Below are positions 1 to 64,000 of a DNA stretch of 64,000 nucleotides, in pieces. The notes beneath the pieces were generated by a model. That model saw only the letters and a list, made by a program, of their open reading frames with translations. It ran no database searches and was not told where the DNA came from. This DNA is from Raja brachyura (lineage: Eukaryota). The stretch lies in NCBI GenBank assembly GCA_963514005.1, contig OY740804.1, positions 5,270,001 through 5,334,000 on the forward strand. Direction: 5' to 3'. Every line of letters starts with the position of its first letter. Positions within the stretch are counted from its first letter, which is position 1. The position numbers and the translations under genes were made by a program.

Positions 1-314
1 TCACAAGTTCACACATTCCAGGAGTGGAATTTGGCCATTCAGCCCATTGAGTCTACTCAGCCATTCAAACATGGCTGATCTCTGCCTCCTAATCCCATAC
101 AAGTTCAGACACAGTGTGCCCGCATTTGGGGGAGGGGGGTGAGGGGGTGGGCAAGGGAATGTTTGCGGTGGTGGACAGAGTGCCAGTCAAGCGGGCAAAC
201 GTCACCAGGATGAAGCAGAGCTTCGAGGAGATGCTCCAATCCAGGCAACAGGAGAGCATTGCAGCGCACTCCTGATAGGTGCGTTGTGCGTGGTGAGGAG
301 GCTGGGGGAGGTGG

Positions 315-410
315 CAAGTGAGTCACCAAGTTAGTCTCGAACCACTGCAAAGTCGTTTCCTGAGCAAACGGAAATTGACTGTTTGACTTCTGTTGTGAAT
401 GAGGAAGAGG
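315..410 (+). promoter_or_regulatory. Putative gene 1 proximal promoter: AP-1 TGAGTCA (319-325) and ETS-like GGAA cores
   Basis: Motif matches 50-140 nt upstream of ATG 460; motif match only. Confidence 0.3.
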
Positions 411-459
411 ACAACTCAAACGCAGTGCAGGGACCAAACCGATCCAACGCAGCCGAGAC

Positions 460-556
460 ATGGCGGTGGGACAGGGAGAATTCACCCACCAGAAACGGCC
501 CAGATCCAGGGGAACAGTCGCTCTGTTGGTTCTTGTCGCTGTTGGTCTCACATCAG
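460..556 (+). CDS. Gene 1 exon 1, signal peptide (MAVGQGEFTHQKRPRSRGTVALLVLVAVGLTS)
   Basis: ATG at 460 (gacATGg), hydrophobic core VALLVLVAVGL, phase-1 donor CAG/gtaaat at 556/557 matching the Ig exon phase. Not in the ORF track. Confidence 0.75.
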
Positions 557-3500
557 GTAAATCGTTGTTTTACAAAATGCTCTGTTCTTTAGAATTATTT
601 ACCAGCGCCTTGAATTATTTGTAACCACAGACCTCTCTGTACTGTGTGGGGAGCTGATGATAAATTGCTCAATGCTCGTTAGTTCCTGTAGAGACTTCCA
701 TCAGCGGTTGTTGTCGTGTTGTGTGCAGCCAAATGGCACACAGCTAGCTCCCTGTGGAGAAGGGGGATAACTATCTACAGCTTGCCTTGTGGACCTCACT
801 GAAACTTACCGAATAGTGAAAGGCCTGGATAGAGTGGATGGGGTGGGGATGTTTCCGCTAGTGGGAGAGTCTAGGACCAGAGGTCGCAGCCTCAGAATTA
901 AAAGACATTCCTTTTGGAAGGATATGAGGGGGAATTTATTTATTCAATGGTGGTGAAACCGTGGAATTCATTGCCACAGAATGCTGTGGAGGCTGTCAAT
1001 AGATATTTCCAAGGCAGAGATAAATAGATTCTTGTTTAGTACAGGTGTTAGGAGTACTTGGGAGAAGGCAGGAGGATTGAGTTGAAAGGGAAAGGTAGAT
1101 CAGCCATGATTGAATGGTGGAGATTAGACTTGATGGGCCAAATGGCCTAATTCTGCTCCTCGTACTAATGAACTTATGATCTGTTCTTCAGAATTATTTA
1201 CTAGCACCTTGAATTATTTTGAGCCACAGAGCAGACTACTGGGCTACGAGCTGCTAAAGATAAAGTGCTTGCAGGCTTGTTCTTTCCTGCACTAATGACT
1301 GTTGTGTAGCTGTGCGCAGCCAAATTGCTCACAGCTAACTCCCTGTAGAAAATGACCCGACTGCTGGCCTTGTTGATTATGTATGATGGGATAACTCTTG
1401 CCCCCAGAACAGAGAGTTTCCTCCACTATTCTGGTGCAAACTATCTCCAGGTGAACTTTCTCAGTGACTTGACAGCAGATCAGCTAAATGCTTTACCCCT
1501 TGCATATCTCTTGACTTCCTCCTTCCCTGACTGTTGGTCTGAAGAAGTGTCTCGACCCGAAACGTCACCCATTGCTTCTCTCCAGAGATGCCGCCTGACC
1601 CGCTGCGTTACTCCAGCATTTTGTGTCTATCAAAGACACACGGCACTCCCTCCACGCATTGCAATGGGAAATGTTGAACCTAAACCTCAGCACATTCAAA
1701 GAAAAAACCTGTGAAAGCCAGCCATTGGGTACAGGCGGGCATCTCAAATGAGGAAGCACCAGAGTGACTGTCCAATTTAGCATTTGGAGAAGTTGTGGTA
1801 AACTCTCCCTTCTGAGAAAAACCAGCTGCCTTACAACAGACTCTGCTGCTCGAGCTGTTCTCCACACCATGCTTTCCCCAGCCTCTGAGTTCTCATTCAA
1901 GGCATTTGTCTTGTGGCTTGTGAGCGGACCTGGACTGATCTGATAATGTGTCTCCACCCCAGCTCCTGAATCTGCAGAGTTTCACATGTGTTAGAGTCAT
2001 AGAGTGATACAGTGTGGAAACAGGCCCTTCAGCCCAACGTGCCCACACCGGCCAACATGTCTCAGCAACACTAGTCCCACCTGTCCACGTTTGGTCCGTG
2101 TCCCATCAAACCTGTCCTATCCATGTACCTGTCTAAGTGTTTCTTAAATGATGGGATAGTCCCTGCCTCAACTACCTCCTCTAGAGCTGGTGTTATTCAG
2201 TAGGTCAGGCAGTATCTCATGGTCTTGACTTGAAACGTCAATGTTCTCCACAGATGCTGCCTGACCTACTCATTCACCACAGGCAACTGGCTATTCAGCT
2301 TTAGTAAAACACAAAGTGCTGGAGTAACACTGCAGGTCAAGCTGCATCTCTTGGTGATTTTCCTTTAGTGACTTTAGACATACAGCACGGAAACAGGCCC
2401 TTTGGCCCATCAAGTCCATGCCGTCCAGTGATCACCTGACACACTAACACTACCCTACACACGAGGAGCAAATTACAATTTTAACTGAAGCCAATTAACC
2501 TACAAACCTGCACGTCTTTGGAGTGTGGGAGGAAACTGGAGCACCCGGAGAAAGCCCGCGCTGTCACGGGGAGAACGTACAAACTCCATACAGACAGCAC
2601 CCGAGGTCAGGGTCAAACATGGGTCTCTGGCGCTGTTAGGCAGCAACTCTACCCCTGTGCCTCCATGTCTCTACCCGTAACGTTACCTATCCAAGTTCTC
2701 CAGCGATGTTGCCTGACCCGCTGAGCCATCACAGGCAGCTGGCTAAGCAGCTTTAGTAAAGCACAAAGTGCTGGAGTAAATCAGCAGGACAGACAGCATC
2801 TCTGGAGAACATGGATAGGTGACGTTTAGGGTTGGGACCTGAATAAGCGGTAGGCCATTTAGGACTCAGATGAGGAACAACCTTTTCACCCAGAGAGTTC
2901 CACTTTCTCCAGAGATAGTTCCTGACCCGTTGAGTTACTCCAGCACTTTGTGCCCTTTTGTGTATTAACCAGCATCTGCAGTTCCTTGTTTCTACTAGTT
3001 CAATGGGGAAGTGGGTTGTAGTGAGATTGAACACTGGGTGGGTCAGAGTTAGTGACACGTTGGCTTCCTGTCACATGACCACCACTCAGGTCAAGCCACG
3101 CCCACAGGGAAGGAGGATCTGGGCGCCAGGTAGATTCAGGAGCAGTTCTGCTTTCACTGGAACTTGGGGAGCAATCCCGGTGAAATGGGAATTAACACCA
3201 GCGGGAAAAGCATTAAATTGCAACAGGATCTATGCAAAAGAAGAGAGACACAAAATGCCTGAGTAACTCAGCGGGACGGGCAGCATCTCTGGAGAGAAGG
3301 AATGGGTGAGGAAACATCACCCGTTGGTTTCTCCAGAGATGCTGCCTGTCCCGCTGAGTTACTCCAGCTCTTTGTGTCTATCTTTGGAGTAAACCAGCAC
3401 CTGCACTTCTTTACTACACATGATCTCAACAGCACAATGACATGTTTTTTATTGTTAAATCTCAGCTTGTGTTGCTGCAGTGTGAGTGATCTTTCATCAT

Positions 3501-6500
3501 TAATGTGCCCACAGGGTCAAGTGGAATAACTGGACCCAAGGAGGTGAGCGGAGAGTTGGGGCAGTCAGTCACTATGGGATGTCAGTATGGTCGGGAATAC
3601 AGAGACAACAGGAAGCGATGGAGGAAAGGTGATTATTACGTGTCATCTGATATCGTGGTTTCTACTGATGACCCACGACAAGGGAGAACATCGATGACTG
3701 ATTACAAAACACAACAGATAGTTTCAGTAACCATCAACAACCTGGAGAAGAGTGATGAAGGACTCTACTGGTGCGAGATAGACATATCATTAAACTTCGA
3801 TGAAAAGACCTCCATCTCATTGAAGGTTTATAAAGGTACGTTGACGATCTCTCCTCACTCTCCCAGATGTGAAAATGCCAGCCTGGGAATTCCCGGCCTC
3901 GGTCCTGACGGTGACTCGGTGCCACATCCCTGGGGGTCCGTGGGGGGGGGGGTGAGGGGTTTGGGGCAGGTGAGAGGGGGGTAGGGTGGAACCGCTGCAT
4001 GGGGCCACACCAGGAGCCCACTGTCCCAGGAGCAGTGTGTTTTTGGGGGTGGGGGGGGGTGGGGGGGGGGGTTCATCAATGGGGACCGGCGGTCCTGCTG
4101 CTGGCGCCTCATTTCTCCAAAGACAATCTCTTCGGGACCAGAACCTCTGCCGCCCCAGGGGCAGGGAGGGGGGGGCGGGGGGGGGGAAGGCCCCCTCATA
4201 CTCTCCCCCTGCCCATCACTGTCACACCCACCACTCACACAACATCTGAAGAAGGATCCCAACCCTATACATCGTCTATTCATTCCTTCCACAGATGCTG
4301 CCTGACCTGCTAAGTTACTCCAGCACTTTGTGTTTTGCTTAAGATTCCAGCACCTGCAATTCCTTGTGTCTCACAAACTTTGGTGATTCATGAGCTCAGT
4401 TTATTGTTGTCGTCTGTACCGACGTACAGGGAAAAGCTTTTACCATGTTTCCAATGAGGGCCAAGTCATTGGGTATTTTTAAGGTGGAGATTAACAGGTT
4501 CTACATTAGTACGGGAGTCAAGCGATATGGGAAGAAGGCAGGAGAATGGGGTTGAGAGGGAGAGATACTGTAGATCAGCCATGATTGAATGGCGATGTAG
4601 ACAAAAATGGGCCAAATGGCCTCATTCTGCCCCTATCACATGAACATGACCGTAGAATCCGCATGAGATGAGTGATATAGACTTTACACTGAGCCACACA
4701 AACTGTACAAGATGAGATACTCAACGGGTCGGGCAGCATCTGTGGAGAGAGAACGAGAGTTAATGTTTCAGGTAGATACCTCCAACCAAATTGCATTATT
4801 TCCAATTCAGTCCGCGTAACGCAAATAGCCCATGGAACCTCACGCTCCCAAGTTCTTGTCTAACTTAGAAGACATGTGCCTTACTCCAGCAGCAGGAAGA
4901 TAACACAACCTGTGGGACTCTGAAGGGCATGAAAGAAGTCTCTCAATGCTTGCGACCATCCGGTGGCATCTTATTGGGTGAGCCTCCAGTCTAGATCAAG
5001 AGGCTTGGTCCATCTATGGTGGCCTCAGAAGGATCCTTTGCCCAATTGTCTGGAGTAGGATTCAAACAAAGAATCTCCCCACACTCCACTAAAGTGGCAC
5101 AGAACGTCCTTTCAGACATTTAATGTTCAAAAACTTCATTTTCTTTATCTCCACAAGGGTCCCAAACACACCGCCCAGACATGGTCACCACCACCTCTAC
5201 AACAATAAGCACAAGGGCTTCCACCACAACCACTCTGACCACGCTGACTCAAGATGCACCAACCACAAAGGAAGCAAGTTCCACTGAGGCTAACAAAAGT
5301 GCTGGAGAAACTCAGCGGGTGCAGCAGCATCTATGGACCGAAACAAGTTCCACTGAGGCTTCTGGTTCAGCACCTCCAAACAGGTTAGAAACTCGAAGAG
5401 CCAACTCAACCTCACCCGAGAACAAATTAGTTAAGCTCAATTCAGCTTGGTTTAAAGATACAGCGTGGAAATGGGCCCTTTGGCCCACCGAGTCAGCTCT
5501 GAGCAGCGATCACCCCATACACCAGTTCTGTTCTACACACTAGGGACAATGTACAGAAGCCAATTAACCTACAAACCCGCACGTCTTAGGACTGTGGGAG
5601 CAAACCGGAGAACCTGGAAAAAACTTGCGATCACAGGGAGAATGTACAAACTCTGTTCAGACGGAACCGGTTGTCAGGATCGAACCCGGGTCTCCTGCAC
5701 TGTGAGGCAGCAACTCTACCACTGCGCCACTGTGCCAACCCATAATGGTCAGCATGGTCTCAATGGGCCAAAGGGCCTGTTCCCATGTCATATATATCTA
5801 AACTCTAAACTACTTTATAGTTCCTTAAATACCAATAGAATTATTCACAATGTTCTAGAATTTAACCTGCACTGCATTCAAGTCTAGTTCCATATTTTTA
5901 CTTATCGGATCGAAACGCATGGTTTGTTACTGGGGAGGGAATCAGTCCTATTACTATGAGCTCTTCATTGGTTTTTCTTGTATTTTTCAGGCAGGCAGTT
6001 ACATTTCCATGGCAGGTTGTTCTATCGATTGCCTTGACAATTGTCTTTCTTTTGTTCATTGCTGCCATTATCCTATGTGTAAAAATAAGGCAGAAAAAGA
6101 AAACTGGTAAGTCCCGTTGAATGTACGTAAATATCAAGGGACACTCTTGTTGATGAACAAAGTTTGGCACTTCTCTCTGAGGCGTCTTTCACAAACTCAG
6201 ACCATTCACCTAGCGTATAACAGCAGGGAAAGACACCAAGTGCCGGAGTAACTCAGCGGGTCAGGCAGCATCTCTGGAGAACATGGACAGGGGACATTTC
6301 AGGGCGGCACAGTGGCAAAGCGGGAGAGTTGCTGCCTTACAACGGCAGACACCCGGGTTCGATCTTGACAAATGGTGCTGTCTGTGTGGAGTTTGTACGT
6401 TCTCCCTGTGAGCGTGTGGGTTTACACCAGAGAGACAGGCCCTTTGGCCCAACTCGTCCTTACTGACGCCCAAGGTGCTTCCCTACGCTAGTCCCACTTA

Positions 6501-9500
6501 CCTGTGCTTGTCCCACATCACTCTTAAAGCTTTCTTCTCCATGTATCTCTCCAAATGTCTTTTAAACGCTGGAATTGGACTTGCCTTTACCACTTCCTCT
6601 GTCGGTTTGATCCGTGTGATGAGAGTGGTCAAATCTGGGGTGAATTGACAGGAAGATGGGACGAATATAATGGGATTGTGGAGATGAATGGAAATGGATG
6701 CTTGATGGGCCAGCATGAGCTCAAAGGGCCAAAGGGCCTGCTTCCATACTGACGGTTCTGTGAAAACCATCTGGTTGGAAGCTGCAATAATATGCAGAAG
6801 TGTGTCAATCTTATCCAGATTGAACAAGAATGTTTTCATCTGCAAATGGTGCAGAGGAAGTGATGGCCACAGGAAGCCAGGAGACGATTGAGATCTTTCA
6901 GAAGCAGAAGGAGACAAACATATTTCCCAACAGGTTCAGACGTCGACGTCCTGTTATTTAGCTTAGTGATGACACGTGAACCCACTGAATCTCCATGCAG
7001 TGAAATTATCCGGAAATTGTAAAGCCGTTTTGAATTAGAACCCTTGGAAACACCCAGGAGCGGTGGAGGTAAGATCTGCAGGAGGAAGGCAGGAGAGATG
7101 ACTGATGACAACTTTGCTGAATTCATCAAGTCATAGAATTATACAGCACTGGCCATGCACTGAAGTTTAAATGTGTTCTGCTCCTTCCCTGTTCACAATC
7201 TAATGCTTCACACCAGAAACATGGCTCAGCTCATTTCTCAATGACTAAATGAGTATTTGGTTTAGTTTAAGAAAGAACTGCAGATGCTGGAGAAATCGAA
7301 GGTAGACAAAAATGCTGGAGGAATACAGTGGGTGAGGCAGCATCTATGGAGCGAAGGAATAGGTGACGTTTCGGGTCGAGACCCTTGAATTAGAAGGGTC
7401 CCGACCCGAAACGTCACCTATTCCTTCTCTCCATAGATGCCGCCTTACCCGCTCAGTCCCTCCAGCATTTTTGTCTACCTTTGGTTTAGCTTAGTTTAGT
7501 TTAGAGATAAACCATAAAAACTTCGGCCAAATAGTCCACACCAACCACCAATTATCCGCACTCTAGTCGTAGAGTCATACAGCATGGAAACAGGCAACTT
7601 CGGCGCAACCGACCAACATGCTCCATCTACACTCGTCCCACCTGCCTGCATTTGCCCATATCCCTCCAAACCTGTCCTATCCATGTACCTGCCTTAATGT
7701 TTCTTAAACGTTGTGATAGAATTGAAGACTGTGCAGTGTTTCAATTTCGGAACATATTTGTTTTGCTTAGTTGGTAGATGGAGCATGGAAACAGGCCCGT
7801 CGACCCACCAGGTCCACGCCGAACATTGATCATCCATTCACACTAGTTCTACATTATCCCACTTTCTCATCCATGTCCTGCACCCTGGGGGCAATCAACA
7901 GATTTGCAGCAGTCCAAGAATGTGGTTCACCAGCATCTTTGCATGGTTTTTGTTGCATTGACCACTTCTGAGGTCGCTCCCTGTTATGTCAGTTCCATTT
8001 TCATGGCCAAAGTGTTACAACGCAGGCCAGGCATGGTGACTATTCTCATCGTCGCCATGGCCTCTTGCTCATTGTGTACAAGCAACAGGAGAGATTTTGC
8101 TAATTTTAGTCTCAAATGAAAATGAAGTGTAGGTAAGGTTTGGGCATCTGTAGCCAGACAGGGTGTTTGACGAAAGAAAGCAGCAGAGAACTTAAGCAGA
8201 GAATCAGGAGGGCTAAAAGGGGCCATCAAATGTCCTTCACGAAAACAGACACAAAAATTGTTCCTAGTGTGTAGGATAGTGCCAGTGTACGGGGTGATCG
8301 CTGGTCGGCGTGGACTCGGTGTATCTCTAAGTCTAAAGATGTAAACAAAGCATCTAATCCCCTTCCTTATGGAAGCACCAACTACCCGTACACTAGTTCT
8401 ATTCTACACACCAGGAAACCATTTAATGCACAAACCTACACATCCTTGGTATGTGATGGGAAACCGGAGCACCCACGTGGTCACGGGGAGAATGCACCGA
8501 CTTGTACAGACAGCATCCATAGTGAGGATCGAACCCGGGACTCTGGTGCTGTGAGGCAGCAACTCTACCGCTGGGCCACTGTGCTGCAATTAATAATAAT
8601 AATAATACTAATAATCAATTTATTTGTACAGCAATTTTAAAACAACTCACTTTGACCAAAGTGCTTCACATCAGTGCAGGTACTAATGTGATACATACAA
8701 CCGGTGGACAGACCTGACAAAACATACATAAACTGTTGACAGCGCCCCCTCAGAGGGGCTCAAAAACAGTAGAAATAGGTTTTGAGTCATGACTTAAAGG
8801 AGTCGATGGTGGGGGCAGTTGTGATGAGGAGCGGGATGCTATTCCACAGTCTAGGTGCTGCAACCGCAAAAGCGCGGTCACCCCTGAGCTTAAACCTGGA
8901 CCGCGGGATAGTCAGTAGCCCCAAGTCGGCCGACCTGAGGGTCGGAGGCATTCCCCTGCTACTTTTCCTCAATGCAATAGATTATATTAGATAGACACAT
9001 CTGTAAATAAGCGATCCACACACTCTTGAAGTGTATAGCATCCTTTAATAATGGCACAGGGTATAACACACGTCAGCAAGCACTGGTTACATTCTGTTAC
9101 TGAACTATACCCAGGGAGGGGAAAGCGCTATGATTGATGTTAACTACGGCGGGGTTATTGGTACTGAGGTAGCTATATTATTGTCAAGTCAAAGTCAAAG
9201 TAAACTTTATTGTCAATTCAAATAATGCAACAAGTAGTTACACAGAGGATTGAAATTGCGTTTCCCCATACTCCAAATGTGCAAGTAATATTTATAACAC
9301 AGACAGACAATATACCATTTTGAGGTATGTTATTAAGGTGCAATAATAAAAGGTACAATATAGAAAAGTGCAAATAGCATACTGCAGACATTGAGTTAAA
9401 GTTATTTGACAGTCAGTTGGTCTTTGTTTGTGTAATGTTCATGGAATTTTCTTGAGTGAGTTGTGTAGTCTGATGGCCTGAGGGAAAAAGCTGTTTTTGA

Positions 9501-12500
9501 ATCTGGTGGTTTTGCGGTGGCGTTTGCCGGATGGAAGGGGGGTGAACAGTTTGTGTGCTGGATGGGTGGTGTCTTTGATGATGTTGGTTGCTCTCTCGCG
9601 ACGGCGAGATGGGTATAAGTCCTGGATTGCTGGTTGGGGTGATCTGGTGATCTTCTCCGCTGTCCTCACCACTCTCTGTAGGGCCTTCTGGTCAGCAGCA
9701 GAGCAACTGCCATACCAGACTGAGAGACTACTGGTAAGAATGCTCTCAATGGCACCCCTGTAAAAGGTGGTGAGGGCAGAAGGGGGGAAGGTCGGCTCTC
9801 CTCATCCGTCGAAGGAAGTGGAGGCGTTGCTGTGCTTTCTTGACTAGGGAGATGGTGTTGGTGGACCATGTCTGATCATCTGTGATGTGCACTCCCAGGA
9901 ACTTGGTGCTTTTCACAATCTCCACTGCACTGCCATTGATGGTGAGTGGGGTGTGTGCTGTCTGTTTCTTCCTGAAGTCCACAGTTATTTCTTTTTATTG
10001 ACATTGAGTTTAAGGTTATTGATGTCACACCAGTTGATGAGTTGTTGAACCTCCGCTCTGTAGGCTGAGTCGTCATCGTGGCTGATGAGGCCCACTACTG
10101 TAGTGCCATCTGCGAACTTGATGATGTGATTCGAATTGTGTTTGGCACAACAGTCATGTGTCATCAGCGTGAACAACAGAGGGTTCAGCACACATCCCTG
10201 TGGGACCCCGGTGTTCATGATGGTGGTCTCTGATGAGTTTTTGCCAACTCTTACTGTCTGTGGTCTGTCGGTAAGGAAGTCCAGTAACCAGTTGCATAGT
10301 GGGGTGCTGATGCCTATTTCGCCGAGTTTATTGACCAGGTGTTGGGGGATGACTGTGTTGAAGGCGGAGCTGAAGTCGATAAACAGCATCCGCACGTAAC
10401 TGTTATTGTTTTCCAGATGAGCCAGGCTTAGGTGGAGTGATGTTGCTATGGCATCATCAGTGGAACGGTTGGGACGATATGCAAACTTGACCAATCTTTC
10501 AAAGCACTTCATCATGATGGACGTGAGTGCTATGGGCCGGTAATCGTTCAGTGTTGAGGCTGGAGATTTCTTAGGTAACGGTATGATGGTGGTGTCTTTG
10601 AAGCATGCTGGTATGATGGCTTGGCTCAGAGAGGTGTTGAAGATGTCCGTGAGAACATCTGTGAGTTGGTCAGCACAGTCTCTGAGCACACGCCCCGGTA
10701 TGTTGTCAGGACCTGCAGCTTTTCTGGGGTTCACCTTGAGTAGGGTCCTCCGCACATCAACTGGGTCCAGGTGAAGTGTTTCATGGTCTGGGCAGGGAGG
10801 GGCTTTTGTTGGTGTGGTGGTGTTGTCTTCCTCAAACTGGTTGAAGAAGGTGTTAAGTGTGTTGAGGAAGTCTGCGTTGTCCTCGCACGGTAGGGGTGTT
10901 GGCCTGTAGCCGGTGACATACTGGATGCCTTGCCACAGGCGCTTGGGGTCCTTAGTGTCTGTGAAGTGTGCTTGAATTTTCTGTCCATAGACACGCTTGG
11001 CTGTTCTCCCACCCCGGTTCAAGTTGGCCCTAGCAGTACTAAAGGCGTCTTTGTCCCCGGACTTGAAAGCAGCATTCCGTGCCTTCAGGAGCTCACGTAC
11101 CGCCCTGGTGAACCAGGGTTTGTTGTTGGCCCTCGTGGTGATGTTTTTGATGACGGTCGCATCTTTCATGGATTTGAATATATATCCAGTCACAGATTCA
11201 GTGTATTCCGTCAAGTTGACATGATGGTTGGTAGTGGCAGCCTCCCTAAAAACGGTCCAATCTGTGCAGTCGAAACAGTCTTTGAGAGCTGAGGTGGCTC
11301 CCTCTGGCCATGCTCTGATCTGCATCACAGATATTGGTTGCATGCATAAACCATCTACATCCCTCCACTTAGAAAATCAAAACAGATCAGAAGTCATGAC
11401 AACAGAATTAAAGAAAATCACCATAACGAACAGGTGGCTTTCTAATCCAGCCCGAGCGCGTACGGATGTCTCCCCCTTCCCCCGAACGATTAGAAGAAAC
11501 AGCCGGGGAACCAGAGAAAGGCGGTGGGGTAGGAGAAGCAGGAGAGACAGAACCGCGACCGCCAACAGGAGACCCGCGCAAAGTAGAACAGGGCGCGCGA
11601 GATGGGGATCGAGGCATGCAGGGAACACGAGCTGGGACGGCAGCCGGCTGTTGATAAGAGAGGGGCGGGGCATAGGGGCCCGCAGGCTGCGGCTTCAGCT
11701 CATTCACAGCAAGCAGGCGTTGACGGCTTCTTCGGTAAATAGTTTCTTCAAAGTCGACCAGGTACGAACGAGGTGAATCGGCCGCCCCAACTACGGTGGC
11801 CAGACGGGAGTAACCACTGGTGGTCTGCAGGCGAACAACCTGTCCAGGCAACAGAGGATCGAGTGGTCTGCACGACCGATCGTGGGAACGCCGCTGGCTG
11901 CCATGTTTCTCTTGAATGCGCCTCTGCACGGACGCAGGCTCCAGCACCCGAGGTTGCAGCTGGCGCTGAGCAATCGGAATAATAGGTCTGGTTGTTCTGG
12001 ACATCAGACACTGAGCAGGGGACCCCATGGCCGGATCCCTGGAAATGTTCCTGAGGTTCAGGAGATCCAAATACAAGTCGGAGTTAGACAGTCGTGCCTG
12101 TTCCATAAAAAGCTTGGCGCTGCGGATGGCCCGTTCAGCAAGGCCATTGCTCTGTGGGTACTCTGGACTGCTGGTGAAATGCACGAAATTCCACTTATCA
12201 GCAAAAACTTTGAACTCTCGACTGGTAAACTGCCTTCCATTGTCAGTCTGCAACCGGACAGGAGACCCAAAAGTGGAGAAGTGTTTCCGCAGCTTACGGA
12301 TTACCATCTCCGACGTGAGGGATGTCAGCAAATCCACCTCGAACCAGTTGGAGTACGAGTCGACCAGGACAAGGTAGTGGTTACCACGCCACTCGAAGAT
12401 GTCGGCAGCCAGCGAGGACCAGGCCAAGGCAGGAGCAGGTTGTTGCAGCAGGGGCTGTCGCTGCTGGTGTGGTGCAAGACTGTTGCACGTGGAGCAGGCA

Positions 12501-15500
12501 GAAACGCGGTCCTGGATATACTTGGCCATTCCAGGCCAGTAGAATTGGCATTGAGCGTGGGCGAGTGTTGCATCGACCCCCGGATGTCCGCTATGGGCTG
12601 AGCAGTAGTACGAATCAACTAGGGAAGACGGGACTACAACTTTATGTCCCTTGACGATAACGCCATCCTGGAGCACCAGTTCGTCGTGGACCAGGAAGAA
12701 AGGCTGTGTTTCAGTCGGCACACTGGAGCACTTTGTTGGCCACCCCGATTTAATCACCACGGCAAGCCGCTGCAGAACTGGATCGGCAGTGGTGTGCTCA
12801 GCCAGAAGCTGTAACTGCTTGGTGGGAATAAAGTCAATTCCCAGTACGAGCAAGTCTTCTGTTTCGTAGGGGTGGCGGGCACAGGAAGTCCGCGGGGCGT
12901 GGGACAGGGTGTCCGCAATCAAACGCTGCAGCCTAGCAGGGGCAGCATGAATCGGTTTGTTCAGAATTGTCACCAGTGGCTGGTGGTCGGTTTCGACCGT
13001 GAATTTGCTGCCAAACAGGAAGTCTCTGAACTTAGAGCAGGCAAACTACCATGAGCAGCTCCTTCTCGATCTGAGCATACCGCTGCTCGGTGTCCGTCAT
13101 GGTGCGGGAAGCATAGGAGACAGGATGAAGCGATCCATCGACAGACTGTAGGCAGGCCGCGCCCAGACCGAACTTGGAAGCGTCACAGGTGACGGTGATG
13201 GGGTGACTCACGTCAAAGAACCGCAATGTCAGTGTGTTAATCAGTCTGGACTTCAGACAGTCGAAAGCCTGCTGGTGCTGTGGGAGCCAGGCCCAGGCGA
13301 TATCTTTTTTTGTCAGCTGCCGCAGGGATGCACTCGGCTCACTGAGATTTGGTATGAACTTCCCAAGGTAATTCACCATGCCCAGGAAGCGTTGCAGACC
13401 TGGCACGTCGGTGGGGGCTACCATCTCGGAAATGGCAGCAGCCTTCAAGGGATTAGGTTTCAGTCCGTTAGAGGTGAAAACATGTCTAACATACGTGACT
13501 TCTGAGACTCAAAACCTGCACTTCTTGGGGTTCAGTTTCAGGTTGGCCTGTCGCGCCCGATCCAGGACGCGGCGGAGGTTCAGGTCGTGCTCGGAAATGT
13601 CCTTCCCATAGACCAGGATGTCATCCACGATGATGGCACATGACAGGTCTGAGAATACCTGCTCCATCGTTCGCTGGAACACTTCGCTAGCAGAATTGAT
13701 GCCGAATGGCATTCGCAGAAACTTGAATCTGCCGAACGGTGTGGAGAAAGTCGTCGGGTCAGAGGAAGTTTTGTCCAATGGAATCTGCCAAAACGAGTTC
13801 TTAGCGTTGAGGACCGAGAAGACGGTGGCCTGCCTGACCCGAGCAGCCACGTCCTCAACAGACCGCATGAGGTAGTGGGGTTGCCTGATGGCAAGGTTTA
13901 AGTCCTTCGGGTTGATGCACACGCGTATTTCATTCTTGTCTTTCTTTAGCGTGGCAACCATGGTGGAGACCCACTCAGTGGGCTCGCTAACCGCTTCTAG
14001 CACCCCCTTTTCGACCATGTTGTTAAGCATCGCCTCGACCTTGTCTTTCTTGGCATGAGACACCCTGTGAGGTGCGCGGACCACGGGCGTCACATTTGGG
14101 TCAATGGAAATACGGTAAGTCAGTGGTAACTTTCCCAGGTCATCGTTGAACAGGTCTGGGTATTCTGCTACTGGGTCAAACGACATTAGCACTTTGTGGA
14201 CCGTGCGGTCGAAGGACACCAGGCCGAGGTCCTGGCACGCACGGTTGCCCAGCAGAGTCACACGATTGGAGGTCTCCGATTGGAGACGTGGGTTCGTATC
14301 CCACTTCTGACACCATGTAAATAAGCGATCCACACATTCTTGAAGTGTATAGCATCCTTTAATAATGGCACAGGTATAACACACATCAGCAAGCACTGGT
14401 TACATTCTGTTACTGAACTATACCCAGGGAGGGGAAAGCGTTATGATTGATGTTAACTAATGCGGGGCTATTGGTACTGAGGTAGCTATATTATTGGTTG
14501 CATGCATAAACCATCTACAACATCCTTCTCTCCAGTGATGTTGCTTGGCCCGCTGTGTTACTCTAGCATTTTGTGTCCACCTCCGGTGTAAACCAGCATC
14601 AGCAGTTTGTTCCTACACAGATTATATTAGAGTTAGGGAAGTAACTTCATGAAAACATATTTGTCCTGCATCCGATCCTCTTCCGCAAAGAGTGAACTGT
14701 GCCTTACAGCGCCAGAGACCAGGGTTCGATCCTGACTATGGGTCCGGTCTTTATGGAGTTTGCATGTTCTCCCCATGACTGCATGGTTTTTCTCCGAGAG
14801 TTTTGGTTTCCTCCCACACTCCATAGACGTACAGGTTTGTAGATTAATCAGCTTGATATAAATGTAAATTATATACAGACCACCAAACAGCAGTAGGGAG
14901 GTTGGGGATAGCTTCATGCAGGAAATTAGGGATGCATGGGTGACTTTACATTGGGCCAACCCAAATTGGTAACAACACTGAGAAGGAGGATTTCCTGGAA
15001 TGTATAGGGGATGGGTTTTTAAACCAATATGTAGAGGAACCGACTCGAGGGCAGGCCATCCTTAACTGGGTATTGTGTAACGAGGAAGGTTTAGCAATCT
15101 TGTTACGCAAGGCCCCTTGGGCAACAGTGACCATAATATAGTGGAATCCTGCATTAGGATGGAGGGTGACACAGTTAATTCAGAGACTAGGGTCCTAAAC
15201 TTGATTAAAGGAGACTTTGAAGGTATGAGATGGGAATTGGCTGGGATAAACTGGCAAACTATACTTGACAGTGGAGATGCAATGGCAAAGATTTAAAGAC
15301 CGCAAGGATGAACTCCAGAAATTGTTCATCCCTGTTTGGCGAATAAATAAAACTGGGAAGGCGGCTCAACCATGGCTGACGAGGGAAGTCAAGGATAGTG
15401 TTAAATCCTAGGAAGAGGCATATAAATTGGCCAGAAGAAGTGGCAAACCAGAGGACAGGGAGAAATTTAGAACTCAACAGAGGAGAACAAAGGGGTTAAT

Positions 15501-18500
15501 TGAGGGGGGAAAAGAACATGAAAGAAAGCTTGCGGGGAATATAAAAACTGAATGTAAAGGTTTCTTTAAGTATGTATAAAGGAAAAGATTATTGAAGACG
15601 AATGTATGTCCCTTACAGTCAGAGACACATTAATTTATAATGGGAAACAAGGGAATGACAGAACAGTTAAACAGGTACTTTGGTTTTGTCTTCACTAAGG
15701 AAGACACAAACAATCTTCCGGAAATACTAGGGATCGCGGATCTAGTGGGAGGGAGGAACTGAAGGGAATCCACATTAGTCAGAAAATGGAGTTAGGTAAA
15801 TTGTTGGGACTGAAGACAGATAAATCCCCAGGGCCTGATGGTCTGCATCCCTGAGTACTCAAGGAGGTGGCCCGAGAAATCGTGGATTAATTGGTGATAA
15901 TTTTCCAATGTTTTCCCGAATCGGATCAGTTCCTGTGAACTGGAGGGTAGCCAATGTAACTCCACTTTTTAAGAATGGAAGGAGAGAGAAAACGAGGAAT
16001 TATAGTCCAGTTAGCCTTACATCAGTAGTGGGGAAGATGCTGGAGTCGATTATGAAAGATGTTATTGCAGCGCATTTGGAAAGCAGTGACAAGATCAGTC
16101 AAAATCAGCTTGGATTTATGAAGGGCAAATCATGCATTACTAATCTTTTGGAATTTTTTGAGGATGGATGGTCGCCCAATTATAGGAAGGATGTCAACAA
16201 AATAGAGAGGGTACAGAGGAGATTTACTAGAATGTTGCCTGGGTTTCAACAGCTAAGTTACAGAGATAGGTTGAATAAGTTAGGTCTTTATTCTCTGGAG
16301 CGCAGAAGGTTAAGGGGGGACTTGATAGAGGTCTTTAAAATGATGAGAGGGATAGACAGAGTTGATGTGGACAAGCTTTTCCCTATGAGAATAGGGAAGA
16401 TTCAAACAAGAGGACATGACTTTAGAATTAAGGGACAGAGGTTTAGGGGTAACATGAGGGGGAACATTTTTACTCGGAGAGTGGTAGCGGTGTGGAATGA
16501 GCTTCCAGTGGAAGTGGTGGCGGCAGGTTCGTTGGTATCATTTAAAAATAAATTGGATAGGCATATGGATGAGAAGGGTATGGAGGGTTATGGTATGAGT
16601 GCAGGCAGGTGGGACTAAGGGAAAAAAGTTGTTCGGCATGGACTTGAAGGGCCGAGATGGCCTGTTTCCGTGCTGTAATTGTTATATGGTTATATGGTTT
16701 ATATGGATGGATAAGTAGAATGGATAAGGGAGAACCAGTGAATGTGGTGTATCTGCCTTTGACAAGGTCCCACAGAAGAGATTAATGTGCAAAATTAGAG
16801 CACAAGGTATTGAGGTATTGACATGGATAGAGAACTGGTCAGCAGACTAGAAACAAAGAGTAGGAATTAATGGGTCCTTTTCAGAATGGCAGGCAGTGAC
16901 TAGTGGGGTGCCACATGGTGCTGGCATCCCAGTTATATACACTATATATTAACGATTTAGACGAGGGAATTAAATGTGACATCTCCATGTTTGCAGATGA
17001 CACCAAGCTGAGTGGTAGTGTGAGCAGCAAGGAGGATGCTATGAGGCTGCAGGGTGACTTGGATAGGTTGGGTTAGTGGGCAGAAGCATGACAGATATAG
17101 TACAATGTGGATAAATGTGAGGTTATCCACTTTTGTGGCAAGAACAGGAAGACAGATTATTATCTGAAGGGTGTCAGATTAGGAGAAGGGAAGGTGCAAT
17201 GAGTCCTGGGTTTGCTTGTACATCAGTCACTGAAAGTAAGCATGCTGGTACAGCAGACAGTAAAGAAAGCCAATGGCATGTTGGCCTTTATTGCGAGAGG
17301 ATTTGAGTTTAGGAGCAAGGAAGTCCTACTTCAGTTGTACAGGGCCCTGGTGAGACCACTCCTGGAGTATAGTGTGCAATTTTGGTCTCCTATTTGAGGA
17401 AGGACATTATTGCTATTGAGGGGGTGCAGCGTAGGTTCACCAGGCTAATTCCCGGGATGACGAGGCTGACATATGATGATAGAACGTGTCGACTGGGCTT
17501 GTATTCGCTGGAATTTAGAATGATGAGAGGGGATCTTATAGAAACATATAAACTTCTCAGAGGATTGGACAGGTTAGATGCAGGAAAAATGTTCCCGATG
17601 TTGGGGAAGTCCAGAACCAGGAGTCACAGTTTAAGAATAAGGGGTAGGCCATTTAGGACTAAGATGAGGAAAACCTTTAACACCGAGAGAGTTGTGAGTC
17701 TGTGGAACACTGCCACAGAAGGCAGTGGAGGCCAATTCACTGGATGTTTTCAAGAGAAAGTTCGATTTAGCTCTTAGGGCTAAGGGAATCAAGGAATATG
17801 GGGGAAAAAGGCAGAGCAGGATACTGATTTTCGATGATCAGCCATATTGAATGGAGGTTCTGGCTCAAAGGGCCAAATGGCCGACTCCTGCACCTATTTT
17901 CTATTTTTCCATGTAAAAAATGTCCCTAATGTAGGATAGCGTTAGTGTGCGGTGATCGTTGGTCGGTGCGGACTCGGTGGGCCGAAGGGCCTGTTTCCAC
18001 GCTATGTCTCAAAACTATTTACCATATCCAAGAAATGGTAAATAGGTTTCCTGCCAGGTCATAATGAGGTTTCCCTTGAGATTTAACATTGTTCTACAGT
18101 GAACTGTGTCATGAAGCAACTATTCCATAATCCAATAGAACTTCCTGAAGCTTTCATAAAATGCTACATAAATACAATATCCTACTTCGGACATTCTGAT
18201 GCAGAAAATTTCCATCAAGTCTCTGTAATTTTTATAAAGGGTAGTGCAGTGGAGCAACTGGTAGAGCTGCACCTCGCAGCACCAGAGTCCAGAGTTCGAT
18301 CCTGACCTCGGGTGTTGCCTGCGTGGAGTTTGCACGTTCTCCCTGTTAACTGTATGGGTTTCCTCCAGGTGCTCCGGTTTCCTTCCACATCCCACATTGG
18401 GACAAGTACATGGATAGGAGAGGTTTAGAGGGATATGGGCCAAATGCAGGCAGGTGGGACTCATGTAGATGGGGGCAGGGCGTGGCCAAGTTGGACCGAA

Positions 18501-20549
18501 GGGCCTGTTTTCACACTGTATGACCCAATCCCAAAGACGTGTAGGTTAGTGGGTTAATTGGCCTCGATAAATTGCCCCACTGCTATGAAAGGGAATCAAG
18601 TATGACATAAATGGATACAATGCAACATTATCCCTTGTGTGTTTGACGTCAATAAAGTCCATATAAGAATTAATTATCATTATATTTTTCAGGCTCAAAT
18701 GGAAAGAGAAATATAAGTCAGGAAAATCCAGCAGAAAGTTTCACGGTAAGCCAATGCTACAGCATGTTGTAGTCCCAGGGAAATAAAGCAACCTTACTGG
18801 AGGTCATCCCTGAAGGGTCACACATCACATGACATATCGATCACTTGACCGCTCATAACATGGCACCTAAATGATCGAGTGCCCATCCTTGGCCTTCTCC
18901 ACTGCCTTGGTGAGGCCAGGCACAAACTCAAAGCACAACATCTGGGTTCGATCCTGACCACGGGTGCTGTCTGTGTGGAGTTTGCAGGTTCTTACTGTGA
19001 CCACCTGGGTTTCGTCTGGATGCTCCGGTTTCCTCCCACATCCCAAAGACGGGCGGGTTTGTAAGTGAATTGCCCTCCATAAATTTCCCCCAGTGTGTAG
19101 GGAGTGGATGTGAAAGTGGGATAACATAGATCTAAGGTGGACAGGTGGTCGATGGTCGATGGTCGCTGTGCGGCAGTAGGTCTACCAGCTGCACCACTGT
19201 GCCCATCCTTTCACTTCCTTTGTTGCCATTAATGGTCTCTACTGAGTTCACTCCTGTTATCAGTGGGCGGCACAGTGGCGCAGCGGTAGAGTTACTGCCT
19301 CACAGCGCCAGAGACCCGAGTTCCATCCTGACCTCGGATGCTGTCTGTGCAGTGTTTGCACGTTCTCCCTGTGCCGCCCGGGTTTTCTCCGGGTGACCCG
19401 GTTTGCTCCCACATTCCAAAGATGTGCAGGTTTGTAGATTAATTGTCTTCTGTAAATTGTCCCCAGTGTGTGGGATGCGAAACTGGGATAACATGGAACA
19501 ACTGTTAACGGGTGATTGATGGTCAGCGTGGACTTGGTGGGCCAAGGGGCCTGTTTCCATTCAGCATCTCTAAACTAAACTAAACTAAGTAATTATGTTT
19601 ACGTCTGAAGAAGGTTCTCGACCCAAAATGCCACCAATTCCTTTTCTCCAGAGATGTTGCCTGACCCGCTGGTTACTCCAGCATTTTGGGTTTGCTGTCC
19701 TCAAAAAGGCAGCCAGCATCATCAGAGACCCACACCACCCTGTCCGCACTCTCATTTCACCACTGCCATCGGGAAGCAGGTACAGGAGCCCGAAAACTGC
19801 AATGTCCAGGTTCAGGAACAGCTTCATCCCTACAGCCATCAGGGTGTTAAACACTACCTCAAATAGGGTCCAAACTACATAGTTCAAGAAGGAACTGCAG
19901 ATGCTGGAGAATCGAAGGAAGACAAATTTGCTGGAGAAACTCAGTGGGTGCGGCAGCATCTATGGAGCGAAGGAAAGAGTCTGAAGAAGGGTTTCGGCCC
20001 GACACTATCTTTAAGAAAGAACTGCAGATGCTGGAAAAATCGAAGGCAGGCAAAAGTGTTGGACAAACTCAGCGGGTGAGGCAGCATCTATGGGGCGAAG
20101 GAAATAGGTGGCGCTTCGGGTGGGAGATGTCAATGTTCAAGTAACCCTTGCTTTCCCTCTCTCTCCATCCCTTCCCCCTTCCCATATCTCCCACCAGTCT
20201 TACTGTCTCCGACTACATTTTATCTCTGTACCGCCCACACCCCTGACATCAGTCTGAAGAAGGGCCTCGACCCGAAACGTCACCTATTTCCTTCGCTCCA
20301 TAGATGCTGCCTGACCCGCTGAGTTTCTCCAACATTTTCGTCTACCTTCTGACACTATCTTTAAGTAATTATGTTTCTCACTTGACTCCAAAGGCAACCC
20401 CTGTCATTTATAGCACCGTGACAACCCGTTCTCCAGATTGCACGGAGAATACTTACATGAACCTTCAAAATCTGAACACACAAGGACAAGCCAAGAGGCA
20501 AGGTGCCGCAGAAGTTGTGTACGCAACAATTCTCACTGATAATAATTAA
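460..20549 (+). CDS. Gene 1: CD300/pIgR-like (CMRF35-like, MDIR-type) inhibitory Ig receptor, 322 aa; join(460..556,3515..3835,5158..5383,5991..6106,18693..18745,20394..20549)
   Basis: Six exons with GT-AG boundaries and compatible intron phases (1,1,2,1,0) total 969 nt and are open from ATG to TAA. They encode a signal peptide, IgV, Ser/Thr stalk, uncharged TM and a tail with VIYSTV, TYMNL and VVYATI. Family assigned from IgV motifs (GQSVTMGCQY; VTINNLEKSDEGLYWC). Confidence 0.85.
795..1180 (+). mobile_element. CR1 3' fragment
   Basis: Matches the CR1 ORF2 end and 3' UTR repeated through the window. Confidence 0.75.
3515..3835 (+). CDS. Gene 1 exon 2, Ig V-set domain
   Basis: Acceptor ccacag at 3514, donor AAG/gtacg at 3835. 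B-strand Cys (MGCQY), C-strand Trp, D-x-G-x-Y-W-C; lies in ORF 3505..3984. Confidence 0.93.
5158..5383 (+). CDS. Gene 1 exon 3, mucin-like Ser/Thr stalk
   Basis: Polypyrimidine tract and aag acceptor at 5157; Thr/Ser-rich frame (TTTSTTISTRASTTTTLTT); phase-2 donor AG/gttaga at 5383. Confidence 0.85.
5991..6106 (+). CDS. Gene 1 exon 4, transmembrane (QAVTFPWQVVLSIALTIVFLLFIAAIILCVKIRQKKKT)
   Basis: ttttcag acceptor, phase 2; uncharged hydrophobic helix followed by a basic stop-transfer; donor G/gtaagt. Confidence 0.9.
8590..8960 (-). mobile_element. L2-type LINE 3' fragment
   Basis: LRSADLGLLTIPRSRFKLRGDRAFAVAAPRLWNSIP on the minus strand with an (ATT)n tail. Confidence 0.75.
9184..11331 (-). 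mobile_element. 5'-truncated Rex1/Babar-type non-LTR retrotransposon inserted in the Gypsy 3' LTR
   Basis: RT ORF 9985..11343 (FAYRPNRSTDDAI, GVPQGCVLNPLLF; FADD mutated to FADG); (TTTGAC)n tail; TSD TATTG (9179-9183, 11332-11336). Confidence 0.92.
14271..14315 (+). other. Extended primer-binding site: copy of the 3' ~45 nt of tRNA-Leu(CAA-type) including CCA
   Basis: GGTCTCCGATTGGAGACGTGGGTTCGTATCCCACTTCTGACACCA folds as variable arm, T arm, acceptor strand and CCA, and abuts the LTR. tRNA identity is from recall of vertebrate tRNA-Leu. Confidence 0.85.
14876..17913 (+). mobile_element. Degenerate CR1/HER1-type LINE (endonuclease end and RT)
   Basis: WRVANVTPLFK, PVSLTSVVGKMLESI, LYRALVRPLLEY and the family 3' UTR; multiple stops. 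Confidence 0.9.
16169..16704 (+). mobile_element. CR1 3' fragment nested in the larger CR1
   Basis: Abrupt switch to the ORF2 C-terminus (ERVQRRFTRMLPG), (TATATGGT)n tail, flanking GGATGGA repeat (16162-16168, 16705-16711). Confidence 0.8.
18693..18745 (+). CDS. Gene 1 exon 5, short cytoplasmic exon (SNGKRNISQENPAESFT)
   Basis: tatttttcag acceptor and ACG/gtaagc donor; phase 1 to 0 bridges exons 4 and 6; sits in non-repeat sequence. Confidence 0.75.
19265..19588 (+). mobile_element. tRNA-derived V-SINE (HE1-like), full length; representative of dozens of copies
   Basis: A/B-box-like head (TGGCGCAGCGG; in other copies GGTTCGATCC), V-core GTTTGCACGTTCTCCC, (CTAAA)n tail. Confidence 0.85.
20016..20350. 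repeat. Penelope-derived fold-back insertion with hammerhead motif
   Basis: Antisense arm followed by sense 3' region starting TTCAAGTAAC (the GIY-YIG ORF end seen at ~35491); 15-bp flanking repeat GACACTATCTTTAAG (20001-20015, 20351-20365). Confidence 0.8.
20251..20284 (+). ncRNA. Minimal type I hammerhead ribozyme motif (Penelope-associated)
   Basis: CTGAAGA(20254-60)-A-GGG/CCC stem II-GAAA-CGTC; related copies at 1536-1569 and 59827-59860. Activity untested. Confidence 0.6.
20394..20549 (+). CDS. Gene 1 exon 6, ITIM-bearing tail
   Basis: aag acceptor at 20393, phase 0; ATPVIYSTV...TYMNL...EVVYATILTDNN*. Confidence 0.88.
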   Translation, partial: ATPVIYSTVTTRSPDCTENTYMNLQNLNTQGQAKRQGAAEVVYATILTDNN

Positions 20550-23500
20550 TTCAAGCACCGGAGAACACCAAGAATGCATTGGAAACGGACAGTCTGGTAA
20601 AGTTGTCTTTGCTTACCCACAAATACAGACATTTGCGTTCAGATTTCACCAAGAACAGTGCATGGCCATCAAGATAACTGGAGATTTTGGGAATCTGATA
20701 AAGATAGGACATAGGAAAGTACAACAGGCCCTTTGGCCCACAATATCTGTGCGGAAAATGAAAAATGTGAAAACACTCAGCAGGTCAGGCAGCACCTGTG
20801 GAGATAGAAACAGAGATAACATGATCATTTGATGACCTTAAGGTGAGAGGGGAAAGATTTAGTAGGAACCCGAGGTTCAACTTTTTCACTCAGAGGGTGG
20901 CGGGTGTAAGGAACAAGCTGCTAGAGGAGGTAGTTGAGGCAGGCACTTTAACATAATTGAAAATACTTTTGTACAGGTACATGGATAGGACTGGTTTTGA
21001 GGGATATGGGCCAAATGCGGGAAGGTGGGACTATCATAGATGGGTTGGCAAGGACAAATTGGGCCAAATGGCCTGGTTCGTGATGTATGTCTCTTAGAGT
21101 TTGTATTCAACATAAGAAAATAAGTGCAGAAATAGGCCATTCAGCCCTTCAAGCCAATTCTGCCATTCAACACAATCATGGCTGATCTGCCTCCAACCTC
21201 ATCTCCTCTCCTGTGCCAGTTCCTTAATGCCCTTGACTCGTTGTCCCTTCAAACCCCTCTTTAAATACCCCTAATGATCCAGCCTCCGTAACCTCCCAGT
21301 AGCAGGTTATTCCAGGGATTCATCACTCCGTTCCGCTTTCCACAAATGCCGCCGAACATGTTGAGATTTTCCACCATTTTTCTTTTGCCTTAATCAGAAC
21401 AGCTGTGGAATTTGAACTGTGTTATTAATTTGTGGTTTAAAAATAGATATGTATATGTACTGTTGAACATAAAACTACCGACTTGTTGTTAAAACTCACT
21501 GGTTGACTTTCCACCATGCAGTTTACCAAGAAATACAGTTGTGTTACTAAGTCATAGAGTCATACAGTGCGGAAACAGGCCCTTCGGCCCAACTTGCCCA
21601 CATCAACCAACATGGCCAATCTACACTAGTCCCACCTGACTATGTTTGGCCAATATCCCTCTAAACCTGTCCTATCCATGTACCTGTCTAATTGCTTCTT
21701 AAACATTGCAATCGTCCCTGCCTCAACTACCTCCTCTGGCAGCTTGTTCCGTACACCCACCACACTGTGCGTGATTGGTGAGAAAGGTACAGCACAGAAG
21801 CAGGCCCTTCGGCCCACAATGTGGGTGCTGAACATAATGTCAAGATGAACTAAACTCATCTTCCTGCACATGATCCATAACACCCTCCCGCCCATTTCCA
21901 GGATATCCACGTGCCAATCTCAAAGCCTCTAAAGAATGTTACTATCTCATTTGTCGCCATCACCATTCCTGGCAGCACGTTCCAGGTACCTCACACATGC
22001 TTGGATTAAGCACCATGAGGGCAGCATGGTAGCACAGCGGTAGAGTTGCTGCCTTACAGCGCTTGCAATGCCGGAGACACTGGTTCGATCCAGAACGGGT
22101 GCCGTCTGTACGGAGTTTGTACGTTCGCCCCGTGACCTGCGTGGGTTTCTCAGAGACCTTCAGTTTCCTTCTACACTCCAAAGACGTACAGGTTTGTAGG
22201 TTAATTGGCTTGGTATAAATGTAAATTGTCATCAGTGTGTGTAGGAATAGATAGTGTTAATGTGCGGGGATCGCTGGTCAGCACGGATCTGGTGGGACGA
22301 AGGGCCTATTTCTGCGCTGTACCTCGAAACTAAAAGTTCTCTCAACACCTCCCAAGATCCCAGATTAGATCAACAGTTGATTGAGAAGTCAGTTGTAGGG
22401 TTGTGGACCTATTCTTGTACTGCTCCTGGGAAGGTCTCCCCGTGCTTTCGAGACAATTGCTTTAATTTCCCTGTATTTTGTGAATTTTTATGGCAGTGGC
22501 TTGCAAATATGTGTATGAGGAACAAGAATCGCAAGTTAGAGATTGTGTAAATATGTACAAATGTTTTGTAATGAAACATCTACAGATGACATGGGAGATG
22601 TTGTAAGCATACAATAAAGTACACTTGTCTTCTAAATACCTGGTGAGCCCAGGATTTACCGACTTTGTCGAAGGTGGTTTTGCGGATGGATTTAGATCAC
22701 AGAACAGCACAGGGACAGGCCCTTGGGCCCACATTGTCCATGCCAAACACAAGGCAAATTTAATCTGATCTCATCTGCCTGCACATAGTCCACTATCCCT
22801 CCACCCCCTGCATATCTATGTGCCTATCTTATACTTGTACTGAAATGTATACAATAATGAATTTCACTGTACCTCGTTACATGGCAAATAAAGTACCATA
22901 CTATCTAAAATCCTCAGCGGGCCAAAGGGCCTCTGTTTCTAAAGTCCAAAGCAAAGTGCCACAGCGATAGATCACGTTTTCCCTGTGATCGCGTGGGTTT
23001 TCTCTGGCCCCCTCCTGCATTCCAAAGACATGCAGGTTAATTGGCTTCTGTAAATTGCCCCTAGTGTGTGGGATAGAACTAGTGTGTGGGCGATCACTGG
23101 TCGATGTGGACTCAGCGGGCCGAAGGACCCGTTTCCACACTGTATTTCTAAACTAAACTCAACTAAAGCATTACATATTAGATGGGAAATGGGATAAATC
23201 AATAGCTGAAGCAAAGTCAGCTGCATCAGAGGACCATCGGTCTACAATCGAGCTTCACAACGCATGTGGAAAGGGAAGTTGTTTCAATTGCAATGTCCTT
23301 CAAGCAGCAACTCTACCGCTGCGCCACCGTGCTGCCCCGTGAAAAAGCCTCTGGTTATTAAACTGGAAGAGACGTGGGGGCACAAAATGTGGTGAGTGAT
23401 GGGTGGATACAGGTGAGGAGTGGGGGGGGGGGGGGGGGGGTTGATTGAATGCAATTATTGATTACTGACCATCCAAACAACATGAAATATTTAAACAACA

Positions 23501-23785
23501 CACACATTTCCGTTGGCAATTCTCATTGCTCTTGTTCATCTAGCAAAAGGGGAACAGACACATTTAGTTTTATTTAACTGTTTTTCATGTTCACAAGAAA
23601 TTTTAAAAACACCTCGCTATCAGTGCAGCATTTTCGCAAAACGCCCTTCCTGCATGTATGTGAGCTAACTCTGCACACTGTCTCAATTTACCAGTGGTAT
23701 ATATACACTTGTACTGTATCTGAGATGCTTATCTAAGATATATCCAAGTGCTTATGTATAGTGATACTTGTACTGAACAGTACAT

Positions 23786-25229
23786 AGAAACATCGAAACA
23801 TAGACAATAGGTGCAGGAGTAGGCCATTCGGCCCTTTGAGCCAGCACCACCATTCAATATGATCAAGGCTGATCATCCAAAATCAAGTTCAAGTTCACAT
23901 TTACTATCACATGCACCAATTAAGTTCAGTGACATCAGTGCCCGTTCCAGCTTTTACCCCATATCGCCTGATTCCCTTAACCTTAAGACCTAAATCCACC
24001 TCTCTTGAATACATCCAGTGAATTGGCCTCCACTGTCTTCAATAGCGGAGAATTCCACAGATTCACATCTCAGTCCTAAATGGCCTACCCCTTATTTTTA
24101 AACTATGACCCCTGGTTCTGGACTCCCCCAACATTGAGAAATGTTTTCCTGCATCTAACCTGTCCAATCCTCTAAGAATTTTATATGTTTCGATAAGATC
24201 CCCTCTCATCCTTCTAACTTCCAGCCAATTCAAGCCCAATCAAACCATTCTTTCATCATATGTCCGTCCCGTCATCCTGAGAATTAACCTGGTGAACATA
24301 CACTGCACTCACTCAATAGCAGTAATGTCCTTCCTCAAATTAGGAGACCAAAACTGCGCACAATACTCCAGGAGTGGTCTCACCAGGGCCCTGTACAACT
24401 GCAGTAGGACTTCCTTGCTCCAAAACTCAAATCCTCTCACAACGATGGCCAACATGCCATTGACTTTCTTCACTGCCTGCTGTACCTGCATGCTTACTTT
24501 CAGTGACTGATGGACAAGCACACCCAGGTCTCGTTGCACCTTCCCTTCTCCTAATCTGACACTATTCAGATAATAATCTGCCTTACTGTTCTTGCCACCA
24601 AAGTGGATAACTTCATAATTATCCGCATTATACTACATCTGCATTGCTTCTGCCCTCTTACTCAACCGATCCAAGTCACCCTATAGCCTCATAGCATCCT
24701 CCTCGCAGCTCACACTGCCACCCAGCTATGTGTCATCCGCAAATTTGGTGATGTTACATTTAATTCCCTCGTCTAAATTGTTAATATATATTGTAAATAA
24801 CTGGGGTCCCAGCACCGAGCCTTGCAGCACCCCACTAGTCACTGCCTGCCAATCTGAAAAGGACCGGTTTATTCCTACCCTTTGCTTCCTGTCTGCCAAT
24901 CAGTTCTCTATCCATGTCAATGCCCTACCCCCAATACCATGTGCTCTAATTTTGCACACTAATCTCTTGTGTGGGACCTTGTCAAAGGCTTTTTGAAAGT
25001 CCAGATACACCACATCCATTGGCTCTCCCTTATCCATTCTACTTGTTACATCCTCAAAAAATTCCAAAAGATTAGTCAAGCATGATTTCCCCTTCGTAAA
25101 TCCATGCTGACTTTGACCGATCCTGTCACTGCGTTCCAAATGCGCTGCTATAACATCCTTAATAATCGATTCCAGCATCTTCCCCACTACCAACGTAAGA
25201 CTAACTGGTCTATAATTCCTCGTTTTCAC
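23786..25229 (-). mobile_element. CR1/HER1-type LINE fragment
   Basis: NYRPVSLTLVVGK, LDFQKAFDKVPH, LYRALVRPLLEYC on the minus strand. Confidence 0.88.
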
Positions 25230-25523
25230 ATGCTCGAGTGGTTCCCATAACCTTTGACTCTCTTACCCTGAGTCAATCATGCTTACAATTTCGCAATGTA
25301 AAGTTTTGCAATTGCAGCTCACGTTCCTGGTCACACTATGCGTGACACTTTCCCAGCACCGCTGACATGCAGTAAATGATTGCATTCATTGCACAACCAC
25401 CATTTTTACTCATACAAATAAAAAATTGCTCAAAACTGCAAACCAGAACTGTCCCATTGAAATTCAAGGCACAGTACTCTCCTTATTACTGAAAGGCCAC
25501 AGCTGACACTGGCATTTCTAAGT

Positions 25524-25746
25524 GTTAAAGAAGGAACTGCAGATGCTGGAGAATCGAGGGTTACACAAAAAGCTGGAGAAACTCAGCGGGTGCAGCAGCA
25601 TCTAAGGAGTGAAGGAGATAGGCGACGTTTCAAGTCGAGGGTCTGAAGAAGGGTCTCTTCTTCAGACCCTCGACCCGAAACGTCGCCTATCTCCTTCACT
25701 CCTTAGATGCTGCTGCACCCGCTGAGTTTCTCCAGCTTTTTGTGTA
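25524..25746. repeat. Penelope-derived near-perfect palindrome
   Basis: Arms of about 90 bp, reverse-complementary around 25655; 18-bp flanking repeat ACACTGGCATTTCTAAGT (25506-25523, 25747-25764). Confidence 0.85.
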
Positions 25747-27939
25747 ACACTGGCATTTCTAAGTTTGGTTTAGTTCAGAAGAACAGTGGCGGTGGTGGCC
25801 GGATCTGTGGATACTTTCAAGAGAGAGCGAGATAGGGCTCTTAACGATGGCGGAGTCAGGGGATATGGGGAGAAGGCAGGAATGGGGTACTGATTGGGGA
25901 TGATCAGCCATGATCACATTGAATGGCAGTGCTGGCTCGAAGGGCCGAATGGCCTACTCATGTACCTATTGTCTATTGTCTATTGAAACAAGCCCTTCGG
26001 CCCACCAAGTCTGTGGCCACCATCAATCCCTACAGACCAACACCATCCTACACATCAGGGACAATTTACAATTATACCAAGCCCATCAGTCTACAATCCT
26101 GCACGTCTTTGGTGTGTGGGAGGAAACTGGAGATCCCGAAGAAAACCCACGCAGGTTACGGGGAGGACGTACAAACTCCATACAGACAAGCACCCGTAGT
26201 TAGGATCGAACCCGGGTCTCTGGTGCTGTAAGGCAGCAACTCTACCGCTGCGCCCCAAGATATTACGATACCTTATGATATTCCAAGTCTGTCTAAATTG
26301 AGATACAAGAGGACCTTCATACCTGGTCTACTCCATCCATGGAGGTCAAGATCACATTGACTCCCAACTTCCTAGTTGTAGGATTTGACCATCGAGGCAG
26401 CATGTCTTCTCAGCATCAGAGAGGTTATCATGGTAATGAATTAGAATCATAGACTCATAGTTATATAGCACGGAAATAGACCCTTCACTCATCCATGCTG
26501 ACCTAAATGCCCCACCTGACTGGTCCCATTTGGCCGCATTTGATCCATATCCCTCTAAACCATTCCAATCCATATACCTGTCCAATTGCATTTTAAATGT
26601 TGTTATAGTAGGCGCCTTAGCTACCTCCTTTGACAGCTCGTTCCATACACCCACCACATTCTGAGTGAAATGCTTGCCCCTCAGGTTCCTATTAAATCCC
26701 TCCCCCCTCAATTTAAACTTGTCCTCTGGATTTTGATTCCCCTTTTACTCTGGGTAAAAGGCTCTGTGAACTCACCCTATCAATTCCTCCTCATGATTGT
26801 ATACACCTCTATAAGATCACCCCTCAGCCTCCTGTGCTCCAAGGAATAAAGTCCTAGATTATCCAAATTTAGTTTAGTTTATCATTTAGTTTATCACATG
26901 GTCCAAGGCACAACGGAAAACCATTTTCTTGCATGCTATCCAGTCAGCAAAAGGACTATACGTGATTACAATCAAGCCATCCACAGTGTACAGAGACAGG
27001 ATAAAGGGAAATACTGTAGGTTCCGTGCAAGATAAAGTCCAGTAAAGTCCAATTAAAGATGGTGCAAGGGTCTCCAATGAGGTGGATGGTAGGTCAGGAT
27101 CAGTCTCTAGTTAGTAATAAGAAGGTTCCGTTTCATGATAACATGAAGGAAGGAAGAAACTCCGTGAATCTGCAGGTGTCGTTTCAAACTTCTGTACCTC
27201 TTGCCTGATGAGAGAGGGGAGAAGAGGGAGTGGCCAGGGCGAGACACATCCTCCTTGTAGCTCAGACCTTCGAGTCCTGGCAAAATCCTGATAAATCTTC
27301 TCCGCGCTCTTCCCAGCCATGAAGGAAGAATTTCAACTGTTTAGGAAGGAACTGCAGATGCCGGTTTAAACGGAAGGTAGACACAAAAAGCCGGAGTAAC
27401 TCAGCGGGTCAGACAGCATCTCTGGAGACAACCCCGTACGCTAGGACTATCCGACACACTGGGGACAATCTACAACTTAGCGAAGCCAGATAACCTTCAA
27501 ATCCACACGTCTTTGGATGGTGCGAGGAAACCGGAACACCCGGAGAAAATCACGCGGTCATGGGGAGAACGTACAAACCCCGTACAGACAGCACCCATAG
27601 TCACAATTGAACCCAGGTCTCTGGCGCTGTAAGTTCAGCAAGTTGTGAAACAGGATGTTTGTCAATGTTCCTTATTCTACATTGGATTACAAAGTATTAA
27701 TTTTAAAAAGTGCATCTCCCAACACTGATCTTTAAGGAGGTCAGGATTGGGATATGACCACATAAGTGTGGATACCCTCACTGGAAACCTGCTTCAGTTC
27801 AGCTTGTCTTCTCCTCAAACCTCTGCCAACCACAGTTAATCCCCCAAAGTGGAACCGTTGACAATGTGCACGCAACAGGTTGCAAAACAGGATATGGGAC
27901 AATGTTCCTTACTCTATGTCACATTGCAAAGCATTTGTT

Positions 27940-27980
27940 CATTCGTGAGGAAGTTTGCACACGGAACAAGTGGTTAAATC
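27940..27980 (+). promoter_or_regulatory. Putative gene 2 proximal promoter with an ETS/PU.1 core (GAGGAAGT 27947-27954) and a RUNX-like GTGGTT
   Basis: About 110 nt upstream of the ATG and retained in the duplicate (GAGGAAGTG 41783-41791); motif match only. Confidence 0.4.
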
Positions 27981-28060
27981 AAACAAGAGTAAGTCGTGAA
28001 CAGCGCGAATTGGAGACCGCTTCATCGGCAAACAAGGACCTCTCTCTCTCTGGAACCACG

Positions 28061-28097
28061 ATGTTTTACATTCTGCTGTTTCTCACTGTGACTTCAA
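28061..28097 (+). CDS. Gene 2 exon 1, leader (MFYILLFLTVTS)
   Basis: accacgATG start, hydrophobic peptide, phase-1 donor A/gtaagt. Confidence 0.85.
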
Positions 28098-31000
28098 GTA
28101 AGTTTTTCCACTGAAAGCTAAAATGGACAGATTCTTGATTAGTACGGGTGCCAGGAGTAATGGGGAGAAGGCAGGAGAATGGGGTTAGGAGGGTGAGATA
28201 GATCAGCCATGATTGAATGGCGGAGAAGACATGATAGGCCGAACAGCCTAATTCTGCCCCATTAACTTATGGTCATGGAACCATAGCGCAGTTATATGTT
28301 AACGCGAAGATTAGCTCTTGTTATTTAAATAAGTGATGATACATTGCTGTTCAGCCAAAGGACCAGGAGCCTAGAAAGGAACCAATTAACTTTACATTTC
28401 AGCAAGAGTTAAAATGAACTGTGACAAGAGCATGGGATTTAGCAGAGGATTTAAGAGACTTTCGGACTGGCACATGCATGTAAGAGAAAAAAGACACAAA
28501 GTGCTGGAGTAACTCAGCGGGTCAGGCAGCATCTCTAGAGAACATGGATAGGTGATATTTTGGGCCAGGACCCTTCTTCAGACTGACTGTGGTGGGGGGA
28601 GGGGGGTGGGGAGAATGCCCCACCACCTCAATTAGTTTTTAAGAGTCGTTGGCAGGGGCAGATGGAAATGCAGGGAATGGAAAGATATAGATGATGAACG
28701 AGCAGATAGGGGTTGGTCGTAGCATCATGTTCAGCATGGCGATTATGGGCCAAATGGCCTGTTCCTGTGCTGTACTGTTCTATGCATTTAGTGAAGATGC
28801 AGCACAGAAGATTTTTACGGTAATCTTTCCTCGGATGCTGTCTTTGTGGAGTTTCTCCCCGTCACCGTATGGGTTTCTTCCAGATGCTCGAGTTTTCTCC
28901 CACCTCCCATTTCAAGACGAGGGGGACATTGAATGGGAATAATTTGATGTGATTCTGTAAAATTTCCAGCATTATATTTCACCCAACAGGTTCCTTAGCA
29001 AAGCTTCACTTGATGGTGATAAGAGCTGGTGAGGGAGAAACAGTGACTATAGAATGTCCAAACGCTCAGAAAACAGGACATGTCAGCTGGTGCAAAGCCT
29101 ATTCTCGAGTGGGGTGTCAAGTAATAGTCAACACTGAGAAAGACAAGAACCGTAGTGGAAGGATATCAATGAGAAGACTCAATGGGTCTGTTTTTGTATC
29201 AAGTCAACTTCAGAAGAATGATACAGGAACATACTGGTGTGGAAAAAGTCAGGCAAAGAAAATCGATGTTTCAGATATTGTCATGTTGGATGTTTTCACA
29301 GGTAAGAGATTTTCTGAAGATTTTAAGACCGATAATATGCTTCACTGATAATATACACTTGGACTGCTGTGCCATAATGAGCATACTGATTGTTATGGAG
29401 AGGTGCTGCCCGTCCTGCTGAGTTACTCCAGCACTTTCTACGCAAGATTCCGGTATCTGCAGTTCCTTGTGTCTACCGATTGTTAAGCGAGTTTAACTTA
29501 CAAAGGTGTGCAGGAAGGATGCTGGTTTACACCAAAGATAGACACAAAATGCTGGAGAGGCGGGACAGGCAGCTTCCCGGGAGAAATGGAATACGAGACA
29601 TTTTGGGTCAATAGACAATAGACAATAGGTGCAGGGGTAGGCCATTCGGCCCTTCGAGCCAGCACCGCCATTCAATGTGATCATGACCGATGATCCCCAA
29701 TCAGTACCCCGCTCCAGCCTTCTCCCCCATATCCCCTGATTCCGCTTCCTTCAAGAGCCCTATCTAGCTCTCGCTTGAAAGTATCCAGAGAACCGGCCTC
29801 CTCCACCATCTGAGGCAGAGAATTCCACAGACTCACAACTCTCTGTGTGAAAAAGTGTTTCCTCATCTCCGTTCTAAATGGCTTACCCCATATTCTTAAA
29901 CTGTGGCCCCTGGTTCTGGACTCCCCCAACATTGGAAACATGCTTCCTGCCTCTAGCGTGTCCAAACCCTTAATAAACCTATATGTTTCAATAAGATAGC
30001 CTCTCATCCTTCTAAATTCCAGAGTATACAAGCCCAGTCACTCCGGGTCAGGGCAATTCCTCAGACTGAAAGTAGGGAGATGGGGAAGAGCTGGTGGAAC
30101 TAGGTTGGAAGGGGGCAAGGGGGGAGGGGAGTGGAGTGTTAGGAGAAGTTACTTAAAATGAGAGAATTCAACATTCATACCGCTGGGTTGTAAGCGAACC
30201 AAGCAAAATATGAAGTGCTGTTCCTCCAATTTGCCCAGGGCCTTTCTCTGATAATGAAGGAGGCCCAGGACAGAAAGATCAATGTGGGAATGGGAAGGGG
30301 ATTTGAAATGGTTGACAAGTGGGAGATCCTGTAGGCCTTGGCGGACCGAGCGCAAGTGTTCGGCAAAACGGTCGATGAGTCTACGTTTGGTCTCGCCTCG
30401 TTATCTCTCCATCTTCAGCATCCCATTAATGAGGGTGCCACCCCGTGGCACAGCGGAAGAGTTGCCGCCTTACAGCCCCAGAGACCCGGGTTCGATCCTG
30501 ACCACGGGTGCTGTCTGTACGGAGTTTGTACGTTCTCGCCGTGACCTTCGTGGGTTTTCCCCGGGTGCTCCGGTTTCCTCCCACACTCCAAGGTTTGTAG
30601 GTTAATTGGCTTCAGTAAAATTATAACTCATCCCTAGTGTGTGTAGGAAAGTGTTAATGTGCGGGGATCGCTGGTCGGTGCAGACTCGGTGGGCTGTATC
30701 TCTAAACTAAGGTTTGTGCATCCTTGGCTCTTCCCCACTAAAGTCAACAGTCAGCATCTCTGATCTCTCATACCCTAATTTTGTTTCCATTACAGCAGAT
30801 TCACGGATACTAAACCGTACCACAGTCAAGGGCATAATGGGCAATGCCACCACTATACATTGCCGGTACAAGGAGCAATTTGAAGCATTTGTGAAATTCT
30901 TGTGTAAAGTCGTCTCTGTGAATAGTTGCAGCATCATAGCGATGCCTCAACACTACAACAGCAGCAAATTATCAATCAGTGGAAACAAATTCAACAACTT

Positions 31001-34000
31001 TGCTGTCACGATCAGGCACACTGATGAAGGAGATGTGGGTGAATATTGGTGTGGGGCCAGGACACCGGTCGACTTTGAGATCTCACAGGTTAAAACCGTG
31101 ATGTTTAAAGGTATAAATCAACATAAAATTTTTGTGACTCAACATTTATGCATAAATTCAGCATGCAAACTGTCTTTACTGATATTATATTCCATGTATC
31201 TCTCTCCATTCTCGTAAGTTATTGGAGTAGAATTAGGCCATTCGGCCCATCAAGTCTACTCCGCCATTCAATCATGGCCGATCTATCTTTCCCTCTCAAC
31301 CCCATTCTCCTGCCTTCTCCCCATAACCCCTTACACACGTACTAATGAAGAATCTATCAATCTCTGCCTTAAACATATCCATTGACTTGGCCTCCACAGC
31401 CTTCTAATTCTTCTCATCTCCCCCAGCCTCGTATCTTCAAAGCTTTCCCTAAACCGTGTCCTGATATTCACCTGAGTTTTACCTTCTTAGTAATCTCTGA
31501 TTGTGGAATTTATTACTAAATACTTCACTTATGTTTATTACTCTTAGACGGACATTCTGAACCTCTTGTTAATATACATATTAATTGAATTGAAAGATGC
31601 AACATGGAAACAGGCTCTTCGGCCCATCTAGTCCATGCCAACCATCCATCATCCATTCACACTAGATTTATGTTATCCCATTTTTGCATCTACTCCTTAC
31701 AGACTAAGGGGCAATTTGCAGCATCTGCAGTTCCTTGAGTTTAAGTTATGTTATGTTGTTATTGATATGAATTGGTATAATATGTTTATTTTAACAACCC
31801 ACCTCAGGAACGCTAACAAAACCAGAGGTACCAAGCAACAAAGCAAGGTAAGATTTCTGCAGTCATCCTCAATCTAATAATTATTTACGGATTGTTATTG
31901 ATATTGGTTCAATACGTCATGTTTAGTTTAGTTTAGTTTAGAGATAGAGCACAGAAACAGGCCCTTCGGCCACCGAGTCCACACTGACCACCGATCCCCA
32001 CACACTTATAGTATCCTACACCTACCAGGGACAATTTACATTTATACCAAGCCAAGACATTTATGCACGTCTTTGGAGTGTGGGAGGAAACCGAAGATCT
32101 CGGAGAACACCCACCGGGTCACGGGGAGAACGTACAAACTCCGTACAGACAGCACCCGAGGTCAGGATCGAACCCGGGTCTCTGGCGCTGCTCCATTGTG
32201 CCACACCGTCTCTTAATCTGAACCAGCATCTGCAGTTCCTCGCATCTTGCTTCCAGTTTCATCCACATTCTAGTTTGTCAACACAAAGAACTGCAGAGGT
32301 TGGTTGATACAGAAAGGGATACAAAGTGCTGGAGTAACTCAACGGGTCAGGCAACATCGCTGGAGAACATGGATAGGTGGCGTTCCAGGTCAAAACACTT
32401 CTTCAGATTCACGTTTCCGGTTGACACCCTTCTTTGATCCGAAGAAAGGTCTCGATCCGAAACATCACCTGTCCCCGTTCTCCAGGGATGCTGCCCTGAC
32501 CTGCTGAGCTACTCCAGCACTTTGTGTCCTTCCTCATTCTAGTTCAATTTAGTGTTAGAGATATTGTTCCTTGTCTCATTGAATGTTTCTCCATCATGTT
32601 TTAAAAGCGGCACCCCACAGATATGGCACATTATACTTCCACTCGTGTTGGGACTATTGATTGTAATACTGATAGTTCTACTTGTAAAGAAGAGGAAACA
32701 GTCAGAAACTATCCCTCAAAAATGTAAGTAGCCAACAAAATATTTCTTCTGCAGTTAAAATAATAATAGAACAGTAACTGTGTATGGATTTATTATTGTC
32801 GTACAGTGAAAACACGTTGTTTTGCATGCCACCCAGTCAAATCACACTGGGCACGAGTATGTGTAGGAAGGAACTGCAGATGCTGGTTTAAATCGAAGAT
32901 AGACTCAAAAAGCTGGAGTAACTCAACGGGACAGTCAGCATCTCTGGAGAGAAGGATGGCTGTTGTTTCAACCCATCTGAAAAGGTCTCGATCCAAAACA
33001 TCATCCATTCCTTCTCTCCAGAGATGCTGCTTGTCCCACTGAGTTACTCCAGCTGTTTGTGTCTATTTTCTGTACACGAGTACATCAGGTTGTGCATGAA
33101 AGAATATGGTGTTACAGCGTCAGGGAAAATGCCAATAAAAATGTTGAGGGACTGCAAAGAGGCATAAATTGCAATAAATGTCCGTAAATTATCCCCATTG
33201 TGAGGTTTAGTTTAGATTATGGATACTGCGTGGAAACAGGGGCTTCGGCCCACTGGGTCTGCACCAACAATTGGTCCACTTACACTGGCACTACCGTACA
33301 CACAATAGACAATAGACTATAGGTGCAGGAGTAGGCCATTTGGCCCTTCGAGCCAGCACCGCCATTCAATGTGATCATGGCTGCTCATCCCCAATCAGTA
33401 CCCCGTTCCTGCCTTCTCCCCATATCCCCTGACTGCTATTTTTAGGAGTCCTATCTAGCTCTCTCTTGAAAGCATCCAGAGAACCTGCCTCCACCGCCCT
33501 CGGAGGCAGAGAATTTCACAGACTCACCACTCTCTGTGATAAAAAGTGTTTCCTCGCCTTCGTTCTAAATGGCTTACTCATTCTTAAACTGTGGCCCCTG
33601 GTTCTGGACTCCTCCAACATCGGGAACATGTTTCCTGCCTCTAGCGTGTCCAAGCCCTTAACAATCTTATATGTTTCAATGAGATATCCTCTCATCATTT
33701 CTAAACTCCAGAGTGTACAAGCCCAGCTGTTCCATTCTCTCAGCATATGACAGTCGCGCCATCCCGGGAATTAACCTTGTAAACCTGCGCTGCACTCCCT
33801 CAATAGCAAGAATGTCCTTCCTCAAATTTGGGGACCAAAACTGCACACAATACTCCAAGTGTGGTCTCACTAGGGCTCTGTACAATTGCTGAAGGACCTC
33901 TTTTGCTCCTATATTCGATTCATCATGTTATAAAGGCCAACATGCCATGCGCTTTCTTCACTGCTGCTGTACCTGCATGGTTACTTTCATAGACTGATGT

Positions 34001-37000
34001 GCAAGGACCCCCTGATCCCATTGTACTTCTCCTTTTCCCAACTTGATGCAATTTAGATAGTAATCTGCCTTCCCGTTTTTGCTACCAAAGTGGATAACCT
34101 CACATTTATCAGCATTAAACTTAATCTGCCATGCATCTTCCCAATCCCCCAACCTGTCCAAGTCACCCTGCATTCTCATAGCATCCTCCTCACAGTTCAC
34201 ACTGCCACCCAGCTTTGTGTCATCTGCAAATTTGTTAATGTTACTTTGAATACTTCATCCAAATCATTGATGTATATTGTAAATAGCTGCGGTCCCAGCA
34301 CCGAGCCTTATGGTACCCCACTAGTCAAAGGGACCTGTTAATCCCTACTCTTTGTTTCCTGTCTACCAACCACTTCTCTATCCATGTCAGCACTCTACCT
34401 CCATATACCATGTGCCCTAATTTTGCCCACTAATCTCCTATGTGGGACCTTATCAAATGCTTTCTGAAAGTCCAGGTACACTACATCCATTGGCTCTCCC
34501 TTGTCTATTTTCCGAGTTACATCTTCAAAAAATTCCAGAAGATTAGTCAAGCATTTCTCCCCGTATTGTCTTTTTGGTTATCTTCTGTTGTTCTTTAAAC
34601 ATTACTCAATCCTCTTGCTTTCCGCTCATCTTTGCTACGTTGTACTTCTTCGCTTTAATTTTTATACTGTCCCTGACGTCCCTTGTCAGCCATGGTCGTC
34701 CCTTTCTCCCCTTGGAATCTTTCTTCCTCCTTGGAATGAACTGATCCTGCACCTTCTGTATTATTATTCCTAGAAACACCTGCCATTTTTGTTCCACTGT
34801 CATCCCTGCTAGTGTATCTTTCCAGTCAACTTTGGCCAGCTCCTCCCTCATGGCCCCATGATCCCCTTTATTCAACTGCAGCACTGACACCTCCGATCTA
34901 CTCTTCTCCTTCTCCAAGTCCACACACTAGGGACAATTTGCTATTTTACCAAGCCTATTAACCTACACACCTGAAGGTGTTTGGAGTGTGGGAGGAAACC
35001 GGAGTTCCCAGCGGAAACCCACACAGGCCAAGGGGAGAATGTATAAACTCCGTACAGACAGCACCCATAGTCAGGATTGCGCCACCATCCAGGACAAGTG
35101 TACGGGTGATCGAGGGCCGAAGGGCTTGTTTCTGCTCTGTATCGCCAAACTAAACATGTCCCGTGCCAGTGATGGAAGGCCGGGACACCAGAGGTCACCG
35201 ACACTTATTCCAACTAGTGTCACTGGATGTTGTACGCCCATCTGCAAGATATCGGCGAGACCAAGCACAGACTGGGAGATCGTTCCGCTGAACACCTTCG
35301 CTCAGTCTGCCTTGACCTATGCAATCTTCCAGTGCCATTAGTTAACTCCCCTTACCATTCCCAAACTGACCTTTCTGTCCCGGGCCTCCTCCACTGTCAG
35401 TGTGAGGCCAAATGCAAATTGGAGGAACAGCACCTCATATTTCGCTTGGGCAGCTTACAACCCAGCGGTATGCATATTGATTTCTCTAACTTCAAGTAAC
35501 TTTTGTATTCCTTCTCTCTCCGTCTCTCTCCCAATCTGGTCGTCGCACTAGTTTCACTGTTGTCCTGCTGAGTTTCAGTGTTTGTATCAATAGACAATAG
35601 ACAATAGGTGCAGGAGTAGGCCATTCGGCCCTTCGAGCCAGCACCGCCATTTAATGTGATCATGGCCAATCATCCGGCCCTTGGTTCTGGACTCCCCAAA
35701 CATCGGGAACATGTTTCCTGCCCTTGCGTGTCTAAACCCTTAATAATCTTATATGTTTCAATAAGATCCCCTCTCATTATCACTTTCCCCACAGCCAACA
35801 ATGGACCATTGTGGGCTCCACATTTCCTTGATCATCGGTGCTGGCTTTGATCCTTCTATTTACTTGGCTTTCTATCATTTATTCTATGTACCTTTTCATA
35901 TCTCTCGTTTCCATCTCCCCTGACTCTCAGTCTGAAGAGTCAGGTTTCAGTGGTGGGTCTTGAACCCACAACCACGAGCGTCTCCTCAGTGTTTGACAGT
36001 GAAAAGGAAGTGGTTCTCGGTTGCTAAGACCGGAAAGTAACATGTGGTTGCAGCTTCTGGTAAGGTTGTCGGTTGGTTAGTGGGAGGGGGGAGGGGGGAG
36101 GGGGGAGCATGAGTGCGGAAGAAAGTGGGGAACTGCGATGTGTGCTGCGGTTGACACCTCATCACAAGCGGAACAAACCTGCTTCCAACCACCTCCATCA
36201 AGACCTCTACCATCTCCTTGTTCCCCAGAGCTACAGTATTTATTTTTAAGAGAAACAGTGTGCAAACAGGGCCCTTGGCCCACCGAGTCCACACCGACCA
36301 ACACTCACCCATACACTAGTTCTATCCTACACATTAGGGACAATTTACAGAAGGCAATTCACCGACAAACCTGCACGACTTTGTAACGTGGGAGGAATAG
36401 ATACAGCATGGAAACAGGCCCTTGGGCCCATTGAATCCGCGCCAACCGGCGATCACCCCGGTACACGAGCACCTCTTAAATCCATCCAGTGATTTGGCCT
36501 CCACTGCCCTCTGTGGCAGGGAATTCCATAAATTCACAACTCTGAGGTGAGAAAAAACTTTTTTACCCAAAGTCTTAAATGACCTCCCCTTTATTCTAAG
36601 GCTGTGGCCCCAGGTTCTGGACTCACCCAACATTGGGAACATTTTTCCTGCATCTAGCTTGTCCAGTCCTTTTATAATTTTATATGTTTCTATAAGATCC
36701 AGGAGGCAGATACGATAGCGGCATTTACGAGGCTTTTAGATAGGCACATGGATATGCATGGAATGAAGGGATGTGGATCACTTGAAGGCAGAGGGGATTA
36801 GTTTAACCTGGCACCATGTCGGGTATAGACAATGTGGGCCGAAGGGCCCGTTTCCTGTACTGTACTGTTCAATGTTTTCTGCTGCTCGGGGAAATATGAG
36901 AACTATTGTTATTCTAAATTACATGCTGTTACCTGTTTTTGCAGATTATTCCAAAAACTCAGAAACTCCCACCACAGCCAAGGTAAGAATGTAAACTGTA

Positions 37001-37896
37001 TGAAACCATTCTGTATTATTTCTCTTTTCAAATTCTGAACAGGATACATCTCTTCCTTACATGTGTTGAACTGTAGAGTCTGATTTACAGAACCAGACAG
37101 AGTGCTGGAGTAGCTCAGCCGGTCAGGCAGCATTTCTGGAGAACATGGATCGGTGACATTTTAGGTCGGGACCTGTGAGTCTGAAGCAGGGTCCTGACCG
37201 ATTCATATTCTCCAGAGATGCTGCCTGACCCGCTGAGTTAATCCAGCACTTTGTGTCCTTTTCTTTAACAAATTACAACGCAACACTGCCCTTTGATTCG
37301 GTTTCCCTCTCTACGTTTGCTGCCCGACCTGTTGAGCATTTCCTCCAGTTAGTTTATTTAGAGATACACCGCGGAAACAGGCCCTTTGGCCCACCGAGCC
37401 CATGCTGACCAGCGATTCCTGCACATTAACACGGCCCTACACACAATGGGGACAATTTTACATTTATACCAAACCAATTAACATACAAACCTGTACGTCT
37501 TTGGAGTGTGGGAGGAAACCGAAGATCTCGGAGAAAATCCACGCGGCTCACCGGGAGAACGTACAAACTCCATACAGACAGCGCCCGTAGTCGGGATTGA
37601 ACCTGGGTCTCTGGCGCTGTGAGGCAGCAACTCTACCGCTGCGCCACCCTTATTCTCAGATTTCCACAGTATTTTGCTTTTGTCCTTAAACATCTAACGG
37701 ACTTTTTTTGTTTCAGTCTGAAGGTGAAACTGAAGATACGGTTGCATATTCCACCGTGACCATTCAGTCGTCAGAACAGACCGTAGCAAGCCCTGCAATT
37801 TATTCCAATCTTAAGGATCTAAAGGAGCAAAATGAAGACGTCAAGATCCATTCGTCAGAATCGGTGGAATATTCTGCTCTGGTGTTCCGATCTTAG
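28061..37896 (+). CDS. Gene 2: two-IgV CD300/pIgR-like (MDIR-type) inhibitory receptor, about 345 aa; join(28061..28097,28990..29301,30796..31110,31808..31847,32608..32723,36945..36982,37717..37896)
   Basis: Seven GT-AG exons with intron phases 1,1,1,2,1,0 total 1038 nt open. They encode leader MFYILLFLTVTS, two IgV domains with the family C-C' cysteine pair, a short stalk, an uncharged TM and a tail with VAYSTV, AIYSNL and VEYSAL. Confidence 0.88.
28990..29301 (+). CDS. Gene 2 exon 2, IgV domain 1
   Basis: caacag acceptor; GETVTIEC...SWCKAYSRVGC...LQKNDTGTYWCG; donor CAG/gtaaga. Confidence 0.92.
29610..30045 (-). mobile_element. CR1 3' fragment
   Basis: ORF 29681..30031 (YTLEFRRMRGYLIE...SLWNSLPQ) plus tail. 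Confidence 0.8.
30045..30405 (-). mobile_element. Penelope-like element 3' fragment (GIY-YIG C-terminus)
   Basis: NHFKSPSHSHIDLSVLGLLH...KLEEQHFIF...QPSGMNVEFSHFK. Confidence 0.85.
30796..31110 (+). CDS. Gene 2 exon 3, IgV domain 2 (NAGNAG acceptor; start 30796 or 30799)
   Basis: tacagcag acceptor; TTIHCRY...KFLCKVVSVNSC...DVGEYWCG; donor AAG/gtataa. Confidence 0.92.
31808..31847 (+). CDS. Gene 2 exon 4, short stalk (TLTKPEVPSNKA)
   Basis: ctcag acceptor and AG/gtaaga donor; phase 1 to 2, as in the gene 1 stalk exon. Confidence 0.8.
32608..32723 (+). CDS. Gene 2 exon 5, transmembrane (GTPQIWHIILPLVLGLLIVILIVLLVKKRKQSETIPQK)
   Basis: aag acceptor at 32607 (phase 2), hydrophobic helix plus KKRK, donor T/gtaagt; 116 nt, the same length as the gene 1 TM exon. 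Confidence 0.88.
33304..34915 (-). mobile_element. CR1/HER1-type LINE fragment with internal deletions
   Basis: Minus-strand ORF fragments 33516-34923 and a (CTATTGT)n tail. Confidence 0.88.
35235..35945 (+). mobile_element. Penelope-like element 3' fragment (GIY-YIG endonuclease C-terminus and 3' region), interrupted by a CR1 piece
   Basis: IGETKHRLGDRSAEHLRSV...KLEEQHLIFRLGSLQPSGMHIDFSNFK*. Confidence 0.85.
36945..36982 (+). CDS. Gene 2 exon 6, short cytoplasmic exon (YSKNSETPTTAK)
   Basis: tttttgcag acceptor, AAG/gtaaga donor, phase 1 to 0. Confidence 0.82.
37717..37896 (+). CDS. Gene 2 exon 7, ITIM-bearing tail
   Basis: tttttttgtttcag acceptor, phase 0; SEGETEDTVAYSTV...AIYSNL...VEYSALVFRS*. 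Confidence 0.9.
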   Translation, partial: SEGETEDTVAYSTVTIQSSEQTVASPAIYSNLKDLKEQNEDVKIHSSESVEYSALVFRS

Positions 37897-39306
37897 TGTA
37901 ATTGCTCCAGCTTCCATGAACATCCCAAGTTAACGCCATTCTCGTAAACATTTCCATTTGCAACATGGAAACGGGCCCTTTGACCCATCGAGTCCACGTC
38001 AGCCACCGATCACCCATTCACATTTCAACATAATTCTTAAGAAATTACTTACAAGCAAAAATAAGTGTGTCCAAGATCTAGAGATCACTGAAGTTTGCCT
38101 GGATTGTAATCTTTGCTTGGCTTTCTAGTTTTAGATATAGTGTGGAAACAGGTCCTTCAGCCCACCAGATCCACACCGAGCATGGATCATCTTTGGACAC
38201 TTGTTCTATGCCACACACTCGGGATAATTTTTACACAGAAGCCAAACCCGCACGTCTTTGGAGTGTGGGAGGAAACCGGAGCACCCGGAGGAAACCCACA
38301 TGAAAACAACAATGCAACATAACAAAATCATGAAAAAATAATTGTCTGATTGATAACTCACTTCCTGCTTTAAATCTCAGGCATAACTTTGACAAACAAG
38401 AGTATTTACCAAAACAGAAAGTGTTTTTTTTAATATATTATAGCATACAGCGATATAACTCGTGGCTCTAAAATTCTGGAGAAAAGAAGATACAAAGAAA
38501 ATAATGACGACTGCTGTGTGTGACATAGGGAGAACATGCAAACTCCGTTTAAACAGTACCCACAGTCAGAACCGAACCTGATTGAATGGCGGAGTAGACT
38601 TGATGGGCCGAATGGCTTAATTTTGCTCCGAGAACTTATGAACTATTCTACTTGAGGGAAAATGAGAAAGGAAACAACGTTTTTCCCCACTGTATCTCAG
38701 TACACGTGAGCATAAACCAAGACATCTACTCTACGCTTGACTCATGCACACTATTGCAGTACTCCTGGTCTACAGGAAAGGCTTAGAAATAATCCTTCCG
38801 CGTTTTCCTCTCATGCAAGAATGGCAGCCAAGCACACGCTTGGTCATCCCTATTTGTCACATGGTCTGACACCATAATATAATATCAGGGGCAGCAGGAA
38901 GGAATCAAAGTTCAATCACATGACTAAACAAGACAGATTTCCACAAGGATCCAAGTGATCTCTGCAATACAAAAGGTTGTAATTAAGAGGTATGGAGAGG
39001 CTACAAATGTCGTCTATATCCAGCTTGACGATAATCCGCTTTGAGCAGACAAAACAGAATGCTCACGTCTCAAGAGTGCGAGAATCCTAGAGAACAGAAA
39101 CAGGCCTTTCAACCCAACTTGCCCATGATGTCCCATCAAAGCTGGTTCAATTTGCTTGTGTTTGGCCCATTTCCCTCTAAACCTGCCCTGTCCATGTACC
39201 TGTCCAAGTGTCTTTTAAATGCACTCGTTAGATGTAACCCACCACCCCTTGAGTGAAAAAGTTGCCACTCTGGTACCATTTAAACATTTCCCCTCTCACC
39301 TTAAAC

Positions 39307-39685
39307 CAGGGGTTCCCAACCTTTTTCGTCCCGTTTACCCCTGGCAACCTTCTTCTTCTTGCGTATGGCGCGCACATCCTAAAGATGTCGGACAACTTGT
39401 TCTATTTGATCTTATTTGATTGTACACGCCAGGTTGATTGCATTGGTTGAAACAGGGCGGACCACGTGAAGGTTGCAATCTTCCACCCTCCTGGCAACTT
39501 TAATAGCACATAACAATGTTATTTCACTTATTTATGAACAACTAATGATGAACACATACCGGTATACCAGAAGAAAACACAGTTAGGCAATGAGAATAAG
39601 TTTGACAAGAATACCGAGAATAAATGCAGAATCAACAAATGTACCCCCTGGGTAGGTGAAATTTACCCCAGGTTGGGAACCCTTG
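39307..39685. mobile_element. hAT (Charlie-like) MITE containing a nested retroposon 3' end (39349-39489)
   Basis: TIR CAGGGGTTCCCAACC; 8-bp TSD CCTTAAAC/CCTTGAAC; nested piece has a minus-strand (GAA)n tail and 9-bp TSD CCTGGCAAC. Confidence 0.8.
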
Positions 39686-40802
39686 CCTTGAACCCATGCC
39701 TGCTGGTTCTTGATTCCTCTACTCTGAGCAAAAGACTCTGTATTCATCCCATCAATTCCGGTTATGATTTTAAACACCTCTATAAAATCATCCCTAAGCC
39801 TCCTGTGTGTTTAATTGTCATATGTACCAGCAAAGCAACAAATAAATTGTTTGAGAACTTAGAAAAAAGACTATTGTGGTGAATGTGCTAATTTTTTTTC
39901 CAACTTACCTTTTTACCAGACCTTGATCGAAAATTAACCAACCTCCTTTCATCCATCATTTCCAATTAACCATCTGAGTTATCTGCTCTTCTGCTGTTAA
40001 TGTTCACTCTGATTCTGCAGAATAGGTGCAGGTGTCAGAGGTTATGGAGAGAAGGCAGGAGAATGGGGTTAGGAGGGAGAGATAGATCAGCCATGATTGA
40101 ATGGCGGAGTAGACTTGATGGGCCGAAAGGCCTAATTCTATTCCTTGCAATTATGACCTTATTAATATATTTAAAAATTGATGTGTCATTTGGTTTGGAA
40201 TTTGGGGAACTTATGAAGTTCCTGAAAAATGTTCTTTAATTTGATTTGAAGAAAGTGGTTGATGGACCACAGGGTCACCAAGTTCCCCATCAAGTCACAC
40301 ATCCGGACTTGAATGATAAATGAGTGGTGGAGTCTGATACAGTTACAGGAAACCTCGTTTTTACAGACCTCTTTATAGAAACATAGAAAATAGGTGAAGT
40401 AGGCCATTCGGCCCTTCAAGCCAGCACCACCATTCAATATGATCATGGCTGATCATCCAGAATCAGTTCCCGTTCCTGCTTTCAACCCATATCCCTTGAT
40501 TCCATTAGCCCAAAGAATATCTAACTCTCTCTTGAATACATCCAGTGAATTGGCCTCCACTGCCTTCTGTGGCAGAGAATTCCACAGATTCACAACTCAC
40601 TGGGTGAAACAGCCTTTCCCAATCTCAGTCCTAAATGGCCTACCTCTTATTCTTAAACTGTGACCCCTGGTTCTGGACTCCCCCAACATGGGGAAACATT
40701 TTTCCTGCATCTAGCCTGTCCAAACCCTTAGGAATTTTATATGTTTGTACGAGATCCCCTCTCTTTATATCGCACCGATTATAGCGGAGAGACCTTTGCT
40801 TG

Positions 40803-41093
40803 GTTTAGGTTAGTTTAGAGATACAGCACGGAAACATGCCCTTCGGCCTACCGAGTCCGCACCGACCAGCGATCCCCGCACACTAACACTATCCTACACA
40901 CACACTAGACACGATTTACATTTATACCAATTAGCCTACAAACTTGTACGTCTTTGGAGTGTGGGAGGAAACCGAAGCGGGTCACGGGGAGAAGGTGTAA
41001 ACTCCGTACAGACAGCACCCCGTAGTCAGGATCGAACCCGGGTCTCTGGCGCTGTAGTTGTGAGGCAGCGACTCTACCGCTGCGCCACCGTGC
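40803..41093 (-). mobile_element. V-SINE (HE1-like)
   Basis: Reverse copy; others near 2365-2668, 5450-5735, 22019-22333, 31920-32205, 37350-37650, 59975-60307. Confidence 0.85.
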
Positions 41094-41565
41094 TTTAATG
41101 TTTTAGCTAAAGAACAGGCGCCTCTGTCAGTGCAATCCTTGCTCAGCCTAAATGTTATTGTTGGGTCTCTACACATGAAATGCCACATCTTACACTCTGT
41201 TGTAGCAGACAATCAGCTATAACGGACACCATTCTCCCCATTGCAACAAAGGTTTACAGTATTATATTTAGACACTTAAATATGCAAAGCACTGACGGAA
41301 ATGGGCCTACTGCAGGCAAACTAGATCAGTGTACAAGGTTTAGCATGGAGGTGACAGGTTGAAGGGCCTCATTTCAGAGTTGTGCAAGTTGTTTCATGTG
41401 TGGCGTCTAGCAGAGATGGGGAAACATTATCCATGCAGTTGGCACATTGACTGGCATAAACCAGTTAATCCCGCGCCAAGATAAATCAGAGAGAAAGCAA
41501 AGGTAACAAATCTGAACTTGTTATTGTTATTTGAGACAGGGCTCTTAAATATAATTGAGGATTTT

Positions 41566-42367
41566 CTTTAAGGATGGCAGGATTGGGATATGACCACGTA
41601 AGTGTGGATACCCTCACTGGAAACCTGCTTCAGTTCAGCTTGTCTTCTGCCCAAACCTCTGCCAGCCACAGTTAATCCCCCAAAGTGGAACCGTTGACAA
41701 TGTGCACGCAACAGGTTGCAAAACAGGATATGGGTCAATGTTCTTTACTCTATGTCACAGTGCTAAGCATTTGTTCATTCGCGAGGAAGTGTGCACACGG
41801 AACAAGTGGTTAAATCAAACAAGAGTAAGTCGTGAACAGGGCAAATTGGCAACCACTTCGTCGGAAAACAAGGACCTCTCTCTCTCTGGAACCACGATAT
41901 TTTACATTCTGCTGTTTCTGACTGTGACTTCAAGTAAGTTTTTCCACTTAAAGCTAAGATGGACAGATTCTTGATTAGTACAGGTGCCAGGGGTTATGGG
42001 GAGAAGGCAGGAGAATGGGGTTAGGAGGGAGAGATAGATCAGCCATGATTGAATGGCGGAGAAGACATGATGGGCCGAACAACCTAATTCTGCCCCATTA
42101 ACATGGTCATGGAACCATAGCACAGTTATATGTTAACACGAAGATCAGCTCTTGTTATTTAAATAAGTGATGATACACTGCTGTTCAGCCAAAGGACCAG
42201 GAGCCTAGAAAGGAACCAATTAACTTTACATTTTAGCAAGAGTTAAAATGAACTGTGAGAAGAGCATGGGATTTAGCAGAGGATTTAAGAGATTTTCGGA
42301 CTGGCACATGCATGTAAGAGAAAAAAGACACAAAATGCTGGAGTTACTCAGCGGGTCAGGCAGCATC
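41566..42367 (+). pseudogene. Duplicate of the gene 2 promoter, leader exon and start of intron 1, with the start codon mutated (ATG>ATA at 41897-41899)
   Basis: Near-identical to 27730..28533; the leader copy 41897..41933 keeps the gtaagt donor; no Ig exon found after it. Confidence 0.85.
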
Positions 42368-43000
42368 CTGTTGTCGGTAAAATCAGTCCCAGTACTTTGA
42401 GAAAGTGTGGCTGATCACATTCCAGTCCATTGATAAATACTCCTTGGCCCTGACTAAAGTCCCTCTGTCCTTAGTACACCCAGTGGCCCTACCATTGTGA
42501 ATGTCTACCCTAATTTGTTGCCAAAAACAAATAACTTCACACTTATCACAGTTCAATACCTGTCGGCATTGCTCTGCCCAACATACCAGTTGCTTCTTAT
42601 CCCTCTGTGGTCTATGATTATCGTACTATCCAAAATGATACAATTTTGGTGTAATCTGTAAACTCGTTAATCATACTTCCAACATTAACATCTAAGGCCG
42701 GCAGATGGGACTAGTGTAGATAAGGGCATCTTGGTCATCGTGGGGAAATTGGGTCAAAGGACATGTTTTCGTGCTCTATGTCTGACCACCAACATGAACA
42801 TCTAAGTTTGTTAATGTATGTGGTCATGGAACACCTCCAAGGAATGGGTGCATGTTGCGATATAAACATCTCACCAATGTCTACGCCACAACCTTGGATC
42901 ACACTGAATTAGTCCGTGTGCAATATGATGAAAATAAATTGTCCAGCGTTGATCTTTGATAATTCTGTGTGGAAGTAATAATATTTCCTTGGATTTCCAG

Positions 43001-43112
43001 GGACATCGTGCTGAATGTTCGCCGTGTTTGGGGTGTGTTACGCTGGGTACTCTTTGGAGTTCTGCTTCTCTTCCCGCTTTCCATCAGCTGTGTGACAACT
43101 TTTAAAAGGTAA
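43001..43112 (+). CDS. Orphan transmembrane exon with intramembrane Arg, activating-receptor type (DIVLNVRRVWGVLRWVLFGVLLLFPLSISCVTTFKR*)
   Basis: ttccttggatttccag acceptor; open phase-2 frame with a hydrophobic helix containing Arg; ends at donor AG/gtaaaa (43108) or TAA at 43110-43112. Functional status unknown. Confidence 0.65.
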
Positions 43113-43196
43113 AAGTTTGCAATCTCTTCACTCTGGTGTTCACATTAAATTCAATTGGAATTTACTTTAGAATTATAGAGATAAAGTGTGGACATA

Positions 43197-45560
43197 CAGT
43201 GCCCTCCATAATGTTTGGGACAAAGACCCTTCATTTATTTATTTGCCTCTGTATTCCACAATTTGAGATTTGCAATAGAAAAAAATCACACTTTATTAAA
43301 GGCCATTTTTATACATTTTGGTTACACCATGTAGACATTACAGCTGTGTTTTTACGTAGCCCCCCCCTCCCCCCCATTTCAGAGCACCATAATGTTTGGG
43401 ACACATGGCTTCACAGGTGTTTGGAATTGCTCAGGTGTGTTTATTTGCCTCCTTAATGCAGGTATAAGAACGCTCTCAGCACCTAGTCTTTCCTCCGGTC
43501 TTTCCATCACCTTTGGAAACTTTTATTGCTGTTTATCAACATGAGGACCAAAGTTGTGCCGATGAAAGTCAAAGAAGCCATTGTGAGACCGAGAAACAAG
43601 AATAAAACTGCCAAACCTTAAGCTTGCCAAAATCAACTGTTTGGAATATCATTAAGAAGAACGAGAGCACTGGTGAGCAGGCACGGAAATAGCTATCAAA
43701 ATATGGAGGGGACAGGGGGGACACAATTTCTTGGCAGCCTCGCGCGTTTGCGCACACTCACACACAGGCGCGAGGCTTCAGAGGCTCAATCCAGCGCTAA
43801 ATGCAGCTCAACTCAGCCTGTCTCGCCGGGTTAACCTGCAGCCCTGCCTGGACTGACGGGACATATTTCCAATAAACCTGGGGCAGATTTCCCGCAAGTC
43901 CGGGCAGGGCTGTAGGTTAACCTGGCGGGACAGGCAATGTTGAGCTGGGTTTAGCGCTGCTTCTCTGCGCTGGCTGTGGGCCTGGGAGTACAGCTCCTGT
44001 CTGACTACCGGTGATCTCAGGCCACCCGTGGGGGGGGGGCACTCGGGTGCGGACTGGACAGAGGCGGAGAGCCGGGATCGATCCTGGCTGTGGACGGGGC
44101 GCAGAACTGTGCCGAGAGTGTTTTGGCACGTCTCACTCCTCCAATCACCGAGCTCAGTCCCACCCCCCCCCCCCCCACTCCCTCTTCCAATTATCGCGCT
44201 GAATGATCATGTCCCATCCCCATCGCTTACTGACCGACGTCTCGCTCATCCAATCAGCACCCTCAATCAGCAGTCCCACCCCCAGTCTAGCGGAAATCGG
44301 AGATTTCACCGAGTTTCAAAATCCAGATTACAAAAACGGGGGGGAGGGGTGAGAATCGTCCCCCACCTCTCAAAACGAGTCCCCCCCTGCCCCCCCCCCC
44401 CCACCCCCCTGGGATTTCCGCCCCTGCTCGTGAGCTTACCAATCGCAAAGGGACTGGCAAGTCAACGAAGACCTCCACAGCTGATAACAGAAGAATTCTC
44501 TCTATAATAGAGAAAAATCCCCAAACACGTATCCGTCAGATCAGAAACACTCTTCAGGTGTGGATTTGTCAATGACCACTGTCCGCAAAAGACTTCATTA
44601 ACAGAACTACAGAGGCTACGCTGCAAGATGCAAACCACTGTTTAGCCACAAAAATTGGATGGCTGGGTTACAGTTTGCCAATAAGTACTTAAAAGAGCAA
44701 CCACAGTTCTGGAAAAAGATCTTGTGATCAGATGAGACGAAGATTAACTTATATCAGAGTAATGGCAAGAGCAAGGTATGGAGAAGGGAAGGAACTACCC
44801 AAGATCCAAAGCATAACACCTCATCTGTGAAACACGATGGTGGGGGTGTTTTGGCCTGGGCATGTATGGCTGCTGAAGGTACTGACTCACTTATCTTCAT
44901 TGATGATACAACTGCTGATGGTGGTGGCATGATGAATTCTGAAGTGTATAGACACATCCTATCTGCTCAAATTCAAATAAATGCCTCAAAACCCTTAGGC
45001 CGACAGTTCATTCTACAGCAAGACAATGATTCCAAACATATTGCAAAGGAATTTTGCAAAGCTAAAAAATGGTCAATTCTTGAGTGGCCAAGTCAATCAC
45101 CCGATCTGAACCCAATTGAACATGCCTTTTATATGCTGAAGAGAAAACTGAAGGGGACTAGCCCTCAAAACAAGCATGAGCTAAAGATGGCTGCAATACA
45201 GGCCTGGCAGAGCATCACCAGAGAAGACACCCAGCAACTGGTGATGTCCATGAATCGCAGACTTCAAGCAGTCATTGCATGTAAAGGATATGCAAGAAAA
45301 TATAAACATGACTACTTTCATTTACATGACTTTGCTGTGTCCCAAACATTATGGTGCCCTAAAATGGGGGGACTATGTATAAACACTGCCGTAATTTCTA
45401 CATGGTGAAACAAAAATGTGTAAAAATGGCCTTTATTAAAATCTAACAATGTGCACTTTAACCACATGTGTTTTCTTTCTATTGCAATTCTCAAATTGTG
45501 GAGTACAGAGGCAAATAAATAAATGATGGTTCTTTGTCCCAAACATTATGGAGGGCGCTG
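43197..45560 (+). mobile_element. Tc1/mariner DNA transposon (IR/DR type), inactive
   Basis: TA TSD (43195-96, 45561-62); ~210-bp TIRs starting CAGTGCCCTCCATAATGTTTGGGAC with internal direct repeats; transposase QQDND...WPSQSPDLNPIE; in-frame TGA at 44725. Confidence 0.95.
43678..44426. mobile_element. hAT-type non-autonomous element inserted in the Tc1 transposase
   Basis: 8-bp TSD CTGGTGAG/CTCGTGAG; TIRs CAGGCACGGAAAT / CAGGGGCGGAAAT. Confidence 0.82.
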
Positions 45561-47397
45561 TAGGCCCTACAGCCGACCAAGTCCGTGCCGACCAATGATC
45601 ACCCCGTACACTCGCACTATGCTACAAATGAGGAACAATTTACAATTATCCAGAGGCCAATTAACCTACAAAACTACACATCTTTGGATTGTGGGAGGAA
45701 ACCGGAGCACCCGGAGAAAACCCACACTGTCACAGGCAGAACATACAAACTCCGTACAGACAGCACCTGTACCCATGATCAAACCCGGGTCTCTGGCGCT
45801 GTAAGGTAGCAACTCTACCGCTGCGCCACTGTGCCGCCCTGGGTCATTTCCTCGGGTAAAATTTGATGGTAGAGATTATAAACTGAGTTTTAATTTTTAT
45901 TCAAGGAAAAAAACAGCCGAGACCTTGGAGATGGGGTCGGCAGTGGTGGAGGAAGGAGAGGAACAGCGCCGGTGAGCTGGCTGGGTGGGGCCTCACCTCG
46001 CATGGAGACGGCCGTGGGAGGCGAGGGGAAAAGGGTGTGTTGGTGGGTCGAGGTGTGGGCGGAGTGCGAGTGGGCTGCTGGAGGCCCTGCAGCAGCCGGT
46101 GGATCGGGTGCCGCTGGAGGCCCCACAGAGGTCGGGGACGAGCGCGCGGACCGGACATGGCCTGCAGCGGCACGGAGGGGCAGTGGTGGAGGCACCGACA
46201 ACATCGCCAGGCCAGGCCGAACCCTGCAACTCCCACCCAGTGCCATCTCCACGACAATAAGCCTTTAAGCATATGATGAATTTCATTGGCCAGTTCATTC
46301 ATACCAATAAAAAGCAACAGATCACTGAAAAACACATTCTAACACGTGATTCGATGCCAAATGGTGATGTGACGAACCTCGAGACGTTTCCATCACCTTT
46401 AAGGCACTGTTGAAATGCAAGTTGTTGCATTTTTGCAAATAATTGCTCAATAAACCTTTAGTCAGAGGGTGATGAATCTGTGGAATTCTTTGCCACAGAG
46501 GCTGTCAGTGGATATTTTTAAGTCAGAGATGGATTGATTCTTAATTAGTACAGGTGTCAGAGGTTATGGGGAGAAGGCAGGAGAATGGGGTTAGTAGATG
46601 AGATGGATCAGCCGTGATTGAATGGCGGAGTAGACTTGATGGGCTGAATGGCCTAATTCTACTCCTATAATGTCAAAATTCAGCCATCTTTTATTACATT
46701 GGATTACATTAATAATTATTCAATTTACACGGCAATTCTATTGGTATTAAAGTTAAACGTTTACATTCTGGAGAGCCAGCTTTGAGTTCTAGTCTACGTA
46801 CTGCTGTCTTTTGGGTAAATGTCAGGATGTACAGAAGTGTCTGCAATCATTGGTGCCTTTTTGAGGCAGCGTCTCCGATAAATAAAAAGTTTGGAGCTGA
46901 GTTCCAGAGGTCACCCCTCACCCTGCCACTATGTCCTACAGTGGTACAGGACAGGCAGCACACCCTCCCCACTGACGATCAAGGAGCCTCTGTGTGGAGA
47001 TAGATGATCAGATCAATCCAGGTCATGTTCATAAGTTATAAGAGCTGAATTGGGACATTCGGCCCATCAGGTCCACTCCGCCATTCAATCAATCATGGCT
47101 GAGCTATCTTTCCCTCTCGACACCATTCTCCTGCCTTCTCCCCATAACCCCTGACACCCATACTAATCAAGAATCTATCAATCTACGCCTTAAAAATATC
47201 CATTGACTTGGCCTCCACATCCTTCAGTCGTAATGATTCACCACCCTCTGACTAAATAAATTCCTTCTCATCTCCTTTCTAAAACACTATTGAATGTATG
47301 TTTCACCTCCGAGAATGTTGGATGGAGTTTTGTAAGGATCATGTATTATATATATTTATTTTTTGAATAAAGTATATTTTAAATTTTTTTTTAAAAA

Positions 47398-47835
47398 CAG
47401 AGTCAGAGAGTTGTGGTTCAAATCCCACTCCTGAAGCCCGAGGACTGAGGGAGTGCGGTACTGAGGGAGTTCGCCACTTCCGAGGCATTTAGCTGATCTG
47501 CTGTCTGCTCGATCTCAAGTCACTGAGAAAGGTCACCTGGAGATAGTTCATGCCAGAATAGTGGAGAGACTCCTTGTTCTGGGGGCAAGAGGTATCCCTA
47601 CAAACCAAGATCAACAAGGCAAGCTGTAGGTAGTTATCACCCTTCTCTACAGGGAGCTAGCTGTGTGCAATTTGGCTGCACACAACACAACAACAATTGG
47701 TGATGGACGTCTCCACTGAAACTATCGAGTGTTGATCAACTTATCATTAGCACCTCACCCTGTGCAGTGAGGCCCGTGGCTAAAAATAATTCAAGGCACT
47801 AAGTAAATAATTCTAAAGAATAGAGCATTTTATAA
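47398..47835 (+). mobile_element. Diverged Deu-domain SINE-like unit (SacSINE1/AmnSINE-like)
   Basis: B-box-like GGTTCAAATCCCAC, ACTGAGGGAG repeats, core GGGAGCTAGCTGTGTGCAATTTGGCTGC; inverted homologs at about 571-790 and 1180-1491. Confidence 0.55.
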
Positions 47836-49104
47836 TGGTTCACACCAGAATAGTGGAGGATCTCCTTGTTCTGGGGCAAGAAGTATCCCATCAACCAAGG
47901 ACACCAAAGTAATCTGTAGGATAGTTGTTGTTTTTTAAAGGGAGCTTGTTGTGTGTAAATTAGATGCACACAAGACTGCAAGGGCGGAAATGTGGAAACA
48001 AGGAACTGCAGATGCTGGTTTATACCAAAGATAGACACAAAGTGCTGGAGCAATTCAGCGGGTCAAGCAGCTTCTCTGGAGAAAAAGGATGGGTAACATT
48101 TTTAAATGGGACCCTTCAGAGTGGTCCTGACCCCCCAACTACCCCATTCGAGACCTTGGAACTATCTTTAATCGGATTTTACTAGACTGTATCTTGCACT
48201 GAACATTATCCCCTTTATCCTGTAGCTGTACCCTGTGGACGGCTTGATTGTAATCGTGTATAGTGTTTTTGCTGACTGGATAGGGTACAACAGAAAAGCT
48301 TTTCACTCCACCTCAGTACACGTGACTCTAATAGGTTAAACTAAAGCAGTTGCCACAGATTCCTTAAATGCAAACATGAAAAGTGATCGTGGTGCTTCCA
48401 CATTTCAGAATGGGTTGGGTTTCACATGTTTTATCTATGTGTGACCTGTGGTCTAGGTTCAACATTTCCTACGCTGTTTCTAGCAGGAGTCCTGTGTGAC
48501 TTTATCACACTAACTGAGCCACACCAAGGACCAGTGTTGGGTTCTGCAGTGCAAGCTCAGTGGGTGAAAACTATTGAGTGAGTTAGAGAGTTGTTGGTTC
48601 AGTTCCCACTCCAGAACGCCGAGCACGGAGGGAGAGCTGTACTGAGGGAGCTCCGCATTGGAAACATAGAAGCATAGAAAATAGGCGCAGGAGTAGGCCA
48701 TTCAGCCCTTCGAACCAGCACCGCCATTCAATATGATCTTGGCTGATCAACCTAAATTTGTACCCAGTTCCTGCTTTCTCCCCATATCTCTTAATTGCGT
48801 TAGTCCTAAGAGCGTTAGTCCTAAGAAAGTTGCTGGAGATGCTGTCACTCTGATGAGGCATTTAGCTGACCTGCTGCTCTGTGCTCTCTGTTATCGCAAG
48901 CCTACTCTCTCTCTTCAGTGCGGTCCTAATCGATGTGAGTTTGTAGGTTCAATACCTCTGCAAGTTTGTCGCAAATCTGTAGGGAATGAATGAGAAAGTG
49001 GGATAACATAACTAGTGTGTACAGGTGATGAATGGTCAGCGTGGAATCAGTGGATCAATGGTCCTGTTTCCATGCGGTATCTCTAAACCAAACTAATCAA
49101 CCAA

Positions 49105-50380
49105 ACGAGATTGATCCCTGGGATGGCGGGACTGTCATATGAGGAAAGATTGAAAAGACTAGGCTTGTATTCACTGGAGTTTAGAAGGATGAGGGGATAT
49201 CTTAAAGAAACATATACAATTATAAAAGGACTGGAAAAGCTAGATGCAGGAAAATTGTTCCCAATGTTGGCTAATCCACCACAGTCTTGGAATAAAGGGG
49301 AGGCCATTTAAGACTGAGGTGAGAAAAACTTTTTCACCCAGAGAGTTGTGAATTTATGGAATTCCCTGCCACAGAGGGCAGTGGAGGCCAAATCACTGGA
49401 TGGATTTAAGAGAGAATTAGATAGAGCTCTAGGGGCTGGTGGAATCAAGGGATATGGGGAGAAGGCAGGCACGGGTTATTGATTGTGGACGATCAGCCAT
49501 GATTACAATGAATGGCGGTGCTGGCTCGAAGGGCTGAATGGCCTCCTCCTGCACCTATTTTCTATGTTTCTATGTTAATCTTTCTCATACCCCACATGTT
49601 ATCCTTGCCTGTTCCTCCATCAAAACTAGCACCGATCTGCAATAAGTAGCTACATGAACCATATTACCTGATACAGCACCCCAAGTATTGTATAAGCATT
49701 GTATAATCACTTGCTTTTAGGAGAGAATTATGCCAAAGAGCAGAACTGGTTTATTAACAAACATATTTTATTGGTTAACCAAAGCCGCTCTTGTCATTAG
49801 AGGTGAGAACAGTAATTAATGATCAATTGATATAATAACCAGATGGGTCTTTCAAAAGCATTGTGTTATAGGAAAGATGTTGTCTAGCTGGAAAGGGTAC
49901 AGAGAAGATTTACGAAGATGTTGCCAGGATTACATGGTTTGAGCTATAGGGAGAGGTTTAGGCGGCTGGGATTCTATTCCTTGGAGCGCAGGAGGATGAG
50001 GGGTGATCTTATAGAGATGTATAAAATTACGAGAGTAATAGATCGGGTAGATGCACGTAGTCTCTTGCCCAGACGAGGGGAATCGAGGACCAGAGGACAT
50101 AGGTGTAATGTGAAGGAGAAAAGATTCAATAGGAATCCGAGGGGTAACTTTTTCACACCAAGGATGGTGGGTGTATGGAACAAACTGCCAGAGGAGGTAA
50201 TTGAGGCAGGGACTATCCCGACGTTTAGGAAACTGTTACATAGGGTACTTGGATAGGACAGGTTTCAAGGGATATGGGCCTGGTGGGACTAGTGTAGCTG
50301 GCCTGGGACATGTTGGCTGGTGTGGGCAAGTTGGGCTGTAGGGCCCGTTTCCACACTGTGTCACTCTATGACTCTATATG
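49105..50380 (+). mobile_element. Two CR1 3' fragments (about 49105-49575 and 49860-50380)
   Basis: ORF2 C-terminal motifs (LGLYSLEFRRMRG; LGFYSLERRRMRGDL) and family tails. Confidence 0.8.
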
Positions 50381-51090
50381 TATGGCAATTCTTTTGGAAA
50401 ATAACTTCATGAAAGGATTTGAAGGCATTTCCTCTGTTAAACCAAGGTAATGGGTCTGTGTCTGAGGTTGAATCGAGAAGTTAACCCTCATACTGGTTTA
50501 GTGCAGAGTTACCCCTTCTACTCAAGTAGTGTCACAGTACACTAATGTGAGGCATTTATATTTGTTTACAACACTGATATTAGGGTGGCATAGTAGCTCA
50601 GTGGTAGAGTTGCTGCCTCACAACACCAGAGCCTACGGTTGCCGTCTGTATGAAGTTTGTACGATCTTTCTGCGACCACATAGGTTTTCTCCAGGTGCTC
50701 CGGCTTCCTCCCACATTCCAAAGATGTGCAGGAAGGAACTGCAGATGCTGGTTTACCCCGAATATAGACGCAAAATGATAGAGTAACTCAGCGGGACAGG
50801 CGGCTTGTTTGTAGGTTGATTGGCCTCTGTAAATTGTCCCTAGTCTGTAGGGTAGAACCACTGTACAGGTGATCGTTGGTCAGTGCGGACCCGGTGGACT
50901 GAAGGGCCTGTTTCCGCTCTGTATCACTCATTTAGAAGTAAAATGAATTAACATATGGACTCTGATTCAATGCCAGGCTGTAGAATTGAAGCTATTAGCT
51001 GAGTTGGAAAGGACCCATTAAAGTTAACGTACAAGTTTGAAGTGTTGAAAGCAGATGCACTATAATTATAATCCAATTGTTGAGAACGGA

Positions 51091-51228
51091 TCAATTCTGG
51101 CACGAGAAATTCCCCTTCTCTTCGTGGTCTGGTGTCTGATCAATATCGCGGAAGGTTTCTTCTGTCTGAGTGCTGGATTTATCCGTGGTCACGTCACTTA
51201 ATTTATCTTCTTCGTCATCTCTGGAAAA
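51091..51228 (-). CDS. Probable terminal exon of the minus-strand gene (FSRDDEEDKLSDVTTDKSSTQTEETFRDIDQTPDHEEKGNFSCQN*)
   Basis: Minus-strand ccttcttttcaaag acceptor gives a phase-0 acidic frame ending in TGA; a second cag acceptor lies 8 nt downstream. Confidence 0.5.
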   Translation of the reverse strand, partial: FSRDDEEDKLSDVTTDKSSTQTEETFRDIDQTPDHEEKGNFSCQN

Positions 51229-51258
51229 CTTTGAAAAGAAGGTCAATATTTTATTGTT

Positions 51259-51791
51259 TTTTTTTGTTTTTTTTAATTTTATTTTTTAGAGGTAAATACA
51301 TCAATGTACACATATATACTGTTCCAATCATTGTACCCCATAATTTTATGGCTTTTAAAGAAAAAGAATAGAGAGAAAGAGAGTGAAATGTGAAAAGAGT
51401 TGTGACAGTGAAAGAGCGTGCCAGAGGGGAGAAGAAACCCTTGGTCAAAGAATTAGAAAAGGGGGTTCAAAGATAGACCTAAAAAAAGAAAAGGAAAAAG
51501 TAAACAAAAAGGAAAAAAGCCAGTTATTATGTTATATATATCACGCAAAAGGAATCCACCAACTCGATAGTTTTTCATCCCCCCCTACCAAGGCCCGAGG
51601 TACTCCTGCACCCTATCTTTGTAGTAATTCTATAAATGCAGACCACGTCTGATAGAAGCGTTCTGATTTTCCTTCCAGGCGGAGTCTCATATCTTCCAGA
51701 TGTGGTGTTTCAAACATAGTTGAAATCCACATATTTAACGTCGGTATAGGAGCATTTTTCCAAAATTTTAAGATTAGTTTTTTTCCTATTA
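51259..51791 (-). mobile_element. 5'-truncated L1-clade LINE
   Basis: Minus-strand IGKKLILKFWKNAPIPTLNMW...FYQTWSAF, A-rich tail, 17-bp TSD GTCAATATTTTATTGTT (51242-51258, 51792-51808). Confidence 0.85.
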
Positions 51792-51922
51792 GTCAATATT
51801 TTATTGTTAAGCAGTATGTCAGCAGTCGATCTTTAAGCCAAAGCAAATTTAAATCTTTTATTGATTATAGATTCCACCACAGAATGCTGAATATGGCTCT
51901 CTTTTAATTCTTGTCATGATCA

Positions 51923-52345
51923 TGGGCTTGTACACTCTGGAGTTTAGAAGGATGAGAGGGAATCTCATTGAAACACAGAAGATTGTTAACGGCTTGGACA
52001 CGCTAGAGGCAGGAAACATGTTCCCGATATTGGGGGAGTCCAGCACCAGGGGCCACAGTTTAAGAATAAGGAGTAAGCCATTTGGAACGGAGACGAGGAA
52101 ACACTTTTTCTCACAGAGAGTGGTGAGTCTGTGAAATTCTCTGCCTCGGAGGGCGGTGGAGGCAGGTTCGCTGGATGCTTTCAAGAGAGAGCTAGATAGG
52201 GCTCTTAAAAATAGCGGAGTCAGGGGATATGGGGAGAAAGCAGGAACGGGGTACTGATTGGGGATGATCAGCCATGATCACATTGAATGGCGGTGCTGGC
52301 TCGAAGGGCCGAATGTCCTACTCCTGTACCTAATGTCTATTGATT
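51923..52345 (+). mobile_element. CR1 3' fragment
   Basis: GLYTLEFRRMRGNLIE and 3' UTR. Confidence 0.8.
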
Positions 52346-52798
52346 TAATTGGAACAATAAATGAAACGGGTTTGCTGTACATTTTGCACAAAGAACTATA
52401 TTGTACTTTATGTTATTTTTTATGATTAGCATGGTTCACTTAGAATTTCCCATTGAGCCGTCTTTATATAGAATCATAGAGTGATAGTGTGGAAACAGGC
52501 CCTTTGGCCCAATTTGTCCACACCAGCCGACATGTCCTAGGTACACTAGTCCCACCCACCTGCGCTTGGTCCATATCCCTCCAAATTTGTCTAACTGTTT
52601 TTTAAACGTTGGGATAGTCCCAGCCTCAATTACTTCCTCTGGCAGCTTGTTCCATACACTCACCGCCCTTTGTGTGAAAAAGTTCAAGAGGCAAGAGTGT
52701 TTTATTGTCATATGTCCCAGATAGGACAATGAAATTCTTACTTGCTGCAGCACACAGAATATACAAACATAGTACATAATGGGGGAAAAAAAAGTTCA

Positions 52799-52799
<1 letters not shown>

Positions 52800-52847
<48 letters not shown>
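52800..52847. repeat. (TA)n(CA)n microsatellite
   Basis: About 20 TA units followed by CA units. Confidence 0.95.
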
Positions 52848-53627
52848 TACCCACATACTCAATAAATAAACAAATATAGTGCAATATTAATAATAGTCTA
52901 CCTCGATAGTTACCCCTCAGATTCCCATCACCTCAAACCTATGTCCTCTGGGCCACAAATTCACTTACTCTGGGCAAGAGACACTGTGCATATATTTAGA
53001 TTAAAACAGGACTATAATGTACTTCTGTTTTAATGTAAATATATGAAGAGGTCCCAGTGACACGTTCTAACTGAACCATGCTCATCATAAAATAACCTAA
53101 CAAGTAGAAGCAAAGCAGATGATCTGCCATGTGTTCTCTGGAATGCCGAAGGTTGAGGGGAGACCTATATAAGATTATGAGTGGCATTGAGAGAGGAGAC
53201 AGTCAGAAACATTTTTCCCAGACTGGAGAGCATAGCTTTAAGATGTTTGGGGCAACGTTTAAAGGACATGTAAGGCCCAAGTTCACTTTTGTTTTACACA
53301 GAGGGTGGTGGGTGCCTGGTACGCACAGCTGTGTGTGATGGTGGTGGAGGCAGATTATGAAAGTGGCATTTAAGAGGCACTTGGACAAGAACATGGATCT
53401 GCAGGGATACTGATAATGTGCAGGCAGATAAGGGTTAGTCTCGCTATCATGGTCAGTACATTTAAAAGTAAAGTGGATAGGTATATGGACGGGGAGGGAA
53501 TTGAGGGGTATGGTCTGAGTGCAGGTAGATGGGACTAGGGGAAAATAAATGGTCGGCACGGCCTGGAAGGGCCGAGAAGGCCTGTTTCCGTGCTGTAATT
53601 GTTATATGGTTATATGGTTATAGTACA

Positions 53628-53941
53628 GGGGCGGCACGGTGGCGCACAGTAGATTTGCTGCCTCGCACAGCGCCTGTGACCCGGGTTCGATCCTGACTAC
53701 GGGTGCTGTCTGTATGGAGTTTGTATATTCTCCCCGTGACCTGCGCAGGTTATCTCTGGGAGCTACGGTTTCCTCCCACACCCCACAGACGTACAGGTTT
53801 GTACGCTAATTGGCTTCGTAAAATTGTAAATTGTCCCTGGTGTGTGTAGGATAGTGTAAGTGTGTGGGGATCACTGGTCGGCGCGAACTCGGTGGGCCGA
53901 AGGGCCTGTTTCTACACTGTATCTTTGAAATAAACTAAACT
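53628..53941 (+). mobile_element. V-SINE (HE1-like)
   Basis: Same head, core and tail. Confidence 0.85.
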
Positions 53942-54189
53942 ACAGACATTGTGGGCCGAAGGGCCTGCTCCTGTGCCGTACTGTTCTGTGATGTGTATTT
54001 TTAATCTTACACGCCAACTCCATCTAATCCCCATAACCCTTGGGCACTCACATGCGCCCAGATGGTACTTGGTGTTTAGTGGATTATATGGAGGGATATT
54101 ATATAGAACACACCGCATAAATAAATATCCAAGAGATAGCATAGAGACAAATTCTATTGATGATTAGACATCAGATGTGAATTCCTTAC

Positions 54190-54245
54190 CACAGAATTGC
54201 AGACTGCATTATATTCTTCCTCTTTGTAACTGATTCCTTCCTCCG
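54190..54245 (-). CDS. Probable cytoplasmic exon of the minus-strand gene (EEGISYKEEEYNAVCNSV)
   Basis: Minus-strand ttctttatcatccttag acceptor and GTG/gtaagg donor; phase 1 to 0; non-repeat sequence. Confidence 0.5.
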
Positions 54246-55661
54246 CTAAGGATGATAAAGAAATAGATTGCAAAAATATGACTAAAAATTAATACTGTAA
54301 ATCCGTTGCAATACATATTTTAAGGAATAGTTGTCTGCAGTGTGTTTTGACATTTGCAATAGAAAAATCGACTGAAAGGTAATCCCTTTAGCCACAAGGG
54401 CCACATCTAACTCCCTCTTAAATATAGCCAATGAACTGGCCTCAACTACCTTCTGTGGCAGAAAATTCCACAGATTCACCACTCCATGTGTGAAAAATGT
54501 TTTTCTCATCTCGGTCCTAAAAGACTTCCCCCTTATCCTTAAACTGTGACCCCTTGTTCTGAACTTCCCCAACATCGGGAACAATCTTCCTGCATCTAGC
54601 CTGTCCAACCCCTTAAGAATTTTGTACGTTTCTATGAGATCTATCTGTTTCCATGCTGTATCTCTAAACTAAACTAAATTAAACTAAACTAAACTCCAAA
54701 CATGTGCAGGTTTGTAGCGTAATTGACTTCTGTCAATTGTCCCTTGTGTGTAGGGTGGAACTAGTATACGCTGGTTGGACTCAGTGGGCTAAAGGGCCTG
54801 TGTCTACACTGTATCTGTAAACTAAACTGCAGCAAACTATTATATCTCAGAAGATGCCCTTTTAAAACACTTCCAAGCACACAGAATAATGTGTCACTGT
54901 AGGATTGCTATTTTTTAAATGTCAGCCTGACTTTAATTCACCTGAAAACACCAAAATGGCACCTCCTGCTCTTGGTACTGATTTAATAATTTAGTAAATA
55001 AATAATTGAACCACACTGTGGTGATGGAGGATGGACGAATGAATGTCATGCACACAGGACCTCTTTTATCACTCCTATGATTGGAACGTTATGTTACTGT
55101 CCTTGTGCATACTTGTGTCTTGTATGTACAGCATTGTATATTGTTCTCTGTCTCTTGTCTGTAGTGTCAGGGCATATTCTTATTCATTGTTCATCTCGAG
55201 TGCAGCCTCTCCATAGATTCCTGCAGGTGTCAGCTGGCATTCAGCTGGTGACACTGTGAGCCAGAGGTTGGGGGTTCAAATCCCACTGCCATGTGAGTTG
55301 AGCACAAAGATCGCGTCTAACCATTCAGCGTGGAACTCAAGCAGTGAATTATTGTTGGAGATGCTGTCAGATGAGACAAGTAACTTAGGCTTTCCCTGCT
55401 CTCTCTGAAGGGTCTGTTAAGCTGCTGCAAGTAAGAATTTCATTGTTCTGTTTTCAGTAAATATGATAATTAAATACTCTTAATTCTTGGCTTGAGGATA
55501 TATGAGGTCCTTTGCCAAGGTGAATTGATTATTATTTTCCCCCACATGATCCATGTCCTCATTTTAATGAAAACACAAATAATCTGAGTATTAACACATC
55601 AATTTGCATGTTTTCCCCGTGACCGTGTGGGTTTTCTCTGCGTGCTCCTGTTTCCTCCCTA

Positions 55662-56320
55662 AAGGATGAGAGGGAATCTTATTGAAACATGGAAGATTAT
55701 TAAGGGATTGGACACGCTAGAGGCAGGAAACATGTTCCCAATGTTGGAGGAGTCCAGAACCAGGGGCCACAGTTTAAATATAAGGGGTAGGCCATTTAGA
55801 ACGGAGATGAGGAAAAACGTTTTCACCCAGAGAGTTGTGGATCTGTGGAATTCTCTGCCTCAGAAGGCAGTGGAGGCCAATTCTCTGGAGGCTTTCAAGA
55901 GAGAGTTAAGGGCCTGTCCCACTTGGCGATTTTTTCACCGACTGCCGGCGTCATATCAGGATCGCCAAAAGATTTTGAACATTTCAAAATCCAACGGTGA
56001 CAAAAAAATATGTGGCGACACTTGAAAAAACACCGCGCATCAATGGTGACAATACGTCACGTGACAATACGTGACAAGACGTATTTTTCGGTGACCTGAT
56101 ACGTCAGTCAATGATGCCAGCAGTCGGCGAGAAAATCGCTAAGTGGGGCAGGCCCTTTAGATAAAGCTCTTAAAGATAGCGGAGACAAGAGATATGGGGA
56201 GAAGGCAGGAACGGGGTACTGATTGTGGTTGATCAGCCATGATCACAGTGAATGGTGGTGCTGGTTCAAAGGGCCGAATGGCCTACTCCTGCACCTATTG
56301 TCTATTGTCTATTGTCTATC
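55662..56320 (+). mobile_element. CR1 3' fragment interrupted by a Harbinger-type MITE
   Basis: ORF 55666..56025 motifs; (CTATTGT)n tail. Confidence 0.8.
55909..56156. mobile_element. PIF/Harbinger-type MITE
   Basis: TIR AGGGCCTGTCCCACTT with long inverted arms; TTA TSD. Confidence 0.85.
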
Positions 56321-56879
56321 CCAAAAAACATGCGGTGTTTGTAGTCAAGTTTAGTTTCTTGAGTTTGGTTTATTGTCACATGTACCGAGGTAGAATGAAA
56401 AGCTTTTAAGATAATTGGCCTTTGTAAAATTGCCCCTGGTGTGTAGGGAATGGGCGTGAATGTGGGATAACGTAGAACTGGTGTGAGTGGGTGATCAATA
56501 GTCGGTATGGATTTGGTGGGCCGAAGGGCCTGTTGCCATGTCATATCTCTAAACTAAACTAAAGATCCCAATTTGTTGTAATTTTTTCCACATTTTAAAC
56601 AAGTCCAAAGTAATGTTCGATAGTGTGCTCTTTTTCTGTTTCTTTTCCCCTTTGTTTTAGCATCTATTTTTAGAAATAGAATTAGTATTTTGTTAATACG
56701 TAAAATATAATTTTGATAATTCAGGTATACCTCACAGGCACATGGATGGATTAAACTTTATTTTGTATCTTTTTGATGTAAATGCTCCTGGAGTATTTTT
56801 GTGGTCCCTTCAAATCAAATTAGGAACTGTACACAGTGGTGTGGATTTGCTTGGAGTTGCTGACCATCAAAGGGATCTA

Positions 56880-57715
56880 GTTCAAGTTCAAGTTCAAGTG
56901 AGTTTATTTTCATGCGTCCCTGATAGGACAATGAAATTCTTGCTTTGCTTCAGCACAACATAACATAGTAGGCATTGACTATAAAACAGATCAGTGTGTC
57001 CATATACCATTATATAAATATTTACACACATGAATAAACTGATAAAGTGCAAATAACAGATAATGGGCTATTAACGTGCAGAGTTTTGTCCGAGCCAAGT
57101 TTAATAGCCTGATGGCTGTGGGGAAGTAGCTATTCCTGAACCGGGTTGTTGCAGTCTCCAGGCTCCTGTACCTTCTACCTGAAGGTAGCGGGGAGATGAG
57201 TGTGTGGCCAGGATGGTGTGGGTCTTTGATGATACTGCCAGCCTTTTTGAGGCAGTGACTGCGATAGATCCCCTCGATGGAAGGGAGGTCAGAGCCGATG
57301 ATGGACTGGGCAGTGTTTGCTACTTTTTGTAGTATTTTCCTCTCCAGGGCGCTATCGTCTGATCTATCATCATCAAAAAGGCAGCCAACAACATCAAAGA
57401 CCCACACCATCCTGGCCATCTCACCACTGCCATCGGGAAGAAGGTACAGGAGCCTGAGAACTGCAACGTCCAGGTTCAGGAACACCTTCTTCCCTACAGG
57501 CATCAGGCTATTAAACACTGCAACCTCAAATGCTCTGAACTACAAAAGACTATTGTTATTATTATTAATATTATTGCACTGTTCGTGTTTATTCTTTTTT
57601 TCTGAGTTTTTGTTATATTATTTATTATGATTACATATTCTGTTGTGCTGCAGCAAGTAAGAATGTCATTGTTCTATCTGGGACATATGACAATAAAACA
57701 CACTTGACACTTGCA
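56880..57715. mobile_element. Two Rex1-type LINE 3' fragments in head-to-head orientation
   Basis: PLPSGRRYRSL...TRFRN motif on both strands (ORFs 56991..57518 minus, 57277..57630 plus) with short tandem tails. Confidence 0.75.
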
Positions 57716-58049
57716 GGGTTAGAACTGAAGGAATGGGAGAGGTTTCTGGAGAATTCCACATTTTCCTCTTCAGCTCATCCACTGGAAGTAGAAAGTTTAC
57801 TCATGTACAATTGGAATGTTTAAAGTTGCCCAACTTACTTACTCGCTGCTGAATATTTCCTGCATTTTGTGACAAAAATAGCAGTAACAATCAAAATTCC
57901 AAATATGCTTCCCAGAAGAATGGATACATGTACGGAACTGTGGGAACAAAAAAAAAAGCAACATTTAATTATCCCAAGCCAATTTTCATACTTGCTGTTT
58001 CGTACGTTTTTCAATTTTCTTCTCCCATTTCTGTTCGATCATGTCATAA

Positions 58050-58685
58050 ATGACAGGAGCAGAATTAGGCCATTCGGCCCGTAAAGTTTACTCCGCATTT
58101 AAATCCTGGCTGATCTATCTCACCCTCATAACTCCATTCGCCTGCCTTCTCCCCATAACCCCTGGCACCCGTACTAATCAAGAATCTATCTATCTATTTC
58201 TGCCTTAAAAATATCCATTGACGGCCTCCACGGTCTTCTGTGGCAAAGAATTCTTCAGGTTCACCACCCTCTGACTAAAGAAATTCCTCCTCATCTCCTT
58301 CCTAAAGGAACGTCCTTTAATTCTGAGGCAATGACTTCTGGTCCTAGACTCTCCCACCAGTGGAAACATCCTCTCCACATCCACTCCATCCAAGCCTTTC
58401 ACTATTTTGTATGTTTCAATGCGATCCCCCCTCATTCTTCTAAACTCTTGCGAGTACAGGCCCAGCACTGTGAAACGCTCATTCATAACTCACTCATTCC
58501 TGGGATCATTCTTATAAACCTCCTCTGGACCTTCTCCAGAGTCAGCACATCCTTCCTCAGAAACGGTGCCCAAAATTACTCACCATGCTCCAAAAAACGC
58601 CTTACCAGTGCCTTATAGAGCCTCAGCATTACATCTCTGCATTTGTATTCTAGCCCTCTTGAAATAAATGATAGCATTGCTAGCA
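58050..58685 (-). mobile_element. CR1 3' fragment
   Basis: ORF 58205..58486 motifs. Confidence 0.78.
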
Positions 58686-59198
58686 TCTGTTGCTAAAACC
58701 ACTGAAGTTTGTGGCATGCAGACCCCCAGACACTAACTATGTACCCAACACCATGTACACACACAAGTAATATGCAGTTGGCTATTCAGCTTTAGTAAAG
58801 CATGAAGTGCTGGAGTAACTCAATTAGACAGGCAGCATCTGTGGAAGGAATGGATTGACGATGTTTCAGGTCGGGACCCTGCTTAAGATTGAGATACAAA
58901 GAACTGCAGATGCTGTAAATCTAGAGTAAAATGCAAGTTGCTGTAGTAACTCAGCAGGCCAGGCGGCATCTGTTTCAGGTCTGCAACAAATTGCAGATGT
59001 TGGAATCTTAAGAAAACACAAGGTAACTCAGTGGGTCAGGAGACACGTGGAACCCCAAAACTGCAGTCTTGACCCAAAACATTGTCTATCCTCAGTTGCT
59101 GCCTGACCTGCTGAGTTGCTCCAGCACTTTTCATCTTATTCAAGATTCCAGCATCTGCAGTTCCTTCTGTCTCCATTCAGCTTTAGTAGTTTGCAAAC

Positions 59199-59310
59199 CT
59201 CCACATCGTTCATGTTCCCACGGAAACACAATTGAGCAAATTATTAGAGAGCGATCAAGAGAGGAAGCCCTGAGTAATATTCACCCTTAGAATGAAGTTC
59301 CCCCGAGGAC
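59199..59310 (-). pseudogene. Candidate frameshifted TM exon of the minus-strand gene
   Basis: tag acceptor (phase 2) reads SSGELHSKGEYYSGLPLLIAL*; restoring 1 nt continues LIICSIVFPW to a phase-1 donor. No basic stop-transfer, so tentative. Confidence 0.3.
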
Positions 59311-59729
59311 CTACATGAGCGGAAACTCAGTTTAAATGTAGAATCATATTTACACCATAGCTTGTTGCAGGTTGTTATACTATTTAAAACTTTATTTTTC
59401 TTTTCTATTTGCAATAAAAGAGTAACTGAAAGTAACATGGGGAAGTTTATTTTAAAATACTTTGTGGTTTGGGCCATTACCAGAGGTGAGTGGTTTAACT
59501 TAGTTTAGAGATACAGTGCAGAAACAGTGGAGGCAGATGGAATGAAAGTGTTCAAAGGGGAACTAGGTAGATATTTAACCATGAAAAGTGGAGAGTGAAG
59601 GATAGTGAGACCAACTGGGTCACTCCAACATAGAGCTAGTAGAGATTAGATGGGTTGAACAGTCTTTTCCTATGATGTAACAATCTTGCAATTCTGTAAT
59701 CAGTTAGTACATCAAATTGCTATTAGTTT

Positions 59730-59970
59730 AGGTTACACAAAAATACTGGAGAAACTCAGTGGGTGAGGCAGCATCTATGGAGCAAAAGAAATAGGCGAGG
59801 TTTTGGGTCGAGATGTCTATTTCCTTGGTCTGAAGAAGGGTCTCGAGCCGAAACGTCACCTATTTCCTTCGCTCCATCGATGCTGCCTCACCCGCTGAGT
59901 TTCTCCAGCATTTTTGTCTACCTTCGATTTTCCAGAGTTTGTCTACCTTCGATCTGCAGTTCCATCTTAA
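59730..59970. repeat. Penelope-derived palindrome with hammerhead motif
   Basis: Same arms as 25524-25746; GGT-CTGAAGA...GAAACGTC-ACC at 59827-59860. Further copies near 2753-2995, 3243-3415, 7268-7480, 32282-32535, 32864-33070, 37090-37265. Confidence 0.8.
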
Positions 59971-61077
59971 ACATTAGTTTAGGTTAGTTCCGTTTGGAGA
60001 TAGAGTGTGGAAACAGGCTATTCGGCCCACCGAGTCCATGCCAACCAGCCATCATCCGTTCGCACTAGTTCTATGTTATCCCACTTTCTCATCAACACAC
60101 TACACACTAGTGACAATTTACAGGTTAATTAACCTACAAACCTGCACGTCTTTGGGATGTGGGAGGAAGCTGCATCACGCAGAGAAAACTAAAGGGGTCA
60201 CAGGGAGAATGTACAAACTTCATACAGACAGCACCCGTAGTCAGGATCGAACCTGGGTCCCTGACGCTGTGAGGCAGAAACTCTACCGCTGCGCCACCAT
60301 GCCGCCGCTATTTGTGGGAATTAGATCTGGAGATGCTTGGTGCTTTCATCAATGCAGTAACTGCAACAGCTGCACAATCCGAATCATTACAGAGTTTGGA
60401 TGCAAGTACAAGCTTGTACTTTCTCCACTCCTTCATCAACAGGCTCATCTGGGAATCGATATTGAGCGGGTTGTAGTTGAAATGTGGCTCGTAAAATGGA
60501 ATTCGCTTAGTGATGAGTGATATGGGCCAATTTGTTTCGACGAAGAAGATCCACACTAAAAGCGTTCTCATTCCGTTCTCTTATTAGTACTCTTGTGAAG
60601 GCAAATGTGTCTAATATTTTGCACACAGTTTTCAACACTTGGTCAACACAGTTAATATAACTGCAGCACTCAAAGTTTACGAAAGGTCAAATCAGCGGAA
60701 AATGTCTCATTTTGTTGATTACGTGACATAGATTTGTCAAGGAAGTGGTTGAGAAATTGGGATAACGTCGGAGCTAGTCTGAAAGGGTGATCAATGGTCA
60801 GGATGGACTTGGTAGGTTGAAGGGCTGGTTTCTATGCTATATCTCTAAACTAAACCTTCACGGGCTTTGTGGGATAAGAAGTAAACTGACATTAACAGTA
60901 ATCATGCCAGAGGAAGTTGAATTGAATACTTTATTGTCACATATAACAAGTCACAGTGAAATTCCTTGCTTGCATACCCATGGTATGCGATTAGTTGCCA
61001 GGTAAAGGGCACTGACAAAGCTACAAAGTTGTTGAGGTAGGTACTACAACAACCTTTAAAAGACATTTGGACAGTTA

Positions 61078-61379
61078 TGGCACGGTGGCGCAGCGGTAGA
61101 GTTGCTGCCTTAGAGCGTTTTCAGCGCCAGAGACCCAGATTCACGGGTGCTGTCTGTATGGAGTTTGCACGTTCTCCCCGTGACCTGCGTGGGCTTTCTC
61201 CGCGATCTTTGGTTTCCTCCCACACTCTAAACATCTACATGTTTGCAGGTAAATTGGCTTCTAAAAAATGTAAATTGTCCCTAAGATAGTAGGATAGTAT
61301 TAATATGTGGGGATCACTGGTCGACGCGGACTCGGTGGGCCGAAGGGCCAGTTTCCGCGCTGTATCTCTAAACTAAACT
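61078..61379 (+). mobile_element. V-SINE (HE1-like)
   Basis: Same head, core and tail. Confidence 0.85.
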
Positions 61380-61556
61380 GCGGTACACGGATAGGGAAGA
61401 TTTAGAAGGATGTGGGCTAAAAGTGGGAAAATGGGACCAGAGTGGATGGGGGCATTTGGATTGGCATGAACAAATTGGACCAAAGGGCTGTTTATCAGGC
61501 TGTAGGAGTGTGACACTATGACGACAATGCTGTTTATTTATCTATTGCACTATTAC

Positions 61557-61623
61557 CTTAGATTTCCCTGATGAATTGTTTCCTGAAGTTCAGGAGGTAT
61601 CGTAGGTGGTTGTGTTGTCGGAC
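61557..61623 (-). CDS. Probable stalk exon of a fourth, minus-strand receptor gene (PTTQPPTIPPELQETIHQGNL)
   Basis: Minus-strand tgtttttcag acceptor and AG/gtaata donor; Pro/Thr-rich; phase 1 to 2 like the stalk exons of genes 1 and 2. Upstream exons would lie beyond the window. Confidence 0.6.
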
Positions 61624-62211
61624 CTGAAAAACAATCGCACATTATGCACTTTACAGTTTGTATACGTTTATATCCAACACGCTGTATATATAGAGATAAC
61701 ATTTTGTCTTTGTCCTTTGGAAAAGTTGATCCAACATTCTGTGATGGAACCTACACAGAGTTTATTGTGGTTTAATTTAGTTTAGAGATGCAGCACGGAA
61801 ACACCATGGCCTCACTGAGTCCACGCCGACCATTTGTGACATTTGTGACCAACAGTTTCTGACGACTCTAAGAGAATCTATGATTTGACCATAGATTCAA
61901 AAATTGTAATAAAACATCTGAGTATTTCTTATTTACAAGCATTATATCAATCCTTTCTAATAAGGAAAGACACAAAATGCTGGAGTTCTTAGCAGATTAG
62001 GCAACATCTCTGGATGGTTGGCGACGTTATGAGATGGGACCATTCTTCAGCCTGAAAGCTCGTTTGGAGATACATCGTGGAAACAGGCCCTTCCGCCCAC
62101 CGAGTCCTTGCTGACCAGCAATCACCCCATATACTAGTGCGATCCTACATACTGGGGACATTATATATTATATAAATGGTGTTACCTGCCTCCAAGTTAA
62201 AGGGGGAGCAG

Positions 62212-64000
62212 TGTGATGTATGTGATATAATTAGCATACGTTATGTCTTGTGCGAGGGGACGCATGCGCTGGGGGAGACTCAAGGAGGCGTCCAGGAATA
62301 AAGAAGCTTGGTAGTTTACTGCTGTATCTGAGTGTTCTGTTAAGTCAGTTCCAAGCACCCAAATACACTACAATTGGCGACGAGGATGGGATGGGGTTTG
62401 TAAACTCACCCACAGGACTGTTTTGCGTCACGCAGGATTGTTTAACAGTTTAAACTGTAGATACGGAGTTGTGTCACAGTTGTTTGCGAGCTGGACAAGA
62501 GAGCTGGACAAGAGAGGCCTACAGATCCCTCTAAGCATGGGACTGTAGTTTAAAACATCAGCTGTACAAGTCGGCGAGTTTGTCAGGCTATCTCTATGTT
62601 GTGTCTACGTGGCAAGATGTTGTCCTTCGGATTGTTACACATTTTAGACTGAGTTTTTTTTGTCGAATTCCTCAAACTGAATAATCTTTGTACAGCTAAG
62701 TTTTAGGTGAATTGTTACACCAAAACACACAACAAGGATAACGAGGCAACGAGGATAAAAGAACAGAAAAGAACAAAGAAGAAGGGCTGTCAAGAGACCA
62801 AAAAAAGTTAAAAAGAAGAGATTGTGTTTGGAAACAAAGTGGAACGGCACTAAGCAAAAAGATTTGGCGCCAAATGGTTTTGAATTGGTGCCAAAGAAAA
62901 GAGAGGTCGGAACAGGAAGCAAGGAAAACAAGTGGAGTAGTAAGTGTCACCGAAGAACGCAGCCGAAAGCTGGAAGCCTAACCAGCAGGACAGCGACGGT
63001 GTCAACTTACCTGGAACGCTTTCCAGGGCCGTGTAGCCACGGCAATGGAGCAGAAGAGGCACAGCAGCCGCCACCGACTTCGGGTGAGCTCCAGGGCCGT
63101 GTACCGTGTTGGCCACGCAAGAGAAGCGGACCAGCCGAGTGAGAGAGCCGACCGCGAGAGAGAAGCGGACCAGGCCCCGCGAGGGAAGCGGGACACAGCA
63201 CACAGTCGCAAGAGACGGCCAAGAGTGGGGAAAGCCCGAACGTGAGAGGAAATTCGGCCCCGAGCGAACAGTGGGTCCATGCGAGAGAAGCAGGACACAG
63301 CACTCAAGCACTTCAGCCCGGTCGGGAGCAGAGTAAAGGGCCTGTCCTACAAGCATGCAACTCTATGCGATGAACGCGATCAAACTAGAAGCGGGGGCCA
63401 CGCGGAGGTCTGGTGATTCCCTGTACAGGGCCATTCCCACCACCATGCGCCTGCATGCGGCCAGCGCGACCAAACCGGCAGCAGGGGCCGCGTGGAGGTC
63501 GAGTGAGTGGCGCAACGCGGCGCAAAGTGAGGCGAACTTGGAGCGACGTCTAAAGTAAGTTCGCCAGGACAGAGAGGGGCACACAGAGAGGGACACAGAT
63601 GCACACACACACACAGGGCCATGGAGCCACACACATAGAGGGTCACGGAGGCACCTACAGATAGGTTCACGGAGGCACGATGTCGGGGCGGTGTGTAATG
63701 CGTGGAGGCGACTGCGATCCGACAAGCCGTTGCCGCACGGAATTTTTGAACATAGTCAGTTTTTCGGAGCCCCGCGCGATGTCGGGACGAACTCCGCACA
63801 ATTCCGCACGGCCCCGGCGATCGAAGTGGGACCGGCCCCGCGACGCCGGACGGCTCAAGCGACCACGTTAGGTCGCGCTAATCGCATAGAGGTGCATGCT
63901 GGTGGGACAGGCCCTTAAGCCCGGTCGTGGGAGAAAGCAGAGAAAGCCTGGTCGCGAGAGAAAGCCGGCCGAGAGAGAGAGAGAAGCAGGTCTGCGTGAG
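62212..64000 (+). mobile_element. Gypsy-type LTR element 5' portion (LTR 62212-62372, PBS 62375-62392, non-coding-looking internal region), runs off the window
   Basis: TGT...ACA LTR containing AATAAA, followed by TGGCGACGAGGATGGGAT (18 nt complementary to the tRNA-Ser(GCT) 3' end, from recall). Confidence 0.75.
63337..63915. mobile_element. PIF/Harbinger-type MITE
   Basis: TIR AGGGCCTGTCC(T/C)AC with ~50-bp imperfect arms; TAA TSD (63334-36, 63916-18). Confidence 0.85.

What the first reader, a model, noticed from the sequence alone, without database searches (positions are those of the whole stretch)
5275..5360. Transposon fragment captured in frame inside the gene 1 mucin-stalk exon, creating an N-glycosylation sequon
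Seen: a perfect 17-nt direct repeat CAAGTTCCACTGAGGCT (5275-5291, 5344-5360) flanks 52 nt (5292-5343). The insert matches the antisense arm of the Penelope-derived repeat common in this window (compare 25563-25605). 52+17 = 69 nt = 23 codons, so the frame is kept and the stalk gains NKSAGETQRVQQHLWTETSSTEA, which begins with N-K-S. Inference: a TE-templated insertion lengthened, and possibly glycosylated, the stalk of an otherwise intact ITIM receptor. It may be allele- or lineage-specific.
Basis: partly seen in the sequence, partly recalled or inferred. Interest (0 to 1): 0.75.

Follow-up and report, generated by a model that had tools for sequence, protein, structure and literature searches.

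The report
Penelope insertion lengthens skate immune receptor
A tiny piece of a Penelope-like jumping gene landed inside a coding exon of a skate immune-receptor gene and kept the reading frame, adding 23 amino acids; it is a clean example of a known kind of event, with no sign yet that it changes what the receptor does.

Summary
An exact 17-nt direct repeat (5275-5291, 5344-5360) flanks 52 nt in the stalk exon of an open six-exon, 322-aa pIgR/CD300-like receptor gene with ITIM-type motifs. All 7 named skate homologues lack the insert: their stalks are 47-52 aa, against 75 = 52+23 here. It is therefore derived, though none of the 7 is a proven one-to-one orthologue. The insert is the antisense of a Penelope-like element (PLE) pseudo-LTR. 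It starts at the family's 'tail-less' end (15 of 37 arms start there), and four other copies carry exact 14-18-nt duplications. Best reading: a heavily 5'-truncated target-primed PLE insertion that kept the frame by chance in a tolerant mucin stalk. N-K-S is the protein's only extracellular sequon, but it depends on one junction base, and 2 of 7 homologues have no ectodomain sequon at all. About 16% of simulated insertions into this exon are in frame and open. Expression, glycan use, allele status and any effect on function are untested. Real and neat, but a known kind of event.

The parts
5275..5291 (+). Left copy of the target-site duplication (original host sequence)
   Evidence: Exact 17-nt repeat; homologues have the corresponding peptide stretch once
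5292..5343 (-). 52-nt PLE pseudo-LTR fragment, antisense to the gene; begins at the tail-less end and stops about 13 nt short of the hammerhead core
   Evidence: 90-93% to young copies; start position 45 on the reference arm; offset from GAAAC
5292..5300 (+). N-K-S sequon (Asn185), the only N-X-S/T in the predicted ectodomain; the Asn codon depends on a junction one base shorter than either template variant
5344..5360 (+). Right copy of the target-site duplication
5158..5383 (+). Ser/Thr-rich stalk exon of gene 1 (phase 1 in, phase 2 out), 75 aa against 47-52 aa in homologues
   Evidence: splice scores
460..556 (+). Gene 1 leader exon
   Evidence: 89-94% identical to homologue leaders
3515..3835 (+). 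Gene 1 Ig V exon, two cysteines only
   Evidence: Pfam V-set E 7e-15; PDB hits to pIgR and CD300; cysteine count
5991..6106 (+). Gene 1 transmembrane exon, no charged residue in the hydrophobic stretch
18693..18745 (+). Gene 1 first cytoplasmic exon
20394..20549 (+). Gene 1 last coding exon with tyrosine motifs VIYSTV, NTYMNL, VVYATI
   Evidence: same three motif positions in Leucoraja P0004
25506..25764 (.). Comparison copy: two-armed PLE insertion (one arm with tail, one without) with an exact 18-nt duplication; shares the GCAGC variant with the exon insert
35218..35499 (+). Degenerate C-terminal endonuclease piece of the PLE ORF, directly upstream of pseudo-LTR sequence; anchors the family as Penelope-like
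   Evidence: 57 of 82 identical to Leucoraja P0157, which has RVT_1 and a sub-threshold GIY-YIG match; link to the repeat arm E 4.9e-6

Best explanation
A Penelope-like retrotransposon inserted into the stalk exon by target-primed reverse transcription. Its endonuclease cut the two strands about 17 nt apart. The + strand 3' end after 5291 primed cDNA at the element's internal, tail-less start site. Synthesis stopped after about 51 nt, and repair duplicated the 17-nt stagger. The 69-nt gain happened to keep the frame and has no stop. It persisted because a mucin stalk tolerates length change, so the effect is most likely near neutral: a 23-residue longer stalk and a sequon that may be glycosylated. 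Shown: repeat, insert, family, open frame, empty homologues. Inferred: the cut geometry, inclusion in mRNA and protein, and near neutrality.
For: Arm starts are bimodal: 17 of 37 at reference positions 1-14, 15 of 37 at 37-49, 5 elsewhere; the insert starts at 45. This matches the two reverse-transcription start sites that bound the 30-40-bp 'tail' in PMC11167929 (parts 1-2 of 4 read). Four other copies have exact 14-18-nt flanking duplications and two more reach 14 nt with one mismatch, among 32 intervals tested. Family identity: RT plus GIY-YIG relative and hammerhead-core motifs at 6 of 7 pattern matches. Empty stalk in 7 of 7 named homologues. The natural splice sites score 9.8 and 8.4, and no GT donor or AG acceptor inside the insert scores above 0. 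Simulation: 15,891 of 100,000 insertions were in frame and open.
Against: Every other copy with a duplication is two-armed; this is the only single-armed one. No transcript or protein with the insert was found. The GIY-YIG match is below Pfam's cut-off, the window's own fragment had no Pfam hit, and Rfam found no hammerhead at gathering score. Several interval limits were set by hand after reading the sequence. A new sequon arose in only 491 of 15,891 open simulated insertions (3%), which a neutral reading must treat as luck. The splice matrix was trained on just 10 donors and 8 acceptors.
Confidence: 0.6

Rival explanations
1. Two-ended origin. The event was the usual two-armed PLE insertion: either the second end primed at the tail site, copied only 3-4 nt and annealed to the first cDNA, or a full 200-350-nt palindrome inserted and later collapsed by microhomology deletion to a frame-restoring 52-nt remnant.
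For: All 7 other candidate duplication-bearing copies are two-armed, and none has a total gain divisible by three. On the minus strand the right junction reads G|TTT, like the tail start GTTTAAG/GTTAAAG of young copies, and departs from the template (GAAG) at that base. Microhomology-mediated deletion in PLE copies is described in PMC3846280 (passages).
Against: The match is 4 nt, of which only two bases are informative (roughly 1 in 15 by chance, my estimate, post hoc). A full palindrome would first have broken the gene. No intermediate allele is available.
Confidence: 0.2
2. Exaptation. The insertion was favoured because the longer stalk or the new N-glycan improves surface display, stability or ligand reach of the inhibitory receptor.
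For: N-K-S is the only ectodomain sequon; gene 1 reads TDYKT where 8 Ig domains of P0001 and P0002 and 2 of P0005 have the sequon TDN[KR]T. Asn185 lies 37 residues from the membrane and 137 from the C-terminus, compatible with glycosylation (recalled rule). A sequon arose in 3% of open simulated insertions. The frame depends on junction irregularities.
Against: Both single-Ig homologues (P0006, P0007) have no ectodomain sequon, so the family does not need one. The sequon was picked out after the fact. N-X-S is the weaker sequon (recalled). No population or expression data.
Confidence: 0.1
3. The insert does not reach protein: it is removed as a 69-nt GC-AG intron (5289-5357, which would restore the empty mRNA exactly), the exon is skipped, or the gene is silent.
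For: The duplicated sequence contains AG|GC, so precise removal is geometrically possible (sequence). No database protein carries the insert. The natural donor score (8.4) is just under the in-sample training range of 9.2-13.3.
Against: The GC donor at 5289 scores 1.8 even when counted as GT, and the acceptor at 5357 scores -5.2. Skipping the 226-nt exon would shift the frame. The ORF is intact and 129 of 157 identical to Leucoraja P0004 outside the Ig domain.
Confidence: 0.06
4. Not retrotransposition but templated repair: a staggered break from another cause was patched with a PLE-derived RNA or DNA template, or the feature is an assembly error.
For: Very short insert with irregular junctions on both sides and one private substitution.
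Against: The start coincides with the family's preferred end, and the duplication length matches other copies. An assembly error would not be expected to produce both features.
Confidence: 0.04

Closest known systems
Penelope/Poseidon-type PLE insertions (Poseidon of Anolis carolinensis, PMC11167929; Adineta vaga Penelope, PMC3846280; structure summary in PMC8557442)
   Same: Two internal start sites about 35-40 nt apart (tail and tail-less), inverted pseudo-LTR arms, 5' truncation, hammerhead-type core upstream of the start sites, RT followed by a GIY-YIG-type domain, target-site duplication.
   Different: Duplications here are 14-18 nt, against 8-10 bp in the A. vaga passages read. The target is not AT-rich. 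Several junctions in this window show 2-6 nt of target-template identity, whereas the anole element primed without homology in vitro. This copy is single-armed, only 52 nt long, and lies in a coding exon.
In-frame transposable-element insertions and TE-derived cassettes in protein-coding exons (general class; recalled, search listing only)
   Same: TE sequence read in antisense as host peptide, frame kept, located in a low-constraint region.
   Different: It inserted directly into an existing exon rather than being exonised from an intron through new splice sites, and the donor is a PLE rather than a SINE or LINE.
CD300/CMRF35, pIgR-like receptors and skate MDIRs (PMC3031540, passages)
   Same: Type I receptor: leader, V-set Ig, Ser/Thr stalk, transmembrane segment, tyrosine-motif tail; best PDB matches are pIgR and CD300; multigene cluster with inhibitory- and activating-type tails.
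   Different: Only one disulfide pair in the Ig domain (W-R-K-G instead of W-C-K/R-G), as in most skate homologues; stalk 23 aa longer than in the homologues. MDIR sequences themselves were not compared.

Membership tests
Penelope-like element (donor family) | RT plus C-terminal GIY-YIG endonuclease in one ORF | tested here: inconclusive
   35218-35496 is 57/82 identical to Leucoraja P0157, which has RVT_1 (E 5.6e-19) and GIY-YIG (E 0.008, below cut-off); the window fragment has no Pfam hit of its own and no full ORF was looked for
Penelope-like element (donor family) | Optional 30-40-nt tail, i.e. two start sites | tested here: met
   17 of 37 arms start at 1-14 and 15 of 37 at 37-49
Penelope-like element (donor family) | Inverted pseudo-LTR arms flanked by a target-site duplication | tested here: met
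   Four two-armed copies with exact 14-18-nt duplications, null maximum 11 in 200; anatomy
Penelope-like element (donor family) | Minimal hammerhead ribozyme motif in the pseudo-LTR | tested here: inconclusive
   Recalled core pattern CTGANGA..GAAA at 6 repeat positions of 7 matches; Rfam 0 hits at gathering score; monomer folds did not give a hammerhead fold; PMC4209133 section 4 says minimal motifs act as dimers
Penelope-like element (donor family) | RT phylogeny placing it in Penelope/Poseidon, Neptune or Nematis | not tested
   No RT tree was built; the clade is left open
PLE target-primed insertion (the 52-nt insert) | Start at a family start site, flanked by a family-length duplication, empty ancestral site | tested here: met
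   empty state at protein level in 7 of 7 homologues
PLE target-primed insertion (the 52-nt insert) | Empty site at DNA level in an orthologue or second allele | not testable with these tools
   No vertebrate DNA collection is available
CD300/CMRF35 family (host gene) | V-type Ig domain similar to CD300/pIgR | tested here: met
   Pfam V-set; PDB pIgR and CD300LF E 1e-12
CD300/CMRF35 family (host gene) | Second disulfide pair and YWCR-type motif (PMC3031540) | tested here: not met
   Two cysteines only; strand C reads RWRKG. Filed as CD300/pIgR-like, not as a member
ITIM-bearing inhibitory receptor | [ILVS]xYxx[LV] motif (recalled consensus) in the tail, uncharged transmembrane segment | tested here: met
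   VIYSTV fits; VVYATI fits only the relaxed form; NTYMNL does not
ITIM-bearing inhibitory receptor | Phosphatase recruitment and inhibition | not testable with these tools
   Needs experiments
Skate MDIR family | Sequence clustering with MDIR1-4 | not tested
   Known here only from passages of PMC3031540; no MDIR-named protein appeared or 21
Exapted TE-derived coding cassette | Present in mRNA and protein, fixed, under selection | not testable with these tools
   No RNA-seq, proteomics or population data

The most novel reading that the evidence does not exclude
A Penelope-like element fragment has been exapted as coding sequence in a skate immune receptor. It supplies the ectodomain's only N-glycan, in place of the Ig-domain sequon found in several relatives, and lengthens the stalk. 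Because the exonic arm can pair with opposite-strand PLE arms in the gene's own introns (predicted duplexes -58 to -74 kcal/mol for 8 arms, against a median of -24 for 299 random windows), A-to-I editing could even switch the sequon on and off. The junction may also record a two-ended priming event in miniature.
Probability: 0.1. Interest if true: 0.7.

Novelty: new member of a known kind. Interest (0 to 1): 0.36.

Why it matters
As it stands it is a tidy natural example with two uses. First, it gives in-genome, single-base support in a cartilaginous fish for the two internal start sites shown in vitro for a lizard PLE, together with 14-18-nt duplications that constrain how the endonuclease cuts. 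Second, it is a ready-made length and glycan variant in a fast-evolving skate receptor family. If the glycan proved occupied and selected, it would be a case of a PLE contributing directly to an immune receptor's protein sequence. I found no such case (listings only, open-licence library), which is weak evidence of absence.

Tried and rejected
Rfam scan of the window: 0 hits. Folding two sense arms as monomers did not show a hammerhead fold. Pfam found nothing on the stalk, the tail or the endonuclease fragment. AlphaFold on the stalk exon alone gave beta strands in Thr-rich sequence at mean pLDDT 66 from a single sequence; I treated it as uninformative. The multiple protein alignment misplaced the insert, so stalks were compared directly. 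Automatic cluster limits missed the focal duplication, so limits were reset, partly by hand. The 150 best hits of the profile-library search carry no names, and naming them was not possible, so the homologue comparison rests on 7 named skate proteins. I recalled that PLE priming needs target homology; PMC11167929 reports the opposite in vitro, so the imperfect GAGGCT/GAGGGT likeness at the left junction is not used as evidence. 'Loss of the second disulfide marks a pseudogene' was rejected because 6 of 7 homologues also have two cysteines per Ig domain. mRNA self-cleavage was rejected because the insert is antisense and lacks the core. Paper searches for cartilaginous-fish CD300/pIgR, skate PLEs, templated insertions and PLE exonisation gave nothing on this locus. 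Supplements were not read; those of PMC11167929 (start-site mapping) may bear on the comparison.

Full report
Observation. The 17-mer CAAGTTCCACTGAGGCT occurs exactly twice in the window, at 5275 and 5344, flanking 52 nt, and cannot be extended without a mismatch. With one mismatch it reaches 21 nt. Among 200 random intervals searched alike, the longest exact flanking repeat was 11 nt. A looser search allowing a partner up to 900 nt away reached 17 nt or more at 3 of 400 random positions. The insert matches young copies of a repeat at 90-93%. The 69-nt gain adds NKSAGETQRVQQHLWTETSSTEA: 17 element-derived residues, one hybrid codon and five duplicated host residues.

Host gene. Six exons (460-556, 3515-3835, 5158-5383, 5991-6106, 18693-18745, 20394-20549) with GT-AG junctions give an open 322-aa protein. 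The Ig exon is V-set, and its best solved relatives are pIgR and CD300. Protein searches returned 7 named skate proteins: 2 Rhinoraja longicauda, 2 Leucoraja erinacea and 3 Amblyraja radiata. The window is therefore from a skate (inference). Outside the Ig domain, gene 1 is 129 of 157 identical to Leucoraja P0004 and keeps three tyrosine motifs. It has only two Ig cysteines, so it fails the two-disulfide criterion given for CD300 in PMC3031540 (passages). Six of 7 homologues share that state, so it is a family trait and not decay.

Derived state. All 7 homologues have the empty stalk: 52 aa in six and 47 aa in one, against 75 here. Their Ig domains are only 67-72% identical for the six listed, so none is a proven one-to-one orthologue, and the age and allele status remain open. 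Neither search returned a protein with the insert; both tools warn that such absence is weak evidence.

Donor family. A fragment at 35218-35496 is 57 of 82 identical to Leucoraja P0157. P0157 carries RVT_1 and a sub-threshold GIY-YIG match; the fragment itself had no Pfam hit. The sequence just after its stop matches the long arm of the repeat at 20130-20350 (E 4.9e-6), and a hammerhead-core pattern (recalled) falls on the repeats at 6 of 7 matches. Rfam found nothing at gathering score. Of 37 arms, 17 start at reference positions 1-14, 15 at 37-49 and 5 elsewhere; the exon insert starts at 45. PMC11167929 (parts 1-2 of 4 read) shows that a lizard PLE starts reverse transcription at two internal sites that bound the 30-40-bp tail and extends both cut strands. 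PMC8557442 and PMC3846280 (passages) describe inverted arms with a tail on one end. Among 32 intervals tested, some overlapping and some set by hand, four other copies have exact 14-18-nt duplications, two reach 14 nt with one mismatch, and one has 8 nt, within the null range. All seven are two-armed.

Mechanism. The best reading is target-primed insertion: a cut staggered by about 17 nt, priming from the + strand end at 5291 at the tail-less site, truncation after about 51 nt (13 nt short of the hammerhead core), and fill-in that duplicated the stagger. The left junction is one base shorter than either template variant; that irregularity keeps the frame and creates the Asn codon. The right junction departs from the template at one base and on the minus strand resembles the tail start. 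This allows a two-ended origin or the collapse of a longer palindrome, but it rests on 4 nt.

Consequence. With a matrix trained on 10 donors and 8 acceptors from the window (2 and 4 of the 12 listed each were dropped because my coordinates missed the GT or AG), the natural sites score 9.8 and 8.4 and nothing inside the insert scores above 0 as a GT donor or AG acceptor. The precise-excision GC-AG pair scores 1.8 and -5.2. A pre-existing GC at 5274 scores 7.4 if counted as GT but would shift the frame. Inclusion in mRNA is therefore likely but not shown. Asn185 is the only ectodomain sequon; 5 of 7 homologues have sequons in Ig domains, none has one in the stalk, and 2 have none at all. In 100,000 simulated insertions of young arms into the empty exon, 33,337 kept the frame, 15,891 were also stop-free and 491 of those made a sequon (junction indels were not modelled). 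Survival thus needs no special explanation. The sequon is uncommon but was singled out after the fact. The exonic arm can pair with opposite-strand arms in the gene's introns, which makes editing a testable but speculative extra. A fold of the stalk exon was uninformative.

Verdict. It is most likely an ordinary, very short PLE insertion tolerated in a mucin stalk. Searches of the open-licence library (listings only unless stated) showed no report of this locus. Novelty: new member of a known kind; interest 0.36. The exaptation reading has a probability of about 0.1.

Noticed in passing
window 43001-43108 and about 45907-45975: Intact arginine-containing (activating-type) transmembrane exon and short tail exon, 86-91% identical to Leucoraja P0003, with no family Ig or stalk exon of their own after gene 1. 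The phase fits gene 1's stalk donor at 5384, and Rhinoraja model P0002 has both transmembrane segments in series. Either one ectodomain splices to inhibitory or activating tails across gene 2, or this is the remnant of a deleted paralogue.
   Followed up: partly
window 27729-28533 and 41565-42367: An 805-nt segment around the gene 2 leader exon is duplicated at 95% identity; the second copy has ATA where the first has the start ATG, so it looks like an orphan pseudo-leader.
   Followed up: partly
window about 28061-37893: Gene 2: a second, divergent receptor with two Ig V exons (about 28991-29301 and 30796-31109), short downstream exons and a tyrosine-motif last exon (read). Its model was not completed.
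   Followed up: no
window 7256-7493, 20001-20365, 25506-25764, 58784-59188, 59722-59986: Two-armed PLE insertions with 14-18-nt duplications; several ends show 2-6 nt of identity between target end and template, unlike the homology-free priming reported in vitro for the anole element.
   Followed up: partly
window about 19587-20376: Nested PLE insertions: a further exact 15-nt repeat 761 nt apart encloses the 20010-20350 copy and ends about 18 nt upstream of the last coding exon's acceptor.
   Followed up: partly
window about 9430-14330: Gene 1 intron 4 (12.6 kb) holds what reads as a minus-strand LINE and an LTR-retrotransposon-like pol region with a short direct repeat at about 9006-9180 and 14319-14490 (read by eye; not tested).
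   Followed up: no
window 3515-3835: The skate subfamily lacks the second Ig disulfide typical of CD300: gene 1 and 6 of 7 homologues have two cysteines per domain, and one has an unpaired third.
   Followed up: partly
window about 43195-45560: A Tc1-like DNA transposon remnant with inverted ends appears to lie between the orphan transmembrane and tail exons (read by eye; not tested).
   Followed up: no

What the first reader, a model, noticed from the sequence alone, without database searches (positions are those of the whole stretch)
14263..14315. Fossil of RT reading through m1A58 of its primer tRNA: 45-nt PBS with a mismatch at position 58, fused directly to pol
Seen: beside the Gypsy 5' LTR the tRNA-like sequence extends past the usual 18-nt PBS (14298-14315, tRNA positions 59-76). 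It continues through a paired T arm (GTGGG/CCCAC) and a variable-arm hairpin (GTCTCC-GATT-GGAGAC) to 14271. The T-loop reads TTCGTAT rather than TTCGAAT, so the change (14297) is exactly at position 58. The sequence then jumps into the protease C-terminus (NRVTLLGNRACQDLGL), so leader, gag and most of the protease are missing. A 9-nt repeat CGATTGGAG lies on both sides of the junction (14263-71, 14277-85), while the LTR termini and the ACATC TSD are preserved. Known: plus-strand strong-stop DNA normally ends at m1A58, and RT read-through of m1A causes misincorporation. Inference: an over-extended strong-stop DNA mis-transferred by microhomology into pol and was integrated, recording a tRNA modification in germline DNA. 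The second LTR element here has an exact 18-nt PBS (62375-62392) as an internal contrast.
Basis: partly seen in the sequence, partly recalled or inferred. Interest (0 to 1): 0.85.

Follow-up and report, generated by a model that had tools for sequence, protein, structure and literature searches.

The report
Primer tRNA copied into a retrotransposon
A dead Gypsy-type retrotransposon carries, next to its 5' LTR, a 44-45-base DNA copy of its tRNA-Leu primer instead of the usual 18 bases, joined straight to the middle of pol; this is a genomic fossil of a known reverse-transcription error, and its claimed record of a tRNA methylation is plausible but unproven.

Summary
The sequence description holds. 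A minus-strand Ty3/Gypsy element has two LTRs, a 5-bp ACATC target duplication and an exact 18-nt tRNA-Leu(CAA) primer site. The tRNA match then runs 26-27 nt further, through the T arm and the variable-arm hairpin, with T instead of A at tRNA position 58. After that the sequence enters the protease C-terminus. Leader, gag and most of the protease are missing.

Two points fail.
- Position 58 is probably not the only mismatch. A at 14286 replaces a G found in almost all (about 125 of 130) natural tRNA-Leu matches retrieved.
- The 9-nt repeat is not a pol microhomology. Other family copies read differently beyond 14263, so 14264-14271 is an 8-nt filler copied from the variable arm.

New here: metagenome contigs hold ten LTR ends joined to CCA-ended tRNA-Leu(CAA) copies of about 30-59 nt; the one long enough to test is intron-less. 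Lengths differ within one LTR family. This supports recurrent over-extension of plus-strand strong-stop DNA into the primer.

Still open: whether the over-extension and the deletion were one event, and whether T58 is an m1A58 scar. The host tRNA gene and full-length family members could not be fetched. The scan noted a similar LTR plus 59-nt tRNA-Leu case elsewhere in this genome (s1-880697). This is a new variant of a known aberrant product, of moderate interest.

The parts
14316..14519 (-). 5' LTR (204 bp, TG..CA)
   Evidence: Aligns to 9002-9183 at 96.2% identity and to 11332-11359 at 100%. Read directly.
14298..14315 (-). Canonical 18-nt primer binding site, complementary to tRNA-Leu(CAA) positions 59-76 including CCA
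   Evidence: Exact match to the acceptor/T-stem end shared by about 130 natural tRNA-Leu gene matches. It is the only such site in the window.
14272..14297 (-). Extension: copy of tRNA positions 58 back to about 43 (rest of the T loop, the T stem 5' strand, and the whole variable-arm hairpin). T at 14297 is position 58. A at 14286 is a second departure.
   Evidence: Natural variable arms such as GTCTCC-GAAT-GGAGGC differ from it at 2 positions.
14264..14271 (-). 8-nt filler GATTGGAG (+ strand), a direct copy of 14278-14285. G at 14271 could instead be tRNA G42.
   Evidence: The 9-mer is unique to these two sites. Other copies of the family diverge from the window exactly after 14263 (loose ends).
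13512..14263 (-). pol, starting inside the protease C-terminus (..VTLLGNRACQDLGL) and running into RT
   Evidence: Pfam RVT_1. 67% identity to P0001, whose sequence continues upstream as FYVLNFNS. The loose-end consensus of other copies translates to ..YVLNSDC before VTLLGN.
13035..13448 (-). RNase H piece of pol (separate ORF, so the frame is broken)
   Evidence: Pfam RT_RNaseH_2 and RT_RNaseH.
11411..12973 (-). Integrase piece of pol
   Evidence: Pfam Integrase_H2C2 and rve.
11360..11372 (-). Polypurine tract next to the 3' LTR (element sense ..AAGTGGAGGGA)
   Evidence: Read. Assigned by position and purine content only.
11337..11359 (-). Inner 23 bp of the 3' LTR
   Evidence: Exact match to 14497-14519.
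9002..9183 (-). Outer 182 bp of the 3' LTR
   Evidence: 96.2% identity to the 5' LTR.
9184..11336 (-). Later insertion of a LINE-type RT fragment into the 3' LTR. Not part of the element.
   Evidence: 452-aa ORF with Pfam RVT_1. It interrupts the LTR alignment.
8997..9001 (.). Target-site duplication ACATC (left)
14520..14524 (.). Target-site duplication ACATC (right)

Best explanation
During one round of reverse transcription of a Ty3/Gypsy element primed by tRNA-Leu(CAA), plus-strand strong-stop DNA did not stop after the 18th tRNA nucleotide. It ran on through position 58, the T arm and the variable arm, to about position 43. That 3' tail had no partner at the normal acceptor, the primer-site copy on minus-strand DNA. 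It was joined instead, by a non-homologous template switch that left an 8-nt templated filler, to minus-strand DNA inside the protease C-terminus. Both LTRs were completed, and integrase inserted the shortened DNA, which lacks leader, gag and most of the protease, with a 5-bp target duplication.

Shown: the anatomy, the tRNA origin of the extension, the pol breakpoint, the filler, and integrase-type ends.

Inferred: that over-extension and deletion happened in the same cycle; that the join was made by RT rather than by host repair; and that T at position 58 is a misincorporation opposite m1A58 (my estimate for this last point alone is about 0.45).
For: - The tRNA match is continuous and in register for 44-45 nt from CCA. 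It abuts the LTR and keeps the T-arm and variable-arm hairpins.
- TSD and TG..CA ends on both LTRs show one integrase event.
- Other copies of the family continue in frame into the protease beyond 14263 (P0001). The join therefore sits exactly where the tRNA-derived stretch (tRNA copy plus its 8-nt filler) ends.
- Ten independent LTR|CCA-tRNA-Leu(CAA) tails of about 30-59 nt occur in metagenome contigs. Within one LTR family the lengths are 41, 46, 50 and 59 nt, with different DNA downstream. One tail is intron-less, whereas genes from the same sample series carry an intron. Over-extension is therefore recurrent and arises anew.
- A full-length Gypsy relative (L122) has an exact 18-nt Leu(CAA) primer site followed at once by gag-pol.
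- Literature: m1A58 sets the normal stop. Minor products extend to positions 55, 54 and 37. Loss of m1A58 lets synthesis run on, and such products are regarded as dead ends (PMC13191261; PMC8599865). m1A followed by A gives T or G misreads (PMC4787781).
Against: - The host tRNA-Leu(CAA) gene was not available, so the mismatch count (2, perhaps 3) rests on genes of other organisms.
- At least one other departure (14286) shows that position 58 is not unique. With 2-3 random changes in 45 nt, the chance that one falls on position 58 is about 4-7%. That is suggestive, not decisive.
- All ten comparator tails have A at 58. Nine were selected by a pattern that required it, so this is nearly uninformative, but it gives no support.
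- I could not show that full-length members of this same family lack the extension.
- The filler could equally come from host end-joining after integration.
Confidence: 0.55

Rival explanations
1. The extension is inherited. An ancestor of this copy acquired the long tRNA-complementary stretch in an earlier cycle (or the family keeps it as an enlarged primer site). The loss of leader, gag and protease is then a separate event: either a deletion during a later reverse transcription, or repair of a chromosomal break after integration, with the 8-nt filler left by polymerase-theta-type end joining.
For: - Sequence downstream of the 18-nt site is copied from genomic RNA each cycle, so an extension would be heritable once made (established retroviral replication scheme; PMC13191261).
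- Lentiviruses and spumaviruses keep a short 'primer over-extension sequence' next to the primer site.
- Templated fillers are typical of end joining as well as of RT switching.
- The ~1.7% per-copy substitution level implied by the LTR-LTR divergence leaves room for later changes.
Against: - The deletion would have to end exactly at the last tRNA-derived base by coincidence.
- In the comparator LTR families, extension lengths differ from copy to copy, which indicates de novo events.
- The depth of public contigs dips over 14264-14292 relative to both flanks, with no sign of a high-copy variable-arm segment. This is a weak argument, because contig depth is not copy number and SINE B-boxes inflate the neighbouring bin.
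Confidence: 0.28
2. T at position 58 is an ordinary substitution acquired after integration (or a generic RT error), not a trace of m1A. Read-through happened on a primer lacking m1A58 and was copied faithfully.
For: - Loss of m1A58 is what permits extension in HIV (PMC8599865).
- The comparator tails read A at 58, and in one case read faithfully through G37 as well.
- The element is old (7 LTR differences, broken pol) and has another change in the extension at 14286.
Against: - The expected number of later substitutions at one given site is about 0.017.
- A-to-T is a transversion outside a CpG, and it matches the known m1A-A misread spectrum.
- The 18-nt primer site itself has no change.
Confidence: 0.5
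3. The stretch is not primer-derived. It is either a chance resemblance or a fragment of a tRNA gene or tRNA-derived SINE that happens to lie there.
For: tRNA-like T arms from SINE-type repeats exist elsewhere in the window (47415-47435 and 55270-55286).
Against: - Those repeats share only the B-box core and differ in the acceptor and variable arm.
- Here the match includes CCA, is in register with the LTR end, and lies inside a TSD-flanked element.
- 27 of 28 positions match the T arm plus acceptor, and a Leu-type variable hairpin follows.
Confidence: 0.03

Closest known systems
Over-extended plus-strand strong-stop DNA of HIV-1 (minor products ending at psi55, m5U54 or ms2t6A37) and the lentiviral/spumaviral primer over-extension sequence (Muthuswami et al. 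2002, as reviewed in PMC13191261)
   Same: Plus-strand synthesis copies the primer tRNA beyond position 58. The products carry tRNA-complementary bases 3' of the 18-nt site.
   Different: The HIV products were defined in vitro or in cells, and the tolerated overrun is about 3-4 nt. Here 26-27 nt are fixed in a germline copy of a Gypsy element and joined to pol, not to the leader.
TRMT6-mutant cells, where loss of m1A58 lets HIV-1 plus-strand DNA run past positions 58 and 54 (PMC8599865)
   Same: The same step fails in the same way.
   Different: That study concludes that such DNA is not complementary to the acceptor and cannot be integrated. The window shows a product that did get completed and integrated, at the price of about 1.2 kb or more of coding sequence.
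Circular MLV DNA with a reverse-transcribed tRNA between the LTRs (Colicelli and Goff 1986) and the HIV provirus with an adjoining tRNA-Gly copy (as described in PMC12220202)
   Same: A CCA-ended tRNA copy abuts an LTR end, explained by copying of a retained primer.
   Different: Those involve a spurious tRNA-Gly, nearly the whole tRNA, and unintegrated circles or cultured cells. Here the tRNA is the cognate primer, the copy is partial, and it lies inside a two-LTR germline element.
Single LTR plus tRNA-Leu(CAA) tails found here (L015/L115, L018, L038/L113, L049, L068, L070, L097), and the earlier scan note s1-880697 in this genome
   Same: The same primer species and the same LTR-CCA-tRNA arrangement. 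Tail end points are similar (L068 about 46 nt, window 44-45 nt).
   Different: All of those have one LTR and no pol nearby, so they look like inserted strong-stop DNA. The window's copy has both LTRs, a TSD and pol.
Strong-stop-DNA model for the origin of tRNA-derived SINEs (Ohshima, Okada and colleagues, 1993; recalled from memory, not checked here)
   Same: A tRNA with CCA linked to LTR-derived sequence, as a by-product of retroelement replication.
   Different: That model concerns minus-strand strong-stop DNA with a whole tRNA that goes on to become a mobile SINE. Nothing here suggests mobility of the tRNA-LTR unit.

Membership tests
Ty3/Gypsy LTR retrotransposon | Two LTRs with TG..CA termini flanked by a 4-6-bp target duplication | tested here: met
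   204-bp LTRs and a 5-bp ACATC duplication.
Ty3/Gypsy LTR retrotransposon | pol domain order RT - RNase H - integrase | tested here: met
   Pfam hits in that order on the minus strand.
Ty3/Gypsy LTR retrotransposon | tRNA-complementary primer site next to the 5' LTR and a polypurine tract next to the 3' LTR | tested here: met
Ty3/Gypsy LTR retrotransposon | gag and a complete protease (autonomous member) | tested here: not met
   pol homology begins about 10 residues before the protease end. A full-length relative has about 394 residues upstream of this point. This is a deleted, non-autonomous copy.
Product of plus-strand strong-stop over-extension into the primer tRNA | tRNA complementarity continues in register beyond nucleotide 18, starting from CCA at the LTR edge | tested here: met
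   44-45 nt.
Product of plus-strand strong-stop over-extension into the primer tRNA | Copied from mature tRNA (CCA present, intron absent) | tested here: inconclusive
   CCA is present. The copy stops before the intron site at 37/38, so splicing cannot be judged here. In comparator L115 the copy is intron-less, whereas genes from the same sample series have introns.
Product of plus-strand strong-stop over-extension into the primer tRNA | Extension absent from normal full-length members of the same family | not testable with these tools
Protein hits reach at most 67% identity. Read laying returned only short contigs.
Product of plus-strand strong-stop over-extension into the primer tRNA | Mismatches confined to RT-blocking modified positions | tested here: inconclusive
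   T at position 58 fits. A at 14286 is at a position not known to me as modified. The host gene is unknown.
Primer over-extension sequence (genome-encoded, conserved, a few nt) | Short conserved complement to tRNA positions about 55-58, present in all family members | tested here: inconclusive
   The stretch is 26-27 nt, far longer than the described element. Conservation within the family could not be tested.

The most novel reading that the evidence does not exclude
LTR-plus-primer-tRNA tails are a widespread, so far uncatalogued class of genomic fossils that record the modification state of ancient primer tRNAs. T at position 58 here would be a germline imprint of m1A58. Across many such tails, the end points (for example the L097 tail that stops at position 38, just before m1G37) and the mismatches would map RT-blocking modifications in extinct cell states. 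The window's copy would further show that an over-extended strong-stop DNA, held to be a dead end, can be rescued into an integration-competent element.
Probability: 0.35. Interest if true: 0.7.

Novelty: new variant of a known kind. Interest (0 to 1): 0.5.

Why it matters
Over-extension of plus-strand strong-stop DNA is known from HIV and MLV experiments, where it is treated as a replication dead end. This copy shows a natural outcome of that error: the over-extended end was joined elsewhere, giving a shortened element that still integrated in the germline.

Ten further tails turned up in an unrelated metagenome scan. This suggests such fossils are common enough to survey. A survey could give an independent, DNA-level readout of where reverse transcriptases stop or misread on modified tRNAs. 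It could also identify one route by which deleted, non-autonomous LTR elements and tRNA-LTR chimeras arise.

Tried and rejected
- ARAGORN finds no tRNA in the window. Rfam finds no tRNA hit on the truncated copy, only chance sub-threshold matches.
- A clean tandem duplication is rejected. Only 9 of 14 positions repeat, so the filler is a separate templated piece. I tried several pairing schemes for how the filler arose (hairpin snap-back, re-priming on the same tRNA, priming of the truncated minus strand on the variable-arm stem). None explains the full sequence without an extra homology-free jump.
- Close family members could not be fetched. The viral-contig search by protein found nothing. 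All sequencing runs were short Logan contigs, none spanning 14263-14316 among those listed.
- Depth over the primer-site bin is inflated by SINE-type B-box repeats, so it cannot be used to count copies carrying the extension.
- Literature searches found no description of germline LTR-retrotransposon copies with primer-tRNA over-extension. Several older key papers (Lauermann and Boeke 1997, Colicelli and Goff 1986, Konstantinova 2006) are not held.

Full report
**Anatomy.** The finding lies in a Ty3/Gypsy element on the minus strand.
- The 5' LTR is 14316-14519. The 3' LTR is 9002-9183 plus 11337-11359. It is interrupted by a fragment of about 2.15 kb that encodes a LINE-type reverse transcriptase.
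- Both LTRs have TG..CA ends. ACATC flanks the element at 8997-9001 and 14520-14524, so it entered as one integrase-made insertion.
- The LTRs differ at 7 of 204 positions.
- The internal part carries RT (13512-14261), RNase H (13035-13448) and integrase (11411-12973), in that order and in three broken reading frames. A purine run sits next to the 3' LTR.

**The tRNA-like stretch.**
- On the + strand, which is the tRNA sense, 14298-14315 is the exact 3' end of tRNA-Leu(CAA) including CCA, directly abutting the LTR.
- The match continues leftward through the rest of the T loop, the T stem and a perfect 6-bp variable-arm hairpin, to 14272. It may reach 14271.
- To judge the match without the host's genes, I scanned metagenome contigs for the 25-nt T arm plus acceptor of tRNA-Leu. 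This returned 120 loci with 130 matches, most of them true tRNA-Leu genes of many eukaryotes.
- Their variable arms include GTCTCC-GAAT-GGAGGC, GTCTCC-AATT-GGAGGC and GTCTCC-GTAT-GGAGGC. The window's GTCTCC-GATT-GGAGAC is therefore a Leu-type arm.
- Against this set the window differs at 14297 (T for A58) and at 14286 (A where almost all of the 130 matches have G). Its GATT loop was not seen, although loops vary between species.
The extension is nonetheless real and tRNA-derived.

**The pol side.**
- BLASTP places the start of pol homology at ..VTLLGNRACQDLGL.
- Public contigs laid on 13800-14650 show that the family is high-copy in at least four organisms. Other copies leave the window exactly after 14263 and continue AGTCAGA(A/G)TTCAAAACATA...
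- In the element's frame this reads ..YVLNSDC before VTLLGN. That agrees with the homologue P0001 (FYVLNFNSVTLLGN) and with the end of the protease fold in P0009.
- A full-length relative, L122, has about 394 residues of gag and protease upstream of this point. At least 1.2 kb plus the leader is therefore missing.
- Bases 14264-14271 (GATTGGAG) belong neither to pol nor to the tRNA register. They repeat 14278-14285. The 9-mer that includes the shared C occurs nowhere else in 64 kb.
- The repeat is therefore a templated filler, not a microhomology that guided the jump.

**Comparators.** Nine of the metagenome matches were not genes. They were followed by CCA and then TGT.., an LTR end. L097 carries a second such tail, found by adjacency, which makes ten tails.
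- Aligned from the CCA, their tRNA-Leu(CAA) copies run for about 30 to 59 nt.
- One LTR family (L015/L115, L068, L097) has tails of about 59, 46, 50 and 41 nt, with unrelated DNA beyond them. A second family (L018, L049) has about 40 and 35 nt.
- L115 reads ..GACTCAAGTTCTGG.. across the anticodon loop without the intron carried by tRNA-Leu(CAA) genes of the same sample series. The template was therefore mature tRNA.
- One L097 tail ends at position 38, just 3' of the m1G37 site.
- All of these have a single LTR and no pol nearby.
- L122, found in viral contigs, is a full-length Gypsy with an exact 18-nt Leu(CAA) primer site followed directly by a 1336-aa gag-pol.
I could not see its sequence.

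**Mechanism.**
- In the standard scheme, plus-strand strong-stop DNA copies U3-R-U5 and then 18 nt of the primer, and stops at m1A58. Minor HIV products reach psi55, m5U54 or ms2t6A37. Loss of m1A58 lets synthesis run on, and such DNA is considered unable to complete transfer (PMC13191261; PMC8599865).
- The window's arrangement is what an over-extended strong-stop DNA would give if its unpaired tail were joined to minus-strand DNA inside pol and both strands were then completed. The result is two full LTRs, integrase ends, and an internal deletion starting exactly where the tRNA-derived stretch (tRNA copy plus filler) ends.
- The filler implies at least one extra template switch. I could not derive a unique path for it.
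- The varying tail lengths within single LTR families argue that such tails arise anew rather than being inherited. This favours a single-cycle origin here (confidence about 0.55).
- The main rival (about 0.28) is an inherited extension with a separate deletion.

**Position 58.**
- The LTR divergence implies about 1.7% change per copy since insertion. A later hit at one given site is therefore unlikely (about 0.017).
- The change is an A-to-T transversion outside a CpG. m1A followed by A is misread mainly as T or G by RT (PMC4787781). The 18-nt primer site is unchanged.
- On the other hand, the extension has at least one more change and the host gene is unknown. Read-through may favour unmodified primers. 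The comparator tails, nine of them selected for A58, give no example of a scar.
- I rate the m1A-scar reading at about even odds.

**Limits.**
- The single read-laying run returned only short contigs, and none listed spans the junction.
- No close family member and no host tRNA gene could be read.

Noticed in passing
window 9184-11336: A fragment of about 2.15 kb encoding a LINE-type reverse transcriptase (452-aa ORF on the minus strand, Pfam RVT_1) is inserted inside the Gypsy 3' LTR. Five bases of the LTR are repeated at the two edges of the insertion.
   Followed up: partly
L097:430-560 (minus strand): Two tRNA-Leu(CAA) tails lie in tandem next to one LTR. The first is about 41 nt and ends in CCA plus TGTA. 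It is followed by a second tail that starts at position 38 (just 3' of the m1G37 site) and ends in CCA plus the LTR. This looks like two successive read-throughs with a jump between two primer-DNA junctions.
   Followed up: partly
L068:1690-1960 and L115:6380-6700: Single LTRs of about 200 bp carry 46- and 59-nt tRNA-Leu tails. They are flanked by short imperfect direct repeats (ACACAGAG / ACACTGAG in L068; GTCTGTTG on both sides in L115, the downstream copy lying about 10 nt beyond the tRNA end). They may be inserted strong-stop DNAs. The mode of insertion is unknown.
   Followed up: partly
window 47415-47435 and 55270-55286: tRNA-like T-arm / B-box sequences (GGTTCAAATCCCAC) in other repeats, probably heads of tRNA-derived SINEs. 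They inflate read depth over the primer-site bin of the element.
   Followed up: partly
window 62375-62392: The second LTR element has an 18-nt primer site, TGGCGACGAGGATGGGAT, after which similarity to the tRNA stops. From memory it is complementary to tRNA-Ser(GCT). I did not check it against a gene.
   Followed up: partly
window 14525-14640: The DNA just outside the 5' LTR is an extremely high-copy repeat in all four runs laid, with depth 10-50 times that of the Gypsy family. The element therefore inserted into a SINE-like repeat.
   Followed up: no

What the first reader, a model, noticed from the sequence alone, without database searches (positions are those of the whole stretch)
43001..43112. 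Orphan activating-type TM exon, phase-compatible with the inhibitory genes: broken paired receptor or inhibitory/activating splice switch
Seen: an open exon absent from the ORF track, with a good acceptor, encodes VWGVLRWVLFGVLLLFPLSISCV-TTFKR*. It has an Arg near the N-terminal side of the helix and almost no tail. It starts in phase 2 like the TM exons of genes 1 and 2, so the gene 2 stalk exon (ends AG at 31847) would join it in frame. The adjacent duplicated leader is phase 1, lacks its ATG and could not. Known: a charged TM residue with a short tail marks adaptor-coupled (FcR-gamma/DAP12-type) activating members of paired receptor families. Inference: it is either the remnant of an activating sister gene that lost its Ig exons, or an alternative terminal exon giving one ectodomain opposite signalling outputs.
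Basis: partly seen in the sequence, partly recalled or inferred. Interest (0 to 1): 0.7.

Follow-up and report, generated by a model that had tools for sequence, protein, structure and literature searches.

The report
Headless activating immune receptor in skate
In a cluster of CD300/pIgR-like immune receptor genes from what appears to be a skate, a membrane-anchor exon and a tail exon have no front half of their own; they are likely the leftover of a separate activating-type gene, an ordinary fate in such clusters, rather than a splice switch, although no RNA could be tested.

Summary
The exon is real, but it is not terminal. It spans 43001-43108. A second exon at 45906-45975 adds a short tyrosine-free tail.

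The TM plus tail match RefSeq skate proteins at 55/58 and 53/58 residues. Those proteins carry gene-1-type ectodomains. None of 7 gene-2-type relatives has this TM, so the proposed 31847>43001 join has no precedent.

In relatives this WxxxRWxxF TM class sits in separate genes with their own leader and IgV, next to inhibitory paralogues. Here no such leader, IgV or stalk lies between gene 2 and the exon. Instead there is an 805-bp copy of gene 2's promoter and leader that lacks its ATG and breaks off inside a short repeat.

Best reading (0.6): the 3' remnant of an activating paired-receptor gene after a rearrangement. Rivals: assembly loss (0.15), splicing from gene 1 (0.13), splicing from gene 2 (0.07). 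No read evidence was obtained, and adaptor binding is untested.

The parts
43001..43108 (+). TM exon of the WxxxRWxxF class, 108 nt, phase 2/2, internal (donor AAG|GTAAAA)
   Evidence: homologs (E 4e-14 to 4e-10)
45906..45975 (+). Cytoplasmic tail exon to the stop codon; no Tyr; 3' UTR follows, AATAAA at 46306
   Evidence: tblastn of P0001/P0002, E 5e-8 and 1e-6
41565..42367 (+). Stub: direct copy of gene 2's promoter, leader exon (41897-41933, ATG>ATA) and start of intron 1; 95% identical to 27729-28533; ends inside a SINE-like repeat
42368..43000 (+). 633 bp of intron-like DNA with a decayed LINE (CR1-like by my reading) fragment and short-repeat remnants; no Ig, leader or stalk remnant
43197..45560 (+). 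Tc1/mariner-type transposon with TA on both sides, inside the TM-tail intron; terminal inverted repeats 77% alike; DDE_3 domain
460..20549 (+). Gene 1, intact inhibitory-type receptor, 322 aa: leader 460-556, IgV 3515-3835, stalk 5158-5383, TM 5991-6106, tail exons 18693-18745 and 20394-20549 with Tyr motifs
28061..37896 (+). Gene 2, intact inhibitory-type two-Ig receptor, 344 aa: 28061-28097, 28990-29301, 30799-31110, stalk 31808-31847, TM 32608-32723, 36945-36982, 37717-37896
51090..61623 (-). 3' part of a fourth, convergent family gene: stalk 61623-61557, TM 57937-57843, last exon about 51230-51090; 5' part not found in the window

Best explanation
The exon at 43001-43108 and a tail exon at 45906-45975 are the intact 3' half of a CD300/pIgR-like receptor of the gene-1 subfamily, likely a separate activating-type gene that lost its own leader, IgV and stalk exons in a rearrangement whose scar is likely the junction at 42367/42368. 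SHOWN: the exon pair, its splice sites, its homology, the absence of a matching 5' half between gene 2 and 43001, and the broken gene-2 leader copy. INFERRED: the intact gene, as modelled in Amblyraja and Leucoraja, would make a leader-IgV-stalk-TM-short-tail protein. It would pair through its TM Arg with an ITAM adaptor of the FcR-gamma type and oppose the ITIM-bearing gene-1-type paralogue on a shared ligand. In this sequence a deletion or similar event would have fused a gene-2-type promoter/leader stub to the activating gene's stalk-TM intron. A transcript from the stub would carry no in-frame start for the TM, so the locus would be a null allele or pseudogene, shifting the pair towards inhibition.
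For: (1) TM plus tail are 55/58 and 53/58 identical to P0001 and P0002. The 3 hits among 10 candidates all have gene-1-type leader, IgV and stalk: 68-76% to gene 1, 26-30% to gene 2. (2) Amblyraja radiata has three consecutive RefSeq models on one chromosome: two with this TM and one with an inhibitory-type TM, each with its own distinct IgV. (3) The motif occurs in 13 of 163 fetched proteins (15 places; 0.055 proteins per shuffled set). Two fused models, P0020 and P0021, hold an RW-type unit with its own IgV followed by a second leader/IgV and an inhibitory-type TM; their ectodomains are 81% and 136/137 identical. These are physically separate copies, not one spliced ectodomain. (4) The membrane-proximal IgVs of the three skate RW proteins are 80-86% identical to each other across two genera, matching the 86% of gene 2 against its orthologues. 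Gene 1's IgV is only 66-70% identical to them, so the RW gene's own IgV appears to be missing. (5) A profile of 35 family Ig domains finds only the three known Ig exons in six frames. (6) The stub stops inside a short repeat that continues in gene 2's copy and in 32 of 37 window copies. (7) Activating paired-receptor members are repeatedly lost in primates (CD300C; PMC12447643, passages), and gene-content haplotypes are described for a fish receptor cluster (10.1101/2022.04.21.489081, passages).
Against: (1) Both exons keep open frames and all three splice sites, and are at least as conserved (95%, 91%) as gene 2's C-terminal half (99/110). This fits continued use, but also a recent break. (2) The IgV tree did not resolve gene 1's position (7 of 11 inner branches open). 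Gene 1's IgV is also only 71% identical to the Amblyraja inhibitory domain, so fast IgV change weakens point 4. (3) The 163 proteins came mostly from a gene-1-type query, which biases their ectodomains, and the motif was chosen after seeing the data. (4) All homologs are gene predictions; their RNA support was not seen. (5) The stub's homology to gene 2 also ends on the 5' side (41565), so one simple deletion does not explain it fully. (6) Five of 37 repeat copies also break at that point. (7) No reads were examined, so a real break cannot be told from an assembly error.
Confidence: 0.6

Rival explanations
1. Assembly artefact: the animal has an intact activating gene, and the contig skips its 5' half (and the rest of a second gene-2-like copy) at 42367.
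For: Relatives have intact genes of this type. The exons look undamaged. Tandem, repeat-rich clusters are prone to collapse (general knowledge).
Against: The window has no N. The junction lies in a short repeat fragment with dissimilar sequence beyond it, not in a long near-identical repeat. The stub differs from gene 2 at 40 of 805 columns, so it is a distinct copy.
Confidence: 0.15
2. Splice switch from gene 1 (or from a gene-1-type ectodomain upstream of the window): the stalk donor at 5383 is spliced to 43001, skipping gene 1's inhibitory end and all of gene 2, so one IgV gets an ITIM tail or an Arg-TM with a short tail.
For: The join is in frame and gives a 273-aa protein built like P0001, and gene 1's stalk ends on the same Asn/Arg junction as the homologs. 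This TM belongs with gene-1-type ectodomains. The exons are intact. In Pristis, isoform numbers X1-X3 (gene-2 type) and X4-X5 (gene-1 type) fall in one accession series, a weak hint of linked transcripts in this cluster.
Against: It needs a 37.6-kb intron that crosses the last exons and poly(A) signals of two genes. Relatives use separate genes. Gene 1's IgV is not the closest match to RW-linked IgVs. It leaves the broken stub unexplained.
Confidence: 0.13
3. Splice switch from gene 2: 31847>43001 puts gene 2's two-Ig ectodomain on the activating-type TM, possibly as a new chimera made possible by the rearrangement.
For: The join is in frame, and 31847 is the nearest upstream stalk donor (11.2 kb). 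No canonical AATAAA follows gene 2's stop until 39619.
Against: 0 of 7 gene-2-type relatives carry this TM: 6 have the gene-2-type TM and 1 has none. Phase 2 is shared by the stalk-TM junctions of genes 1 and 2, so compatibility says little. It needs skipping of three exons.
Confidence: 0.07

Closest known systems
Skate RefSeq models XP_032898103.1 and XP_032898104.1 (Amblyraja radiata 'CMRF35-like molecule 3') and XP_055510911.1 (Leucoraja erinacea 'pIgR-like')
   Same: Same TM exon in all three; same tail in XP_032898103.1 (55/58) and XP_055510911.1 (53/58).
   Different: They have their own leader, IgV and stalk; the window copy does not. XP_032898104.1 ends early, right after the TM.
[quoted passage not shown]
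   Same: Described as a multigene activating/inhibitory family resembling CD300, TREM and pIgR in skate (PMC3031540, passages). The window's Ig exons are V-set, with best PDB hits pIgR and CD300 proteins.
   Different: MDIR sequences were not compared directly, and the original MDIR paper was not seen, so orthology is untested.
Mammalian CD300A/CD300C paired receptors
   Same: Separate inhibitory and activating genes, ectodomains kept alike by gene conversion, repeated loss of the activating member (PMC12447643, passages); compare the 136/137-identical ectodomains in P0021.
   Different: CD300C uses a TM Glu (PMC12447643) and mouse LMIR8 a TM Lys (PMC5974347, passages). This class has an Arg inside WxxxRWxxF.
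FcR-gamma-associating NxxR transmembrane module (Xenopus XFL; LILRA2, PIR-A, NKp46, GPVI, OSCAR, Fc-alpha-R)
   Same: Arg near the N-terminal side of the TM and a short tail; the exon contains NVRR, an NxxR match, just before the helix (PMC2413239, passages).
   Different: Different Ig family. NxxR is not kept in most RW-type relatives. The Arg shared across the class is the later one, in RW.

Membership tests
CD300/pIgR-like (MDIR-type) receptor family | V-set Ig ectodomain related to CD300/pIgR | tested here: met
   Met for genes 1 and 2 and for the homologs bearing this TM (Pfam V-set; PDB hits). The orphan itself has no Ig exon.
CD300/pIgR-like (MDIR-type) receptor family | TM and tail homologous to family members | tested here: met
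   55/58 and 53/58 identity; motif in 13 of 163 fetched family proteins.
CD300/pIgR-like (MDIR-type) receptor family | Direct orthology to cloned skate MDIR1-4 | not tested
   No MDIR sequence was returned under that name by any search.
Intact activating receptor gene | Own leader, Ig and stalk exons upstream of the TM exon | tested here: not met
   None between gene 2 and 43001 by tblastn with 21 homologs or by Ig profile; the adjacent leader lacks ATG and is out of phase.
Adaptor-coupled activating receptor | Charged residue in the TM | tested here: met
   Arg at residue 14 of the exon peptide, within WGVLRWVLF; two more Arg just before the helix.
Adaptor-coupled activating receptor | Short tail without ITIM or ITAM | tested here: met
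   About 24 residues, no Tyr.
Adaptor-coupled activating receptor | Binds FcR-gamma or DAP12 and signals | not testable with these tools
   No adaptor sequence was held. In catfish, the TM charge was not needed for adaptor binding (PMC4810170, passage), so the motif is only a hint.
Paired receptors | Inhibitory and activating genes with similar ectodomains in one cluster | tested here: met
   Met in relatives. In the window only the inhibitory partner is whole.
Alternative-terminal-exon signalling switch | The exon is terminal | tested here: not met
   Donor at 43108 and a downstream tail exon.
Alternative-terminal-exon signalling switch | Transcripts join one ectodomain to both TM exons | not tested
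   No reads were laid; frame compatibility only.

The most novel reading that the evidence does not exclude
The two-exon cassette is still used: one ectodomain (gene 1's across 37.6 kb with gene 2 nested in the intron, or gene 2's as a new chimera) is spliced either to its ITIM tail or to this Arg-TM with a short tail. A cartilaginous fish would then have turned a two-gene receptor pair into a one-gene inhibitory/activating splice switch after losing the activating gene's front half.
Probability: 0.2. Interest if true: 0.7.

Novelty: new member of a known kind. Interest (0 to 1): 0.3.

Why it matters
On the best reading it is one more case of birth and death in a paired-receptor cluster: loss of the activating member, as seen for primate CD300C, now in a likely skate. 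That is of modest interest. Two things are useful beyond that. First, gene predictors can stop this exon at the intronic TAA or fuse neighbouring genes (P0020 and P0021 are fused models), so the corrected two-exon structure helps annotation. Second, a WxxxRWxxF transmembrane class recurs in 13 of 163 related proteins. None of the paper listings from my nine searches or the passages I read described its adaptor; the library lacks most subscription journals and I did not search for the motif text itself. If RNA showed the splice switch, it would show a route from a two-gene pair to a single gene with opposite outputs.

Tried and rejected
No whole genome is held, so paralogues outside the window and synteny could not be checked.

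Sequencing-run search with the tail exon and UTR: no RNA holder listed. 20 of 24 rows hold some words (best share 0.58); one row guessed as RNA holds 0.27. None was laid, so none is used as evidence. The one read-laying run (32) laid nothing, so there is no read evidence on splicing or on the 42367 junction.

Protein atlas on the TM plus tail: top score 0.80, chance level, not used. Earlier-findings look-ups: nothing. Tandem repeats and Rfam over 38000-48000: none.

Rejected readings: a stalk or Ig remnant in 42368-43000 (six-frame reading, tblastn and profile negative; the first 330 bp align to LINE copies above all 100 shuffles, and not to the stalk-TM introns of genes 1 or 2). Also rejected: the stub leader as this TM's leader (out of frame, no ATG), and chance hydrophobic ORF (homologs).

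The IgV tree did not resolve orthology. No structure or complex prediction was run; no adaptor sequence was held. No supplements were read, and the original MDIR paper was not seen.

Full report
Setting. The window is animal DNA rich in short repeats and LINE fragments, has no N, and no whole genome is held. Its receptor genes are closest to skate proteins, so I call it a likely skate. Gene 1 (460-20549) encodes a 322-aa leader-IgV-stalk-TM receptor with Tyr motifs. Gene 2 (28061-37896) encodes a 344-aa two-Ig receptor with Tyr motifs. Their Ig exons are V-set, and gene 1's best solved relatives are pIgR and CD300 proteins. A fourth family gene points the other way, with exons at 61623-61557, 57937-57843 and about 51230-51090.

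The observation. A blind filter for open hydrophobic exons found 3 acceptor sites in the window, all TM exons of this cluster; it missed gene 2's. The exon closes at 43108 with AAG|GTAAAA, and the TAA is intronic. tblastn with skate homologs found the missing tail exon at 45906-45975, beyond a Tc1-type element at 43197-45560. The spliced tail is about 24 residues, has no Tyr, and is followed by AATAAA at 46306.

Whose TM is it? A search with the TM-containing frame alone, among longer proteins, gave 3 hits among 10 candidates: two Amblyraja models and one Leucoraja model. All have gene-1-type ectodomains (68-76% to gene 1, 26-30% to gene 2). TM plus tail match two of them at 55/58 and 53/58. 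Of 7 gene-2-type proteins, 6 have gene 2's own TM type, 1 has none, and 0 have this TM. Gene 1's stalk donor at 5383 is equally in frame.

How relatives arrange it. Amblyraja has three consecutive models on one chromosome: two with this TM and one with an inhibitory-type TM. A search of 1.84 billion representatives with P0001 listed 150 proteins. Across all 163 proteins held, 13 carry WxxxRWxxF at 15 places, against 0.055 proteins per shuffled set (my notebook entry 3 says 11, which was a miscount). The motif was picked after looking at the hits. At all 15 places the preceding 200 residues score higher against gene 1's IgV than against either Ig of gene 2, but the query was gene-1-type, so this is biased. 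Two unnamed fused models, P0020 and P0021, contain an RW unit followed by a second leader, IgV and inhibitory-type TM, with ectodomains 81% and 136/137 identical. P0019 (RW) and P0006 (inhibitory) share 145/148. This is the pattern of separate paired genes homogenised by conversion, as reported for CD300A/C (PMC12447643, passages).

What is missing here. tblastn with 21 homologs and a profile of 35 Ig domains found no leader, IgV or stalk between gene 2 and 43001 other than the leader copy. RW-linked skate IgVs are 80-86% alike across two genera, as gene 2 is to its orthologues (86%), while gene 1's IgV is 66-70% alike to them. The tree left this unresolved, and gene 1 is only 71% alike to the Amblyraja inhibitory domain too. 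The leader copy (41565-42367) differs from gene 2 at 40 of 805 columns. It stops inside a short repeat that runs on in gene 2's copy and in 32 of 37 copies in the window. Old LINE-derived DNA follows. I read 42367/42368 as a rearrangement scar joining a gene-2-type 5' stub to the activating gene's stalk-TM intron. The stub's homology also ends on its 5' side, so more than one event is likely.

Mechanism. Intact members would be activating by inference: TM Arg, short motif-free tail, inhibitory partner with a similar ectodomain. This is the general rule as stated in PMC3031540 (passages). An N-terminal TM Arg points to FcR-gamma, and the exon has an NxxR match like the module in PMC2413239 (passages), but NxxR is not kept in most relatives. 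In catfish the TM charge was dispensable for adaptor binding (PMC4810170, passages). In this sequence, the stub keeps a GAGGAAG site like both intact promoters (that this is an Ets/PU.1-type site is recalled). A stub-driven transcript would have no in-frame start for the TM; its first ATG opens a 26-codon frame off-phase. The locus would be null. I give this 0.6.

Against it. The exons and splice sites are intact and as conserved as gene 2's working C-terminal half (99/110). All homologs are predictions. No reads were examined: the run search listed no RNA holder and the laying call returned nothing. An assembly loss (0.15), a long-range splice from gene 1 (0.13) or from gene 2 (0.07) remain open.

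Comparison and verdict. It works like the activating half of a CD300/MDIR-type pair. It belongs to the CD300/pIgR-like family by homology, but fails the test for an intact gene. Direct MDIR orthology and adaptor binding are untested. Papers seen as passages only: PMC3031540, PMC2413239, PMC12447643, PMC5974347, PMC4810170 and bioRxiv 10.1101/2022.04.21.489081; the others only as search listings. Novelty: new member of a known kind. Interest 0.3. The splice-switch reading has probability about 0.2 and would rate 0.7.

Noticed in passing
window 5276-5360: Gene 1's stalk exon carries a 69-nt in-frame insert of a short-repeat fragment flanked by a 16-bp direct repeat (5276 and 5345). It adds 23 residues; the four skate homologs compared lack it. 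A transposon fragment turned into coding sequence, and a marker for gene 1 transcripts.
   Followed up: partly
window 51090-61623, minus strand: 3' part of a fourth family gene facing the cluster. In shark-like model P0025 the homologous gene lies on the same strand as a gene-1-type gene, which hints at an inversion or a further copy.
   Followed up: partly
P0007, P0009, P0013, P0015, P0016 (Pristis pectinata): Isoform labels X1-X3 (gene-2 type) and X4-X5 (gene-1 type) fall in one accession series (XP_051890302-309), which may mean one annotated locus with shared exons; X4 and X5 differ in the leader.
   Followed up: no
P0002 (Leucoraja erinacea): Its first Ig groups with the first Ig of the Amblyraja inhibitory gene (97/96 support), while the third is closest to an RW-linked Ig; it may be a fused model or a true domain shuffle.
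   Followed up: no
P0003 (Amblyraja radiata): A second RW-type model ends right after the TM, as a small frameshift would cause; activating copies may decay in that species too.
   Followed up: no
window about 28034 and 41870: Amblyraja and Leucoraja gene-2 models start nine codons earlier; both window copies have a Lys codon there, so the stub has no spare start codon at that site.
   Followed up: partly
window 9002-14496: An LTR-type retroelement (182-bp direct repeats at 9002-9183 and 14316-14496, 96% alike) with reverse-transcriptase-like frames, and a LINE-like frame nested inside it, in gene 1's TM-tail intron.
   Followed up: no
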